A stretch of 64,000 bases of DNA from an uncultured Clostridium sp. (GTDB lineage Bacteria; Bacillota; Clostridia; TANB77; CAG-508), in contig USBY01000006.1 of NCBI GenBank assembly GCA_900553015.1, positions 19,999 to 83,998 on the forward strand, given 5' to 3'. The position numbers and the translations under genes were made by a program. This document shows positions 1 through 64,000 of the stretch, in pieces. The notes beneath the pieces were generated by a model, which saw only the letters and a program-made list of their open reading frames with translations, had not been told where the DNA came from and made no database searches. Position 1 is the first letter of the stretch, and each line of letters opens with the position of its first letter.

Positions 1-1407
<1,407 letters not shown>

Positions 1408-1472
1408 TTAGTTTCGCAAAACTATTTATTTAATTGCCCTGCCTAAATATAAAATTTAGGCAGCAATCTTTT

Positions 1473-4400
1473 TTAATCTAAATCTTCATCATCATCAAGA
1501 TTATCTTTTGCTAAGTCATTACCATATAGGCCTTCATCATCTAAAAGTTCATCATTTTCAAATAGTTCATCACTATCTTCTTCTTTGTCTAAATCGATTT
1601 CTTCATCGTCAGCTTCTATATATGAACTTTCAATTTCGCTTTCATTTAGAACTAAATCTTCTTTCTTCTTTGCTTCATTATAGTCTATACCTTCGTCGAT
1701 ATCTTCTTTTAGTTCAATTTCTTTATTATCTTTTGTATATAATCTCATATCTAATCCTAATGATTGTAGTTCTTTTATTAATACTTTGAATGTTTCTGGA
1801 ATTCCAGGTTCTGGAACGTTTTCTCCTTTAACAATTGCTTCATAAGTTTTAACTCTTCCTACTACATCATCAGATTTAACTGTTAACATTTCTTGTAATG
1901 TATGAGCTGCACCATATGCTTCTAGTGCCCAAACTTCCATTTCTCCGAAACGTTGTCCACCGAATTGAGCTTTACCTCCTAATGGTTGTTGTGTAACTAA
2001 AGAATATGGTCCTGTTGAACGAGCATGTATTTTGTCATCTACTAAGTGATGTAACTTAAGCATGTACATAACTCCTACTGTAATTGGTTCAGCAAATGGA
2101 TCACCTGTTCTTCCATCATAAAGAATTGTTTTTCCATCTGGTGTATTTCCAGATTTAACTAATAATTCTTCTATTTCTTCAGATGTTGCACCATCAAAAA
2201 CTGGTGTTGCAACATTCCATCCTAATTCTTTTGCCGCTAATCCTAAGTGTACCTCTAAAACTTGACCTAAGTTCATACGAGAAGGAACACCTAATGGGTT
2301 TAATAGGATATCTACTGGTGTACCATCTGGCATAAATGGCATATCTTCTTCTGGTAATATTCTAGAAATTGTACCTTTGTTACCATGACGTCCAGCCATT
2401 TTATCACCAACTGATATTTTTCTCTTTGTTGCTATATAACATCTTATTATTTGGTTTACACCTGGTCCTAATTCATCTGAATTATCTCTTGTAAATATTT
2501 TTACATCTACAATTGTTCCAGCTTCACCATGTGGTACTTTAAGTGATGTATCTCTTACTTCACGAGCTTTTTCACCAAAAATTGCACGAAGTAATCTTTC
2601 TTCTGCTGTTAGTTCTGTTTCTCCCTTTGGAGTAACTTTACCAACTAATATGTCTCCAGGTCTTACTTCTGCACCAATTCTGATAATACCATTTTCGTCT
2701 AAGTCTTTTAAGCTATCTTCACCAACATTTGGTATATCTCTTGTTATTTCTTCTGGTCCTAATTTTGTATCACGACATTCGCAATCATATTCTTCTATAT
2801 GAATTGATGTAAATACATCTTCTTTTACTAATCTTTCATTTAAAAGTATAGCATCTTCGTAGTTATAACCTTCCCATGTAGAGAATGCTACTAATACGTT
2901 TCTTCCTAATGCCATTTCACCATTTTTAGTAGCTGGCCCGTCTGCTATTGCATCACCTTTTTTAACTTTTTCGCCTTTAACTACTATTGGTCTTTGGTTG
3001 ATACATGTACCACCATTTGTTCTTTTAAATTTATTTAATTTATGTGTTTTTGTTGTTCCATTATTATATTTAACAGTGATTGCTTCACCTGTAACTTTTT
3101 GGATTACACCATCATCTTCTGCTAAAATTAATATTCCAGAATCTTTTGCCGCTCTATATTCCATACCTGTACCAACGATTGGAGCTTCTGGCATAATTAA
3201 TGGAACTGCTTGACGTTGCATGTTTGCACCCATAAGCGCACGTTTTGCATCATCATGCTCTAAGAATGGTATCATGGCTGCACCAATTGAAACTAATTGT
3301 TTTGGTGAAACATCCATTCCTGTTACCATTTCTTTGTCTACTTCTATAATGTCATTTCTATATCTAACTTTAACTCTCTTATTTACAAATGTTCCATCTT
3401 CATTTAATGGTTCTTCAGCTTCTGCAATATAGTTACCATCTTCTACATCTGCACTCATGTATTCAACTTTATCTGTAACTGCATGTGTTTCTGGATCTAC
3501 TATTCTGTATGGTGTTTCTATAAATCCATATTCATTTATTTGTGCGAATGATGAAAGTGCAGATATAAGACCTATGTTTGGTCCTTCTGGTGATTCTATT
3601 GGACATAGTCTACCATAGTGTGTATAGTGAATATCACGAACTTCGAAACCTGCTCTTTCTCTTGAAAGACCTCCTGGTCCTAATGCAGAAATTCTTCTTT
3701 TATGTGTTAGTTCTGATAATGGGTTTGTTTGATCCATAAATTGTGATAATTGTGAACTACCAAAGAATTCTCTTATTGCTGATGTTATTGGTTTTGTATT
3801 AATTAATGTTTGTGGTGTTACTACATCTAAGTCTTGTATTGTCATTCTTTCACGAACAACTCTTTCTAATCTTGTTAAACCAATTCTAAATTGATTTTGT
3901 AATAACTCACCAACACAACGTATACGTCTATTTCCTAAATGGTCTATATCATCTATTTCTCCTAATTTATGGTCTAAGTTTAATAGGTAGTTAATAGATG
4001 CTAATATGTCTTCTGTTGTAACATGTTTTGGAACTAGTTCTTCATATCTTTGTTCTAATGCATGATGTAAATCTTTTTCTTCTGTATTGTCTAATATGCT
4101 TTTTAATACTTCATAATTTACCATTTCTTTAAAATGTAAGTCTGAAATATCTACATTTGTTACAAAATTATGAATATTTACTGTTCCATTTCCTATTATT
4201 TTTACTGGCTTATCTTCTACTCTTACTTCTACAACATTTATACCAGAATTTTGGATTTCGTCTGCTATATCTTTTGATATAACTTCTCCTGCTTCTACAA
4301 ATACTTCTCCTGTTTCTGGATTAACTATATCTGTATGTGCAATTTTTCCTTCAATTCTTGTTGCTAAACTTAATTTCTTATTGTATTTATATCTTCCTAC

Positions 4401-5204
4401 TTTTGCTAAATCATATCTTCTTGCATCAAAGAATAATCCATTAAATAAGTTTCTAGCAGCATCTACTGTTGGAAGTTCTCCTGGTCTTAATTTTTTGTAG
4501 ATTTCGATTAATGCTTCATCTTGAGTTTTTATTGGGTCTTTTTCTAATGTTACTCTTAATTTTTCTTCATTTCCAAAGAAATCAAGTATTTGTTCATCTG
4601 TTGCTAAGCCTAAAGCTCTTAATAATGTTGTTACTGGAATTTTTCTAGTTCTGTCTACACGAGCATAAAAAACATCGTTACTGTCTGTTTCATATTCTAT
4701 CCATGCCCCTCTTATTGGCATTACTGTTGATGTAAATAATTTTTTACCTGTTTTGTCATAGGTAAAGTCATAATAACATCCTGGTGAACGAACTAATTGG
4801 CTTACTACAACTCTTTCTGCACCGTTTATAATAAATGTTCCGCTATCTGTCATTAAAGGGAAATCTCCTAAATAGATTTCTTGTTCTTTAATTTCTCCTG
4901 TTTCACGATTGATTAATCTTACTTTTACATGTAAACGTGTAGAATATGTAGCATCTCTTTCTTTAGCTTCTTCTAAAGAATATTTTGTTTTTTCTTCCAT
5001 GTAGTAATCAAAAAACTCTAGAACTAAATTTCCTGAATAGTCGATGATTGGTGAAATGTCTTTTAAGACTTCTCCTAAACCTTCCTCGACAAACCACTCG
5101 TAAGAATCTCTTTGCACCTTAATTAAGTTAGGCATTTCTATAAAGTCTCCAACTTTTGCAAAGTCTTTTCTTGAGCTTTTTTCATGCTTAATTTCTTTTA
5201 ACAA
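1473..5204 (-). CDS. rpoB: DNA-directed RNA polymerase subunit beta, 1243 aa, TTG start, long acidic C-terminal tail
   Basis: ORF translation shows hallmark beta-subunit segments (MLKEIKHEK...[24 protein letters not shown]...; GRHGNKG; acidic C-terminus). RBS AGAGGTGA precedes the TTG start codon. Confidence 0.98.
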
Positions 5205-5499
5205 CTAAATCACCTCTAAAACAAAATATAAGCAGTTTGAAAAAATTGTATATGAACATTGAAAAGTCCCTCTTGCATCTAAAATTTTATATTAATTTCC
5301 AAATTCCTGCTTTATAAATTTTTCCATTAATATATCCTTTTAAATCAATTCCTCTTTCCAACTAATATAACCGTTTTTAGGCAACAAAAAGGCATGCTGG
5401 CAATTACCTGTTTTTATCTTTTGCCAACCTACCTTGTTCTTTAAAATTACTTTTTTCTAAATATTTTAATTATTTTTACCACCTTTTAGCGTTTAAAAT

Positions 5500-5545
5500 A
5501 CCGTTTGTATCATAGCACAATTCACCATGTTTTGTCAATAAATTA
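5500..5545 (-). promoter_or_regulatory. Putative sigma-A promoter for rpoB with an inverted repeat flanking the -35 box. Minus-strand -35 TTGACA at 5524-5529, TG-extended -10 TATGAT at 5500-5505, 18-nt spacer.
   Basis: Read directly from the sequence. The 10-bp inverted repeat AATTCACCAT (5510-5519) / ATGGTGAATT (5536-5545) brackets the -35 element, as an operator would. Confidence 0.4.
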
Positions 5546-5585
5546 TGGTGAATTTATACACTTTTTTTCTGCAAGGAAAAATATT

Positions 5586-6062
5586 TTAATTTAACTCTTC
5601 TAGCAACTTCTTTTTCATTTCAATTATGTCATAAAAAGGAATCTTTATTCCTCTTTCAAACATGTTAATTACTTGTCTTGAATAAGCTATTACTTTCTTT
5701 TTCTCTTTCATTGAAATTTCAACATCTTTGTTTGTTGTCGTATATTTTTCAAGTATGTATTTTTCAGTGGTGGGAAATAAATTCTGAATCAAGAAAACAG
5801 TTTTCTTTCCTACTACTTCTCCAAAAACAAAATTATATACTCTATGTTGTTTTTGTTTTTTATGTTCAAGTATTGTTTTATATTTTTCATATTTAGTAGA
5901 AATAGGAACAAACCAGATTATTCGTTTATCACATTTATCTTTAAAGCAAAAATAGCATGGTCTTTTACTTCCATTCTCTTTGTTGTCCATCAAATCATAC
6001 TCTTTAAATATGTCAAAAAATTCATCTTTAATAAAATAAAATTTTCCATCTTCTATTACCAT
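5586..6062 (-). CDS. Type III toxin-antitoxin toxin, ToxN/AbiQ-family endoribonuclease-like protein (158 aa)
   Basis: N-terminus KFYFIKDEFFDIFKEYD...NGSKRPCYFCF...IIWFVPISTKYEKYK parallels ToxN/AbiQ (KFYTIS.KYI..L...D.....N.RP..G.V....I.Y.APLSSPK). Size matches (158 aa). Preceded on the same strand by tandem repeats and a terminator hairpin, the canonical type III architecture. Confidence 0.7.
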   Translation of the reverse strand: MVIEDGKFYFIKDEFFDIFKEYDLMDNKENGSKRPCYFCFKDKCDKRIIWFVPISTKYEKYKTILEHKKQKQHRVYNFVFGEVVGKKTVFLIQNLFPTTEKYILEKYTTTNKDVEISMKEKKKVIAYSRQVINMFERGIKIPFYDIIEMKKKLLEELN

Positions 6063-6088
6063 TAAAATTCTCCTTTAAAGCAAAATAT

Positions 6089-6114
6089 GGGATCTACTAA
6101 AATTTATAGACCCC
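6089..6114 (-). terminator. Hairpin GGGGTCTATAAATTTTAGTAGATCCC between the repeat array and the toxin start, followed by a T-rich tract. Candidate attenuating terminator of the type III TA locus.
   Basis: Imperfect inverted repeat read directly from the sequence. Position matches ToxIN/AbiQ loci, where a terminator separates the antitoxin RNA from the toxin ORF. Confidence 0.4.
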
Positions 6115-6127
6115 ACATAATAATTAT

Positions 6128-6240
6128 CATTTTTTCACCTACTTATTTATATTCCGCAAGTAGGGGTGCGATTAACATTTTTTCACCTATACATTTATTC
6201 GACGCAAATAGGGTTGCGACTCACATTTTTTTAATAGTAG
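6128..6240 (-). repeat. Tandem direct repeats: 2 complete 48-nt units (6128-6175, 6176-6223) plus a partial third unit from 6224. Candidate type III antitoxin RNA (ToxI/antiQ/CptI-like).
   Basis: Unit A is cattttttcacctacttatttatattccgcaagtaggggtgcgattaa and unit B is cattttttcacctatacatttattcgacgcaaatagggttgcgactca, about 75% identical. The array sits directly upstream of the toxN-like ORF on the same strand. Confidence 0.6.
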
Positions 6241-6267
6241 ATATTAATATCTACTACTAGTATATTC

Positions 6268-6296
6268 ATTATACTTTATTTTATTTACAAAATCAA
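6268..6296 (-). promoter_or_regulatory. Sigma-A promoter driving the repeat array and toxin. Minus-strand -35 TTGATT at 6291-6296, 17-nt spacer, -10 TATAAT at 6268-6273. A 9-4-9 palindrome TAGTAGATAT-TAAT-ATCTACTA (6236-6262) lies at the transcript 5' end.
   Basis: Consensus hexamers with ideal spacing, read from the sequence. Confidence 0.5.
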
Positions 6297-6472
6297 TACA
6301 TTTTCAATTTTTTTGTGATAAAATTTGTTCCTTAATTCAACTTTATCTGTTTTTTAAAAAATAAAAATCACAAAAACATAATCTTCCTATTCTGCCATAA
6401 TTTAATTTGTAATTTTATATTTCATATGATATACTACAAAAAAATATTATAATAATTTAAGGTGATAAAAAA

Positions 6473-7966
6473 ATGCAAGATAATAATACAAAAGATAATA
6501 ACAATCAAAGAAATTTATCTGATGCTTTTGAGGAATTAAAAAAAGTTAGGAACAATAGTATGCAGGCAAAAAAAGAAACACCTAAAGAAGTAAATGAGAC
6601 TAAGCAAGTAAACAAAAATACAAATAATTCGACTTCAAAGCCTAAAAAAGAAAAACCTGCTAAACCTCCAAAAAGCAAGAAAGAAAAAAGAGCAAAAGCA
6701 GTAAAACCAAAACATGAACCAAAGCAAAAAAAATCTAACTTTAATGGTTCTTTTAGGTATAAGTTTGATACTTTAAAAAGTGATAAAAAGAAATTTAGGC
6801 AATTTATTATCTTATCTACGGTTTATTTGATAATTATAATCGCTTTAATTATTTTTATTGTTACATATATTTCTAATAAAAATAAAAAAGAAAATCCATA
6901 TGGCGATTTTAGTACTTACGAAAAAAACACAAATCCATTTAATATTAGTCAAATACTGATAGATAATACAAATTCTACTAAGACAAAGGAAAAAACTTAT
7001 AGGGATAAAGAAATTCCTTATTCTACTAAATATATTCAAAACTCATCTTTACCAAAAGACGAAAAAATAGTCAAGCAAGCCGGTGTCCCAGGTTTAGAAC
7101 GTGTTAATATTATTAGGACATATGAAGGTTCAGATTTAATTGATGAATCTACTTCTAGTATAGATATTTTACAAGCTCCTGTAGAGGAAATTGTTGAGGT
7201 TGGTACTTCTGATTTCTTAGTAAATTATAATGTACATTTAGGAGATACAATGTATGTTATTTCTACAGTATCTTTAATGGATGCAATTAACAATGGTTCT
7301 GAGATTTGTAAAATAACAAGATATATGGATGTTGTTTTATTAGAAGTCGTTGGTGATTGGTGCAAAATTTCTTTTGATGGACAAGAAGGATATGTTCCAG
7401 CATCTTCATTAACATCACAATCTACAACTCCTGGTATCGTTTCACAAAACAAAGTACAAAGAATTGTATCTAAATTAAACTTTAATATGGCATTAAATGT
7501 TAAGAGTGGTTTATCTCTAGATGATTACAAACGTATATTAGCTGATGAGCCAAGAGATGTAAATAAAGTAATATATAGTAATGCCGAAGCATTTTATAAT
7601 GCAGAACAAAAATATAATGTTAATGGACTTTTATTAGTAGCTATGGCTATTCACGAAAGTGGCTGGGGAACTTCTGCAATTTCATTAGACAAAAGAAACT
7701 TATTTGGTTATGGTGCATATGATAATGATGCATACAATTCTGCATATACATTTGATACTTATGCAGAAGGAATTGAGTTTGTAGCAAAAATACTTGCTAA
7801 AGCTTACTTAAACCCTGCTGGAATGACAATGTCAGATGGTGATACTACAACAGGAAGATATTATTCTAGTCCAACACTTACTGGAATTAATACAAGATAT
7901 TCTACAGACCCTAACTGGTGTACAAAAGTCTTCTCATACATGACATATTTTTATGATAAACTATAA
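6473..7966 (+). CDS. Membrane-anchored peptidoglycan hydrolase: Lys-rich cytoplasmic tail, TM segment, G5-like domain, SH3b domain and mannosyl-glycoprotein endo-beta-N-acetylglucosaminidase domain
   Basis: Glucosaminidase motif LLVAMAIHESGWGTSAISLDKRNLFGYGAYD. SH3b-like GDWCKISFDGQEGYVPASSL. G5-like segment KQAGVPGLERVNIIRTYEG. RBS AAGGTGA. Confidence 0.85.
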   Translation: MQDNNTKDNNNQRNLSDAFEELKKVRNNSMQAKKETPKEVNETKQVNKNTNNSTSKPKKEKPAKPPKSKKEKRAKAVKPKHEPKQKKSNFNGSFRYKFDTLKSDKKKFRQFIILSTVYLIIIIALIIFIVTYISNKNKKENPYGDFSTYEKNTNPFNISQILIDNTNSTKTKEKTYRDKEIPYSTKYIQNSSLPKDEKIVKQAGVPGLERVNIIRTYEGSDLIDESTSSIDILQAPVEEIVEVGTSDFLVNYNVHLGDTMYVISTVSLMDAINNGSEICKITRYMDVVLLEVVGDWCKISFDGQEGYVPASSLTSQSTTPGIVSQNKVQRIVSKLNFNMALNVKSGLSLDDYKRILADEPRDVNKVIYSNAEAFYNAEQKYNVNGLLLVAMAIHESGWGTSAISLDKRNLFGYGAYDNDAYNSAYTFDTYAEGIEFVAKILAKAYLNPAGMTMSDGDTTTGRYYSSPTLTGINTRYSTDPNWCTKVFSYMTYFYDKL

Positions 7967-8049
7967 GTTCACTTAGCATAAAAGGGACTATAACAACAAT
8001 ATCATGTCCCTTTTATGAGTATAATTATTCACAAAGCAAGGAGATTCAA

Positions 8050-8880
8050 ATGAAGAAATTGTTAAAAAAGAAAGATTTAATTATTTTATTAGTATTAATA
8101 ATTATATTAATAAGTTTAATTCCTTTCTATGTTTTAAAAATTAGAGATATCATTTATAGTAATAAATTTGCAACGTATTCTTACGAAACCTATACTAACT
8201 ATACTAACCCAATTTTTTCTATAGAAAAGATTGTATATTATAGTAATGCTTTTGTAACAGATAATAGTTCAGATGATAATTTTCAAAATATAAATGTTGG
8301 ACAATATACAGATATAGCTATATATATTAATAATACAAATGCTTCTGACGAACTAACTGATGAAAATACAATCGCTGAATTGTATATAGATAACATAAAG
8401 GTTACAGGTGATTCTGACAAAGGTACAAGAACACTTTGCTATAAAAACCCATATTATTTTGCTACTTATAAAGGGTTACAAGAACCTGAAAATGGAAGAA
8501 TTAATTTTAATATTATAACTAATAATAAAGATAATAAAGAAAGTGCATATAACAATCCTTCTTTTTACCAAGATTGTTCTAACCCAATATCTTTAGGCTA
8601 CATAAATAAAGATATTGTAACAAATTATGAGATTGCAAATACAGATACTCTTTCTTTAAATGGAACTATTCTACAAAAAGCCAATATTACTTTAGAGGAT
8701 TTAACTTTTAATATGAGCTTTACTATACATATAAAAAATAATAAAGGCGAAGAATTTATTTGCAATGTAGATAGACCTGTTTTAAGTGATGATACTAGTT
8801 CACAACTTCTTAATGGATATATTGCAACCCAATATTCTCCAGATAAAGGAACATCTCAATTTATAAAAATTTCAGACTAA
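8050..8880 (+). CDS. Hypothetical N-terminally membrane-anchored extracytoplasmic protein (276 aa, Asn/Thr/Tyr-rich)
   Basis: Long ORF with an N-terminal TM helix. Co-directional with the flanking cell-wall genes. No recognisable motifs. Confidence 0.55.
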   Translation: MKKLLKKKDLIILLVLIIILISLIPFYVLKIRDIIYSNKFATYSYETYTNYTNPIFSIEKIVYYSNAFVTDNSSDDNFQNINVGQYTDIAIYINNTNASDELTDENTIAELYIDNIKVTGDSDKGTRTLCYKNPYYFATYKGLQEPENGRINFNIITNNKDNKESAYNNPSFYQDCSNPISLGYINKDIVTNYEIANTDTLSLNGTILQKANITLEDLTFNMSFTIHIKNNKGEEFICNVDRPVLSDDTSSQLLNGYIATQYSPDKGTSQFIKISD

Positions 8881-8910
8881 TTATTTAGTACTTTTTAAGA
8901 TGTATAATTT

Positions 8911-8950
8911 TCACCTATTCATGAATATACATGAATAGGTGATTTTTTTT
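8911..8950 (+). terminator. Rho-independent terminator hairpin (TCACCTATTCATG...CATGAATAGGTGA) followed by T8
   Basis: 12-bp stem and U-run, read from the sequence. Confidence 0.6.
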
Positions 8951-10469
8951 GAGGAAATTAAAATTGTTTATTATAAATGGGCTAGTTTTAACAGTTATAT
9001 CTATTTTTTTACAATTAATAGGTGTTTCTTTTGGTGTATATATTTCTAACAAAATCGGTGATGAAGCAGTTGGTTTATACCAGCTATTAATGTCTACATA
9101 CTCTTTTGGAATTACACTTGCCCTTTCTGGTATTAACCTTGCCTGTGTTAGAATTGTATCTGAAGAACTTGCAAAAAATTCTTTTAGTAATATAAGAAAT
9201 GTAATAAAAAAATGTCTTATTTATAGTCTATTTTTTGGCAGTTTAACTTTTTTACTATTTTGTATATTTGCAAATATGATATCTACATATATATTACATG
9301 AAAAAATTTCTACTTTAACTATATGTATAATGGCTGTATCTTTCCCCTTTGCATCTATTTGTTCTTGTTTAAATGGGTATTTTTCTGCAGTTCGACATGT
9401 AGTAAAAAGTGCTGTTATACAAATACTAGAACAATTTTTTAAAATTTTATTAGTAAGTTATATGCTTAACACCATATTTGACTCTTCAATTAATTCCGCA
9501 TGTAGTTTAATAGTTCTTGGCAGTTCTATAGCAGAAGGTATTACTTGCATATTAATGTTTATAACATATATAAAAGATAGAAAAAAATTATGTGGCAAAA
9601 GTAATGTATATTTACCACAAACCAGCAAAGGCATAACTAAGCGAATATTTAAGATTTCTCTTCCAATTTCGTCTGCAACATATATAAAATCTGGCCTTGC
9701 AACACTAAAACAAGTGGTTATACCATTAAAACTAGAAGCCTCTGGTTTAAATTGTAGCGAAGCTCTTTCTAAATATGGTATGATTAATGGAATGGTCTTC
9801 CCTATACTACTATTTCCTAGTACTTTTTTAAGTTCATTTAGTGGCCTACTAATTCCTGAATTTTCTTCTTTTAATGTAAGAGGAGAAAATAATGTTATAC
9901 AAGATTCTATATATAAAATATTGAAATATACAATGATTTTTTCTTTTTTTATTATTGGAATATTTTTATGTTTTTCTAAAGAATTAAGTTTATTAATTTA
10001 TAATAATGCTGAAATTTCAAAATATATAAAAATATTAGCTCCTGTAATTATTTTTATGTATTTAGATAGTATTGTTGATGGAATATTAAAAGGTCTTGAT
10101 AAACAAGTTAGTGTTATGATTATAAATATTATAGATTTAATAAGTAGTATTTTATTAATCTCTTTCTTACTACCTATGTATGGAACTTTTGGATATTTAA
10201 TTGTTATTTTTATAAGCGAGATTTTAAATTGTATTTTAAGCATATGGGTTTTAATTAGCACAACTAAAATAAAATTTAAATTTAAATTATGGATATTAAA
10301 ACCCACTATTATTTTGCTTATAAGTGTTGTTATTACTAATTTTCTAAAAATAAATGCAATTGCTATTTTCCCTTTAATTATTAATATATTAATTTACAGC
10401 ATTGCATATATTTTACTTAGCTTTATTTTTAAACTTATATCTAAAGCTGAAATTAGAAATTTTTTATAA
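8949..10469 (+). CDS. MOP-superfamily polysaccharide/lipid-II flippase (SpoVB/MurJ/Wzx-like), 12-14 TM helices. Start may be the TTG at 8964, which has an RBS (GAGGA).
   Basis: N-terminal segment ...GVYISNKIGDEAVGLYQLLMSTYSFGITLALSGINLACVRIVSEE typical of SpoVB/polysaccharide biosynthesis protein. Highly hydrophobic throughout. Confidence 0.8.
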   Translation: MRKLKLFIINGLVLTVISIFLQLIGVSFGVYISNKIGDEAVGLYQLLMSTYSFGITLALSGINLACVRIVSEELAKNSFSNIRNVIKKCLIYSLFFGSLTFLLFCIFANMISTYILHEKISTLTICIMAVSFPFASICSCLNGYFSAVRHVVKSAVIQILEQFFKILLVSYMLNTIFDSSINSACSLIVLGSSIAEGITCILMFITYIKDRKKLCGKSNVYLPQTSKGITKRIFKISLPISSATYIKSGLATLKQVVIPLKLEASGLNCSEALSKYGMINGMVFPILLFPSTFLSSFSGLLIPEFSSFNVRGENNVIQDSIYKILKYTMIFSFFIIGIFLCFSKELSLLIYNNAEISKYIKILAPVIIFMYLDSIVDGILKGLDKQVSVMIINIIDLISSILLISFLLPMYGTFGYLIVIFISEILNCILSIWVLISTTKIKFKFKLWILKPTIILLISVVITNFLKINAIAIFPLIINILIYSIAYILLSFIFKLISKAEIRNFL

Positions 10470-10563
10470 GAAAAGTGGCTTCTCCACATGTGCAGATTGC
10501 TTAGCAATTGGCACGGTCCAAGCCACTTTAATCTTACCCGCTAATAAAATATAGCGATTTTGC

Positions 10564-11004
10564 TTACACTATAAGGACTAATAATTCGTCTTGAGTTATT
10601 AGTTCTTTTTTTAATAATTCTTCTGTAACTATATAATGCATTTTTATATCTATTTTTTTGTCATCGTTAGATATTTCCATTATATCGTGATGTTCTGCCT
10701 CATTATATGATTTCATATCTATTTCATCTAATAGACTAATGTTTTTTTCTTCTCTATTTAATAAGCAAAAATATGCCCAATATTTGTATGCCAAATTATT
10801 AGCATCTTTTTTGTTACAAATAGTAATAAAAATTGTATCTTTATTGGTAACAAGTTTTATCCCGTTAAAAACTTTGTTATTTTCTATTAATTCAATATTT
10901 ATTAAAGATTCTACATCTTTTCCTAATTTTTCGTTTATTAAATTAATTGTTTCTTTTGTATTATTTTCCATATAGTTTTTTAAAGTTTGTAATTCTTTAT
11001 TCAC
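10564..11004 (-). CDS. Hypothetical cytoplasmic protein (146 aa)
   Basis: Intact ORF with RBS. No recognisable motif. Confidence 0.5.
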   Translation of the reverse strand: MNKELQTLKNYMENNTKETINLINEKLGKDVESLINIELIENNKVFNGIKLVTNKDTIFITICNKKDANNLAYKYWAYFCLLNREEKNISLLDEIDMKSYNEAEHHDIMEISNDDKKIDIKMHYIVTEELLKKELITQDELLVLIV

Positions 11005-11116
11005 AATTAATTAGTCTCCTTTCCAGAGTTTTTACGTTAATATTAAAACATATTTAATGAATTTTTACAAGAATAAATTATCGATATTATTCGTCATCTT
11101 TCGACAATATATCTTG

Positions 11117-12250
11117 TTATCTTTTACCTAAGGTTAAATTTACCGTATTGGTATTATTCCCTCTTCTATACTCTATTTTTATAATTTCTCCTGGATTTTT
11201 AGTATAGATATATTCTTTTATATCATTCATAGTGTATATTAGTTTATCATCTATTTTTAATATTATATCACCTTTTATTAAACCGCAACTTGCAGCTGGA
11301 CTATTTGTAGTTACTTCCTCTATATATACACCGCTATCCAATTTAAAAGTTTTATCTATATATGGAATAATATTTTTATCATATCCAGAAATTCCAATAG
11401 AAGGTTCTTCAAAATTGCCTGTAGTACTATATTTTTCTATTATTGGTTTAACTACATTTATTGGTACTGCAAATCCAATTCCTTCTGCAGTATCTATTTT
11501 TAACGAATTTATTCCAATGACTTCACCCGCTGTATTTATTAATGGTCCTCCACTATTTCCAGGGTTTATTGTAGCATCTGTTTGAATTAAATCTGTCATT
11601 AGGACTTCTTCGTTATTTTCGGTAAATTTTAGTGTTCTTGCTTTTGCACTTATTATACCTGATGTTACAGTTCTTTCGAATTCATAGCCAATAGGGTTTC
11701 CAATTGCATATACTGTTTGTCCTGCTTTTACACTAGTTGAATCTCCTAATTTTACTGCTTTTAATCCTTCTAAGTTTATTTTTACTATACTTAAATCTAA
11801 AGTTGCATCTGCCCAAACAACATTAGCATCATATGTGTTTCCATTTTCTAATGTAACATAACAACTACTATATTTATCTCCAGAAACATGCTTATTTGTT
11901 ATAATATATCCATTTGATGATGCAATAACTCCTGTTCCTAGTCCTAGTTTTTCTATTCCGTCTTCTGTAAATATAGAGCTTCCCATCTCTTTAATTTTAG
12001 AAATTCCAACAACGCTATGGTTAACCTCTTCTATTATATCTTCTATTGTTGTATCTTGACTTGTAACATTTTGTACAGTTTGACTTGTTCTATCTACTTT
12101 TAAGTCCTCATTAATTTTATTTACATCTGTTCTGATATATAGTCGTATAAGTGATGCTATTAAAACTATAGTTAATATAATAATAAATGCTATGAAAAAA
12201 TTTTTTCCTATATTCTTTTTCTTTCTTTTTACTCTTCTATATTTTTGCAT
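11117..12250 (-). CDS. htrA: HtrA/DegP-family serine protease with N-terminal TM anchor and C-terminal PDZ domain
   Basis: Trypsin-like catalytic motifs including GNSGGPL. PDZ-like C-terminus. N-terminal TM segment. Confidence 0.9.
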   Translation of the reverse strand: MQKYRRVKRKKKNIGKNFFIAFIIILTIVLIASLIRLYIRTDVNKINEDLKVDRTSQTVQNVTSQDTTIEDIIEEVNHSVVGISKIKEMGSSIFTEDGIEKLGLGTGVIASSNGYIITNKHVSGDKYSSCYVTLENGNTYDANVVWADATLDLSIVKINLEGLKAVKLGDSTSVKAGQTVYAIGNPIGYEFERTVTSGIISAKARTLKFTENNEEVLMTDLIQTDATINPGNSGGPLINTAGEVIGINSLKIDTAEGIGFAVPINVVKPIIEKYSTTGNFEEPSIGISGYDKNIIPYIDKTFKLDSGVYIEEVTTNSPAASCGLIKGDIILKIDDKLIYTMNDIKEYIYTKNPGEIIKIEYRRGNNTNTVNLTLGKR

Positions 12251-12314
12251 AAAAAACCTCCTTTGGAAAACTTTTCTTAATATTTATGTTTTCCAAAAGG
12301 AAATTTTTAATACA

Positions 12315-14031
12315 TTATTTAATTTTTTCCAACTTGTTTATTTCTTGATATCTTTTTACTTTATGTGTTGTAGTTTTATCTAATGGCTTATCTGTAATTA
12401 CTATTTCTTTAATATGTTTATATGTTGGTAAATTTTTATTTATCTCTTTTATTTGTTTCCAAATAATTTGTTTATACTCATCCTCTGTTTTGTTTCCTAA
12501 TTCTTTTTCTATTAGATCTTTATTATACACAATTTTTGCACAAAGTAATGTATCTGTTATATCTTTGTCTCTTGCATATACTAAACTTTCATCTATATAA
12601 TCAATTTTATTAATTAAAAATTCTAATTCTTGAGGATATATATTCTTACCATTTCTTAGTACGATAATATCACTTTTTCTTCCTGTTACATATACAAAGC
12701 CATCTTTGTCTATATATCCATAATCGCCTGTATAGAACCATCCTTTTCTTAATACCTTTTTAGTTGCTTCTTTATTTTCATAATATCCAAGCATAATACT
12801 TGGTCCTTTAGCAACAATCTCCCCTACTCCATCTTTATCCTTTCCTTCAATTTTTACTTCTATATTGCATAAAGGTAAACCGACAGAGCCAGGTCTTTTT
12901 CTTTCATCACTTTCTGCAGTTATAACAGGAGATGTCTCTGTTAAGCCATATCCTTGTACTAAATCAATTCCAAGAGCATTGTAACCTTCTATCGTTTCTT
13001 TATTCATTGGTGCTGCCCCGTATAATACAACTCTTAAATATTCATCAAACTGTTTAAGAACTGCTTTAAATAAAAACTTTCTTGCATCTATATGATGCTT
13101 TAATAAAAAGCTTGAAAAACTTTTAAGTTTATTTATTAACTTTTCCTTACCACTATTTTCGATTCCTTTTTGAATCTTTTTATACATTGTTTCTAATACT
13201 AATGGAACTGCAACAAATACGCTAACTTGGAACTCTTTTAAATTATCTGCTATATGTCTTAGTCCCTCACAAAATGCAATTGTAGCACCACTATAAGTTC
13301 CATATAAAAATGTTATTGTACATTCAAAAGTGTGATGTATTGGTAAAAAAGAAAGTAATGTATCTGTTTTATATAATTTAACATGTTTAGCTATCGCACT
13401 AATATTTGAACAAATATTATTTTGCGATAACATTACTGCTTTAGGTTCATTGGTAGTACCTGATGTAAAAAGCATTATATACATCTCTTTATTATCAATT
13501 GTTACTTTATTGTATTTTTTCTTATTTGATTTTGCTATTTTTTTACCTTTATTAATAAAGTTTTCGAAATTTATTTCATCCTCGTCTGTGGTTTCATCCA
13601 TACAAATTTTATATTTTATTTGTAAACCATCATTTATTGCATTTGATATAGCATCAGTATATTTTTTCTCGTATACAACTACATCTACTTCACTTCTTTT
13701 TAACAGTTTTTCTATCTCTATATCTGTTAATGCTTTATCTAAAGGTACAATTACCTTACCGGCAGTTTCAGTTCCTAAATATGTAACGCACCATTCATAT
13801 CTGTTATTCCCTATAACAGCAATTCTTTTTGCATTTATAGATATAAGCGCTTCTGCCATTGCTTTTATATCTTCTGCAAACTTCTTATATGTTACTTCTT
13901 GTACTTCACCGAGCTTGTTTAAATTTAAATGCTACTTTGTCTCCAAATTTTTCATATCTTTTTACTAGCTCCCTGAAGTTTTTTATTGGTTTCCTTTCTA
14001 TGTCATTTTCTCTTTGTTTTTTCATAGACAT
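12315..14031 (-). pseudogene. Long-chain-fatty-acid--CoA ligase (AMP-binding enzyme) interrupted by a +1 frameshift near 13925-13935. N-terminal 42 codons (from ATG 14031 with RBS GGGGGA) are in one frame and the remaining 514 codons in another.
   Basis: Main ORF has the AMP-binding motif LFTSGTTNEPKAVMLS and a FadD-like C-terminus. The upstream frame encodes MSMKKQRENDIERKPIKNFRELVKRYEKFGDKVAFKFK, the expected N-terminus. Removing one base from the run tttaaatttaaa restores AFKLNKLGEVQEVTYKKF. This may be a sequencing indel rather than a true pseudogene. Confidence 0.6.
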
Positions 14032-14093
14032 TCCCCCAAATTCTCTTAGGATGCCTTTATTCTATAACAAATGGTTAAATTGTTCAATATTTT

Positions 14094-14122
14094 TGTTGAT
14101 TTTTAATTTCTTTAAGTATATA
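14094..14122 (+). promoter_or_regulatory. Sigma-A promoter for the NRPS operon: -35 TTGATT (14094-14099), 17-nt spacer, -10 TATAAT (14117-14122)
   Basis: Consensus hexamers, read from the sequence. Confidence 0.45.
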
Positions 14123-14143
14123 ATTTTTTCAAGATTAATATAG

Positions 14144-17100
14144 GTGATTTTTATGAACAATTTTAAATTTTATGATTTAACTATTCCACAAAAATCTATT
14201 TATTTAACCGAAGAATATGCATCTGGCAGTAGTGTTAATCTAATTGGTGGTAACATTATTATAGATGAACCGGTAAATTTAGATTTTTTGGAAAAAGCTT
14301 TAAATATTTTTGTAAAAAAGAATGACGCAATTAGAATTCGTATTCATATGGAAAATAACAAACCAAAGCAGTACATAACTCCATATGAACCTTTTACTGT
14401 AAGACGAGTTTTTATTAAAGATAAACAAGAATTAGAAGACCTTAGCTTACAGGCTGTTAATAAAAAATTTGATTTTTTTGATTCTAAACTATTTTGGTTT
14501 ACTCTTTTCAAGTTTGAAGATAATACTGGGGGATTAATCGTAACTTTTCACCATATCATTTCTGACGCTTGGACTATGAGTTTATTCGTAGACCAAGTAA
14601 TGAATATTTATTCAAAATTAATAGCTGGTGAAATTATTGATGATTCTGATAATAATTCCTATCTAGACTTTGCAAAAAGTGAACAAGACTATTTACATAC
14701 TCCAAGATTCCAAAAAGATAAAGAATTTTGGAATACTTTCTTTGACTCTGAGCCAGAGCCATCTTTAATTTCCGACCAAAAAGAAAAAATTATAGATACA
14801 ACTGCAAAAAGGAAAATATATATTCTAGATAAAGAATTGTATTCAAAATTAGATGCTTTTTGTAAAGAACATAACTGTTCTCTTTATACATTTTTTATGG
14901 CTATATATTCACTATATTTAGCACGTATTAATAATAATGATTTCTCTACAATTGGAACACCTATCTTAAATAGAACCAATTTTAAAGAAAAAAATACTTG
15001 TGGAATATTTGTAAGCACTCAAGCCTTTTTTATGAAAATGAATTATGAAGAGACTTTTACAGACTTCTTAAGAGAAGTTTTAACTAACCAAATGAAATTC
15101 TTTAGACATCAAAAATATCCATATTCTACATTACTAGAAGATTTAAAAGACAAATATAATATCTCATATAATTTATATGATTTAGCACTATCTTACCAAA
15201 ATGCTAGAATAGATAACACTGTAGCTAATATAAAATTTCATACAAACTGGTCTTTTAATAATAATTGTTCTGATACCTTACAAATACATTTTTATGATTT
15301 AGATGATACTGGAATAATTAATATTTATTATGATTATAAAGTTTCTAAATTTTCGGAAGAACAAATAGATAAAATTCATTCAAGAATTATGAATATGACT
15401 CTACGTGTATTAGATAATCCTTCTATCTTATTAAAAGATATAAGTATTATATGCGAGAAAGAAGAAGAACTTATAATAAATAAATTTAATAATTCTAATA
15501 TTGCTCATCCTAGAAATATAGGAATTCATGAGTTAATTGAAGATGTTGCTAGTCAGTATCCTAATAATACAGCAGTTACATATAATGGCGAGCATATAAC
15601 TTATAAAGAATTAATTGTTAATAGTACTAAGATTGCTACTAACCTTATCGAAAATGGTGTAAAAAAAGGAGATTGTGTAGCAGTTTTATTTAAAAATAAA
15701 GATATTAATCTTATTTGTTCATTATTAGGAGTTTTAAAAGCTGGAGCTGCTTTCTTAGCAATTTATCCTGATTATCCTAATGAACGAATTGAATATATAT
15801 TAGAAAACAGTAATAGCAAAATATTAATTACTGAACAATATTTTGACAACTTAAATATAAATTGTCCAAGATTATATATTAATAAATTAAAGGATTACCC
15901 AGCTATTGGTAAATTTCCTAAAGTATTACCAGATGACAATGCCTATATCATTTATACTTCTGGTTCTACAGGAAAGCCAAAAGGAACTATGCAATCACAT
16001 AATAATATTATTAATTTTGTATACTCTTTTAATCATTATTTAGATGATTCAATTACAGCTGATGACCAATTTTTATCTGTAACTAATATTTGTTTTGATG
16101 TTAGTATCGCAGAAATTTTTACAGCGCTTACTTTTGGTGGCAATTTACACTTATATAAAGATTTAAATAATAGTAGTATAGTGGAACTTGCTAAATATAT
16201 TTCGGTTAATAATATTACATTTGCATACTTCCCACCTGCCATGTTGCATTCTATATATGAGGAATTAGCTAAATATCCAAAATTAGCATTAAATAAAATA
16301 TTGGTTGGTGTAGAACCTATTAAAGCTTCTACTCTATCTAATTTTTATAACTTAAATCCTAATATGAAAATTGTAAATGGTTATGGACCATCTGAAACTA
16401 CTATTTGTTGTACAATGTATAAATTTAAAAATACTTTGCCACCTAATAGCATAACACCTATTGGAAGTCCAATTGGTAACTCTAAAATATTTATTTTGGA
16501 TAAATTAAAAAGATTAGTTCCAATTGGTAAAGTTGGCGAAATCTATGTACAAGGTGAATGTGTTGGTAATGGATATTTAAACAATCCAGAAAAAACAAAA
16601 GCATCTTTTGATTTAGAAAATAGAATATATAGAACTGGCGATTCTGCAAAATGGCTTCCAGATGGTTCAATAATGTTCGTTGGTAGAAATGATAATCAAA
16701 TAAAATATAGAGGTTATAGAATTGATTTAGGAGAAATTGAAAATACAATAAAAAATATTCACGGTGTAAAAAATTGTACAATTATATTAAATAAAGAATC
16801 TTCTGGCAATTCAACTCTAGTTGCATTTGTAATTATAGATTCATCAATAATAGATCAAGAATCATTTAGAAATATACTAGTTAATAAGTTGCCTCATTAT
16901 ATGATTCCAAATCAGTTTGAATTTTTAGATAAATTTCCTTTAAATACAAATGGAAAAATCGATAGAAAAAAATTATTAGCACATATAAATGATTTAGATA
17001 TAGAAAATTATGAGGCTCCTAATAACGATATAGAAAAAACATTGTGTTCTATATGGGAAAAAGTTTTAGGAAAATCTAAGATTGGAATAAAAGATAATTT

Positions 17101-18421
17101 CTTTTCTTTAGGAGGGGATTCACTAGATTCTATAAAGATTTCTGTAGAAGCTGCAAAATATGATATAAAATTATCTGCACAAGATTTTTATAGATATCCT
17201 ACAATTAAATTATTAGAAAAATATGCACTAAATGCACAAGTCCCTATTCCTAGTACAATTAATACAGTGGATTACGAAACTTTTCAAATAGAAAAAAGTT
17301 CTCCAAGTTATATAAATGGAGATATTTTATTAACAGGTGCTACAGGATTTTTAGGGGCTCATATTCTTTGTGAATTATTAGAAAAAACTAATTATACAAT
17401 ATATTGTTTAGTAAGGGGAGAATCTTTAGATAGTTCATCTAAAAGATTAAAAGGAAGACTACAATACTACTTTAAAGATAAATTAGATCATTATTTTAAT
17501 AATAGAATTATAGTTATTAATGGTGACTTTACTAAAGAGCACTTAGGCCTTATTTATAATGCATATAATGAGTTGTGTTCAAATATACAGTGTATAATTA
17601 ATGCTGCAGCAACTGTTAAGCATTTAGGAGATTATGCTGTTTTTGAAAAAACAAATGTATTAAGTGTAAAGAATTTAATAGCAGTTTGTAAAGATATTCC
17701 AAACTGCCAATTAGTACATATTTCTACGCTTTCAGTCGCAGGCAGTAATGATCCTAATGGTTCATGTAATTTTACAGAAAAGGATTTATTTGTTAACCAA
17801 GATATTAGTGAAAATATTTATATAAAAACTAAATTTGAGGCAGAAAAGTTACTATTAGAAGAAAACCAAAAAGGTCTTCCTATAACAATATTCCGTTTAG
17901 GAAATATTACTTGGAGAAGTTATGATGGTATTTTCCAACATAATCTAGAGGAAAATTTATTTTTTAATTTAATACAGTTTATTATAAAAGCAAAAAAAAT
18001 TCCTCTAGAGTTAAAAGATAAAACATTTAATATAAGTCCTGTTGATGAATGCGCAAGTTTAATAGTATCTATTCTACAAAATGATAATAAATATAATGTA
18101 TATCATATCTATAATCAAAATGAATTAACTTTACAAGAAATTGTTAACTTATTAAATAATTTAGGTTTTAACATACAATTTACTACTGATAATTCATTAA
18201 AAGATTTAGAAGATTCTACTGAAAATATTAATTTATCTTCTTACTTATATAAATTATTAACTAGCAAACACGAAGCAAGCAATATCAAAGTATCTAGTCC
18301 TTATACAACTAAGATATTAAAAGAAATTAATTTTAATTGGTCTAATATAAATACTAATTATTTTAAACACGGATTGGAGGAAAATTTAAATGAAAAAAAC
18401 TTTGGACAAAAATTGGGCTAA
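14144..18421 (+). CDS. Single-module non-ribosomal peptide synthetase with C-A-T-R architecture (condensation, adenylation, thiolation, terminal NAD(P)-dependent thioester reductase), 1425 aa
   Basis: C-domain HHxxxDG motif (HHIISDAWT). A-domain core motifs YIIYTSGSTGKPKG, NGYGPSETT, YRTGD, GRNDNQIKYRGYRIDLGEIE. PCP motif FFSLGGDSLDSI. R-domain Rossmann motif LLTGATGFLGAHIL. Confidence 0.9.
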   Translation: MIFMNNFKFYDLTIPQKSIYLTEEYASGSSVNLIGGNIIIDEPVNLDFLEKALNIFVKKNDAIRIRIHMENNKPKQYITPYEPFTVRRVFIKDKQELEDLSLQAVNKKFDFFDSKLFWFTLFKFEDNTGGLIVTFHHIISDAWTMSLFVDQVMNIYSKLIAGEIIDDSDNNSYLDFAKSEQDYLHTPRFQKDKEFWNTFFDSEPEPSLISDQKEKIIDTTAKRKIYILDKELYSKLDAFCKEHNCSLYTFFMAIYSLYLARINNNDFSTIGTPILNRTNFKEKNTCGIFVSTQAFFMKMNYEETFTDFLREVLTNQMKFFRHQKYPYSTLLEDLKDKYNISYNLYDLALSYQNARIDNTVANIKFHTNWSFNNNCSDTLQIHFYDLDDTGIINIYYDYKVSKFSEEQIDKIHSRIMNMTLRVLDNPSILLKDISIICEKEEELIINKFNNSNIAHPRNIGIHELIEDVASQYPNNTAVTYNGEHITYKELIVNSTKIATNLIENGVKKGDCVAVLFKNKDINLICSLLGVLKAGAAFLAIYPDYPNERIEYILENSNSKILITEQYFDNLNINCPRLYINKLKDYPAIGKFPKVLPDDNAYIIYTSGSTGKPKGTMQSHNNIINFVYSFNHYLDDSITADDQFLSVTNICFDVSIAEIFTALTFGGNLHLYKDLNNSSIVELAKYISVNNITFAYFPPAMLHSIYEELAKYPKLALNKILVGVEPIKASTLSNFYNLNPNMKIVNGYGPSETTICCTMYKFKNTLPPNSITPIGSPIGNSKIFILDKLKRLVPIGKVGEIYVQGECVGNGYLNNPEKTKASFDLENRIYRTGDSAKWLPDGSIMFVGRNDNQIKYRGYRIDLGEIENTIKNIHGVKNCTIILNKESSGNSTLVAFVIIDSSIIDQESFRNILVNKLPHYMIPNQFEFLDKFPLNTNGKIDRKKLLAHINDLDIENYEAPNNDIEKTLCSIWEKVLGKSKIGIKDNFFSLGGDSLDSIKISVEAAKYDIKLSAQDFYRYPTIKLLEKYALNAQVPIPSTINTVDYETFQIEKSSPSYINGDILLTGATGFLGAHILCELLEKTNYTIYCLVRGESLDSSSKRLKGRLQYYFKDKLDHYFNNRIIVINGDFTKEHLGLIYNAYNELCSNIQCIINAAATVKHLGDYAVFEKTNVLSVKNLIAVCKDIPNCQLVHISTLSVAGSNDPNGSCNFTEKDLFVNQDISENIYIKTKFEAEKLLLEENQKGLPITIFRLGNITWRSYDGIFQHNLEENLFFNLIQFIIKAKKIPLELKDKTFNISPVDECASLIVSILQNDNKYNVYHIYNQNELTLQEIVNLLNNLGFNIQFTTDNSLKDLEDSTENINLSSYLYKLLTSKHEASNIKVSSPYTTKILKEINFNWSNINTNYFKHGLEENLNEKNFGQKLG

Positions 18422-20456
18422 ACTGATTTTAGTGTATAACCTTGCCTGTATAATTGTTTCATTATTCTTCTATAAATTGGTGCCTACATTTTTATGCTAC
18501 CCACCAAATTCTATAGATAATGAATTTCAAATGGTTATAAATGGACTAACTTACACACAGCAATATGTAATGATAGTTCTATGTAGTTTATTAATGGAAA
18601 ATATTATATTAATACATAGTTTAAGAAAAGCAAATAAAATAAGAGCAGAACTGTTACAATCACCTAAAAAGGATGCTACAAAGTTATACTATAAACTTTC
18701 TAAAACAATATCTAGAATACCTAATTTAATATATATTGTACAAATAATAGTTCCTGTTATTATGATTGCAATAACATTTAGTTTGTTACAAGGTGAATTG
18801 TTTATTACTTTAAAAGTATGCTTACTATTCTTTTCTATGTTAACATTAATAGCAAGTATCTCATATATATTCTCTAAAAAGACTTTCCAAAATATTTTAG
18901 TAGATATATATCATGAAGTTTCTGGCTATTCTAATATAGATAGTAATTTTAATAAATATGTAAAAAGATCAAGTATAAAAAATGTTATTTTTATTGTAAC
19001 AATACCTATGTTTATAGTTACTGCACTTTTAATTGCTTTATCTGGCTATTCTTCTATTATAAAAGAAACTGGTGATTTAACTTACGACTTATATAATCAG
19101 GAATTAAACTCATTAGAGCTTCCTGCACAAACGGAAGAAAATCCTTTAGATGTATTAACTAACGCTCTTTCAGCAATTGAATATAAAAAAGCTAAAGTAG
19201 ATTCATATTTTATTATTGCTCCAGATGGCAATATAACAACTTCTAATGGTGAGGAATTATCAATATTCTTTACAAAATATATGAACGATTTAGCATCTAC
19301 TCAACCTGAAAAAAATAGAACCTATGACTTTTATGGTGATGACTCTCAAGGAGTATTTAAAAGTATTACTATAAACGGGGAAACATGGACTATAGGTATA
19401 CGTTATAATTTAGTGTCTAACACTATTTTAATCGGATTATTATCAATTTTCGCAGTATTATTTATAATTAATATTATTTTATTAAGATATTTCGCAAATT
19501 ATATTGCAAATGAAATAAAAAGGGTTTCTGATGCATTACTAAAAATTGTAGAAAATAAAAATATCGACCATAGTGCTAGATTGCCAGTTGTTTCTAATGA
19601 CGAAATTGGTGACTTGGTAAATGCATTTAATGAGATTCAAGACCTTACAAAGAATAATATAAATCAAATACATAATAATCAAAACATGCTTATAGAAAGA
19701 GAACGTCTCGCATCTTTAGGACAATTAATAGGTGGTATTGCTCATAACTTAAAAACACCTATAATGTCTATATCCGGTGCTGCAGAAGGGCTTACAGATT
19801 TAGTTACTGAATATGATAAATCTATTGGCGATAAAGATGTAACAGAACAAGATCATCATGATATTGCAAAAGATATGACATCTTGGATTGAAAAAATTAA
19901 AAAATATACAGAATATATGTCTGATGTTATAACTGCAGTTAAAGGACAAGCTGTTAATTTCTCTTCTACAAGTAATATTCATTTTTACATGGATGAATTA
20001 CTAAAAAATATTGATATATTAATGAAACACGAATTAAAAAATGCTTTAGTTTCACTTAATATAATAAATAATGTACCTTCAAGTACCTATATTAATGGTG
20101 ATATAAACTGCTTGGTACAAGTAATAAATAATATGATTTCAAATGCTATCCAATCATATAATGGTAAGCCAAATCAAAAAATAGATTTAATATTAAATGT
20201 TAAAGATAATAAAATAATAATACAAGTAAAAGATTATGGACCTGGTATTCCTAAAGAAGTTCAAGAAAAACTATTTAAAGAAATGATTACCACAAAAGGA
20301 AAAAACGGAACAGGACTTGGTTTATTTGTATCATATTCTACTATTAAAGCTCATTTTAATGGTGATATCAAATGTGATTCAGATAAAACTGGTACTACAT
20401 TTTCAATTATTATTCCTTTATCAAAAACTGATAATTCTAATAAAACTGGTAAATAA
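18390..20456 (+). CDS. Membrane sensor histidine kinase (multi-TM sensor region with extracytoplasmic loop, HAMP, HisKA, HATPase_c). The start codon overlaps the NRPS 3' end by 32 nt.
   Basis: H-box ERERLASLGQLIGGIAHNLKTP. ATP-lid GTGLGLFVS. RBS GGAGGA lies inside the NRPS coding sequence. Confidence 0.9.
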   Translation: MKKTLDKNWAKLILVYNLACIIVSLFFYKLVPTFLCYPPNSIDNEFQMVINGLTYTQQYVMIVLCSLLMENIILIHSLRKANKIRAELLQSPKKDATKLYYKLSKTISRIPNLIYIVQIIVPVIMIAITFSLLQGELFITLKVCLLFFSMLTLIASISYIFSKKTFQNILVDIYHEVSGYSNIDSNFNKYVKRSSIKNVIFIVTIPMFIVTALLIALSGYSSIIKETGDLTYDLYNQELNSLELPAQTEENPLDVLTNALSAIEYKKAKVDSYFIIAPDGNITTSNGEELSIFFTKYMNDLASTQPEKNRTYDFYGDDSQGVFKSITINGETWTIGIRYNLVSNTILIGLLSIFAVLFIINIILLRYFANYIANEIKRVSDALLKIVENKNIDHSARLPVVSNDEIGDLVNAFNEIQDLTKNNINQIHNNQNMLIERERLASLGQLIGGIAHNLKTPIMSISGAAEGLTDLVTEYDKSIGDKDVTEQDHHDIAKDMTSWIEKIKKYTEYMSDVITAVKGQAVNFSSTSNIHFYMDELLKNIDILMKHELKNALVSLNIINNVPSSTYINGDINCLVQVINNMISNAIQSYNGKPNQKIDLILNVKDNKIIIQVKDYGPGIPKEVQEKLFKEMITTKGKNGTGLGLFVSYSTIKAHFNGDIKCDSDKTGTTFSIIIPLSKTDNSNKTGK

Positions 20457-20469
20457 TTAAAGATATTAA

Positions 20470-20509
20470 AAGCGAAGGTAAATTGGCAAATTTTACCTTC
20501 GCTTTTTTT
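20470..20509 (+). terminator. Rho-independent terminator after the kinase gene (AAGCGAAGGTAAA...TTTACCTTCGCTT plus T7)
   Basis: 13-bp stem and U-run, read from the sequence. Confidence 0.65.
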
Positions 20510-20583
20510 GTATTTTTTTTGACTTTTTTCTTGCTTTTATAGATTTTTATTTATATAATTTCTATATTAGGAGGTCTGTTATT

Positions 20584-21612
20584 ATGAGAAAGAATCAAGT
20601 TACATCCAAAAGTGCTGATTTTAAAATAATCGCTGTAGATGATGAACAAGGAATTTTAGATTCATTATCTATATTTATGAAAAGATCTGGCTATGATTTC
20701 GTTGGCATAACAGATCCTATAGAAGCTATAAATCGCGTAAAAACAGAACATTTTGATTTAATGGTACTAGATTTTATTATGGACCCAATTCATGGTGACA
20801 AAGTTGTCGAAGAAATTAGAAAATTTAATAAAGATTTATATATTCTTCTTTTAACTGGTCACAAAGATTTGGCTCCACCACTAGAAACTATTCACGAACT
20901 TGATATTCAAGGATATTGCGAAAAAAGTGATAAGTTTGACCAATTATTATTATTAATAGAATCTGGATTAAAATCTGTAAATCAAATGAGAACAATTACT
21001 AAAATGAATGAGAATCTAGAAAAGTCTTATATGGATAGTATAGAGATTTTAAGACATACTGTAGAAGCTAAAGACCCTTATACTAGAGGACATTCAGATA
21101 GGGTTTCTGAATACGCAGTTCTATTAGGGAAAAAACTTAAATTACCTAACGAAGACATTGAAAAATTAAAAATCGGTGGTCTTTTTCATGATATAGGAAA
21201 AATTGGTATTCCAGACAGCATCCTTCTAAAAGAATCTAAATTAACAGATGAGGAATATTTAAAAATCAAAGAGCATCCAGTAATTGGATATAATATTTTA
21301 GAAAATGCTGACATGTTCAAAAATATTCTAGATATCATAAAATATCATCACGAAAGATTTGACGGAAATGGATACCCAGAAAAATTAGCAGGAACAAATA
21401 TCCCTTATCTTGCTAGAATCACTTCTATAGTTGATAGTTTTGATGCTATGACATCTAGAAGAAGTTATAGAGATTCTTTACCAATGGACGTTGTAAAATC
21501 TGAAATATTACAAAATTTTGGTTCTCAGTTTGACCCAGAAATAGGTATAGTTTTCCTAGATATTTTAGATAATGATTTTAATTCTATTAAACAAATACAA
21601 GAAAAGTACTAA
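20584..21612 (+). CDS. Response regulator with REC domain and HD-GYP c-di-GMP phosphodiesterase output domain
   Basis: REC acidic pocket (VDDEQ...LMVLDFIMD). HD-GYP signature HHERFDGNGYPE plus GGLFHDIGK. Own promoter TTGCTT-17-TATAAT (20531-20559). Confidence 0.9.
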   Translation: MRKNQVTSKSADFKIIAVDDEQGILDSLSIFMKRSGYDFVGITDPIEAINRVKTEHFDLMVLDFIMDPIHGDKVVEEIRKFNKDLYILLLTGHKDLAPPLETIHELDIQGYCEKSDKFDQLLLLIESGLKSVNQMRTITKMNENLEKSYMDSIEILRHTVEAKDPYTRGHSDRVSEYAVLLGKKLKLPNEDIEKLKIGGLFHDIGKIGIPDSILLKESKLTDEEYLKIKEHPVIGYNILENADMFKNILDIIKYHHERFDGNGYPEKLAGTNIPYLARITSIVDSFDAMTSRRSYRDSLPMDVVKSEILQNFGSQFDPEIGIVFLDILDNDFNSIKQIQEKY

Positions 21613-21656
21613 CTTTATTTGTATTTAATATAATTAATTAAGGAGGGGATTTAAAA

Positions 21657-22595
21657 ATGGTTTTAACTGCTTCAGAAACAAGAAAGCAAGCCAGAGAGTC
21701 TTTAAAAGGTAAATGGGGAACTGTAGTTTTAATTACATTAATATTTGTAGCATATGCTTTTATAGTTGGATTACTTTCTTCTATTCCTTTTTTAGGATTT
21801 TTAATTTCTATTGCAGCTATTGTCATTGATATTCCAATACTATATGGTTTTATGATGACTATGATGAAATTAAAAAGAGGAGAAAATGTAGGATATTTTG
21901 ATTTCTTCAAAGATGGGTTTGCTAATTTTAAAAGAGCATGGTGCGTTACAGGAAGATTACTTTTAAAAATGATTGCTCCATTAATATTAATAATAGTTGC
22001 AATTGTTATAATGATCGTTTCTGTTATTGCATCTTTAGCAACTGCATTTGCAGTAGGAATAAGCTCTTCTACTTCTGTTTTAGGTGGTGCTCTAGTTGGT
22101 GCTAGTGCTTTAACAATAGTAGCTTATATTGTAATACTTGCTGCATACATATGGCTTTTTATAAAGTCATTATCATATGGTTTAGGTATGTATCTTGCAA
22201 TTGATAATCCAAATATGAAACCACTTGATTGTGTTAACAAAAGTAAAGAACTTATGGATGGAAATAAAGGTCGTTTATTCTGCCTATATCTTTCATTTAT
22301 TGGATGGATTGCTCTAGCTGCTGTATTATCTTTAATACCTTTTGTTGGATGGATAGCAACATTAGCTGGAACTTTACTATTAGCACCATATATTGAATTT
22401 GCAGCAATAATATTCTATGAGAACAGAGCTGGTATAGATTTTTCTGCTACAGTTGCTGAAGGTACTGTATCTTCAGAAGAAAACACAGAAGGAAATACAC
22501 CAAAAACAAATGAAATAAAAGAACAATCTGGTTCTCAAGATGTAAAAGCAGAAATCGTAGATATACCAAATTTAGACCAAAATAAAGATGAATAA
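21657..22595 (+). CDS. DUF975-family integral membrane protein with C-terminal Glu/Thr-rich tail
   Basis: N-terminus ...SETRKQARESLKGKWGTVVLITLIF followed by multiple TM helices, typical of DUF975. Confidence 0.7.
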   Translation: MVLTASETRKQARESLKGKWGTVVLITLIFVAYAFIVGLLSSIPFLGFLISIAAIVIDIPILYGFMMTMMKLKRGENVGYFDFFKDGFANFKRAWCVTGRLLLKMIAPLILIIVAIVIMIVSVIASLATAFAVGISSSTSVLGGALVGASALTIVAYIVILAAYIWLFIKSLSYGLGMYLAIDNPNMKPLDCVNKSKELMDGNKGRLFCLYLSFIGWIALAAVLSLIPFVGWIATLAGTLLLAPYIEFAAIIFYENRAGIDFSATVAEGTVSSEENTEGNTPKTNEIKEQSGSQDVKAEIVDIPNLDQNKDE

Positions 22596-22604
22596 TCGTT
22601 TTTT

Positions 22605-22639
22605 GGAACGTCCCTCGGGATTTGGGGACGTTCTTTTTT
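22605..22639 (+). repeat. Copy a of the dispersed GGGATTTGGGGACGTTCC hairpin repeat family, variant form GGAACGTCCC-tcgggattt-GGGGACGTTC followed by T6. Acts as terminator of the DUF975 gene.
   Basis: 10-bp inverted repeat and U-run read from the sequence. Shares the core CGGGATTTGGGGACGTTC with 7 other sites. Confidence 0.7.
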
Positions 22640-22647
22640 CCCTTTTA

Positions 22648-22674
22648 GGGATTTGGGGACGTTCCTCAAATCCC
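22648..22674 (+). repeat. Copy b of the repeat family: GGGATTTGGGGACGTTCCTCAAATCCC
   Basis: Stem GGGATTT/AAATCCC enclosing the conserved loop GGGGACGTTCC. Confidence 0.7.
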
Positions 22675-22702
22675 GATTTTTTATTTATAATTCTAAAGCA
22701 AA

Positions 22703-22736
22703 AACTTCTTATACATATTGTATAAGAAGTTTTTTA
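22703..22736. terminator. Bidirectional terminator hairpin (AACTTCTTATAC-ATAT-TGTATAAGAAGTT) between the convergent DUF975 and tex genes
   Basis: Palindrome flanked by A-run and T-run. Confidence 0.55.
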
Positions 22737-22748
22737 TCTTCTATATAA

Positions 22749-24902
22749 TTACCCTATTTTCATAGAAAGCTTTACTTTTTGTCTATCATTATCTATTCCA
22801 ATAACTTTTACTTTTACAATATCTCCAACAGAAACTATATCTGATGGATTTTTAACAAATTTTTCGCTCATCTCTGATATGTGGACAAGTCCATCATGTT
22901 TTACACCAATATCCACAAATGCTCCAAAGTCAATTACATTTCTAACAGTACCTGTTAATATCATACCTTCTTTTAGGTCTTCAAATTTTAAAACATCTTG
23001 TCTTAATATTGGTTTTGGCATGTCTTCTCTAGGATCCCTACCAGGTTTAGACAACTCATCTATTATATCTTTTAATGTCATCTCACCTACATTTAGAGCT
23101 TTTGCTGTTTCGGTTAAATTTATACTTCCTAATTTTTTTCTAAGCTCTATTAATTTATCCTTATCTTTTAAATCCTCTGTTCCATAGCCTAAAGTTTTTA
23201 ACAATTCTTCTGCTATTTCGTAGCTTTCAGGGTGTACTGCTGTATTTTCTAATGGGTTTGTTCCATCAGGAATTCTAATAAATCCAGCACATTGTTCAAA
23301 AGCAACTTTACCTAATTTAGGAACTTTAAGTAATTCTTTTCTAGTTTTTAACTTTCCGTTTTCATCTCTGTATTTTACTATGTTTTTAGCTATAGTTTTA
23401 TTTATTCCTGAAACATATGAAAGAAGTGATGGTGTCGCAGTATTTACATCTACTCCAACCTTATTAACACTATCTTCTACAACTCCTGCTAAGCTTTCTT
23501 CCAATTTCTTTTGATTTACATCATGTTGATATTGACCTACACCTATAGATTTAGGGTCAATTTTAACGAATTCTGCAAGAGGATCTTGAAGTCTTCTAGC
23601 TATAGATATTGCACCTCTTATAGAAACATTTATATCTGGATACTCCTCTGTTGCAAGTTTTGATGCAGAATATACAGATGCTCCAGCTTCACTTACTATA
23701 GTATATAAAACTTCGTGGTCACATTTCTTTATCATTTCTGATACAAACATTTCTGATTCTCTTGAAGCTGTTCCATTTCCTATCGCAATCATATCTACAT
23801 GATCTTTATTAATTAATCTTACTAATTCCTTTTCTGCTCCCTCCACATCATTTTGTGGCTCTGTTGGGTATACTGTTGTAATATCTAAAACCTTACCTGT
23901 TTCATCTATTATTGCAATTTTACAACCTGTTCTATATGCTGGGTCAAATCCCATAACTGTTATCCCCTTTATTGGAGCTCCTAATAGTAATTGTTTTGCA
24001 TTTTTACCAAATACTTTTATTGCTTGCTCTTCTGCTTTTTCTGTTAAATCTGATCTTATTTCTCTATCAATAGATGGTTCTATTAATCTTTTAAAACTAT
24101 CTTGAATAGTATCTTTTAAATATTGCGTAAACTGTGTTTCGCCTTTAATTATATCTTTTTCTATTTTTTCTAATATTTTATCTTCTTCTTTTTCTATCTT
24201 AACTTTTAGGAATTCTTCTTTTTCTCCTCTGTTTATTGCAAGAATTCTATGACTTGGTATTTTATTTACATTTTCACTGTAATCATAATACATTTCATAA
24301 GCAGATTTTTCTTCTGGCTTTGTAGCAGTAGTCTTTATAACTCCTTTTGAATATATTATTTGTTTAATTAGCTTTCTATATTCTGGATTATCAGATATCA
24401 TCTCTGCAATAATATCTAATGCTCCCTGTATTGCCTCTTCTACAGTTTTTACTTCTTTTTCTTCATTTATATATTCAGCTGCTATTTCTTGTATATTTTT
24501 TGTCTCTTCTTGAGCCAAAATAATTTCTGCAAGTGGTTCTAAACCTTTTGCTTTTGCTACAGTTGCTCTTGTCTTTTTCTTTTGCTTATATGGTCTATAG
24601 ATATCTTCTACTTCTGCAAGTGTTATAGCATTCTCTAAATCTTTTACTATCTCTTCTGTTAATTTTCCTTGCTCCTCTATAGAATTTGTAACCTCTTCTT
24701 TTCTCTTTTCTAAATTTCTTAAATAATTTAATCTTTCTCCAAAAGTTCTTAAAACTTCGTCAGAAAGCCCTCCTGTTACTTCTTTCCTATATCTAGCAAT
24801 AAAAGGAATTGTGTTTCCTTCATCTATTAGTTTTATTGTATTTTCTACTTGTGATTTTTTTATATTTAATTCAGTTGCTATGATTTGTATAATTTTATCC
24901 AT
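22749..24902 (-). CDS. tex: Transcription accessory protein Tex (YqgF/RuvC-like, HhH and S1 domains)
   Basis: 717 aa. N-terminal MDKIIQIIATELNIKKSQVENTIKLIDEGNTIPFIARYRKE. C-terminal S1 domain. Confidence 0.95.
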   Translation of the reverse strand: MDKIIQIIATELNIKKSQVENTIKLIDEGNTIPFIARYRKEVTGGLSDEVLRTFGERLNYLRNLEKRKEEVTNSIEEQGKLTEEIVKDLENAITLAEVEDIYRPYKQKKKTRATVAKAKGLEPLAEIILAQEETKNIQEIAAEYINEEKEVKTVEEAIQGALDIIAEMISDNPEYRKLIKQIIYSKGVIKTTATKPEEKSAYEMYYDYSENVNKIPSHRILAINRGEKEEFLKVKIEKEEDKILEKIEKDIIKGETQFTQYLKDTIQDSFKRLIEPSIDREIRSDLTEKAEEQAIKVFGKNAKQLLLGAPIKGITVMGFDPAYRTGCKIAIIDETGKVLDITTVYPTEPQNDVEGAEKELVRLINKDHVDMIAIGNGTASRESEMFVSEMIKKCDHEVLYTIVSEAGASVYSASKLATEEYPDINVSIRGAISIARRLQDPLAEFVKIDPKSIGVGQYQHDVNQKKLEESLAGVVEDSVNKVGVDVNTATPSLLSYVSGINKTIAKNIVKYRDENGKLKTRKELLKVPKLGKVAFEQCAGFIRIPDGTNPLENTAVHPESYEIAEELLKTLGYGTEDLKDKDKLIELRKKLGSINLTETAKALNVGEMTLKDIIDELSKPGRDPREDMPKPILRQDVLKFEDLKEGMILTGTVRNVIDFGAFVDIGVKHDGLVHISEMSEKFVKNPSDIVSVGDIVKVKVIGIDNDRQKVKLSMKIG

Positions 24903-24914
24903 TTTATCTCCCTT

Positions 24915-24940
24915 CGGGATTTAGGGACGTTCCTTTTCCC
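24915..24940 (+). repeat. Copy c of the repeat family: CGGGATTTAGGGACGTTCC followed by TTTTCCCTTTTCCC
   Basis: Core match. Lies between the minus-strand ABC-F and tex genes. Confidence 0.6.
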
Positions 24941-24978
24941 TTTTCCCTTTTGCATTTTTCCTTTTTACTTTTCCTTTT

Positions 24979-26562
24979 CTATTCTAATCCTAAGTATTCA
25001 TTGTAAGTACATTCTTTATCTACTACGCTTCCGTCTTTTTTGATGTCTATTATTCTATTTGCTACAGTTTGCATTAATTGATGGTCATGTGATGCAAATA
25101 TCATATTTCCTTTAAATCTTTCCATTCCTTCATTTAATGCAGTAATGCTTTCCATGTCTAAATGGTTTGTTGGTTCATCAAAAATTAAGAAGTTTGCACC
25201 TGATAACATTAATTTAGATAATACACATCTTACCTTTTCCCCTCCAGATAAAACTTTTACATTTTTTAAAGCTTCATCACCAGAGAATAACATTCTACCT
25301 AAAAAGCTTCTTACATATGTCTCATCTGGATCTTTTGAATATTGTCTTAACCAATCTGTTATACTTAAATCTTGTGTAAATAAGTAGCTATTATCTTTTG
25401 GGAAATATGCTTTAGTTATAGTTGTTCCGAATGATACTTCTCCCTCATCTGGTTCTAATTCTCCTGCTAATATTTGGAACAATGTTGTTCTTGCATTTTC
25501 ATTATCTGCTATTATTGCAATCTTATTATCTGTTTTTACTGTAAAAGATACATTATCTAATACTTTCTCTCCATCTACAGTTTTGCTTAAATTCTTAACT
25601 GTTAAAATATCTTTTCCTGGCTCTCTGTCTGGTTTAAAATCTATATATGGATATCTTCTATTTGATGGTTTTATTTCATCTAATTGGATTTTCTCTAATG
25701 ATTTTTTTCTTGATGTAGCTTGTTTTGATTTAGATGCATTAGCACTAAAACGTGCAATAAATTCTTGTAATTCTTTTATTTTCTCCTCTTTCTTCTTATT
25801 TGCATCTTTCATTTGTTTTAATGCCAATTGGCTAGATTCATACCAGAAATCATAGTTTCCTGGGTATACCTTAATTTTTCCAAAGTCTACATCTGCAATA
25901 TGTGTACATACTTTATTTAGGAAATATCTGTCGTGTGATACTACAATTACTGTATTTTCAAAGTTTATTAAGAACTCCTCTAACCATTGAATAGTTTTTA
26001 AATCCAAATCGTTTGTAGGCTCGTCTAATAATAATATATCTGGATTTCCAAATAAGCTTTGTGCAAGTAATATCTTTACTTTTTCCCTATCTTCAATTTC
26101 TTTCATTTGTTTATAATGATTTTCTGGAGATATTCCTAAATCATTTAATAAAGTAGCTGCATTTGTTTCTGCATTCCAACCATCTAATTCGGCAAATCTC
26201 TCTTCTAATTTTGCAGCTTTCATACCATCTTCTTCTGAAAAATCTTCTTTAGCATATATTTCTTCTTTTTCTTTCATAATGCTATAAAGTTCTTGATTTC
26301 CCATTATGACAGCATCTAGTACATTATACTCATCATATGCAAAGTGATCTTGCTTTAAAATAGATATTCTTTCTCCCTTATCTACTGTTACATCACCTTT
26401 ACTTGGTTCTAATTCTCCTGAAAGTACTTTTAAAAACGTAGATTTTCCTGCACCATTTGCTCCAATTATTCCATAGCAATTTCCTTTTCCAAACTTAATG
26501 TTTACATCTTCAAATAATATTCTTTTACCAAAACGCACTGTTACACCATTTACAGATAACAT
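24979..26562 (-). CDS. ABC-F family ATPase (tandem ABC domains, no TM region), a translation-factor-type ABC protein. Start reassigned to ATG 26562 (RBS GGAGGAG).
   Basis: Two Walker A motifs (GANGAGKST...) and two LSGGE signatures. Linker between the two domains. Confidence 0.9.
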   Translation of the reverse strand: MLSVNGVTVRFGKRILFEDVNIKFGKGNCYGIIGANGAGKSTFLKVLSGELEPSKGDVTVDKGERISILKQDHFAYDEYNVLDAVIMGNQELYSIMKEKEEIYAKEDFSEEDGMKAAKLEERFAELDGWNAETNAATLLNDLGISPENHYKQMKEIEDREKVKILLAQSLFGNPDILLLDEPTNDLDLKTIQWLEEFLINFENTVIVVSHDRYFLNKVCTHIADVDFGKIKVYPGNYDFWYESSQLALKQMKDANKKKEEKIKELQEFIARFSANASKSKQATSRKKSLEKIQLDEIKPSNRRYPYIDFKPDREPGKDILTVKNLSKTVDGEKVLDNVSFTVKTDNKIAIIADNENARTTLFQILAGELEPDEGEVSFGTTITKAYFPKDNSYLFTQDLSITDWLRQYSKDPDETYVRSFLGRMLFSGDEALKNVKVLSGGEKVRCVLSKLMLSGANFLIFDEPTNHLDMESITALNEGMERFKGNMIFASHDHQLMQTVANRIIDIKKDGSVVDKECTYNEYLGLE

Positions 26563-26628
26563 ATTTTCTCCTCCTTTTTTAGCTTGCATTATTATATACT
26601 ATTTATTATAATTTTACAACTTTAGGCT

Positions 26629-27090
26629 TTATTTACCTTCTTCAATTATCGTTTTTCTTTCGTCTTCTATTACTTTTAAAATATGTTCATCATCTGTTTT
26701 TATCATATCTAGATATTTTAGTGCTTCTTTGTTTTCTCCATTTTTATATGCAGCTGTTGCTAAACTTAAAAAGTATGTATTTTGTATTTCATCACCTACA
26801 GGCTTTTCTTTCATATTTTTTAGTTTATCATAAAATATTTTTGCATTATCTGTTTTTTGATATTCTCTCATTATTTTGTTATATTCTATACAAAACTTAC
26901 GTGATGCTAGTTTTTCTATAAATAAAGTTATTACAAAATATAATACGCTAAATAATATTACAAAAACTAATTGTGTAATTATAAATATTTTTATATCTGA
27001 AATATCAAAATATTTAAAAATAAAAATCACTATAAATTCTAATATTAAAAACACTATTAAATATACTTTATCTAATTTATCATTTTTCAT
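26629..27090 (-). CDS. Hypothetical small membrane protein (2 N-terminal TM helices, TPR-like C-terminal region)
   Basis: ORF with hydrophobic N-terminus. Confidence 0.5.
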   Translation of the reverse strand: MKNDKLDKVYLIVFLILEFIVIFIFKYFDISDIKIFIITQLVFVILFSVLYFVITLFIEKLASRKFCIEYNKIMREYQKTDNAKIFYDKLKNMKEKPVGDEIQNTYFLSLATAAYKNGENKEALKYLDMIKTDDEHILKVIEDERKTIIEEGK

Positions 27091-27181
27091 TTGTTTTCTC
27101 CTTCTTTATGTTAGTATTAAATCAATAAAAGCAGATACAAAATTTACTACACTCCTATAAATTTTGTGTCCGCCATTTAAA

Positions 27182-28135
27182 TTAATTCAACATGTCTTTC
27201 TTTTTTAACCATACTACAGAAATTATAGTAAGTAATGTTGCTATAAAAATCATTATCCAAAATCCTAATGTATTCCCCTCAAATGGTAATTTTACATTCA
27301 TTCCCCAAAAACTTGCAATCATTGTTGGTACTGCGATTATTATAGTAATTGAAGTTAATGATTTCATAACACCATTTAAGTTGTTTGATATTATAGAAGC
27401 ATATGCATCCATTGTACCATTTAAGATATCGCTATATACTTTACTCATTTCTATAGCCTGCTTATTTTCTATAATAGCATCTTCTAATATGTCTTCATCT
27501 TCATCATATAATTTTATATTTTTTATTTTTAAAGTTCTTTCCATAACTGCTTCATTTGATCTTAATGAAGTAGTTATATATACTAAAGATTTCTCCAAAC
27601 TTAATAATTTTAAAAGCTCTCTATTTTTCATAGAATTTTTTAATACATTTTCTGCAATTTCTGTTTCTTTATTAATCTTTTTTAGGTATTCTAGATAATC
27701 TGAAGAATTGTTATACATCATTTGTAAAATAAATCTACTCTTTTTATATGTACAAAAACTTTTTACTTTCCCAGTTTCAAACTTTTTTATTAAACTACAT
27801 TCTCTTAAAGTTACTGTTATGAAAAAGTCATCTCTTACTACAATCATACCTATAGGCATTGTTGCATACATATATCCACCATTTTGTGATTTCTCAGTAA
27901 CTGGTATGTCTATAATGAATAATATTGTGTCATCTTCATCTTCTACGTCGATTCTGGCTTTTTCCTCATTATCTAGTGCGTATCTTATAAAGTCTTCTTT
28001 TATATTAATATTTTGGCAAACTTCTTTTATTTCTTCTTCCGAAGGATCTACCATATGTATCCATGTTCCTCTTGTATATGTATCTACACTTTCTAATTTA
28101 TTTGTTTCCATATTTGTATTATATAGTTTTATCAT
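27182..28135 (-). CDS. corA: CorA-family magnesium/cobalt transporter
   Basis: C-terminal FWGMNVKLPF (GMN motif) and 2 C-terminal TM helices. RBS AGGAGGGG. Confidence 0.9.
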   Translation of the reverse strand: MIKLYNTNMETNKLESVDTYTRGTWIHMVDPSEEEIKEVCQNINIKEDFIRYALDNEEKARIDVEDEDDTILFIIDIPVTEKSQNGGYMYATMPIGMIVVRDDFFITVTLRECSLIKKFETGKVKSFCTYKKSRFILQMMYNNSSDYLEYLKKINKETEIAENVLKNSMKNRELLKLLSLEKSLVYITTSLRSNEAVMERTLKIKNIKLYDEDEDILEDAIIENKQAIEMSKVYSDILNGTMDAYASIISNNLNGVMKSLTSITIIIAVPTMIASFWGMNVKLPFEGNTLGFWIMIFIATLLTIISVVWLKKKDMLN

Positions 28136-28187
28136 ATTATAAACCCCTCCTACTCTTTTTATTTTGTTTGCCTTGTGAATTTAAAAA

Positions 28188-28214
28188 GGGATTTTAAGCA
28201 ACGTCCCTAAATCC
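28188..28214 (-). repeat. Copy d of the repeat family in minus orientation (minus strand reads GGGATTTAGGGACGTTGCTTAAAATCCC plus T5), between the giant surface-protein gene end and the corA start
   Basis: Core match in reverse orientation. Confidence 0.65.
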
Positions 28215-28228
28215 CCCCTCTGTTAAAT

Positions 28229-28256
28229 ATAGGAGCTTTAATACTAAAGCTCCTAT
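28229..28256 (-). terminator. Terminator-like hairpin ATAGGAGCTTTA-ATAC-TAAAGCTCCTAT downstream of the giant surface-protein gene
   Basis: 12-bp palindrome. Confidence 0.4.
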
Positions 28257-28308
28257 AAAACTCCTATTATTAAGTTTACATATTTTTTATTTTTTTGTCA
28301 AGTTCTTA

Positions 28309-31300
28309 CTATAAAACTTTCTTCTTTATTATTACAATTCCTGCTACTAATACTCCTAAACTAACTATAGCAATTACTATTAATGTTAACTGTCTGTTTG
28401 CACCAAATGGTACTACAAATGTTAATACTTCTGCTTTTCCAGTATCAACCTCTTCTATATTTTTAAGAGTTGATGGATATGTATTACCTGGAATTTCTAC
28501 TACTTCTTTATTCGTAGTATCTTCATAGTATGGTCTTCTACCATTAGCTATAGTCAATCTTATAACTTCTGCTATATTTTGTATTTCATCGGCATTTGAT
28601 GTGTCTTCTGTTCTTGCAATAACCCTTGTAAGTGTCATAACATCTTCCAATGATATATAGTCATCACTTCTTAAGTATTGAGTTGCTTCACCTGGTAAAT
28701 TAGTTAATAATATTTCATCCACTGAATTTTTAGCTTCATCAAAAGCACCAGGCTCTAATAATGTTCCCCTATAATTATCTGGAAGTTTTATAGATTCATC
28801 TCTATTTGCAATTACTTGCCATAAATCAGCACTTTGTATAGTTTTTCCTGCAACTGCATATGAACCGTTTCCTGGATTTATAGCATATGAAATCGTTCCG
28901 TATTGTTTTGTTAGTTCTACATCATATTGTAATGAATTTGGTATATAATCAATTATTGCTGTAGCTACAATTGTATTTTCGGTATTTCTATTTGAAACAA
29001 CTCCTGTATAATAATATGATCTATCATTATAATCTAACTCGCTATGATTTCTTAAAGTTAAAGAATATCTTACAGTTAATGTAGAACCATATAGTAAGTT
29101 TTCATCTACAGTACCTTGTACTAATCCGCTAGATGTCATATTTCCTCTATTATTATATTTGTTTTCTTTCCATGTTAAGTTAGAAGTTGACTGATTTGTA
29201 TCGAATATAGTTGTACCATCTGTAGCTGTTAATTTAATATGTGATACATTCTTTTCTAATACAATTTTTGTTCTTGGTCTCTCTATTATTCCGAAATCCA
29301 CATTTTGTACTTTATATGATGTCTTTTCATTTTTCAAGTATTCAATTTCCATTGCCATTTTGGCTGTATTTGCAGTCATATATGTGTTCTCTGCTAATGT
29401 TGATAATAAGTTAGAATTACTTGTTCTTGTTGCATTTAATACAGTAGCAACATCATATTTATAATCTTTACTATATGAATTTACAGTCTCTCTTCTAGAG
29501 TAATCATCTGCTGCATCATTCTTACGTGGTGAAGTATTCTTATACCAATATAAATCTGAGTAATCTCCTTCTGTATAAATTGTAGATTTATAATCTTGAC
29601 CTGTATACATTTGATTATTCTTTTGAGGATTTACTAAACATTCATAATCACCATAAGTAAATTTAATTAGATAATCTCCTGGGATATATCCAGATAATGT
29701 GTAGCTTCCATCCTCGTTACTTCTCGTTTCTACTTTATTTAAAGTATCAACATCATCGTTATTTTGACAAAGTAATTCTACTTTTACTTTATTTACAATA
29801 TTTTCTCCACTTGCATATTGTCCATCACCAATTCTTTCATTATGATCTAATTTATCTTTAAGTGGTAAATCCTCGAATACAGTACCTGATATTGTTCTTT
29901 CTGTATCATCTCTTATAAGTTTTAATCCTGGTGCAACATCTGCATCATCTTCAAATACCGCACTACTGCGTTTTGTTTTTTCTGTACCATCTAGGCTTTG
30001 GTAAGCATTAGTCTTTGATTGTTTTACAAAGTTTTGAACATTAGAAGATGTTGGGTTCATGTTGTCTGGTGTTGAGTCTATATCTAATAAACCTGCAACA
30101 GCTCCTGCATTTGTTATTTTATTACCATTTAAGTCATATCTATCTGATGTATAAGTATTTCTATAACCTGCAATTTCTGCAAAGTTTTCTTCTAGTGTCT
30201 CTCCTGTTGATAGTAATTCTCTTAAGGTATCGTATGAAACTTTGTATTGCATAAAGATCCATTTCTTATCTGTTATTCCTTCATTTGCTATACCTGTTGT
30301 ATGAATCTTATTATATGTCTTACCATTTCCAGATACACTACCTGAAGAACTCCAATTTATGGCTTTTCCATTCTCATCATAAGAATTTACTAATTGATAT
30401 GATGTATCTGCATAATCATTTAAGTCTGTTATATATCCTGTAATTTTACCAACTGATTGGTTCTTTATTTGTATTTTATATGTTACATATACTTGTAATT
30501 TATCTGGATCAGAATCATACTGTGCAGCTGATTTATATTGTAAGTCTGTTTTTCTTAGTTTTCTTTCATAATCAGGTATATCTGTACCTCTTATCGTTAC
30601 TTCTAAATCTTCTCCTGCACCATTATAATCATATGTATGGCTCTTACCATTTATTGTTACATCAACTTTTACTAAGTCTTTTCTTAAGTTCATATCAAAT
30701 TCTTCTCTATCTTTTATACCAAAGTTAACGTTTTGTGTCTGTTCTGTAGTATTTGCTGCATTATATAATAATAAGTTTTGTAATCCATTTGAGCCTGTAT
30801 ATGCATAGATCATAAACATTTCATTGTTAGTATCATCTCTATCTGGATATTTATGATTTGCATCTACTTGTGCAAATTTATTATTAAATGAATTTCTATT
30901 TTGTGTTCCATCTGTTGCATATGATCTTTCTGCAACTGTTGTATCTACCTTATTATTACCTGTTCCAGTATATTTCTTTTGAGTTTGATATGTTGTTGGT
31001 TCATAAAGTTGTCCATTATATTTAAATCTTACATAATAACTCTTAGATGGATCTAGTTTGTCAAACTCATAGTATCCATTGTTATTTGTACTTGTTTGCG
31101 CTACTTGTTTTCTTGATGAATCAAATAATACTACTTCTATTCCTGGTAACATTTTATCGCCAGTACTTAAAATACCATCTTCACTTCCATCTTTTTGTGC
31201 TAAATTATCTTTAAATACCTTACCTGCTATTTTTAAAGTTAATGTTACTGGTATTCCATTATTACTAATAGTACTTTTATCTCCTGAAGCATTTATTTTA

Positions 31301-32940
31301 TCTGAAGCAACAATTTCAAAGTATATCATTGTATTTGATCCTCTATAATATTGCATTGCTTGAGAACCTTTAAATCCTTTAAGCGAACTACTTAATGTAA
31401 TCGTTTTCGTATAGTTATTTCCGCTTTTTGTCCATCCATTTGATTTTCCGTCTTGAATTTTTAGTCCAGTACTTGGCTCATCTACCAAAGTTACTTTTGT
31501 ACCTGGAGGAGAGCTTCCTGGTCCTATATTATATATTACCCATTGATACTCTACAATGTCCCCATTGTATACATATGGCACTCCATTAGAATTAAGCTCA
31601 CTTGCATCACAATATTTTTTATAGTCTGGATATGTTACACTTTTAACTGAAGCATTATTCTTTCCTTTATTATTAACTGTTATTGTTGGCACTTCGTTTA
31701 CTGTAAATATTCTTGTATATGAACCATCTTCTTGCTTTCTTTGGATTGATTTTATATATTTATATTTAACTATAACTGGTTCTGCTGGTGGAACTTTTAA
31801 AGTAAGTTCTGTTGAACCTGGTACATCTTGAGTATTAAACACTGCAATTCTTTGGTTCTCTCCACCGGCAAAAAGCATTATTCTGGTTGCATGAACAGAA
31901 TTTCCTGTACCTGTTAATTTTATGCTTTTAATATCCTCTGCTATATCACGAATTTTAATATAAAAATCCGTATCGTTAGCAATTTTGTCCATTCCAATTG
32001 CATTCTTAGAAGAATCTAGTATCGCTATATTTGATGTTGTATATGTTGTAGTTGCTGTTTCAATAGTTACTCCAGTAACTTTTGCGCTTCCAGTTTTCTT
32101 GATTCTATATGGTCCTAAAATAGTTTCTTTATCTGTATATTCTATATCTGGATCTCCTACTGATGTATTTGTAATTCCTCCTACACCATTTACTCTGTCT
32201 TCGGCATATCTTCTTGCTTCCTCATATACTGATGTATAATCATATTGTGTATCTCCTTTGTATCCATATATTCTTTGCCACTGTTGCCCTTTCCATTGAG
32301 ATACACCACCTGTATATTCATCTTCGGAATATTTACTTCCTGCCATTATATTAAAAACACTATTGTAATTTTTAGCATAATTACAAAATACAAAGAAATT
32401 TGTAGAATACCATCCATCTATAACGCTCTGTGAACTACTGTTAGCATCTTGTATTCCAGAATTTCCATGTAACATCCAGTTTGCAATTCCTGCCAAGAAA
32501 CGAGCTCTTTTTACAACATCTGAATTTGTTATTCTCTGTGCTCCTGCGGTTCCATAATATGCTCCTGATGCTACATATACATTTAAACCTGTCCAATCTG
32601 ATAACTTAGTATTATATTTATTGTCTATATCTACAATTGCTTGTAACCTATATGATGATCCATAATTTCCGTCTGCTGTGTGGTCTGGGTCAAAACACGC
32701 AGCAGTTGATTTCCAAATTGTAGCATCTTGTGTTCCATCTCCTACATATAAATCAACTGTTGTTGTGTCTGTATAATCATATGATAAGAAATCAGTTGGA
32801 TTAGAAAATGCTTTGTTAGCAATATCTTTATCTGTTATCCCTTCTACCACATTTGTAAATATTATAGCCATTCCTATTATTATAACTATTAATAAGGCAA
32901 GATTAATTAAGATTTTCTTTTTTGTTTCTTTATTTTCCAT
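28309..32940 (-). CDS. Giant cell-surface protein (1543 aa): N-terminal signal anchor, multiple Cna-B/SdrD-B-type and other Ig-like repeat domains, C-terminal hydrophobic segment plus KKK tail, no LPXTG
   Basis: Cna-B-like segments (NGYYEFDKLDPSKSYYVRFKYNG; SGYIPGDYLIKFTYGDYE). Ser/Thr/Asn-rich. RBS GGGGAGGG. Start overlaps the end of the upstream giant gene by 11 nt. Confidence 0.85.
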   Translation of the reverse strand: MENKETKKKILINLALLIVIIIGMAIIFTNVVEGITDKDIANKAFSNPTDFLSYDYTDTTTVDLYVGDGTQDATIWKSTAACFDPDHTADGNYGSSYRLQAIVDIDNKYNTKLSDWTGLNVYVASGAYYGTAGAQRITNSDVVKRARFLAGIANWMLHGNSGIQDANSSSQSVIDGWYSTNFFVFCNYAKNYNSVFNIMAGSKYSEDEYTGGVSQWKGQQWQRIYGYKGDTQYDYTSVYEEARRYAEDRVNGVGGITNTSVGDPDIEYTDKETILGPYRIKKTGSAKVTGVTIETATTTYTTSNIAILDSSKNAIGMDKIANDTDFYIKIRDIAEDIKSIKLTGTGNSVHATRIMLFAGGENQRIAVFNTQDVPGSTELTLKVPPAEPVIVKYKYIKSIQRKQEDGSYTRIFTVNEVPTITVNNKGKNNASVKSVTYPDYKKYCDASELNSNGVPYVYNGDIVEYQWVIYNIGPGSSPPGTKVTLVDEPSTGLKIQDGKSNGWTKSGNNYTKTITLSSSLKGFKGSQAMQYYRGSNTMIYFEIVASDKINASGDKSTISNNGIPVTLTLKIAGKVFKDNLAQKDGSEDGILSTGDKMLPGIEVVLFDSSRKQVAQTSTNNNGYYEFDKLDPSKSYYVRFKYNGQLYEPTTYQTQKKYTGTGNNKVDTTVAERSYATDGTQNRNSFNNKFAQVDANHKYPDRDDTNNEMFMIYAYTGSNGLQNLLLYNAANTTEQTQNVNFGIKDREEFDMNLRKDLVKVDVTINGKSHTYDYNGAGEDLEVTIRGTDIPDYERKLRKTDLQYKSAAQYDSDPDKLQVYVTYKIQIKNQSVGKITGYITDLNDYADTSYQLVNSYDENGKAINWSSSGSVSGNGKTYNKIHTTGIANEGITDKKWIFMQYKVSYDTLRELLSTGETLEENFAEIAGYRNTYTSDRYDLNGNKITNAGAVAGLLDIDSTPDNMNPTSSNVQNFVKQSKTNAYQSLDGTEKTKRSSAVFEDDADVAPGLKLIRDDTERTISGTVFEDLPLKDKLDHNERIGDGQYASGENIVNKVKVELLCQNNDDVDTLNKVETRSNEDGSYTLSGYIPGDYLIKFTYGDYECLVNPQKNNQMYTGQDYKSTIYTEGDYSDLYWYKNTSPRKNDAADDYSRRETVNSYSKDYKYDVATVLNATRTSNSNLLSTLAENTYMTANTAKMAMEIEYLKNEKTSYKVQNVDFGIIERPRTKIVLEKNVSHIKLTATDGTTIFDTNQSTSNLTWKENKYNNRGNMTSSGLVQGTVDENLLYGSTLTVRYSLTLRNHSELDYNDRSYYYTGVVSNRNTENTIVATAIIDYIPNSLQYDVELTKQYGTISYAINPGNGSYAVAGKTIQSADLWQVIANRDESIKLPDNYRGTLLEPGAFDEAKNSVDEILLTNLPGEATQYLRSDDYISLEDVMTLTRVIARTEDTSNADEIQNIAEVIRLTIANGRRPYYEDTTNKEVVEIPGNTYPSTLKNIEEVDTGKAEVLTFVVPFGANRQLTLIVIAIVSLGVLVAGIVIIKKKVL

Positions 32941-35900
32941 TCTTTCTTAACCCTCCCCTTCTTTTTATAATAATTCTAGCTATTAATACTAAGATAGCTA
33001 ATATTAAGATTATTAATATTGTTATTTGTACTGCACCTGTTTTTACTCCTATAATTAATTGTGCTGTATTATTTTCACTATTAATATCTATATTTAGATT
33101 TGCATTCTCGCTTTGTACATTTGAAATATCTGCTTTATTTACAACATTCTTTCCTTCTCCTTGGCTTCCTGTTGTAGTTGTCATAGTTAATTTTATAGAT
33201 TTTGTTTCTCCTGCACCAATAGTAGTATTTTCTAATTGATTTGTTGCTAAGTCATTTCCTTTACTATACCAATTTCCTGAAGTATCTTTTAATTGTAAAT
33301 CACTGCTTGGTGTATCTACTATTTCTTGAATTGTCTCTGCAGTTTCTCCTTGGTTTTGTATATCTATTGTATATTCGATTTCTATTTGTGCATTTGCCAT
33401 TTCCTTAGAAGCTATTTCAACTTTTGCTATTTGTTTTCTATCAAAGTTATATGTTTTTGTACTTTTATTTGTTTTTACTGTAACTTTTGTTATTGTTTTT
33501 GAAATATTTAATTTTCTAGCTGAGAATTCAATAAATCCAGCATTTATATTGTTTAAATCGCTATCTTCTACTGTTAATTCTTCTGTTGCTGCTACTTTCT
33601 TTCTTTGACCATTTTCTTCTATCTCTGCTTCTAATACATCAGAATTACTATTTTCATCAATACCATTTGCTTTGTAAGGTGATAAATAATATTTTGAAGT
33701 ATCATATTCAAATATAACTCTATAATTACCATTCTCTACTTCATTAAATTCATAATATCCATTTGAACTAGAAGTAGTTTCTTGCAATATTGTTCCTGTC
33801 CCAGTAATTAATAATACTCTAATATCAGGAATATTTACTTCTGAAGAATCTTTTACCCCATCTTTGTCTGCATCATTCCATGTAAATCCATTTATCGAAA
33901 TATTAGTTCCTGGATTATCTGGGTCTGGATCTGGGTTTGGCTCATCGCCACCACCTGGTTCTCCAGAGATTTCATCAACTATTTTATGTTTTATTGTATT
34001 AGATGTTTGCTCTTTTTTTACCTGCCTTGAATTTAATGTAACTGTATTTGATATTTCTGTATTATTATTTAAATATGTATTAATTGTAGTCTCGATTACT
34101 AATTTTACTTGTTCTTTTGCTTGTATTGTTGCCGGTATAGAAATAACTTGTCCATTTACAGTAAGTTCTGTCTGTTGTCCATTTTGTTCTAAGTATGCTC
34201 TATTTACTACTGCATTTTCTGGAACATCATCTGTAATCGTAACATCTGCTGCAATATCACCTTCATTTGTAATCTCTGTTGTGTAAATTAAGTTATCATC
34301 TTGTTTTACTTGATCTGCAATATTAGCTGTTTGTTCTAATTTAAATGTTGTTAAAGATTTATTTACAGTAAAATCTAATTGTCCAGATAAATACTCCTCA
34401 TCATTATAAAGTGCATTACAGAATGTATAGAATGTATTTGTTTTTAATCCGTCTTCTAAAGGATTAAATAATGCATATGTATAAATAACTACTGTTTGTC
34501 CTGCTGGAATACTTTTTACTGTATATTTTAATGTATTGTCTTTGTTCTCTATTATTTCTGCATTATTTGTTGGTGTTGAATCTAATATTTGTTCTGTAAT
34601 TACAACATTCTTTGTATAATAAAATGAAACTACTAAGTCATTTATATCTTCATTAGATAAATTCTTGATTTTCATTCCAAATATTGCTGCTCCATCTTCT
34701 GTTAAAGAATCTGGATATCCAGTTGTTGTTCCTGGATCTAATAAAATTTGTAGTTTAGCATCTTTTATTGGATTCTCTATAGATTTTATTTCTTTTTCAC
34801 TAATAGAATCTGCAGCTATTTTTATAGTCGCTTGAGTTGAACTATTATCTCCTGCTTTCTTTACAATTACTTGGTAGTTTAATTCAACTTCTTCACCTGC
34901 ACCTAAACTTTCTATTGTAAATTCTTGTTCTTTTTTGTCTGGTACTTCATAAAATCCTTGGTTAACAAGATCTTCTGTAACTTGTTTTGTCATAAATTCA
35001 TAAAATACTGCATTTGTATTTGTTGCTGTAAGTTTTATATTATTTATAGTTTTATCTGTTGTGTTCGTTAATTTAATAATATATTTAAGGTTTTGCTCAT
35101 CATGTACATCTTCTCCAGCTTGTAATGAAACATTTCCTTTTACTACAGATATTTCTGTTTTTATCTCTGATTCATCAACTGTAGATGCTTCTGGGTCTGC
35201 CTCATTTAATTGCATATCTTCTGTAGAAACTTTAATTCCAGACCAGTTATTTACTTCATTTTCATTTTGCTTTGCATTTGCTATAAATGCAACATATGAG
35301 CTTTTACTATATGATATATTTTCTGGTATTTTTAGGTCATACTCGATTGTTACTGTATCACCTTTATTTAAATTTGAATTATCAAATGATATTTTAAATA
35401 AATTACTATTTTCAGTTTTAGTCTCTGACCAGTTTTCATTATCTTCTGAATAATATATTTTAGCATCATCTCTGTTTATATAAACATTTCCTACAATTTC
35501 ACCATTAAAGTTTGAATTAATAGAATTTTCTCCTAAAGTATATTGTCTATCTTCTATTGGTGTCATTCCAACTAGTTCAAAGTTATTTACAGTATTATCA
35601 AAATTATTTACTACTGTTTCTTTTACATGAATTGTTTGTTCTACTGTATTTGCTCTTAATTTTACTTCTTTTAACTCTTTGTTCTTTGATGTTGTTCCAT
35701 TTACTTCTGTTTGCATTACAAATCCATATGGAGCTGTTATTTTTATAGGAACATTATATGTACCATTATTATCATATGTTATGGCTTTTTCATTTGTATA
35801 TACATATGTAATATTAGTATCTCTTGATGTTAAGTCTTGATATGTTTTTACAGTTCCACTTATAGAAATTTGTGTGTTTGCAGTTATATCATTATTTAAA

Positions 35901-37753
35901 TATTCTTGTTGTTCTCCTGTTACATATATTGTTAATGTTTTCGTTCCGTCAGGATTGTTTACCATATTGCTACTTTGTAAACGCAATCCATTTTCAAAAG
36001 ACATACCAATTTGTTCTATATTTACAGTTTCAAATTCACTTGGGAATATTACTTGTAATACTGGATTTTTGTATAAATCGTAGTCCATATTTTGTGTGTT
36101 TAAATTTAATTTCATATTTATTTTAGATTCATTATCTATTGTATAGAATTCTGTTTTATCTATTTCCATTGTAGATTTAGTAACTGTATTATATAGGTTA
36201 ATATTTTTTTCTGTAGTATTAGAGTAAATCATATTGTTTGTCTCAAATACTAGTTTTAATTGATTTATTGCTTTTAATTCATCATTGCTTATTCCATGAT
36301 TACTTATAATTTTTTTACTACTATTTATATGAATATTTCCTATTTTTGCTGGATCTTTTATTACAATTTTAATTCTTGATACATTTTCATAATTTACTAC
36401 TATATTTCCATTTTCATCTGCCTGTGTATCTTTATTAATAGTAATTATTAGATTTCCAGTATTTTCGTCATATATTTCTAAAGAACCTTTATCTCCTAAT
36501 ATTTCTGTAACTTCTGCTTTTGATATTGCTGTTCTTGTATAAGATGTTTTATTTGTTATATTTAAATTTGTTTCATCTCCAACTAAAGTGTTTTCTTTTT
36601 CTGTTATTTCTATATTTCTATTTGGTAAAATGTATTGTATTTGTACATTCATATTTACATCATAAGGTGTTTCGTATTTTTGCCAATACATATATCCTTT
36701 GCTTATATTTTCTGCACTACTTATATCTACTTTAGTTGTTTGATTTGTTTTCTCTTTCTCTAAATTATTTTCGAAAGAAATATTAGTTTCATTTAAATTA
36801 TATGGTTTTACTTTTAAGTTTTGCTTTACATTAATATTTACCTTGTCTAGATTAAATTGACTTCCATATACATATATAACATCATAGTTTATATTTCCTA
36901 ATAAATTATTTATCTCATTATTTTCATTTGAAGTATTTTCTTTTCTTATTAAAAGGGTTTTATTTTCCTTATCGTAAGTAAATTCATTTTCAGAAAGTTT
37001 CTTTCCATTTTCAGTTATATCTATTTCTTCTGGAATAGTTCCATTTATCTCTGGCACATTTGAACTAAATTCTACATATTCCATAGGTACTGTAATGTTA
37101 TTAATTGTTCCTAGTGTATTAGTAATTACTATAGACTTTCCATCAGCCTCGATATAGTTTTCTATATTTGTTTGTAATGCTCCTTCCACATTAGATATCC
37201 ATTTTAACCTTACAGCTATGTTACCTGATATATTTTTATTTGATTTCTGGCTATCAGTATATGTTCCTTCTAAAGTTATTTCTGTATCTCTTTCTAAATC
37301 AGTTAAGTTAACCTTGTCACCAGCTTTATAACTTATTTTTACAGGAATTTCTACATTTTCTGATATTTGATTAAGTTCTATACTGTTTTCTGTTTCATTT
37401 ACACTTTTGATAAGTGTATTTGACTTCAATTCTTCATAATTTATTGCAAAATTTGGATTATTTAAATTGATTTTTGCATTTTGAATAATTCCCTCTTGCA
37501 ATGAAATATTGAAATACAAATAATTTTCATCTTTTGTATTTACTTCAGCCATATGAACTTTATCTTCCCCGTTTTTTAAATACGCATCAAAATTAACCTT
37601 TCTATCTCCTGCCTCAGTTTTTTGATTTTCATACTCGCTAACTGCTGCAGCTACTTCTGATAGAAAAGTTCCATAAGAAGATATAATTACCATCACGATA
37701 ATTAATGCTGAAATAAATTTACTGCATATACTTAATTTCTTTTCTTTTTCCAT
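32930..37753 (-). CDS. Giant cell-surface protein (about 1607 aa): signal peptide, DUF11/Cna-B-type repeats, C-terminal TM plus basic tail. Start reassigned to ATG 37753 (RBS GAGGGG).
   Basis: Signal peptide MEKEKKLSICSKFISALIIVMVIISSYGTFLSEVAAAV. Cna-B-like NGYYEFNEVENGNYRVIFEYD. PDPDPDN linker. C-terminal ILIILILAILVLIARIIIKRRGG. Confidence 0.85.
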   Translation of the reverse strand: MEKEKKLSICSKFISALIIVMVIISSYGTFLSEVAAAVSEYENQKTEAGDRKVNFDAYLKNGEDKVHMAEVNTKDENYLYFNISLQEGIIQNAKINLNNPNFAINYEELKSNTLIKSVNETENSIELNQISENVEIPVKISYKAGDKVNLTDLERDTEITLEGTYTDSQKSNKNISGNIAVRLKWISNVEGALQTNIENYIEADGKSIVITNTLGTINNITVPMEYVEFSSNVPEINGTIPEEIDITENGKKLSENEFTYDKENKTLLIRKENTSNENNEINNLLGNINYDVIYVYGSQFNLDKVNINVKQNLKVKPYNLNETNISFENNLEKEKTNQTTKVDISSAENISKGYMYWQKYETPYDVNMNVQIQYILPNRNIEITEKENTLVGDETNLNITNKTSYTRTAISKAEVTEILGDKGSLEIYDENTGNLIITINKDTQADENGNIVVNYENVSRIKIVIKDPAKIGNIHINSSKKIISNHGISNDELKAINQLKLVFETNNMIYSNTTEKNINLYNTVTKSTMEIDKTEFYTIDNESKINMKLNLNTQNMDYDLYKNPVLQVIFPSEFETVNIEQIGMSFENGLRLQSSNMVNNPDGTKTLTIYVTGEQQEYLNNDITANTQISISGTVKTYQDLTSRDTNITYVYTNEKAITYDNNGTYNVPIKITAPYGFVMQTEVNGTTSKNKELKEVKLRANTVEQTIHVKETVVNNFDNTVNNFELVGMTPIEDRQYTLGENSINSNFNGEIVGNVYINRDDAKIYYSEDNENWSETKTENSNLFKISFDNSNLNKGDTVTIEYDLKIPENISYSKSSYVAFIANAKQNENEVNNWSGIKVSTEDMQLNEADPEASTVDESEIKTEISVVKGNVSLQAGEDVHDEQNLKYIIKLTNTTDKTINNIKLTATNTNAVFYEFMTKQVTEDLVNQGFYEVPDKKEQEFTIESLGAGEEVELNYQVIVKKAGDNSSTQATIKIAADSISEKEIKSIENPIKDAKLQILLDPGTTTGYPDSLTEDGAAIFGMKIKNLSNEDINDLVVSFYYTKNVVITEQILDSTPTNNAEIIENKDNTLKYTVKSIPAGQTVVIYTYALFNPLEDGLKTNTFYTFCNALYNDEEYLSGQLDFTVNKSLTTFKLEQTANIADQVKQDDNLIYTTEITNEGDIAADVTITDDVPENAVVNRAYLEQNGQQTELTVNGQVISIPATIQAKEQVKLVIETTINTYLNNNTEISNTVTLNSRQVKKEQTSNTIKHKIVDEISGEPGGGDEPNPDPDPDNPGTNISINGFTWNDADKDGVKDSSEVNIPDIRVLLITGTGTILQETTSSSNGYYEFNEVENGNYRVIFEYDTSKYYLSPYKANGIDENSNSDVLEAEIEENGQRKKVAATEELTVEDSDLNNINAGFIEFSARKLNISKTITKVTVKTNKSTKTYNFDRKQIAKVEIASKEMANAQIEIEYTIDIQNQGETAETIQEIVDTPSSDLQLKDTSGNWYSKGNDLATNQLENTTIGAGETKSIKLTMTTTTGSQGEGKNVVNKADISNVQSENANLNIDINSENNTAQLIIGVKTGAVQITILIILILAILVLIARIIIKRRGGLRKNGK

Positions 37754-37933
37754 AGGAACACCCCTCATAATTTGCATAAATATATATAATAAAATATAAC
37801 AATATAAAGCTTTTAGTTCAATATACTTATTTTTTGTCTTTTTTTATCGTATTAGATGCCTTTACGGATGTTCATTTCATTAAATTATTACAATTCCATT
37901 AAATATTTATTTTCTTTTTATTACACACAAAAA

Positions 37934-37984
37934 AAGACACTATAAAATTGTTGCTTCAATTTTAATATAGTGTCTTTATTTTTA
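37934..37984. terminator. Terminator hairpin (AAGACACTATA...TATAGTGTCTT) followed by a T-run, downstream of the M23 peptidase gene
   Basis: 11-bp stem read from the sequence. Confidence 0.55.
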
Positions 37985-38011
37985 TATTTCCTTTGATATT
38001 GCTTGTTTCAG

Positions 38012-39262
38012 CTATGGCAAGTATTTTGCTGGATCAACTCTTTGTGAACCATTTACCCTTACTTCGAAATGTAAATGTGCTCCACCCTTAGGGTTGCTTG
38101 GTGTTGGCCTTGGACTTACATTCCCAGTATTACCTACTGTCATTATTTGTTGTCCCTGTGATACTTTTTGTCCTTCTTTTACTAATCTGCTTCCTGGTTT
38201 ACCATGAGCATATAATGTGATATTACCATCATCATGTAGTATTGCTATATATTCCCCATAACTTCTGTATTTACCTATCAAATTTCCATCTAAATCGTAG
38301 TTTGGAATTGTTCCTGTTAATGTTTCTGAAATAACTACAGTTCCGCTTTTTGCTGCAACTACTGGCTTTCCATAGTTACCTCCAAAATCTGCTCCTCCAT
38401 GACCAGAATATCCATAAAAACCACATGTTATATTAGCTTTACTTAACCCTGGAATTGGGCATATGTATCCTTTTGAACTTGTCCCACCATTATTGCTTCC
38501 TCCAGATGAGCCACCTCCACTATTACCTGAATTGTTGTTATTGTTTTTATTAGCATTTGCTATTTCTTCAAGTCTTTTATCAATAGCAGCTTTATCTTTT
38601 TCGAATTGGGCTAAATCTGCTTGTAGGTCTTTTGCTTCTCCCTCTAAATCATCTATGTATTTTTCTTTTTCTTGTTTAGTAGCATTTAACTCTTGAGTTT
38701 TTACTTCTTTTTCACTTTTTAATGTTTCTACTTCAGCTTTATCATTTTCTAGTGATTTCTTTGTTTCTTCTATTTGTTTTTGCTCATTTTGTATTTGTTC
38801 TAGTAAATCTAAATCATAAGAAGCTAATTCTGATATTAAATAATAATTAGATATGAACTCTGTTAAACTACTAGAAGATAGCAATAAATCTATGTAAGAT
38901 ACACTTCCATTTTCGTAAATTGTTACTAATCTTTCATCTAATAATTCCGAATTCTCGTCATACGCTTTTTGTTGTTCTTCTAATTTCTTTTCGTTTTCGC
39001 TTATGTTAGTATTTAATGTATCTAATTTATCATTTAAAGTATCTATAGAGCCTTGGTATTCATCTATTTTTGTTTGAATATCATCAACTTGTTTTTCTGT
39101 ATCTGTTTTTGTTGTATTTACATCATTTAATTGTTCTTTTGTTTTGTCTATTTTATCTTGTAAATCTTTTGAATCTTGTGATGAAACTCCTAAAGATATA
39201 TTGGTCATAATCATTATTGCTACTAGTATAATAGCCAATATCTTTTTTAACATTTGTTTCAT
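38012..39262 (-). CDS. M23-family peptidoglycan metalloendopeptidase with N-terminal signal/TM and long coiled-coil region (EnvC/LytM-like)
   Basis: C-terminal M23 motifs GHGGADFGG...HLHFEVRVNG. Preceding coiled-coil heptads. Gly/Ser/Asn linker. Confidence 0.9.
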   Translation of the reverse strand: MKQMLKKILAIILVAIMIMTNISLGVSSQDSKDLQDKIDKTKEQLNDVNTTKTDTEKQVDDIQTKIDEYQGSIDTLNDKLDTLNTNISENEKKLEEQQKAYDENSELLDERLVTIYENGSVSYIDLLLSSSSLTEFISNYYLISELASYDLDLLEQIQNEQKQIEETKKSLENDKAEVETLKSEKEVKTQELNATKQEKEKYIDDLEGEAKDLQADLAQFEKDKAAIDKRLEEIANANKNNNNNSGNSGGGSSGGSNNGGTSSKGYICPIPGLSKANITCGFYGYSGHGGADFGGNYGKPVVAAKSGTVVISETLTGTIPNYDLDGNLIGKYRSYGEYIAILHDDGNITLYAHGKPGSRLVKEGQKVSQGQQIMTVGNTGNVSPRPTPSNPKGGAHLHFEVRVNGSQRVDPAKYLP

Positions 39263-39294
39263 ATAAATTTCCCCTTTATAAGTATTATATTGCT

Positions 39295-39561
39295 TTATTT
39301 TGTACTTTCTTTTAATATTGCAACTAATAACTCATTTTCTTGTATCTTAAATGTTTTGCCTTTGTATGTATATTCTTCACCTGTCTTATATACTAAATAT
39401 CCTGTATTCATCAATTTCTGAGATATTAGACTTAAAAATGTTATAGAATCTTCTTCTGACAAATTTAATTTCATTCTTACTTCATAAAATGAAAATTTTA
39501 TAATTTCTCTATTCTGTGCTAGTTTTGCATTTAAATAATTATCTACAAATTCTAACGTCAT
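39295..39561 (-). CDS. Hypothetical small protein (88 aa)
   Basis: ORF with RBS AAGGAGA. Confidence 0.45.
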   Translation of the reverse strand: MTLEFVDNYLNAKLAQNREIIKFSFYEVRMKLNLSEEDSITFLSLISQKLMNTGYLVYKTGEEYTYKGKTFKIQENELLVAILKESTK

Positions 39562-39688
39562 TCTAATTCTCCTTATCTTTTTGCCATAATATTATCACAT
39601 TTTTATTTTATTGTAAATCTATTTTTGATACCATTGTATTTTTGGTAAAAAATTTATATAATATCAAAAAAGGTTAATCGAGGTAACT

Positions 39689-40267
39689 ATGAGAAAAATT
39701 GAATTTAATGAACTAAAGCTAAAAAATAATTGTTCTGAAGAGCAATTCTATGAAATTTATATACAAGGACTTGATTCCGTGCCTACAGAAAGTACCATCA
39801 TTAGCAAACCGGAAAAAATATATGAAGTTTGTCTTTTAAATATTTTAGATGGCAAAATTATTGCTATCAATAAAAATTATATTAATAATGACAATCTTGA
39901 TGGTCAAGAACTTTACTATAACTATTATATTGCAAAACAAATTGCTAATTATTTATCAGATATTCAAGATGGTATCCTTTCAGAGCAATATGAATTTATA
40001 GAACTATATAAAGAGGAACGTCTAAAAAAAGACAAATTAATTTCTGAATTAAAATTGCAAGATGAAAAAACTTTTAACGAAAAGGAGAAGGAATATAATA
40101 TTATTATTAATTCCAAATTATATTCAGAATATCAAAAAATACTTGAAGAATACAACAAGTTAAAGTTAGAAAATAAAAATTTACTTATGGCTAGTCAAAA
40201 GAAAACTGGGTTTTTTTCTAAGTTAGTAAATAAAATAAAAAACAAAAAATTATCGAATGGAGAATAA
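39689..40267 (+). CDS. Hypothetical protein (192 aa, coiled-coil C-terminal half)
   Basis: ORF only. Confidence 0.45.
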   Translation: MRKIEFNELKLKNNCSEEQFYEIYIQGLDSVPTESTIISKPEKIYEVCLLNILDGKIIAINKNYINNDNLDGQELYYNYYIAKQIANYLSDIQDGILSEQYEFIELYKEERLKKDKLISELKLQDEKTFNEKEKEYNIIINSKLYSEYQKILEEYNKLKLENKNLLMASQKKTGFFSKLVNKIKNKKLSNGE

Positions 40268-40268
40268 T

Positions 40269-41730
40269 ATGATAGATGAAATAATAGAAAAAGCAAAAAA
40301 AGAACAAAAATCAATATATGTATTTGCTCATAAATTTCCAGATGGTGATGCAGTTACTTCTTCAACCGCAATAGTAGAATATTGTAAATCCCAAGGAATT
40401 AATGCACAATATGTTGTAACATCTCGGTGTCCGTCTATTTCAAAATTTTACTGGCGAAATTCCTATTACAGCTGATATCCCTTCTGGGAATATATCTCTT
40501 ATAGTTGATACTAGCACTGTCTCTTATGCGGAAAATGATTTATTTAAAAAATCTACTCCAAAAGACACATATGTTATAGATCATCATGAATCGTCCAATG
40601 ATACTATGTGCATAGAAGATGAACTGGGATTACCAGAATCTAATGTCATTAGAAATCCATCTTCAAGTTCTACTTGTGAAATTTTAGTAGATGAATTTGA
40701 CACAGAAAAAATAACACCAAGTATTGCCAACAAACTTGCTTTAGGCTTAATGTCTGACACTGCAAAATTAAAATTTATTAAATCTTCTACTCTAGATAGT
40801 CTAGCAAAATTAATGGAACTAGGAGCAGATTTTGAGAAAATATCTTCTACAGGCAATAGAAAAATTAGATTAAGTGAAGAAGTTGGCTTGGCAAAGGCTT
40901 TTCTACGTGCTCAAAAATTTGAAATCGGAGATTCTTTTGGGCTTTCATTATCTCTTGACAATAAATCTGTCAAAAATTTGCTTACACATTATGGCGTGCG
41001 TAATCCTCAAAAGAAAATATTTAAAATGGCTGATATAGAAGGATGTAGTTTGACGTGTATGTGTGCAGAAAATATTGTAGGCTCATATAATTTTGAATTT
41101 AGAAATTCTTCAACATATGGTGATTTAAATGTTTTTGACCTTGCCTCACATTATTCGGGAGGCGGACATTATGGTGCTTCTGGCTGTTTGATAAATGGGA
41201 AAAATGGTAGTATAGAAGATGTATCAACCGAAGTTATACATACTGCTCAAGAAATGTACTTTAATAGTGGCAATATTAGAAATCTTCCAATAGAATCAGA
41301 GGCAAACGATAAATTAGCAGCTGTTTTTAAAGGTACAGGAAAATTATCACATCATGTAACTCCAGATGTTTTAAGAAAGGTTAATAGTTTAGTTAAAGCT
41401 GGCGCTCAATATGAATATTACACAAAATCTTTTAGAACTTATGAAGAATTCATGTTGCAAAATGAAATTTTAAGCAAAGTGCCTGATTTTAAACTAAAAG
41501 ATAAATTCCCTTCTGTACGTATAAATCTTTCCTCTCAAGATATATCATTTTTAACTAAAAAATATGGTGTTTCTGAAGAGCAAATTTTAGGAAGTATTTC
41601 TGCATTCTCTAATATAAATATTAAAAATGCAAGTATTTATTTACCTAGTGGTAAAGGCACTACAATAGATAAAAATGGAAATATAAAACAAGTTTCTAGC
41701 GAAAGTTTTGAAAGAAAATCTAGTAGATAA
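40269..41730 (+). pseudogene. NrnA-like DHH/DHHA1 phosphoesterase (oligoribonuclease / pAp phosphatase family) with a +1 frameshift in the T-run at 40446-40449. N-terminal 60 codons are in one frame and the remainder (to 41730) in the next frame.
   Basis: DHH motif 1 AHKFPDGDAVTSS in the first frame. In the second frame: DTYVIDHHES (DHH) and DHHA1 motif YSGGGHYGASG. Removing one T gives a continuous ...VVTSRCPSISKFTGEIPITADIP..., which parallels B. subtilis NrnA. Could be a sequencing indel. Confidence 0.6.
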
Positions 41731-41754
41731 AAGTTTATATATTAAATAACTTAT

Positions 41755-41786
41755 AAAAAAAGCACTTTACAAAAGTGCTTTTTTAT
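41755..41786. terminator. Bidirectional terminator hairpin AAAAAAGCACTTT-ACAA-AAGTGCTTTTTT
   Basis: Palindrome flanked by A-run and T-run, between the nrnA-like gene and the tRNA. Confidence 0.6.
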
Positions 41787-41788
41787 TT

Positions 41789-41864
41789 TGGTGCACCACC
41801 GGGGGGTCGAACCCCGGACCTTCTGATTAAGAGTCAGCTGCTCTACCAACTGAGCTAGTGGTGC
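41789..41864 (-). tRNA. tRNA-Lys (anticodon CTT), 76 nt with encoded CCA
   Basis: Minus-strand sequence GCACCACTAGCTCAGTTGGTAGAGCAGCTGACTCTTAATCAGAAGGTCCGGGGTTCGACCCCCCGGTGGTGCACCA folds as a cloverleaf. Anticodon loop CTCTTAA. Upstream promoter TTGACA at 41914-41919. Confidence 0.9.
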
Positions 41865-41932
41865 AAATATTTAATTTAAGTACTTAAATAGTATAATACC
41901 GAATTTTACTTTTTGTCAAGTCCAAAACTAAA

Positions 41933-41975
41933 AAAGATATGAAATGCAACACTTTTTTTCATTTCATATCTTTTT
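41933..41975. terminator. Terminator hairpin AAGATATGAAATG...CATTTCATATCTT with T-runs, downstream of the VanW-family gene
   Basis: 13-bp stem read from the sequence. Confidence 0.55.
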
Positions 41976-41986
41976 CTTATTTAACT

Positions 41987-43777
41987 TTAAGCTGCTGGTG
42001 TACTTTCTGGCTCTTCTGGTGTTGTAGGCTCAGTAGGCGTTTCTGGTTCTGTTGGTGTCTCTGGCTGAGTTGGAGTCTCTGGCTCTGTAGGTTGTTCAGG
42101 CGTTGTTGCCGGTGGTGTTTGTGTAGTAGTTCCTTTTGTTCCTCTTTTTATTATTGTTGACATTTGGTTATATTTATCTTTTGAAAGTAATGTTCTAGAT
42201 ACTACTTTTCCATTTAGATATACCACTTTATATGCTTCACTATATGTACCATTATGTCCTTTTTGTACTACCTTTTCTTTACCTTGTTCTAATGTTGGAT
42301 CATCTTCATATGTTGTTTGCATTGGAATACTTCCTGTAATTTTTGTTTCTATTTTTACATCGTATTCTGTTTCTTCTTTCATTCCATATATTTGGATTTT
42401 TGCTACTCCGCCACTTACAGAACTTTTAATTTTTATAGGATATTTTCTTGTATTCTTAAACTTAAAGTCTATTGCTCCATAAACAACTGTTGCATCTCTA
42501 CCAGCTTTTACATAAGAAGGAACAAATTGATGATTACTTCTACTTACTATATCTAAATTTGCAAAAATAACTGCATTATATAATGTAGAAGTTATTTGGC
42601 ATATTCCTCCACCAATATCATTAACAACTTTTCCACCCGCATATGCTGGTGCTTCTTTATATCCTGCTGCTACTGTTCTTTTTCCTACAACTTTATTATA
42701 TGAGAAAGTTTCTCCTGGCATAACAACAGTATTATTAATCTTATTAGATGCTAATTTTAAATTAGTAGTTCTTGCTGTAGCCCCCGCATTATATGTTGTA
42801 GAAAATTCTCCTAATAAATCTGGAAAACCTTCTGAACCGATTTTATCTGTTGTTACTGATGGATGTGTAATTTTTAGTGGAATTACATATTCTTCTTTAT
42901 CTTCTTCTAATAATTTTTTTGCTTCTTCCATAGAGATTGCGAAATCTATTCCATCTACATGTGGATATAATGTAAACGGATTTTGAGTATAATATGCATC
43001 TTTAGGCTCTGTATGTATCTCTGAATAAATTTTATCTAAATCAATTGGATCTGGCTCTTTATTTTTTGTTGATAACTTTATTTCTTTTTCTGTGTTTTCC
43101 ACATTTTTTATTTCGTTTTCCACTTCTTGTTTTAATATTTCTGGATCAACTTCCAAACCAGCTTTACCCTTACTAATAACTAACTCTGCATTTTCTTCAT
43201 CTATATCATAGCTGCTTTCTACAACTCCACCAGGTATTTGCCCATTAAGAGTATCTATTTGTTTTTCTAATTCTTCGCTATTATATTCGTATGGAATTTC
43301 TACATTATTTCTAGAAAAATATGTTTTTATAATATTAAAATTATTAACAAATATATTGCTATCTCTTCCGATATTATATGCTTTTTCTATTGCCTCATCT
43401 AATTTATAATTTAACTGTAATTGTTCAAAACTAATTGCTCCTTTATATTCTGTACCATCCTCTGTTTGAGCATCTAATTTTACAATTAAATCTTCTGTTT
43501 GTTTAGCAGTAATCTTTTCTTCTAACATGGTTTTTACTTCATCTTTTGTTTTTCCTGCTATCTCAATTCCGTTTATAGTGACACCATTTAATATTTTATC
43601 ATTATTATTGTTAATCAATGCAAAAATTGTGCTAAGTACTGCTACTACTAGTAAAATAATAACAATTACACTAATTATAATAATCTTTTTCTTACTGCCT
43701 TTTTCCTTTGAATGTTTCGTAGGTTTCTTAGCAGTTGTTGGCTCTTTTTTTACTATTTTCTCCTTTTCTTCAATCAT
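41987..43777 (-). CDS. VanW-family protein (YoaR-like) with N-terminal TM, VanW domain, G5 domain and C-terminal Thr/Pro/Glu-rich repeat tail. Start reassigned to ATG 43777 (RBS AAGGGGAG).
   Basis: VanW-like block PGETFSYNKVVGKRTVAAGYKEAPAYAGGKVVNDIGGGICQITSTLYNAVIFANLDIVSRSNHQFV. G5-like block. TEPETPTQPETPTEPETP tail. Confidence 0.85.
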   Translation of the reverse strand: MIEEKEKIVKKEPTTAKKPTKHSKEKGSKKKIIIISVIVIILLVVAVLSTIFALINNNNDKILNGVTINGIEIAGKTKDEVKTMLEEKITAKQTEDLIVKLDAQTEDGTEYKGAISFEQLQLNYKLDEAIEKAYNIGRDSNIFVNNFNIIKTYFSRNNVEIPYEYNSEELEKQIDTLNGQIPGGVVESSYDIDEENAELVISKGKAGLEVDPEILKQEVENEIKNVENTEKEIKLSTKNKEPDPIDLDKIYSEIHTEPKDAYYTQNPFTLYPHVDGIDFAISMEEAKKLLEEDKEEYVIPLKITHPSVTTDKIGSEGFPDLLGEFSTTYNAGATARTTNLKLASNKINNTVVMPGETFSYNKVVGKRTVAAGYKEAPAYAGGKVVNDIGGGICQITSTLYNAVIFANLDIVSRSNHQFVPSYVKAGRDATVVYGAIDFKFKNTRKYPIKIKSSVSGGVAKIQIYGMKEETEYDVKIETKITGSIPMQTTYEDDPTLEQGKEKVVQKGHNGTYSEAYKVVYLNGKVVSRTLLSKDKYNQMSTIIKRGTKGTTTQTPPATTPEQPTEPETPTQPETPTEPETPTEPTTPEEPESTPAA

Positions 43778-43909
43778 AAATATACTCCCCTTAAATCTCT
43801 TATAATATATTAAAAGGTATATCACAATATTACTATATTTTCAATATTTTTTTCGACAGTAGTAGACTTTTTTCAAATGCTTTTATATAATGCTAACGAG
43901 GTAGAAAAT

Positions 43910-44494
43910 ATGTTAGATATGTTAGGTAATTTAATAAAAAGTATTAGAACAAAAAAACATATGACAAAGACAAGTATTGCTAAACAAATAGGGGTAGATA
44001 CTGGCTATTTAACACATATAGAAAATGGTGATAGGAAACCTACAGTTAAAGTTTTACAAGAAATATGCAAGGCAATAGATGTTCCTTATCAAAAGTTTTT
44101 CGCTGCATATAATCATAAAATACCACAAGAAGCAATAGATTACGAAGTTTTTAAACACACTGCTGAAGACAGGATTCTTTTAGTAGATGATATAAATGAC
44201 TTACATTTTATGAAATGTCCACCAGGTCTTAATTCTGTTTCCTTTGGTATTCGACTTAATGATGACTCTATGGATAAAATCTATGACAAATATTCATATG
44301 TATTTGTAGATTTCGGGGCACCAGTAAAACCCCAAGATATTGGACTTTTTTATTACAATGGACAAATTTTGGTAAGAAGATTATTTATCTATGGAAAAAA
44401 TCATATTTCGTTATATCCAGATAATCCTAAATACCCTAAAATTCGAGTAAAAGAAAAAGACACATTTTATATAATTGGAAAAATTGTGCAATAA
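43910..44494 (+). CDS. CI/LexA-like transcriptional repressor: N-terminal XRE-type HTH plus C-terminal S24 peptidase-like domain with the catalytic Lys replaced by Arg. Start reassigned to ATG 43910 (RBS GAGGTAG).
   Basis: HTH MTKTSIAKQIGVDTGYLTHIENGDRKPTVKVLQEI. S24-like NDDSMDK...GQILVRRLF aligns with LexA GDSM...VKRL. Confidence 0.75.
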   Translation: MLDMLGNLIKSIRTKKHMTKTSIAKQIGVDTGYLTHIENGDRKPTVKVLQEICKAIDVPYQKFFAAYNHKIPQEAIDYEVFKHTAEDRILLVDDINDLHFMKCPPGLNSVSFGIRLNDDSMDKIYDKYSYVFVDFGAPVKPQDIGLFYYNGQILVRRLFIYGKNHISLYPDNPKYPKIRVKEKDTFYIIGKIVQ

Positions 44495-44630
44495 TTTTAT
44501 GTTTTTTTGTAAAAAACTATTGAATATTGTTAAAGTTAAATATATAATGGTACTAATTTAATTAAGCTTTTGTGTTTTATGCTGCAAAAGTTATAACACT
44601 AATCAAAAGATAAATGAGGAGAAATGCAAT

Positions 44631-45110
44631 ATGGAATTAATAAAAAATATCTTTTTTAATACAGATAAATTAATAGAAAACTCTGTTGTTAAAATTTCGT
44701 ATACAGGAAAGTTTTTCCAAGATAATTCAAACACAGAACTATATATTCATTATGGATTTGGCCTATTATGGGAAAATGTAAATGAAATTAAAATGGAAAA
44801 AACAGAATTAGGCTATCAAGCTTTAATTTATTTAAATGGTCAAGATTCATTAAATTTCTGTTTTAAAAACGGAAAAGGTGAATGGGATAATAACGAAGGT
44901 AAAAATTATGTATTTGAAATTGCACCATTACCAAAAGATCTAATTGTAGTTCAAGAATCAAGTTTAGCTGAACCACAAAAAGAGCATAAAATTAAACAAA
45001 TATGGGAAAAAGTAAAATATTCTGTTGTTGCTGCAATTAAATATTTACCAAAATTATTTTCATTCAACACAAGTTCAGAAGCAGTAGAAGACGAAAATTC
45101 TTTAAGATAA
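44631..45110 (+). CDS. Stand-alone starch-binding-domain-like protein (CBM25/CBM26-like beta-sandwich), 159 aa, no signal peptide
   Basis: Pattern LYIHYGFGLLWENV...YQALIYLNGQDSLNFCFKNGKGEWDNNEGKNYVF matches the CBM25/26 signature (hYGy.gW...a..l.FvF.dG.g.WDNN.G.NY). Confidence 0.5.
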   Translation: MELIKNIFFNTDKLIENSVVKISYTGKFFQDNSNTELYIHYGFGLLWENVNEIKMEKTELGYQALIYLNGQDSLNFCFKNGKGEWDNNEGKNYVFEIAPLPKDLIVVQESSLAEPQKEHKIKQIWEKVKYSVVAAIKYLPKLFSFNTSSEAVEDENSLR

Positions 45111-45123
45111 ATTAAACATTTCT

Positions 45124-45151
45124 CGGGATTTGGGGACGTTCCTAGAATCCC
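45124..45151 (+). repeat. Copy e of the repeat family: CGGGATTTGGGGACGTTCCTAGAATCCC followed by T7. Terminator of the CBM-like gene.
   Basis: Core match plus U-run. Confidence 0.7.
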
Positions 45152-45166
45152 TTTTTTTGTTAGTAT

Positions 45167-45199
45167 AAAAAGGATGGTAATTAACTTACCATCCTTTTA
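45167..45199. terminator. Bidirectional terminator hairpin AAAAGGATGGTAA-TTAACTT-ACCATCCTTTT between the convergent CBM-like and SDR genes
   Basis: 11-bp stem, read from the sequence. Confidence 0.55.
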
Positions 45200-45925
45200 T
45201 CATATATTCCATCCGCCATTTATAGAAATTACTTGACCTGTTGTATAATTATCTTCTAATAACCATTCTATACATTTGGTAATTTCTTCAGGTTTACCAA
45301 CTCTTTCTAATGGAATCTCTTCTTTTATATCATTTATTTCTTCTTCTGAAAATTTATTATTCATTGAAGTATCTATAATTCCTGGAGCTATTGCATTTAC
45401 CCTTATATTTGAAGGACCTAATTCTTTAGCTAAGCTTTTGGTTAATCCAATTATTCCGGCTTTTGATGTAGAATAAGCTACTTCCATTGCAGCTCCTGTT
45501 ACTCCCCATATTGAAGAAATATTTATTATTAATCCATTTTTATTTGCTATCATATTTCTTACTACTTCTTGGGTAACAATAAAATTAGATTTTAAATTTA
45601 CATTCATTATATTTTCCCAGTCTTCATCTGTTATATCTGTAAATAATTTATATTGTGAAATTCCTGCATTATTAATTAAAACATCTATTTTTCCATATTT
45701 AGTTATTATATTGTCTATCATTTCTTTAACTTCTATTCTGTTAGAAACATCTGCTTTTATTATATCGATATCTATATCTTCTTCTTTTAAATCACTTTTT
45801 AATTTTTTGGCTTCATTTTCAGATTTATTATAATTTGCAATTACAATATTTTCACGTGCTAAGCTTCTAGCTATATTATTCCCAATTCCTCTTGAAGCTC
45901 CAGTTACTAAAATTACTTTTTTCAT
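45200..45925 (-). CDS. Short-chain dehydrogenase/reductase (FabG-like 3-oxoacyl-ACP reductase family)
   Basis: TGASRGIGNNIARSLA cofactor motif, NNAG, catalytic YSTSKAG. Confidence 0.9.
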   Translation of the reverse strand: MKKVILVTGASRGIGNNIARSLARENIVIANYNKSENEAKKLKSDLKEEDIDIDIIKADVSNRIEVKEMIDNIITKYGKIDVLINNAGISQYKLFTDITDEDWENIMNVNLKSNFIVTQEVVRNMIANKNGLIINISSIWGVTGAAMEVAYSTSKAGIIGLTKSLAKELGPSNIRVNAIAPGIIDTSMNNKFSEEEINDIKEEIPLERVGKPEEITKCIEWLLEDNYTTGQVISINGGWNI

Positions 45926-46004
45926 TATAACACCTTCTATATTCTATTATTGCATTTTAGTATATCTCATTTGTGCTAAAAAATCAAAATATTTTGGGCA
46001 AAAC

Positions 46005-46040
46005 AAAAAGCTAGGCAATCTTTAAAGAAAGTCTAGCTTT
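46005..46040 (-). terminator. Terminator hairpin downstream of the minus-strand tRNA cluster (AAGCTAG...CTAGCTT)
   Basis: 7-bp stem with long loop, T-rich tract on the minus strand. Confidence 0.4.
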
Positions 46041-46046
46041 AAGTAA

Positions 46047-46122
<76 letters not shown>

Positions 46123-46133
46123 ATATGGTCATA

Positions 46134-46208
46134 TGGTGACCCGTACGGGAATCGAACCCATGTCTCCGCCGTGAAAGGGCGATGTCTTAACCGCTTGACC
46201 AACGGGCC
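46134..46208 (-). tRNA. tRNA-Glu (anticodon TTC), 75 nt with CCA
   Basis: GGCCCGTTGGTCAAGCGGTTAAGACATCGCCCTTTCACGGCGGAGACATGGGTTCGATTCCCGTACGGGTCACCA on the minus strand. Anticodon loop CTTTCAC. Confidence 0.9.
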
Positions 46209-46249
46209 ATAAATATAAATGAATACTAAAGATTAGTTTAGTATTCATT

Positions 46250-46325
46250 TGGTGAGCTATCCGCGACTCGAACGCGGGACAACTTGATTAAAAGTCAAGT
46301 GCTCTACCACCTGAGCTAATAGCCC
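46250..46325 (-). tRNA. tRNA-Lys (anticodon TTT), 76 nt with CCA
   Basis: GGGCTATTAGCTCAGGTGGTAGAGCACTTGACTTTTAATCAAGTTGTCCCGCGTTCGAGTCGCGGATAGCTCACCA on the minus strand. Anticodon loop CTTTTAA. Confidence 0.9.
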
Positions 46326-46421
46326 ATATGCACTGTATCCGCAGTGCTCTTATATATTACTATTTTTTTTTACGTTTGTCAACAGATTTTCATATTTTTT
46401 TCAAATTTTTTTCACTTTTTT

Positions 46422-46607
46422 TTATTTATTAAGCTCTTTTAATAGTTCTTCAACGTCTATTCCATGCACCATACAAGCTTCTTCTAATGTTTCTTCTCTT
46501 GATGCTGGGCAACCTAAGCAATGCATTCCTACACTTAATAATAATTCTGCCTTCTCAGGGTTTGTATCTAATAATTCTCCTATTTTTGTTGTCTTTTCGA
46601 TTTGCAT
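46422..46607 (-). CDS. DUF1858-domain protein (hybrid-cluster-protein-associated redox disulfide protein family), 61 aa
   Basis: MQIEKTTKIGELLDTNPEKAELLLSVGMHCLGCPASREETLEEACMVHGIDVEELLKELNK matches the DUF1858 C-x-G-C pattern. Confidence 0.8.
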   Translation of the reverse strand: MQIEKTTKIGELLDTNPEKAELLLSVGMHCLGCPASREETLEEACMVHGIDVEELLKELNK

Positions 46608-46871
46608 TTTTTTACCCTCCTTTTCACTCTAATGATATTATTTTAACATATTTTTTTATAAAAGTATAGACATTCATTCTAAATTATAGTAAAATTCCAC
46701 TATGGTAGGTGATTTGTATAAAAATTTTAATCAATCTATTTTTTATTTCATTTATTATTAACTTTTTTATTTCATTTTATTCAATATATTCAATTATTAG
46801 TTTTATTACTTCTCAAGATATTCAAGGAGTCAAACTAAGTAAAAAAATTAATTCTAAATAGTGGAGGTATT

Positions 46872-48557
46872 ATGCCCAAAAAAAGTATTATTTTGTTTTT
46901 TCTTACTTCATTTTGCTTTACTATTTTTAATTTAGCTATATTCTATCCTATTTTTACCTCTAATAATATTATTATTTCATTTGCTATTCATCCATTTAAT
47001 ATTTGCGATAAATATCCAGAATTTTGGCATTTTTTTAAAATATTTTACATACTTGCGCTAGTAGTAGCTAATTGTTCTATTTCTTATATGCTTATTAAAA
47101 ACCTTGTTCATCTTCCTTCTCCTAGCCTAGAACAAACACATCAACAACTTACTTCTAATTTATATTTAACTATAGGTTATAGCCAAAACCAAAACCAAGA
47201 TATTATCCTTCCAGATAAATCTTTATATCAGAACATTCTAATTACTGGTACTATTGGCAGCGGCAAAACTAGTTCTGCAATATATCCATTTTCAGAACAA
47301 TTAATAAAATATCAAAATAGTAATCCTTCTAAAAAACTTGGTATTTTATGTTTAGATGTAAAAGGTAATTTTTATGAGCAAATTAAGTTTTATGCAAAAA
47401 AATATAATCGTCTAAAAGATTTGATTATTATTGGACTAAATTCTAACGAAACTTATAATCCATTAGACAAACCAAATTTAAATCCACTTGTCCTTGCAAA
47501 CAGGCTAAAAACAATTCTAACTTTGCTTTCTCCTAACAATAGCGAATCATTTTGGTTAGATAAAGCAGAGCAAATACTAGCAGAGTCAATAAAACTATGT
47601 CGCCTTTATAATAATAACTATGTAAATTTTATAGAAATACATAAATTAGTTAATAATAAGGCATATTATTTTGACAAGATACGCTACTTAAGAAATTCGT
47701 TTTTAAAAAATAAATTTTCTACTGATGAATTATATAACTTAACTTCTGCAATTACTTTTTTCGAAAATGAATTTTTTAAATTAGATGAAAGAACTATCTC
47801 TATTTTAAAATCAGAAATCTCTAGAATTACTCTTCCTTTCATATCTGATTATAAAATTTCTAAGATCTTTTCTCCATCAAAAAACAAAATCACTTTTACA
47901 GGCTTTAGAGATCTTATCAAATCCGGAAAAATCGTAGTTCTTTCTATGAATATTGCAGAATTTACTAGCCTTTCCAAAATTATTGCAACATATTTAAAAT
48001 TAGATTTTCAAGCAGAAGTCATGTCTGGACTAAATCATAAAAATAGTAGAACTGTCGCTTTTATTTGTGATGAATATCAAGAATACATTACAGCTTCAGA
48101 TGCTAATTTTTTCTCAGAAAGTAGAGAAGCAAAATGTATAAACATTCTTTCTACTCAAAGTTATTCATCTTTACTAAATACTTTAAAAGACGAGTCCGCA
48201 TTAAAGGTAATACTACAAAATTTAGTAAATAAACTTTGGTTTAGAACTGATGATATATTTACTATAGAAAATGCCCAAAAGCAAATTGGTAAAGAAGACA
48301 AAAAGAAAGTTTCTAAAACTATTTCGGAAAATGCTCAAGAATCTAATTATAACTATCTTATTCGAAAATTCAAGTCTAGAAGCTCCAATCTTTCTGAGAG
48401 TATAAACACTTATTATCAATATGACTATATATATGATTCTCGTTTTTTTACCCAAGAATTAGAAACTTTTTCTTGCTTAGCATTTCTTTCTAATGGAACT
48501 ACCACAATTTCTCCACAAAAAATAGACATGTATCCTTATTTTAAAGAAAGGGAGTGA
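46872..48557 (+). CDS. VirD4/TraG-family type IV secretion coupling protein-like ATPase (2 N-terminal TM helices plus P-loop NTPase), 561 aa
   Basis: Walker A LITGTIGSGKTSSAIYPF followed about 25 aa later by CLDVKGNFYE, the characteristic DxKGE box of VirD4/TraG. Walker B-like AFICDEYQEY. Size and N-terminal TM pair typical of type IV coupling proteins. RBS GGAGGT. Confidence 0.55.
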   Translation: MPKKSIILFFLTSFCFTIFNLAIFYPIFTSNNIIISFAIHPFNICDKYPEFWHFFKIFYILALVVANCSISYMLIKNLVHLPSPSLEQTHQQLTSNLYLTIGYSQNQNQDIILPDKSLYQNILITGTIGSGKTSSAIYPFSEQLIKYQNSNPSKKLGILCLDVKGNFYEQIKFYAKKYNRLKDLIIIGLNSNETYNPLDKPNLNPLVLANRLKTILTLLSPNNSESFWLDKAEQILAESIKLCRLYNNNYVNFIEIHKLVNNKAYYFDKIRYLRNSFLKNKFSTDELYNLTSAITFFENEFFKLDERTISILKSEISRITLPFISDYKISKIFSPSKNKITFTGFRDLIKSGKIVVLSMNIAEFTSLSKIIATYLKLDFQAEVMSGLNHKNSRTVAFICDEYQEYITASDANFFSESREAKCINILSTQSYSSLLNTLKDESALKVILQNLVNKLWFRTDDIFTIENAQKQIGKEDKKKVSKTISENAQESNYNYLIRKFKSRSSNLSESINTYYQYDYIYDSRFFTQELETFSCLAFLSNGTTTISPQKIDMYPYFKERE

Positions 48558-48597
48558 TTTTATTAAAGTCAAAAAATTATTATTTATATTTATATTC

Positions 48598-48885
48598 TTG
48601 TTATCTTTTAATGTTTTTTTCATTTCAAAAACTTATGCTGCTGATCCTAAAATTGTTAGTAAACTAAATTCAGCATTCGAATCTATCGAAGAATGGTTAT
48701 TAAAATTAGCAACTCCTGCAGCTGCTGTAGCTGTTGGTACAGGTGTTTTTATGAAGAAATTTAGTTTTGGTGATGACGAAAGAATGCGACTTGGGAAAAA
48801 GTTAATAAAAAACTCTTTATTTTCTTATGGCTTTATATTAGCTCTAGATTTAATATTAGCTGCCATAAAGTCACTTATGGGTTAA
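48598..48885 (+). CDS. Small secreted/membrane protein, VirB2/TrbC-pilin-like (signal peptide plus two hydrophobic helices). Probably starts upstream at the ATT codon at 48562 (RBS AGGGAG), which would give a full signal peptide (M)KVKKLLFIFIFLLSFNVFFISKTYA|AD.
   Basis: Mature region LATPAAAVAVGTGVFM ...loop... SLFSYGFILALDLILAAIKSLMG. The reading frame is open upstream to the preceding gene's stop codon. Confidence 0.4.
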   Translation: MLSFNVFFISKTYAADPKIVSKLNSAFESIEEWLLKLATPAAAVAVGTGVFMKKFSFGDDERMRLGKKLIKNSLFSYGFILALDLILAAIKSLMG

Positions 48886-48889
48886 TATT

Positions 48890-49765
48890 ATGGAATCCAA
48901 TAATTTGTCTACAACGATAGCCAACACTATAAATGAACTTATACAAAATTTATTTTCTTCTATAGATAATAATATTTATTCATACATAGATGAAATTATT
49001 TTTTTAACTCCATCTAGTATCTCTAATAATAATTTTGAAGATTTATTTACTACTTCTTCTAAGAGTATATTGGTTATTGCTAATGCTCTAATTTTAGCTT
49101 ATCTGCTATATTATTGTGTAAAACTATTTTTATCTTATTATTCTGGTACACAAGTTCAAAGACCTTATCAGTTTATTTTCAAATTAATTTTATGTGCAAT
49201 CATCATGAATAGCTCATATTTTATTTGCGAACAATTAATTAACATTACAGATTTAATTACACAGGCATTGCAAGAAATTGGTAGTAATTTTACTTTTAAA
49301 ACAATTTCATTTAAAACATTGGTAACCGAGTTAAATTCTGTAATCTCTATATCTGGAACTTCTTTAGACATCTTTTCTTTAACTGGTATAATAAAATCTT
49401 TTTGCAGTATTGGGCTTATTTCTTTAATGTTTTCATATGCTATACGACTTATTATGGTAAAAGTATTTATTATCTTAGCCCCATTTGCAATTCTTAGTTG
49501 TTCTATCAATTCATTTAGCTGGTTCTTTAGAAGTTGGTTTAGATCATTTTTTTCACTTCTATTTATGCAGTTTTTTATAACTATTATACTAATAGTTACA
49601 TTATCTTTAGACTTTTCATCTAATCTTATCTCGAAATTTTTATATGTTGGTTCAATTTATGCACTCACAAAATCAAATACTTATATTCGTAGTTTAATAG
49701 GTGGTATTTCTACCGAAATTAATACAAATCTATCTACCTTAAAATCATTTCTTAGAGCGAGGTGA
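48890..49765 (+). CDS. Polytopic membrane protein, VirB6/TrbL-like (291 aa, 5-6 TM helices)
   Basis: Size and TM topology similar to VirB6. Hydrophobic blocks ILAPFAILSCSINSFSWFFRSWFRSFFSLLFMQFFITIILIV. Confidence 0.4.
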   Translation: MESNNLSTTIANTINELIQNLFSSIDNNIYSYIDEIIFLTPSSISNNNFEDLFTTSSKSILVIANALILAYLLYYCVKLFLSYYSGTQVQRPYQFIFKLILCAIIMNSSYFICEQLINITDLITQALQEIGSNFTFKTISFKTLVTELNSVISISGTSLDIFSLTGIIKSFCSIGLISLMFSYAIRLIMVKVFIILAPFAILSCSINSFSWFFRSWFRSFFSLLFMQFFITIILIVTLSLDFSSNLISKFLYVGSIYALTKSNTYIRSLIGGISTEINTNLSTLKSFLRAR

Positions 49766-50064
49766 TATTTATCTTTATAATTCCTCAAAATTTTAATTTT
49801 AAAAACAAATTTTTAGGTTTTATTGATTATTCTACTTTAATCTTTCTTATTATATGTTATCTAATATCTTATTTAATCATTAACTTTATATTTCCTAGTT
49901 TTTATACCAAAATAATAATATTTATAATACTTAATGTCCCTCTTACTTTACTTTCTATAATTGGTTTTTATAACGAAAATATTGTATATGTTTTATACTA
50001 TATTATTAAATTTTTTAAGAACAAAAATATATATTTCTATAAAAAAAATTTTTTTGATATGTAA
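49762..50064 (+). CDS. Small membrane protein (100 aa, 2 TM helices), VirB3-like position. GTG start overlaps the upstream stop codon (GTGA).
   Basis: Translationally coupled to the VirB6-like gene. Hydrophobic. Confidence 0.35.
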   Translation: MIFIFIIPQNFNFKNKFLGFIDYSTLIFLIICYLISYLIINFIFPSFYTKIIIFIILNVPLTLLSIIGFYNENIVYVLYYIIKFFKNKNIYFYKKNFFDM

Positions 50065-50162
50065 CCCCATATATTTTCTTAGTTTTGTAATTTTTTGTCG
50101 ATTCTTGTTATTGTAAAAAATTTTTTATAATGCTATAATGTTGTAATTGTAGGAGGGGAACC

Positions 50163-51125
50163 ATGAAATTAGAACAAAGTGACAAAAACTTTTTATTTTC
50201 AGAAACAAAATTACCAGATGTATTCTTTACAGAATACATGTCCCAAGCAAATGGTGATTATATAAAGGTATATTTATACATCGTTTTTCTTTCTAAATAT
50301 AACAAAGAAGTTAAAATTAACGATGTTTCAAAAACATTAAATATCCCTTTTAAAACAATTCAAGAAGCCATAGCATATTGGGAAGAGCAAGAAGTTCTAA
50401 TAAAGAAAAATAATGGATATATTGTAGTTGATCTACAAGAAAAAGAGTTGAATAAATTATATTCTCCTAGATTAACTTCATCTCCAGAAACAGCCCTTTC
50501 TAATGCCAAAAACCAATATCGAGCTAAAGCTATTGAAGACATCAATAACACTTGTTTCCAAGGTATGATGTCACCTTCATGGTATAATGATATCGATTTA
50601 TGGTTTAATAAATATGGTTTTGATGAACCAGTTATGATTGCATTATTTAGATATTGTTTAGAACGTTCTGCATTACATAGAAATTATATTCAAGCTGTTG
50701 CAGAAGGTTGGCATAAAAACAATATTAAAACATATACAGATTTAGAGAATTATTATGCAAAACAAGAAAAATTATCATTGATAAAGAAGCAAATTTCTAA
50801 AAAACTTGGTCTATCTCGTCCATTAACGCAATATGAAAGTGCTTATATAGAAAAATGGGTGGTAGATTATTCATATACTATGGATATAATAGAAATCGCT
50901 TTAAAGAAAACAACATCTAAATCTAACTTTAATTTTGATTATTTAGATAAATTAATTTCTAATTGGCATGAGCATAATTTACATACTACAACTGATGTTA
51001 ATAATTATCTTGCACAAATGAAAATTCAAAATCAAAACAAAAAGACTTTGGAAAAACAAACAAATTACAAAAGTTTCGAGCAAAGAACATATAATGATTT
51101 AGATTCATTATATGCAAATAATTAA
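50163..51125 (+). CDS. dnaB: Replication initiation and membrane attachment protein (B. subtilis DnaB-type, DnaD-like DDBH2 domains)
   Basis: N-terminal winged-helix-like region and two DnaD-like repeats (...IEKWVVDYSYTMDIIEIALKKTTSKSNFNFDYLDKLISNWHEHNL). Immediately upstream of dnaI, as in Bacillus. Confidence 0.75.
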   Translation: MKLEQSDKNFLFSETKLPDVFFTEYMSQANGDYIKVYLYIVFLSKYNKEVKINDVSKTLNIPFKTIQEAIAYWEEQEVLIKKNNGYIVVDLQEKELNKLYSPRLTSSPETALSNAKNQYRAKAIEDINNTCFQGMMSPSWYNDIDLWFNKYGFDEPVMIALFRYCLERSALHRNYIQAVAEGWHKNNIKTYTDLENYYAKQEKLSLIKKQISKKLGLSRPLTQYESAYIEKWVVDYSYTMDIIEIALKKTTSKSNFNFDYLDKLISNWHEHNLHTTTDVNNYLAQMKIQNQNKKTLEKQTNYKSFEQRTYNDLDSLYANN

Positions 51126-51136
51126 GGAGTTAGTTT

Positions 51137-52132
51137 ATGTCTGATAGTGTATTAAAAGATTTATTAAAAGAATATGAAATTAAACGATTACATGCTGAGC
51201 AACTTGCTGATGAAAAAAGAGACCAACTATTTAAGAAATATCCAGAATTTGAAGAAATAAATTCTGAAATTGCTAAATGTGGACTTAACCTTTCTAGAGA
51301 AAAATTGCAAACACATGATAATTCAAAAATTGATGTATTAAAACAAGAATTAGAATTATTAAAAGAAAAAAAACATAATTTCTTAAAAAGTATCAAGATG
51401 AGCGAGGATGATTTATTACCAAAATATGAATGTCCTATTTGTAATGATACTGGCTATATAGCTGAAAATAATAATTATACTATGTGTTCTTGTTTAAAAC
51501 AAAAATTAATAAATATTTCTTATAATAAATCTAATATAAATAAACTAGACTTCGAAAACTTTAGTAATTTTGATATTAATATGTATTCTGATGAAGTAAA
51601 TGAAGAAAAATATCATTCTTCTGTTTCTCCTAGACAAAACATATTAATAATAAAAAAGATTGTAGATAATTTCTTAGCAGACTTTGATAATCCTAAGGGA
51701 AAAAATTTATTATTTACAGGTAGTCCTGGACTTGGTAAAACATTTCTCTCTAATTGCATTGCTAAAGAATTAATTGATAATGGTAAAATCGTTTTATATC
51801 AAACTGCACCAATAATGCTTGATAATATAATTGATTGTAAATTTGGAAAGAATAATATTTCTAAAGATTTTTTGGATAATATATTTAATTCTGACCTTCT
51901 AATTATAGATGACTTAGGAACAGAGTCAATTAATAATATAAAATTTACAGAATTATTCAATGTTATTAATACTCGTATTTTGAGCAATAAAAAAACTATT
52001 ATCTCAACAAATCTTTCTATCCAAAATTTATTTTCTATCTATGATGAAAGAATTGTTTCAAGAATAGTTGGTTATTATAATATTTGTAAGTTTTTTGGTG
52101 ATGATATTAGGTTTAAAATAAGAAACATATAA
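51137..52132 (+). CDS. dnaI: Primosomal helicase loader DnaI (N-terminal Cys4 zinc domain plus AAA+ domain)
   Basis: CPICNDTGYI...CSC zinc module. Walker A LLFTGSPGLGKTFLSNCIAKEL. Walker B LLIIDDLG. Confidence 0.88.
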   Translation: MSDSVLKDLLKEYEIKRLHAEQLADEKRDQLFKKYPEFEEINSEIAKCGLNLSREKLQTHDNSKIDVLKQELELLKEKKHNFLKSIKMSEDDLLPKYECPICNDTGYIAENNNYTMCSCLKQKLINISYNKSNINKLDFENFSNFDINMYSDEVNEEKYHSSVSPRQNILIIKKIVDNFLADFDNPKGKNLLFTGSPGLGKTFLSNCIAKELIDNGKIVLYQTAPIMLDNIIDCKFGKNNISKDFLDNIFNSDLLIIDDLGTESINNIKFTELFNVINTRILSNKKTIISTNLSIQNLFSIYDERIVSRIVGYYNICKFFGDDIRFKIRNI

Positions 52133-52146
52133 TTTGGAACATTTTT

Positions 52147-52174
52147 CGGGATTTGGGGACGTTCCTTTTTTCCC
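52147..52174 (+). repeat. Copy f of the repeat family: CGGGATTTGGGGACGTTCCTTTTTTCCC, preceded by GGAAC. Terminator position after dnaI.
   Basis: Core match. GGAAC...GTTCC alternative stem, as in copy a. Confidence 0.7.
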
Positions 52175-52198
52175 TATTTTAATACTTCCATTATAAAG

Positions 52199-52240
52199 TA
52201 ATTCACCCCTTGAGCGGTTGCTCAAGGGGTGAATATTTTT
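52199..52240. terminator. GC-rich perfect hairpin TTCACCCCTTGAGC-GGTT-GCTCAAGGGGTGAA followed by a T-run
   Basis: 14-bp perfect stem. GC content is atypical for this genome. Flanks the small sigma-like HTH gene. Confidence 0.55.
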
Positions 52241-52265
52241 AGTGGATGACTTCAGATGTTAAATA

Positions 52266-52499
52266 TTAATATTCATCTTCAACATCTAATAATATTCTCT
52301 CTGGCAAGTTATGGCTATCAAACTCATCCAAATGATCCCTTATATATCTAAGATCCTTTTCGATGGTTGATTCTGAATAGCCACTAAAGTCTGCCACCAT
52401 CTCAAGAGTCATGCCTTCCACATAAACTGCAGAGAATACATCCTCTCTCCGTTTCTGGACAGCAGTTGATTGTGATAAATCAATTATGCCTTTAATCAT
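52266..52499 (-). CDS. Small sigma-70 region-4-like HTH protein (77 aa), noticeably GC-richer than its surroundings
   Basis: YVEGMTLEMVADFSGYSESTIEKDLRYIRDHL resembles the region-4 HTH of ECF sigma factors and ArpU-like regulators. RBS GAGGAGG. Confidence 0.55.
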   Translation of the reverse strand: MIKGIIDLSQSTAVQKRREDVFSAVYVEGMTLEMVADFSGYSESTIEKDLRYIRDHLDEFDSHNLPERILLDVEDEY

Positions 52500-52688
52500 T
52501 CCAGTTTCCTCCTCAACAATTTATTATGCACCATTATACACTTTTTCTTTTAATTTTTCAAGTTTTATGTATACCTGTTGCCTTGTTTATACATTAAAAT
52601 TGATATTGAAGAGTTTGATTTATTTCTAATATCTATATTAAAACTAAAAAAGCTATAATCATAAGATTATAGCTTTTTTCCAATTTAA

Positions 52689-52964
52689 TTAGTTTTGAGT
52701 ATATGGTAAAACAGCAATATGTCTTGCTCTTTTTACTGCTAAAGTAATATCTCTTTGATGTTTAGCACATGCTCCTGTTGCTCTTCTTGGTAATATTTTA
52801 CCTTTATCATTTATAAATTTTCTTAATTGTTCTGCATTTTTATAATCTAATTCTAAATCTTTATCTGCACATAAAGGACATACTTTTTTTCTCATTTTTC
52901 TAAATCTTGGATTGAAATCGTCATCATTTCTATTGTTTCTTCTATTTTGTTTTTTGTCTGCCAT
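52689..52964 (-). CDS. rpsR: 30S ribosomal protein S18
   Basis: [14 protein letters not shown]...[10 protein letters not shown]...[32 protein letters not shown], canonical S18. Confidence 0.95.
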
Positions 52965-52984
52965 TTATTTCTCCCCCTTTCTGA

Positions 52985-53407
52985 TTAAAATGGTAAATCA
53001 TCATTAGAAGTAGTTTCGAAGTCTGAATCTCCACCTGTTGGCATAGCACCAAATGCGTTATCAAAACCTCCTGAAGCTTCTGCATCTCTTCTTCCTTCTG
53101 CAAAATAAGCTTCTTCTGCAACAACTTCTGTTACATAATGTTTTTGACCTTGGTCATCATCCCAAGTTCTTGTTTGAATTCTTCCTATGATAGCAACTTG
53201 TTGACCTTTTTTAAAATATTTACTACAAAATTCTCCTAATTTGCTCCATGCTACTATATTAATAAAGTCGGCTTGTCTTTCTTCTCCTTGACGAGCAAAT
53301 CTTCTATTAACAGCTAATGAGAAAGAAGCAACTAGTGTATTATTTGTTTGTGTATATCTTACTTCTGGGTCTCTTGTTAATCTACCTAATAATTCTACTT
53401 TATTCAT
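52985..53407 (-). CDS. ssb: Single-stranded DNA-binding protein
   Basis: OB-fold N-terminus MNKVELLGRLTRDPEVRYTQ... and acidic C-terminal tail ...DDLPF. Confidence 0.95.
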   Translation of the reverse strand: MNKVELLGRLTRDPEVRYTQTNNTLVASFSLAVNRRFARQGEERQADFINIVAWSKLGEFCSKYFKKGQQVAIIGRIQTRTWDDDQGQKHYVTEVVAEEAYFAEGRRDAEASGGFDNAFGAMPTGGDSDFETTSNDDLPF

Positions 53408-53446
53408 ATTTTATCCCTTACCTTTCTTTTAAAGGCCCCCGTATTA

Positions 53447-53740
53447 TTATTTTTCTTTTCTTACTACGATAAATTTCATGATGTTGTCTTCTATTCTGTA
53501 ATTTCTTTCTAATTCATCTATTGAATCTGGTTTAGCTTCGAAGTTAATTACTACGTAATATCCTTCTTCTTTCTTTTTGATAGGATAAGCTAATTTTTGT
53601 GTACCACGTTCATCAACAGATTCTACTTTACCATTATTATTAATCAAATCTGTGAACTTTGTTACTAAATCTTTTATAGCTTGTTCTTCAATAGATGGAT
53701 TAATAATGATAACACTCTCGTATTTATTCATTATATTCAC
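53447..53740 (-). CDS. rpsF: 30S ribosomal protein S6
   Basis: MNKYESVIIINPSIEEQAIKDLVTKF..., canonical S6. RBS GAGGAGGTG. Confidence 0.95.
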   Translation of the reverse strand: MNIMNKYESVIIINPSIEEQAIKDLVTKFTDLINNNGKVESVDERGTQKLAYPIKKKEEGYYVVINFEAKPDSIDELERNYRIEDNIMKFIVVRKEK

Positions 53741-53808
53741 CTCCTCATGGTTTAATAACCCATCAACTAAATGGGTAAGGAGAAAAGATCTCTCTTTTCA
53801 GCACAGGT

Positions 53809-53837
53809 ATTTTATCATATTTTTTCCTGTTTTGCAA
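53809..53837 (-). promoter_or_regulatory. Sigma-A promoter of the rpsF-ssb-rpsR operon: minus-strand -35 TTGCAA at 53832-53837, 17-nt spacer, -10 TAAAAT at 53809-53814
   Basis: Consensus hexamers and spacing, read from the sequence. Confidence 0.45.
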
Positions 53838-53879
53838 CTGATTACTTGAAAAAATTGACATTTTATAGTAAAATGAATA

Positions 53880-53906
53880 GGGATTTGGGGACGTTCCTAA
53901 AATCCC
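53880..53906 (+). repeat. Copy g of the repeat family: GGGATTTGGGGACGTTCCTAAAATCCC followed by TATTTTT. Lies in the 5' leader of the permease gene, just downstream of a TTGAAA-17-TAAAAT promoter (53845-53873).
   Basis: Perfect consensus copy. Positioned where it would act as a 5'-UTR attenuator hairpin. Confidence 0.7.
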
Positions 53907-53956
53907 TATTTTTATATATACGTATTTTATATTATTTTATAGATAGGAGTATTATT

Positions 53957-54811
53957 ATGTGGGATGCAATTTTAGATAGTTTAATAGATACCGTAAAGTT
54001 AATTCCATTTTTACTAATAACATATATAATAATGGAATTTATAGAACATAAAACTAGTCATAAAACTAAAGATGCTATTAAAAAATCCGGACATTTTGGT
54101 CCATTAATTGGTGGTATCTTAGGTGTTGTACCACAATGTGGTTTCTCTGCAGCAGCTTCTAGCTTATATTCAGCTAGAATTATTACTTTAGGTACATTGA
54201 TTGCAGTATTTTTATCTACTTCTGATGAAATGTTGCCAATATTAATTTCTGAAGCAGTAGATGTAAGGATTATTCTTTCAATACTGGGAATTAAACTTGT
54301 TATAGCTGTTGTTGTTGGTTTTATCATTGACCTATTTTTTAGAAAGAAATTTGAAACTTCAGAAGATGAACCAGAAATTAAGGATTTATGCGAGCATGAA
54401 CATTGCCACTGTGAACATGGAATATTTAAGTCTGCTTTAAAACATACTATAAATATTACTTTATATATTTTTATAATATCTTTAGTTTTAAATATAATTA
54501 TATATTTTATTGGAGAAGATAATTTAGCACATATTTTAAATTCTACACCAGTAATTGGACCTATTATCGCTTCATTAGTTGGATTAATTCCTAATTGTGC
54601 ATCATCTGTAATTATTACACAACTATATCTTTCTAACGTACTTAATTTTGCTACAATGATTGCAGGACTTCTTGTTAATACAGGTGTTGGATTATTAATT
54701 TTATTTAGAACTAATAAAGATTTAAAAGAAAATATTAAAATAACAGTATTGTTATTCGCAATTGGTGTTATTTTCGGAATTATATTTGATCTAATCGGAT
54801 TTAACATATAA
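53957..54811 (+). CDS. Polytopic membrane permease (about 10 TM helices) with a His/Cys-rich cytoplasmic loop (CEHEHCHCEHG). Putative metal-ion exporter/permease. Start reassigned from the ORF-track ATG to 53957 (RBS AGGAG).
   Basis: MWDAILDSLIDTVKLIPFLL... hydrophobic throughout. The metal-binding-like loop DLCEHEHCHCEHG lies between TM bundles. The upstream in-frame extension runs through the repeat and promoter, so it is not coding. Confidence 0.6.
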   Translation: MWDAILDSLIDTVKLIPFLLITYIIMEFIEHKTSHKTKDAIKKSGHFGPLIGGILGVVPQCGFSAAASSLYSARIITLGTLIAVFLSTSDEMLPILISEAVDVRIILSILGIKLVIAVVVGFIIDLFFRKKFETSEDEPEIKDLCEHEHCHCEHGIFKSALKHTINITLYIFIISLVLNIIIYFIGEDNLAHILNSTPVIGPIIASLVGLIPNCASSVIITQLYLSNVLNFATMIAGLLVNTGVGLLILFRTNKDLKENIKITVLLFAIGVIFGIIFDLIGFNI

Positions 54812-54869
54812 TTAAATCAAAAAGAGATTACTACATATAAACATAGTAATCTCTTTTTTGTTTATAATT

Positions 54870-55589
54870 TTATATTCCTAATATCTCTTTTGCTCTTTTT
54901 ACATCATCATTTGTTGGCACTTTTACATTTTCAAATTCATATGGAACATTTAATTCTTCCCATTTAAATTTTCCTAAATTATGATATGGTAAAATTTCTA
55001 CTTTAGTAACAGTTTTTAATGATTCTATAAATTCTTTTAATTTTATTAAATCTTCTTCTTTATCTGTATAACCAGGAATTAAAACTTGTCTTATCCACAT
55101 TTCTTTCCCATGTTCACTTAAGTACTTTGCAAATTCTAATTCATATTTATTAGAAACTCCCACTAAATCTTTACAGATATCATCATTTATACATTTAATA
55201 TCTAATAAGAATAAATCAGTAAGCTCAATTACTTCTTTAATTTTATCTGTAATAGGTAGATTTCCAGAAGTATCAACTGCTACTTTTATGTTTCTTTTCT
55301 TCATTTCTTTAAATAATGTAATTAACGCATCTGGTTGAAGAAGTGGCTCCCCACCACTTACTGTTATTCCTCCATCTGCTTGCATATATGCTGTATATCT
55401 TTCAATTTTTTTAACCACGTCATCTATGTCATAGATAGTACCAGAATTTACATCCCAAGTATCACGATTTTGGCAATATTTACATCTCAAATTACATCCT
55501 TGTGTAAATATTACAAATCTTATTCCTGGTCCATCAACTGCTCCTAATGTCTCAAAAGAATGTATTCTCATTTGACTTTTTACGTCCAT
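54870..55589 (-). CDS. pflA: Pyruvate formate-lyase activating enzyme (glycyl-radical-activating radical SAM enzyme). Start reassigned to ATG 55589 (RBS GGAGG).
   Basis: MRIHSFETLGAVDGPGIRFVIFTQGCNLRCKYCQNRDTW with the CxxxCxxC radical-SAM motif. Confidence 0.92.
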   Translation of the reverse strand: MDVKSQMRIHSFETLGAVDGPGIRFVIFTQGCNLRCKYCQNRDTWDVNSGTIYDIDDVVKKIERYTAYMQADGGITVSGGEPLLQPDALITLFKEMKKRNIKVAVDTSGNLPITDKIKEVIELTDLFLLDIKCINDDICKDLVGVSNKYELEFAKYLSEHGKEMWIRQVLIPGYTDKEEDLIKLKEFIESLKTVTKVEILPYHNLGKFKWEELNVPYEFENVKVPTNDDVKRAKEILGI

Positions 55590-55623
55590 AATAATCCTCC
55601 AAATTATTTTTTGCATAAATATA

Positions 55624-55677
55624 GGGATTTTAGGAACGTCCCCAAATCCCTAAAAGGACTGCCCCGAATCCCTATCC
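55624..55677 (-). repeat. Copy h of the repeat family (minus strand reads GGGATTTGGGGACGTTCCTAAAATCCC) in the 92-nt pflB-pflA intergenic spacer, with an extra GAATCCC arm
   Basis: Exact reverse complement of copy g. Confidence 0.7.
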
Positions 55678-55681
55678 TTAA

Positions 55682-57925
55682 CTATATTCTTTCATGAATA
55701 GTTCTGTTTATAACATCTAATTGTTGTTCTCTTGTAAGTTTTATAAAGTTAACTGCATATCCAGAAACACGAACTGTTAATTGTGGGTATTTTTCTGGAT
55801 GTTCCATTGCATCTTCTAATAAAGCTCTATCAAAAACATTTACATTTATATGATGTCCTGTTTTTATAAAATATCCTTGTAACATACTTACCATATTTGT
55901 AATTTGTGTTTCTCTGTCTTTTCCTAATGTTCCTGGTGTAATTGCAAATGTATATGAAATACCATCTTCTGAATATTCATATGGTAATTTTGCAATAGTG
56001 TTCATAGAAGCTAATGCTCCATTTGTATCTCTTCCATGTAATGGGTTTGCTCCTGGTCCAAATGGCTCTCCAGCTCTTCTTCCATCCGGTGTATTTCCTG
56101 TTGCTTTACCATAAACAACATTTGATGTAATTGTTAATATAGATAATGTATGTTTAGAATGTCTATATGTTATATGTTTTTGTAATTTTCTTTCAAATGT
56201 TTTTACTAATTCTACTGCTATATTATCTACTCTGTCATCATCATTTCCGTATTTTGGGAAATCTCCTTCAACTTCATAGTTTACTGCTAAGCCTGTTTCA
56301 TCTCTTATTACTTTTACTTTAGCATATTTTATAGCAGAAAGAGAATCTGCAACAACTGATAATCCAGCGATTCCACATGCCATTGTTCTTAAGATATCTT
56401 CTTCTCTATCATGTAATGCCATTTCTAAAGCTTCATAAGAATATTTATCATGCATATAGTGAATAGCATTTAATGCTTTAATATATATTTTTGCAACATA
56501 ATCCATCATTTGGTCAAATTTTTCCATAACTTCATCATAATCTAAATATTCTGATGTTATTGGTGCAAATTTAGGTGTTACTTGTTTTCCAGATTTTTCA
56601 TCTCTTCCACCATTTATTGCATATAATAAAGTTTTTGCTAAGTTTGCTCTTGCTCCGAAGAATTGCATTTGTTTTCCTATCTTCATTGCAGAAACACAAC
56701 AAGCTATACCATAATCATCTCCAAGTGTAATTCTCATTAAGTCATCATTTTCATATTGAATAGAAGATGTATCAATTGATATTTTTGCACAATATCTTTT
56801 AAATGGTTCTGGTAAATTCTTTGACCATAATACTGTTAAGTTTGGTTCTGGTGCTGCTCCTAAGTTTTCTAATGTGTGTAATACTCTATAAGAATTCTTT
56901 GTAACTAATGTTCTACCATCAATTCCCATTCCTCCGATGCTTTCTGTTACCCAAACTGGGTCTCCACTGAATAATTCGTTGTATTCAGGTGCTCTTAAGA
57001 ATCTAACTAATCTTAATTTTATTATAAACTGATCCATTAAAGATTGTGCTTCTTCTTCTGTTATAACTCCATTATCTAAATCTCTTTGGATATATATGTC
57101 TAAGAATGTTGATGTTCTTCCTAAACTCATTGCTGCACCGTTTTGATCTTTGATTGCAGCTAAATATGCAAAATATAACCATTGAATTGCTTCTTTAGCA
57201 TTAGAAGCTGGTTCAGATATATCGAATCCATAAGAATTTGCCATTTCTTTTAATTGTTTTAATGCAACAATTTGATCAGCAACTTCTTCTCTTTGTCTTA
57301 TAATTTCTTCTGTAAATTCATCTGTATTTAAAGATGTATCCATTAATAATTGCTTATCTGCTATTAATGCATCTACACCATATAAAGCAACTCTTCTATA
57401 ATCTCCTATAATTCTTCCTCTTCCGTAACCATCAGGAAGTCCTGTTAATAAGTGTGAACTTCTTGCTGCTCTGATATCTTTTGTATATACTTGGAATACT
57501 CCATCATTGTGTGTTTTTCTTAAGTTGTGATAAATATATTCAACCTCATCATCAACTTTATATCCATAACTTTCTGCTGATTTTTCTACAATTCTAATAC
57601 CACCATTTGGCATTATAGCTCTTTTTAATGGTGCATCTGTTTGAAGTCCTACGATTTCTTCTAAGTCTTTATCTATATAACCTGGTGCATATGCATTTAT
57701 TCTAGAAGGTGTTTTACAATCTGCATCTAAAACTCCTTTTTCTCTTTCTTCTTTATATAAATCTAATACCTTGTCCCATAATTTTTTTGACTTGTCTGAA
57801 ACTCCTTTTAAAAAGTTTTCATCTCCTTCATATGGAGTATAGTTAGCTTGAATAAAGCCTCTTACGTCTATTTCTTTAGTCCATTCTCCATCTTCTTTAA
57901 AACCTTCCCATTGTTTGAATTTCAT
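55682..57925 (-). CDS. pflB: Formate C-acetyltransferase (pyruvate formate-lyase), glycyl radical enzyme
   Basis: 747 aa. C-terminal glycyl-radical motif RVSGYAVNF. Active-site Cys pair CC ([11 protein letters not shown]). Confidence 0.97.
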
Positions 57926-58145
57926 AACATACCTCCTGATATATTTTTGCCTATTTTTAGGCTCCTATATCATCATAACATAAGTGATAATAGTTATCAA
58001 TAAATTTCATTAAAATTTCAGAATAATTTATCGTAATTTTGTAAAAAATATTATCAATTTATTAGTTAATATTTACTTTATAGTTTCTTCTAGCGAATTT
58101 ATTTAAATGCTATATTGAGTTTACAAAATGATTAGGAGGAGCACT

Positions 58146-58475
58146 ATGGCTTTAGATTATTCTATAATTGGTGAAAGATTAAAAAGAGCAAGACTTGCCA
58201 AAAATATGACTCAAGAAAATTTAGCAGAACAACTAGATGTTTCTGTTGCTTTCTTAAGTAGAGTTGAACGTGGTCATTCTCACTTAAATTTAAATAGATT
58301 AACTCAAGTTTGTGAATTATTAGACGTTTCAGAAGGTTATATTTTGTCTGGAAGCTCAGAAAATTCAGAATCATACTTAGAAGAAGATTTCAAAAAACTT
58401 TTAGCAAAATGTTCTCCTGAAAAACAAAGACTTATTTATAATATTGCCAAAACAATAGCCGAAGATGAGAATTAA
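58146..58475 (+). CDS. XRE-family HTH transcriptional regulator (109 aa; start at ATG 58146 with RBS GGAGGAG)
   Basis: LKRARLAKNMTQENLAEQLDVSVAFLSRVERG HTH_3 signature. Confidence 0.8.
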   Translation: MALDYSIIGERLKRARLAKNMTQENLAEQLDVSVAFLSRVERGHSHLNLNRLTQVCELLDVSEGYILSGSSENSESYLEEDFKKLLAKCSPEKQRLIYNIAKTIAEDEN

Positions 58476-58712
58476 TTATAATAATTCTATCATCTCCGGC
58501 ATATTTTTTCCTTGTGTTTTTGGAATTTCTATAATCCTAAATTTAGATATCTTCTCTCCAAATTTTATTTCGACTATATCCCCTATTTTTACTTCATAAC
58601 TTGGCTTTACTTGTTTTTCATTTACAAATATTCTTCCTTTATCAGCCATTTCATTTGCTATTGTTCTTCTTTTTATAACTCTTGCTACTTTTAAAAATTT
58701 ATCTATTCTCAT
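58476..58712 (-). CDS. S4-domain RNA-binding protein (YaaA/Hsp15-like)
   Basis: MRIDKFLKVARVIKRRTIANEMADKGRIFVNEKQVKPSYEVKIGDIVEI, S4 fold signature. Confidence 0.85.
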   Translation of the reverse strand: MRIDKFLKVARVIKRRTIANEMADKGRIFVNEKQVKPSYEVKIGDIVEIKFGEKISKFRIIEIPKTQGKNMPEMIELL

Positions 58713-58726
58713 AAAAAACTCCTCAT

Positions 58727-59197
58727 CTATCTCCTTCTATAACATCCACAGAATGTTCCAGAATTATTTTGATTATTATTGTTATTATTATTTGAATCTA
58801 GTACTCTTACTCTTCCATTTACAGTTAATACTTGATTATTATCTTCATTATTGTTTCCATTATTGCAATTATTATCACAATTATCATCACAATTATTATT
58901 GCAAACATTACTACAATTTCTTATATTGCGAATAAACCTACAAATAAATTTACTAATCCATGCGGCTAAGAAAGATAATATTGTATATATTACCGTTAAA
59001 ATAAAAAATATTGTACTAGAAAATATAACCGCAATTAATAATAATATGGAAAATATTATTGCTGCAACAAGTATTGGACAATCTAAAAGTTTTTCCAATG
59101 CTATTGATATTACTATTACAGCAAGTGGTATTGCAAAAAATATTAATAAAACATTCATAATATATTTCAATCCTTTCATACTTCCTCTAGAAGCCAT
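58727..59197 (-). CDS. Hypothetical small membrane protein with Cys/Asn-rich low-complexity C-terminal tail
   Basis: 3 TM helices, then CSNVCNNNCDDNCDNNCNNGNNN...NNNNNNNQNNSGTFCGCYRRR. Confidence 0.45.
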   Translation of the reverse strand: MASRGSMKGLKYIMNVLLIFFAIPLAVIVISIALEKLLDCPILVAAIIFSILLLIAVIFSSTIFFILTVIYTILSFLAAWISKFICRFIRNIRNCSNVCNNNCDDNCDNNCNNGNNNEDNNQVLTVNGRVRVLDSNNNNNNNQNNSGTFCGCYRRR

Positions 59198-59261
59198 GTA
59201 TAGAGAATTTTTCTTTTCCCTTTTTCTTTATATATATTATGAATGTTTATTTATTTTGTTA

Positions 59262-59999
59262 CTAATTATAGTTAACTTCTACTAAATATAATCCATAAGG
59301 TGGTAACGTTTTACCCGCTTTTTGTCTATCTTTTGATTCAATTATTTCCGTTATTTCTTCAGGTTTTATTTTTCCCAAACCAACCTCTACTAATGTTCCA
59401 GCTATTATTCTTACCATATTGTATAAAAATCCATTACCAGTTAATTCTATAGCGATTCGCTCATTATCTTTAATAACCTTAGCTGAATATATTGTTCTTA
59501 CACTACTTTTGCTACTTGTACCACTTGCTTTAAAACCTGCAAAATCATGCTCTCCAACAAAGTAATTTGCTGCTTCTTGCATCTTATTTACATCTAATGG
59601 CATTTTTATATTATATTCTAAATTTCTATAAATTGCACTTCCTGTTTCAGAATTATTAATTACATATCTATATGTCTTTTGTTTGCAATTATATCTACTA
59701 TGAAATCTATCTGGAACTTCTTCCGCTTTTTTTATAACAATAGATTTTTTCAATCTAGAGTTTATAGCTATTGCAAATTTTTCTATCGGAATAGTAGAAT
59801 TAGTTCTAAAATTTGCAACTTGTCCTAGCGCATGTACTCCTGCATCTGTTCTTCCAGAACCTATAAGTTCTATCTCTTCTTTTGTTATATCGGAAATAAC
59901 CTTTTCTATAGTACCTTGTATATTTAATTTATTTGGTTGCTTTTGCCAACCATTAAATTCTTTTCCATCATATTCTATAGTTAATTTGATATTTCTCAT
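59262..59999 (-). CDS. truA: tRNA pseudouridine(38-40) synthase
   Basis: [23 protein letters not shown]...[16 protein letters not shown] catalytic Asp motif. Overlaps the recR stop by 4 nt. Confidence 0.93.
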
Positions 60000-60595
60000 A
60001 TTTCCATACGTCCTTCTAAAGCTTGTAACAAAGTAATTTCATCTGTATATTCTAGGTCTCCACCTATTGGAATTCCTCTTGCAATTCTTGTAACTTTAAT
60101 TCCTAATGGTTTTATTAACTTAGACAAATACATAGCTGTTGCTTCCCCTTCTACTCTTGGATTTGTTGCTAAAATTACTTCTTTTACTTCTCCAGTTTGT
60201 AATCTTGTTAAAAGCTCTTTTATTTTTATATCATCAGGTCCTACACCATTCATTGGTGAAATCGAACCATGTAAAACATGGTAAACTCCTTTGTACTCAT
60301 GTGTTTTTTCCATAGCAATAATGTCTTTAACATCTTCTACAACACAAATAGTTGATTTATCTCTTTTTGGATTTGCACAAATAAAACATGGGTCAGTATC
60401 AGAAATATTAAAACATACAGAGCAATACTTTAAATTTTTTCTTGCTTCTTGTATAGATTTTACAAATTCCTCTGCGACTTCATCACTGCAATTTAGCATA
60501 TAAAAAGCAAGTCTTGTCGCTGTTTTATTTCCAATACTAGGTAATCTTTCAAAATTTTCTATTAATTTTTCTATTGATGGTGAATATATAGACAT
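59996..60595 (-). CDS. recR: Recombination protein RecR
   Basis: N-terminal HhH ([17 protein letters not shown]), C4 zinc finger ([16 protein letters not shown]), Toprim domain. Confidence 0.95.
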
Positions 60596-60604
60596 TTTTA
60601 CTCC

Positions 60605-60949
60605 TTACATTATTCCTGGTATATTAAATTTTCCCATTTGTTGTTCTGTTGCACTATCCACTTTACTTAACGCATCATTTACACATGTTATAATTAAATC
60701 TTGTAACATTTCTACATCATCTGGATCTACTATATCTTTATTTAATTTTATTTCTTTAATAACTTTCTTTCCGCTTACTTTTACAGTTATGGCTCCTCCA
60801 CCAGCTGTACTTTCAAATTCTTTGGCAGCTATTTCTGTTTGTGTCTTCTCCAAATCTGCTTGCATTTTTTTTGCTTCTTTCATTAAATTATTTAGGTTCA
60901 TTCCTCCGAATCCACCCATTCCTCCTGGAAATCCTCCACGTCTTCCCAT
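60605..60949 (-). CDS. ybaB: Nucleoid-associated protein YbaB/EbfC
   Basis: GGFPGGMGGFGGMNLNNLMKEAKKMQADLEKTQ... canonical YbaB. RBS AGGAGG. Confidence 0.9.
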   Translation of the reverse strand: MGRRGGFPGGMGGFGGMNLNNLMKEAKKMQADLEKTQTEIAAKEFESTAGGGAITVKVSGKKVIKEIKLNKDIVDPDDVEMLQDLIITCVNDALSKVDSATEQQMGKFNIPGIM

Positions 60950-60966
60950 AATTATACCTCCTAATT

Positions 60967-62586
60967 TTATTCTATTATATCTATTGGAATATCTAAACCT
61001 TCTACTAAATTCTCGAATTCTGATTTTGTTGGTTTAGCTTCCACATGATTATCTATTAATTTTACTTTCATTTCTTTTCCAAAAGCCATTGATACTTCTT
61101 TAGTTATGGCTTGCATATTTTCTGGTTTTTCTAAAATTCCTTTTGCTAGTGGCTTTAGTCCATTATTAAAATTAATTCCTACTGTCATATCATTTATTTC
61201 GGAAATATTTGTATTTAATAAATTCGTATATAGCCCCATTTTTCCTTCGGTTTTAAATTTTCCAACAATGTCTTTCCAAAATGCATTATTTTTTAATTCT
61301 TCGGGAGTTAATGATTTTCTTTCTACTTTCTTAACTGCTGTAGATTCTTTTCTTACTTCTGTATTGCTTCCATTAACAATTCTATTCTTTCCAACTTGGC
61401 TTAAAAAACTTTCTATTTTAAATAATCTTCTTTGTAATTCTTGTAAATCATTATTATTTATATTTTGACTATTTGGAATATCTGCAGGAATTTGCATTAC
61501 ATTTCCTTTATTTGAATCACATAGTTTTATAAATCCTGCTTCTAACATTATTGTCTTTTGAGAAGACCATTTCATATCATTTTCTAAATCTGATAATTGA
61601 TAAATCAAATGAACTAATTCTTCTTTGTTAGATTTATCTGCAAGTTCTTTCAACTTTTGTTTTTCTTCTTCACTATATATACCTGTTTCGCCTGTTACTT
61701 TATATAATAAAACATCTTTTACATATTTTATTACTTCCCATAAAAAGTTATTTTGATCTTTTCCTTCATTAATTACGGTTTTTAGTGTTTTTAGGCAATC
61801 ATCAATATTTTTTTCTAAAACACTGGTTACAATTTCTTCTATATAGCTTAACTTAGGTATTCCTACTAATTCTTTTACTTTATCTTCGCTTATCTCATTA
61901 TCTCCATCTTGCAGACATCTTTCCAAAATACTTAATGCATCTCTCATTGCTCCTTCTGACAAAGAAGCTACAATTTTTAATGCATTTTCATCTGCATCTA
62001 TTTTGCTAGATTCACATACAACTTTCAATCTTTTTACAATGTTTTCTAATGAGATTTTTTTAAAATCAAATCTTTGACATCTTGATAAAATAGTTGCTGG
62101 TAGTTTTTGAGGTTCTGTTGTTGCCAATATAAATTTAACATGTGCTGGTGGTTCTTCTAGTGTTTTTAGTAAAGCATTGAACGCACCCGTAGATAACATG
62201 TGAACCTCATCTATTATATATACTCTATATTTTGCAAGAGTTGGTAAGAAATTAACCTCGTCTCTTATAAGTCTTATATCCTCTACACTATTATTTGATG
62301 CTGCATCCATTTCCACAATATCTGTTAAAGATCCTGAAAGTGCAGCTTTACATATTTCACATTCATTACATGGTTCTCCATTTTTTGGATTTAAACAATT
62401 TACTGCCCTTGCTAATATTTTAGCAGCTGAAGTTTTTCCTGTTCCTCTACATCCATTAAATAAATACGCATGCCCAACTCGTCCAGCTATTAATTGATTT
62501 TTTAATGTTTTAGTAATATGTTCTTGCCCCACAATTTCGTCAAAAGTTAAAGGTCTAAATTTTCTGTATAATGCTGTATATGCCAT
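60967..62586 (-). CDS. dnaX: DNA polymerase III subunits gamma/tau. Start reassigned to ATG 62586 (MAYTALYRKFRP).
   Basis: AAA+ clamp-loader motifs (GCRGTGKTSAAKILA, zinc module CxxC...C, YIIDEVHMLS). Confidence 0.93.
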   Translation of the reverse strand: MAYTALYRKFRPLTFDEIVGQEHITKTLKNQLIAGRVGHAYLFNGCRGTGKTSAAKILARAVNCLNPKNGEPCNECEICKAALSGSLTDIVEMDAASNNSVEDIRLIRDEVNFLPTLAKYRVYIIDEVHMLSTGAFNALLKTLEEPPAHVKFILATTEPQKLPATILSRCQRFDFKKISLENIVKRLKVVCESSKIDADENALKIVASLSEGAMRDALSILERCLQDGDNEISEDKVKELVGIPKLSYIEEIVTSVLEKNIDDCLKTLKTVINEGKDQNNFLWEVIKYVKDVLLYKVTGETGIYSEEEKQKLKELADKSNKEELVHLIYQLSDLENDMKWSSQKTIMLEAGFIKLCDSNKGNVMQIPADIPNSQNINNNDLQELQRRLFKIESFLSQVGKNRIVNGSNTEVRKESTAVKKVERKSLTPEELKNNAFWKDIVGKFKTEGKMGLYTNLLNTNISEINDMTVGINFNNGLKPLAKGILEKPENMQAITKEVSMAFGKEMKVKLIDNHVEAKPTKSEFENLVEGLDIPIDIIE

Positions 62587-62611
62587 TTTACCACTTCCCT
62601 TTAATTTAAGT

Positions 62612-62727
62612 TTAGCCTCTCTATGGAAAGCAATTACCCACATAAATACACTACTTATTGCTGCTTCCTTCCGGACCTGACAAGGTTCATAGCTTTTTAT
62701 TGGGATTGCCCTCCATACAAAGGCTAA
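62612..62727 (-). ncRNA. ffs: Signal recognition particle RNA (4.5S / small-type SRP RNA; gene ffs)
   Basis: Minus strand contains the universal domain IV sequence GTCAGGTCCGGAAGGAAGCAGC, flanked by complementary arms TTAGCCTTTGTATGGAGGGCAAT / ATTGCTTTCCATAGAGAGGCTAA forming helix 5. Lies directly upstream of dnaX, as in other Firmicutes. TTGCTA-17-TATAAT promoter lies just upstream. Confidence 0.8.
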
Positions 62728-62792
62728 ACATTGTAACTTTATTTTATATCCGTTGTTATTATATATGCTTTCTGTTATTTTAGCAAGACATT

Positions 62793-63536
62793 TTACATTC
62801 TTTTAAAAATTACATCACTAAAATCTGTCTTCTCTAGTTGTGTTTTTCCTTGTGTTTGAACATCTCCAGTTGGTAAATCAATTGTTATAGTTCCTTTATA
62901 TTTAATATTTCTACTAGTTTCTATTATTATATCAAAACTTAGTTTATAATTTAAATCTTCTGAATTTGTATTACCTTTTGCAAGTAAAGTTCCGTCATGT
63001 ATAATTTCTTCATCATTACTTCTTACTTCACATACATTTTGATTAACTGAACGTAATAAAATTATGCTTCCTTGATTTGAAATTTTTAATTCATCTAAGT
63101 TTGTTTCTTTTTCGCCTTTATATGTTAATGAACTTCCTACTAAATGTGCTTCATCTTCGACAACTTTACCTTCAGAATTAGCTCTGTATAACTTTATATT
63201 CTCTGCTCCGCTATTCTTTTCTATAACAAAGTTTTCAAATGTTATATTTTTAATATTTGTATTTTTTGTATATTCATCATTTTTTTGTATTTCTAAATAT
63301 ATATCGTTATATTGATTAACACTAAAATTCCATTTTGTATCTGCTGCTGCTTCTATTTCGTTACTTTCCGCAGTACTTACCACAATCATTTTTGAAAGTT
63401 CAAATGGTAAATTAGTTTCACCTTCAACTTGATATCTTAACATTATTATTCCTGCTATTATTAAAATTAAAACTATAATTCCAAGTATAACACATATGTG
63501 AACAATTTTTTTACCTTTTAATTCACTAATTTTCAT
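62793..63536 (-). CDS. Hypothetical N-terminally membrane-anchored extracytoplasmic protein (247 aa)
   Basis: Single N-terminal TM segment, then a beta-rich domain. No motifs. Overlaps the tadA stop. Confidence 0.5.
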   Translation of the reverse strand: MKISELKGKKIVHICVILGIIVLILIIAGIIMLRYQVEGETNLPFELSKMIVVSTAESNEIEAAADTKWNFSVNQYNDIYLEIQKNDEYTKNTNIKNITFENFVIEKNSGAENIKLYRANSEGKVVEDEAHLVGSSLTYKGEKETNLDELKISNQGSIILLRSVNQNVCEVRSNDEEIIHDGTLLAKGNTNSEDLNYKLSFDIIIETSRNIKYKGTITIDLPTGDVQTQGKTQLEKTDFSDVIFKRM

Positions 63537-63990
63537 TAGTTACACCTCTATCTTTCTTCTTTTTTTCTCTTAATTCTTTAAAAAATCTCTGTAGTATTTC
63601 TTTACTCTCTTCTTCTAATATATTTTTTTCATATTCTGGTATATGATTAAATTTATATTTCGTTAAATCTATAACAGAGCCACATGCTCCAGCTTTTAAG
63701 TCAGATACACCATAATAAATTTTTCGTATTCTAGAATTAATTATTGCTCCCATACACATTGGACATGGTTCCATTGTAACATATATATCACACTCTTCTA
63801 ATCTCCAAGCATCTAGCTTCTTACTTGCCTTTTCGATAGCAATAATTTCTGCATGTTTTAGGGTATTCTTTTTTGTTTCTTTTAAATTATGTCCCCTAGA
63901 AATTATTTTTCCATCTTTAACAATTACAGCACCAATAGGAACTTCTCCTTTACTATATGCTTTTTCAGCTTCATTTAATGCTTGTTTCAT
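63526..63990 (-). CDS. tadA: tRNA-specific adenosine deaminase TadA
   Basis: CMP/dCMP deaminase zinc motifs HAEIIAIEKAS ... PCPMCMGAI. Confidence 0.92.
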   Translation of the reverse strand: MKQALNEAEKAYSKGEVPIGAVIVKDGKIISRGHNLKETKKNTLKHAEIIAIEKASKKLDAWRLEECDIYVTMEPCPMCMGAIINSRIRKIYYGVSDLKAGACGSVIDLTKYKFNHIPEYEKNILEEESKEILQRFFKELREKKKKDRGVTNEN

Positions 63991-64000
63991 AAAAAAATTT

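Follow-up and report, generated by a model that had tools for sequence, protein, structure and literature searches.

A chromosomal module of the gut order TANB77 encoding a type IV coupling protein, a VirB2-type pilin and VirB6- and VirB3-like proteins, without a linked VirB4

A compact group of genes for components of a type IV secretion system (T4SS), which the uncultured human gut order TANB77 (Clostridia) carries as a fixed part of its chromosome, was characterized in a 64-kb stretch of DNA (hereafter, the window) from the genus CAG-354. The family identities of its products, that of the VirB3-like protein on weaker evidence, and the local absence of genes for VirB4, relaxase and integrase are shown; the module occurs order-wide without a linked VirB4, and a VirB4 gene located elsewhere in the genome is not excluded. 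The module is best explained as a monoderm conjugative T4SS that was reduced and domesticated, leaving a membrane translocon driven by the coupling ATPase (T4CP) and most likely serving DNA. This reading is as likely to fail as to stand, its VirB4-free working, substrate and direction of transport being inferred.

The module is represented by four closely spaced co-directional ORFs on the plus strand, at positions 46872-50064 of the window. These encode a T4CP of the VirD4/TrwB/TraD family (46872..48557, 561 aa); a VirB2/TrbC-type pilin precursor (48562..48885, 107 aa from a probable ATT start); a VirB6/TrbL-like polytopic membrane protein (48890..49765, 291 aa); and a PrgI/VirB3-like protein with two transmembrane (TM) helices (49762..50064, 100 aa, GTG start). 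The gap between the T4CP and pilin genes is 4 nt, if the ATT start is assumed, as is the gap between the pilin and VirB6-like genes, and the last two genes overlap by GTGA (GTG at 49762-49764, TGA at 49763-49765). A tRNA-Thr/Glu/Lys cluster is located nearby on the minus strand (46047-46325). Downstream, on the plus strand, are the gene of the DnaD-domain protein ‘dnaB’ (50163-51125; Pfam DnaB_2, 6.6e-31) and the gene of a DnaI/DnaC-like helicase loader (51137-52132; NCBIfam PRK06835, 355 bits). The co-directional block ends at a strong bidirectional terminator-like hairpin at 52201..52234 (both strands; 15-bp stem with 8 GC pairs, T-rich tails on each side). No terminator-like site was found between 50064 and 50163, and a promoter-like site is present at 50111-50139. 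The preliminary description, made from sequence alone, had claimed four packed genes of one direction, the last coupled through the GTGA overlap, between the tRNA cluster and dnaB–dnaI; coordinates, strand, spacing and setting were confirmed on rechecking, and the overlap held at the level of sequence. It had missed a conserved small ORF directly 5' of the T4CP gene.

This ORF (46709..46861, plus strand; 50 aa as listed, the precise start being uncertain) ends 10 nt ahead of the T4CP ATG and encodes a single-TM peptide with the C-terminal motif QG(V/S)KL, retained in relatives down to ~52-57% T4CP identity. Its last 18 codons show coding-type variation, with pS of 0.27-0.73 in comparisons with congeneric species, and its first 32 codons have abnormally low pS, 0.05-0.13 in eight of nine of these species and 0.27 in L022; the region matched no Rfam family, and no RNA fold in it was significant. 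The gene of this membrane peptide is likely the fifth gene of the module. A promoter-like element, TAGACA-17 nt-TAAAAT, was located by consensus scan 5' of the module (46667..46695, plus strand), and the block AAAGTATAGACATT...TTATAGTA(A/G)AAT is nearly invariant in 15 species, in which coding synonymous sites are near saturation. A promoter role of this element is possible, the function being inferred from sequence.

The T4CP is matched by the Pfam families TrwB_AAD_bind (46.2 bits, cut-off 20.5) and TraG-D_C (27.0 bits, cut-off 22), and no VirB4-type family was reported for it in the Pfam profile search. Hydropathy analysis predicts two N-terminal TM helices (residues 6-24 and 57-75), followed by a P-loop domain; the best fold match is TrwB, and, as in TrwB, the nucleotide-binding domain contains an all-alpha insertion. 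Both Walker A (G126-T133) and Walker B (D400, E401) are unchanged in 33 homologues. No relaxase partner for this protein was found in the 64-kb window.

The pilin ORF was listed with a TTG start (48598-48885, plus strand, 95 aa). An in-frame ATT lies upstream at 48562, preceded at a distance of 7 nt by a Shine-Dalgarno sequence (GGGAG), and translation from this ATT yields a proper Sec signal peptide, (M)KVKKLLFIFIFLLSFNVFFISKTYA, with predicted cleavage after TYA and ahead of ADPK. The start codon is ATA or ATT in most species of the same genus and ATG in more distant relatives. The mature protein of ~81 aa comprises a pair of hydrophobic helices connected by a charged loop, as judged from the alignment, the upstream translation and hydropathy. 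Against PF18895 (T4SS_pilin), the window protein scored 22.5 bits, under the cut-off of 26.6; all 34 orthologues searched match this family (best 4e-8), and four also match TrbC (PF04956). dN/dS is 0.04-0.14. The protein is thus likely a VirB2-type pilin by family, its polymerization into a pilus or role in a channel being only inferred.

Five TM helices are predicted by hydropathy in the 291-aa protein. Twelve of its 32 orthologues match TrbL (best 3.8e-5), all under the gathering score, and the window protein itself is unmatched. In its structure model, the confidence of which is moderate (pLDDT 65), TrwI is the single best structural match, and the fold is of VirB6 type. The assignment by VirB6 size and topology made in the preliminary description held; its claim that the size is Gram-negative and unlike the more than 700-aa homologues of Firmicute ICEs failed, since PrgH, the VirB6-like protein of the Gram-positive pCF10 system, has 266 aa, and a VirB6 of ~270 aa is nothing odd in Gram-positive systems. 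Split ORFs were observed in some MAGs, namely, in the VirB6-like gene of L024/L025 and in L015, L027 and L038.

The 100-aa protein has TM helices at 26-44 and 51-69 (hydropathy), forming a hairpin preceded by a conserved N-terminal motif K-x-x-G-I-I-D-Y, and a dN/dS of 0.10-0.24. Pfam PrgI is matched by 38 of 121 family members (best 0.0016) and VirB3 by four (best 0.0085), the next family in the same search having nine members. None of the PrgI or VirB3 matches reaches the cut-off, the window protein itself is unmatched, and hhalign against the single pCF10 PrgI and PrgH sequences was not significant. A PrgI/VirB3-like identity is considered likely on these weak but consistent sub-threshold matches.

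A related block was found in locus L050 of a Symbiobacteriaceae MAG. There, the gene for ParB is followed by genes for a T4CP (35% identical to that of the module), a T4SS_pilin-like and a VirB6-like protein, arranged as in TANB77, and then by those for a C39-type hydrolase, a protein of 81 aa and VirB4 (P-loop_TraG/AAA_10). Homology of the L050 pilin and VirB6 to those of TANB77 is detectable. With ParB before the block and hydrolase, 81-aa protein and VirB4 after it, L050 resembles a mobile element or a full T4SS, whereas the TANB77 module ends after the VirB3-like gene. The occurrence of the T4CP-pilin-VirB6 block inside a VirB4-containing cluster suggests descent from a complete monoderm T4SS. 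The local order in pCF10 (small TM proteins, PrgH, PrgI, then the VirB4 PrgJ) also matches. A module unrelated to T4SS, with an ATPase of HerA/FtsK/DndH type and unrelated membrane proteins, was rejected and is all but excluded by the T4CP-specific profiles above curated cut-offs, the family-wide pilin, VirB6 and PrgI signals, the TrwI match and the L050 block. Accordingly, placement of the ATPase in a non-T4SS family, which would have refuted the preliminary description, was not borne out, and its four identifications, namely, a VirD4/TraG-type ATPase with two N-terminal TM helices, a VirB2/TrbC-like signal-peptide protein with two hydrophobic helices and an apparently non-canonical start, a VirB6-like protein and a VirB3-like protein, all held, the last on weaker evidence than the others.

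Comparative genomics of the four-gene set, proposed in the preliminary description, showed its conservation in ~50 species-level genomes. All 49 related loci contain the complete set with unchanged gene order, so it is not a chance association; in an HMM search of 51 loci, the pilin and VirB6-like genes were found in all and the VirB3-like gene in 49. Identity of the T4CP falls from 96% to 39% across relatives, its divergence tracks that of dnaB (Spearman rho 0.84) and dnaI (0.81) next to the module, and dN/dS is 0.04-0.24 over all four genes. GC content across the module (~0.20-0.28) is like that of protein-coding DNA on either side, and both flanks are occupied by syntenic housekeeping genes. 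Vertical inheritance, purifying selection and a housekeeping context are thus shown. Hallmarks of an ICE or mobilizable element were not detected: there is no integrase or relaxase in the 64-kb window, no GC island and no patchy distribution, and IMG/VR yielded only one partial match. The preliminary description had left open a decayed conjugative remnant or a compact translocation system. A decaying ICE remnant without present function would be consistent with the missing VirB4, relaxase and integrase, the nearby tRNA cluster and frameshifted genes in a few MAGs. This explanation was rejected as very unlikely, because gene order is kept over such divergence under purifying selection, ATPase motifs are invariant, divergence follows that of neighbouring essential genes and no compositional island exists; the compact system is favoured.

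The genes dnaB–dnaI are found next downstream in 43 of the 47 loci that could be evaluated and are regarded as context; their co-transcription with the module is possible, and functional membership is not shown. A bolder reading, a VirB4-independent, T4CP-powered conduit moving chromosomal DNA in or out and coupled to these primosome genes, e.g., by helicase priming or loading on translocated single-stranded DNA, is inferred, unsupported by DNA import data and improbable.

VirB4, relaxase, integrase and a dedicated hydrolase were not found in the 64-kb window, where all ORFs of ≥497 aa, and most of ≥150 aa, have another assignment or no match. A tblastn search with the L050 VirB4 was also blank in the window and revealed no VirB4 within ~8 kb of the module in ~50 related loci; the gene after the VirB3-like one is never virB4, being dnaB or, in L015, convergent unrelated genes. 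The absence of VirB4, relaxase and recombinase claimed in the preliminary description therefore held within the window and, for VirB4 only, in the flanks of relatives, and the claimed absence of a hydrolase held for a dedicated one at the module, unlinked peptidoglycan hydrolases being present in the window. An adjacent complete ICE with VirB4 and relaxase, another outcome that would have refuted that description, was not found in the 64-kb window. According to PMC4027160, VirB4 is the sole ubiquitous T4SS protein. VirB3 normally anchors VirB4, and virB3 usually adjoins virB4 or is fused to it; a VirB3-like protein without VirB4 remains unexplained and counts against the VirB4-less reading.

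A less favoured possibility is that the module represents a single part of a chromosomal T4SS that is scattered but otherwise complete, a conventional machine with VirB4, and perhaps VirB8-like and hydrolase genes, located elsewhere. The VirB3-like protein would then regain its usual partner; the window encodes a PcsB-like M23 peptidase (38012-39262) and a glucosaminidase (6473-7966); and only 64 kb, plus ~16 kb per relative, was inspected, not whole TANB77 genomes. In Patescibacteria, only 148 of 5,713 T4CP genes are near virB4 (PMC12102498), and the T4SS genes of Rickettsia are scattered. Against this, T4SS components generally lie within ~20 CDS of virB4 (PMC12102498), yet VirB4 is beside the module in none of ~50 genomes; in L050, only hydrolase and 81-aa protein genes separate VirB6 from VirB4, so the absence in TANB77 looks like deletion rather than dispersal.

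In the translocon reading, VirB4, the wall hydrolase, VirB8-like parts and relaxase of the ancestral element would have been lost from the locus, and the core would be retained: a membrane-anchored T4CP, a Sec-exported VirB2-type pilin, a VirB6-type channel or platform, a PrgI/VirB3-type protein and the small membrane peptide. The T4CP hexamer would dock on the VirB6/VirB3 platform in the membrane and power the passage of a cytoplasmic substrate through the cytoplasmic membrane with ATP, in a direction left open, and the pilin may form a short extracytoplasmic conduit or fibre. DNA is the most likely substrate, because T4CPs are the DNA/substrate translocases of such machines; no expression or functional data support this reading, and no relaxase, oriT or DNA-processing gene is linked. 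Alternatively, a functional reduced system may not translocate DNA, forming a VirB2-type fibre or adhesin or secreting protein or another molecule for interaction with neighbouring cells or the host; it would then be comparable to the T4SS on which epibiotic growth of Patescibacteria depends. In favour of this, TANB77 are uncultured and have reduced genomes (PMC11680825), the chromosomal relaxase-less T4SSs of Patescibacteria with VirB2-like pilins near replication genes are thought to be co-opted and non-conjugative, and no relaxase or oriT-processing gene is linked in the window. However, pilus biogenesis in studied systems requires VirB4 and not the T4CP, the ATPase kept here, and the T4CP was the non-essential component in Ca. 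S. epibionticum (PMC12102498). Known T4SSs serving only DNA uptake, pili or periplasmic cargo export (ComB, Trw, Ptl) lack a T4CP and retain VirB4 (PMC12857230); the module shows the opposite, which favours translocation over a pilus-only role, and the non-DNA alternative is judged unlikely.

VirB4 is the signature and only universal T4SS component for detection tools and classifications, and surveys centred on it would miss this module. If the translocon reading is true, an assembly of VirB2, VirB3 and VirB6 would have a coupling protein as its resident motor, and a conjugation apparatus would have been domesticated by the host chromosome in a monoderm bacterium; until recently, the only described case of such domestication was archaeal Ced/Ted, with Patescibacteria as a proposed one. 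If the bolder reading is true, the module would be a bacterial counterpart of Ced/Ted built from VirB2, VirB3 and VirB6 homologues, and the rule of VirB4 indispensability for T4SS-derived machines would be overturned. TANB77 bacteria are common in the human gut and have been associated with the response to checkpoint-blockade therapy; together with their reduced genomes, this makes their surface or exchange machinery of practical interest.

Among known systems, Prg/Pcf of the Enterococcus plasmid pCF10 (MPF-FATA) shares with the module a T4CP (PcfC-type), as well as small membrane proteins encoded ahead of a ~270-aa VirB6-like protein (PrgH) and, immediately downstream of the latter, a PrgI/VirB3-like two-TM protein; in contrast, the module locus lacks VirB4 PrgJ, hydrolase PrgK, VirB8-like PrgL, relaxase and adhesins and is chromosomal and vertically inherited, not on a mobile element. 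It contains a VirB2-type pilin, whereas Gram-positive T4SS classes are stated to lack one. In Streptomyces, the motor TraB, which resembles coupling proteins and acts together with small membrane (Spd) proteins, provides a precedent for DNA transport in the absence of VirB4, but it is FtsK-like and plasmid-borne, translocates dsDNA and has no VirB2, VirB3 or VirB6 homologues. ComB of Helicobacter pylori is likewise a repurposed, chromosomal, non-conjugative T4SS subset; unlike the module, it keeps VirB4, lacks a T4CP and belongs to a diderm with VirB7-10.

Archaeal Ced/Ted (PMC9905601) are similar minimal chromosomal sets without a mobile element, comprising one ATPase, VirB2-like and VirB6-like proteins and a small two-TM protein (CedA2), but their ATPase (CedB/TedB) is VirB4/HerA-like, whereas that of the module is a T4CP, and no sequence relationship is detectable. 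DNA import was shown experimentally for Ced (PMC9905601), and nothing has been shown for the module. T4SSs of Patescibacteria/CPR (PMC12102498) are VirB4-defined, with a T4CP usually located elsewhere and dispensable, whereas in the module the T4CP is linked and VirB4 is not, and their pilins form an array in place of a single gene. Like the module, they are chromosomal, lineage-wide and relaxase-less, encode PF18895 pilins and PrgI and VirB6 homologues, derive from monoderm conjugation systems and are located near replication genes in reduced genomes.

The module consists of four closely packed genes on the + strand, encoding a type IV coupling protein (T4CP) ATPase (46872-48557), a pilin (48598-48885 as listed, with a TTG start), a VirB6-like protein of 291 aa (48890-49765) and a VirB3-like protein of 100 aa (49762-50064). 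The gap between the pilin and VirB6-like genes is only 4 nt, and the VirB6-like and VirB3-like genes, the last pair, overlap by GTGA. Genes tRNA-Thr/Glu/Lys are located 5' of the module on the opposite strand, and a DnaD-domain 'dnaB', followed by a gene for a DnaI/DnaC-like loader, is located 3' of it. The four ORFs agree exactly with the preliminary description, and the GTGA overlap and the position between a tRNA cluster and dnaB-dnaI were confirmed as well.

Scanning a single genome for each species yielded 57 loci. In the 49 loci from Clostridia, the T4CP, pilin and VirB6-like genes share one order, as does the VirB3-like gene wherever it was detected by tblastn. With family HMMs, pilin and VirB6-like genes were found in 51 of 51 loci and the VirB3-like gene in 49 of 51, the two loci without a match being a contig end and the divergent locus L050 of a Symbiobacteriaceae MAG. 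T4CP identity to the window protein ranges from 96% (Clostridium sp. CAG:354) down to 39%; the GTDB genus CAG-354 belongs to the order TANB77, family CAG-508 (bioRxiv 10.1101/2021.05.11.441322). Divergence of the T4CP tracks that of the adjoining dnaB (rho 0.84) and dnaI (rho 0.81), dN/dS is 0.04-0.24 for all four genes, and GC content revealed no island at the module. The gene dnaB lies within 1.5 kb 3' of the module in 43 of the 47 evaluable loci; in L015, a related locus without a following dnaB, the VirB3-like gene is the last module gene and is followed by convergent unrelated genes. Because of this synteny, co-divergence, low dN/dS and the end of the L015 module at the VirB3-like gene, the four genes are a conserved unit, vertically inherited and maintained by selection. 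The alternative initially put forward, a decayed remnant of a conjugative element, is therefore refuted.

Upstream, genes for a DUF1858 protein, an SDR, a CBM protein and a CI/LexA-like repressor (HTH_3 and Peptidase_S24; 43877-44494, 2.4 kb 5' of the module) are syntenic in close relatives. The repressor may have regulated the ancestral element and been left behind, or it may be an SOS-type regulator.

The ATPase matches the Pfam families TrwB_AAD_bind (46.2 bits) and TraG-D_C (27 bits), both above curated thresholds, and TraD of NCBIfam below threshold; hydropathy indicates two N-terminal TM helices, and Walker A and Walker B are unchanged in all 33 homologues compared. Its fold is that of the VirB4/VirD4/HerA superfamily, and the sequence profiles together with the TM-anchor architecture identify it as a T4CP. 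Matches in the plasmid database are ordinary T4CPs of about 23-29% identity, one of which adjoins a MobF relaxase gene on a mobilizable plasmid and another an integrase gene; they confirm the family only and were rejected as close relatives. Distant T4CPs of loci L052-L057 (Dormibacterota, Vicinamibacteria and others), lacking pilin, VirB6 and VirB3 partners, were likewise rejected as instances of the module. The IMG/VR scan gave a single contig with a T4CP fragment at its end and no other module part; this contig, L061, opens (positions 13-252) with an 80-residue fragment corresponding to residues 155-234 at 70% identity, and is either a chimeric assembly or a phage inserted in the T4CP gene. 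Sequence searches of the PDB with the ATPase and with family profiles of the other three proteins gave nothing meaningful, and the PHROGs search gave no useful match. Structure models rested on homologues taken from databases, at 44-96% identity, and their confidence was probably lowered by this.

The small protein of the window falls slightly below the threshold of PF18895 (T4SS_pilin), a family matched by all 34 orthologues tested (best 4e-8), while TrbC/VirB2 was matched by four. Visible in the alignment are a signal peptide, a cleavage context of the A-x-A type and a pair of hydrophobic helices with a charged loop between them. If the ORF begins at the listed TTG, the signal peptide is stunted; a normal one results from an in-frame upstream ATT (48562), which a GGGAG Shine-Dalgarno sequence precedes by 7 nt and at which the gene appears to start. 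The corresponding codon reads ATA or ATT in the majority of congeneric species and ATG in more distant relatives. The non-canonical start suspected earlier is thus well supported by the Shine-Dalgarno sequence, the restored signal peptide and the start codons of relatives. This Shine-Dalgarno sequence sits within the end of the T4CP gene (48550-48564), and a similar GTGATTT(G/T)(T)ATAAAA context occurs at a small ORF upstream of the T4CP gene.

Hydropathy predicts five TM helices in the 291-aa protein, for which no Pfam match was found; TrbL/VirB6 was matched by 12 of its 32 orthologues. A VirB6-like protein 98% identical to it (P0180) is encoded on a contig of roughly 1.85 Mb. The precomputed label PF19590 on relatives of this protein was set aside, not being reproduced in the Pfam profile search. 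The 100-aa protein has two predicted TM helices and resembles PrgI of the Enterococcus conjugative plasmid pCF10 in size, two-TM hairpin and place straight after VirB6. Within its family, PrgI was matched by 38 of 121 members (best 0.0016), VirB3 by four, and no Pfam family other than PrgI by more than nine; hhalign comparisons of family alignments with single sequences of pCF10 PrgI, pCF10 PrgH and the 81-aa protein of L050 were not significant. All four assignments made from sequence alone therefore held, with unequal support: the VirD4/TraG-type coupling ATPase with two TM helices on curated profiles and hydropathy, the VirB2/TrbC-like pilin on its orthologues, the polytopic VirB6-like protein on topology and 12 of 32 orthologues, and the VirB3-like protein on the weakest evidence of the four.

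In some relatives module genes are interrupted. The same +1 frameshift breaks the VirB6-like gene in L024 (9911-10862) and L025 (2194-3145), loci of two different MAGs, both halves being otherwise intact, and single split ORFs occur in L015 (VirB6-like), L027 (pilin) and L038 (VirB3-like); real splits, programmed frameshifts and assembly errors are each possible.

A promoter-like sequence TAGACA-17-TAAAAT (46667-46695) is near-invariant across 15 species; transcription would be expected to begin near 46702. Between it and the T4CP gene, a 50-aa ORF (46709-46861) codes for a peptide with one TM helix and, at the C terminus, the motif QG(V/S)KL, kept in relatives to about 52-57% T4CP identity; it is a probable fifth module gene. 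Its last 18 codons show coding-type variation between species of the genus (pS 0.27-0.73), and synonymous sites of the first 32 codons are near-frozen (pS 0.05-0.13 in eight of nine species, 0.27 in L022); for the T4CP gene, these species pairs give pS 0.55-0.63. A regulatory element acting at the DNA level, or a second, short reading frame overlapping the first, may account for this low synonymous change. The conserved 5' region matched no Rfam family and gave no significant or stable RNA fold; a 15-nt direct repeat, TTTTTTATTTCATTT, occurs twice in 46702-46861. Downstream, no terminator-like site was found between the VirB3-like stop and dnaB, a strong bidirectional hairpin (52201-52234) ends the gene block, and dnaB has a good promoter-like site of its own (50111-50139); the module may therefore be co-transcribed with dnaB-dnaI, which has not been shown.

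A Pfam scan of all window ORFs of at least 497 aa and most of at least 150 aa detected no VirB4, relaxase or integrase, and tblastn with the bona fide VirB4 of L050 found no VirB4 in either the window or the Clostridia loci, whole genomes being outside the search. The absence of VirB4, relaxase and integrase noted originally thus held within the window and, for VirB4, in the related loci too. Since whole genomes were not covered, which is the chief caveat, it remains possible that VirB4 is encoded elsewhere.

The scanned ORFs encode rpoB, cell-wall enzymes, Tex, ABC-F, PFL and its activase, TruA, RecR, DnaX and others, as well as an NRPS-like pair and two SdrD_B-type surface proteins. The NRPS-like pair (12315-18421), noteworthy for a gut bacterium with a reduced genome, comprises an AMP-binding enzyme that stands alone (12315-13859, - strand) and a protein of the condensation-adenylation-thiolation-reductase type (14144-18421, + strand); a histidine kinase-like gene follows the pair. 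The two SdrD_B-type proteins, very large (1543 and 1615 aa) and encoded side by side (28309-37777, - strand), with SdrD_B-like domains as the sole recognisable ones, are likely surface adhesins.

As to origin, L050 encodes ParB, a T4CP (35% identity), T4SS_pilin-like and VirB6-like proteins, a C39-type hydrolase, the 81-aa protein and VirB4 (P-loop_TraG/AAA_10), and its pilin and VirB6 have detectable homology to TANB77 proteins. The pCF10 order PrgH-PrgI-PrgJ(VirB4) repeats that of the VirB6-like and VirB3-like genes, with VirB4 next in pCF10. The simplest history, which is inferred, is that the ancestor was a monoderm type IV secretion system (T4SS) already possessing a VirB2-type pilin and became fixed in the chromosome, after which the hydrolase, VirB4 and all further downstream parts would have been lost.

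Where such systems have been characterised, the cytoplasmic substrate passes to the T4CP for translocation, VirB6 builds the membrane translocon together with VirB3 and VirB8, and the conduit outside the cell consists of VirB2. The T4SS derivatives ComB, Trw and Ptl, confined to DNA uptake, pilus display or the export of periplasmic cargo, retain VirB4 but no longer have the T4CP (PMC12857230), whereas the module shows the reverse pattern, a T4CP without linked VirB4. Because the T4CP was kept, the retained activity is inferred to be substrate translocation across the cytoplasmic membrane, in which the T4CP, as sole motor, would move the substrate, most likely DNA. A coupling-protein-like motor that works without VirB4 has a precedent in Streptomyces TraB. 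This reading could as well prove wrong as right, and the direction of transport, what is transported and a possible connection with the neighbouring primosome genes are speculative; of the rival views, a VirB4 encoded elsewhere is considered less likely than this reading, and a function other than with DNA unlikely.

No account of such a module was found in the literature searched on VirB4-less systems and PF18895. A 2025 nomenclature review lists systems without VirD4 and, in the sections consulted, none without VirB4 that keeps VirB2, VirB3 and VirB6. A paper on a TANB77 'conserved pilin' (PMC11680825) was rejected as an account of the module, since it concerns a Tad/type IVc pilus cluster and mentions neither conjugation nor T4SS. 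The module is accordingly likely to be an undescribed variant of T4SS-type machinery, within the limits set by the lack of a genome-wide VirB4 check. Closest to it among described systems are the relaxase-less T4SSs encoded in Patescibacteria chromosomes, located near replication genes like the module (PMC12102498), and the archaeal Ced/Ted importers (PMC9905601). Genes rpsF-ssb-rpsR, recR and dnaX, typically origin-proximal in Firmicutes, are found no more than about 10 kb from the module (52689-53740, 59996-62643), a setting resembling that of the near-origin Patescibacteria T4SS genes, although the position of oriC relative to the window is undetermined. Both the Patescibacteria systems and Ced/Ted are built around VirB4.
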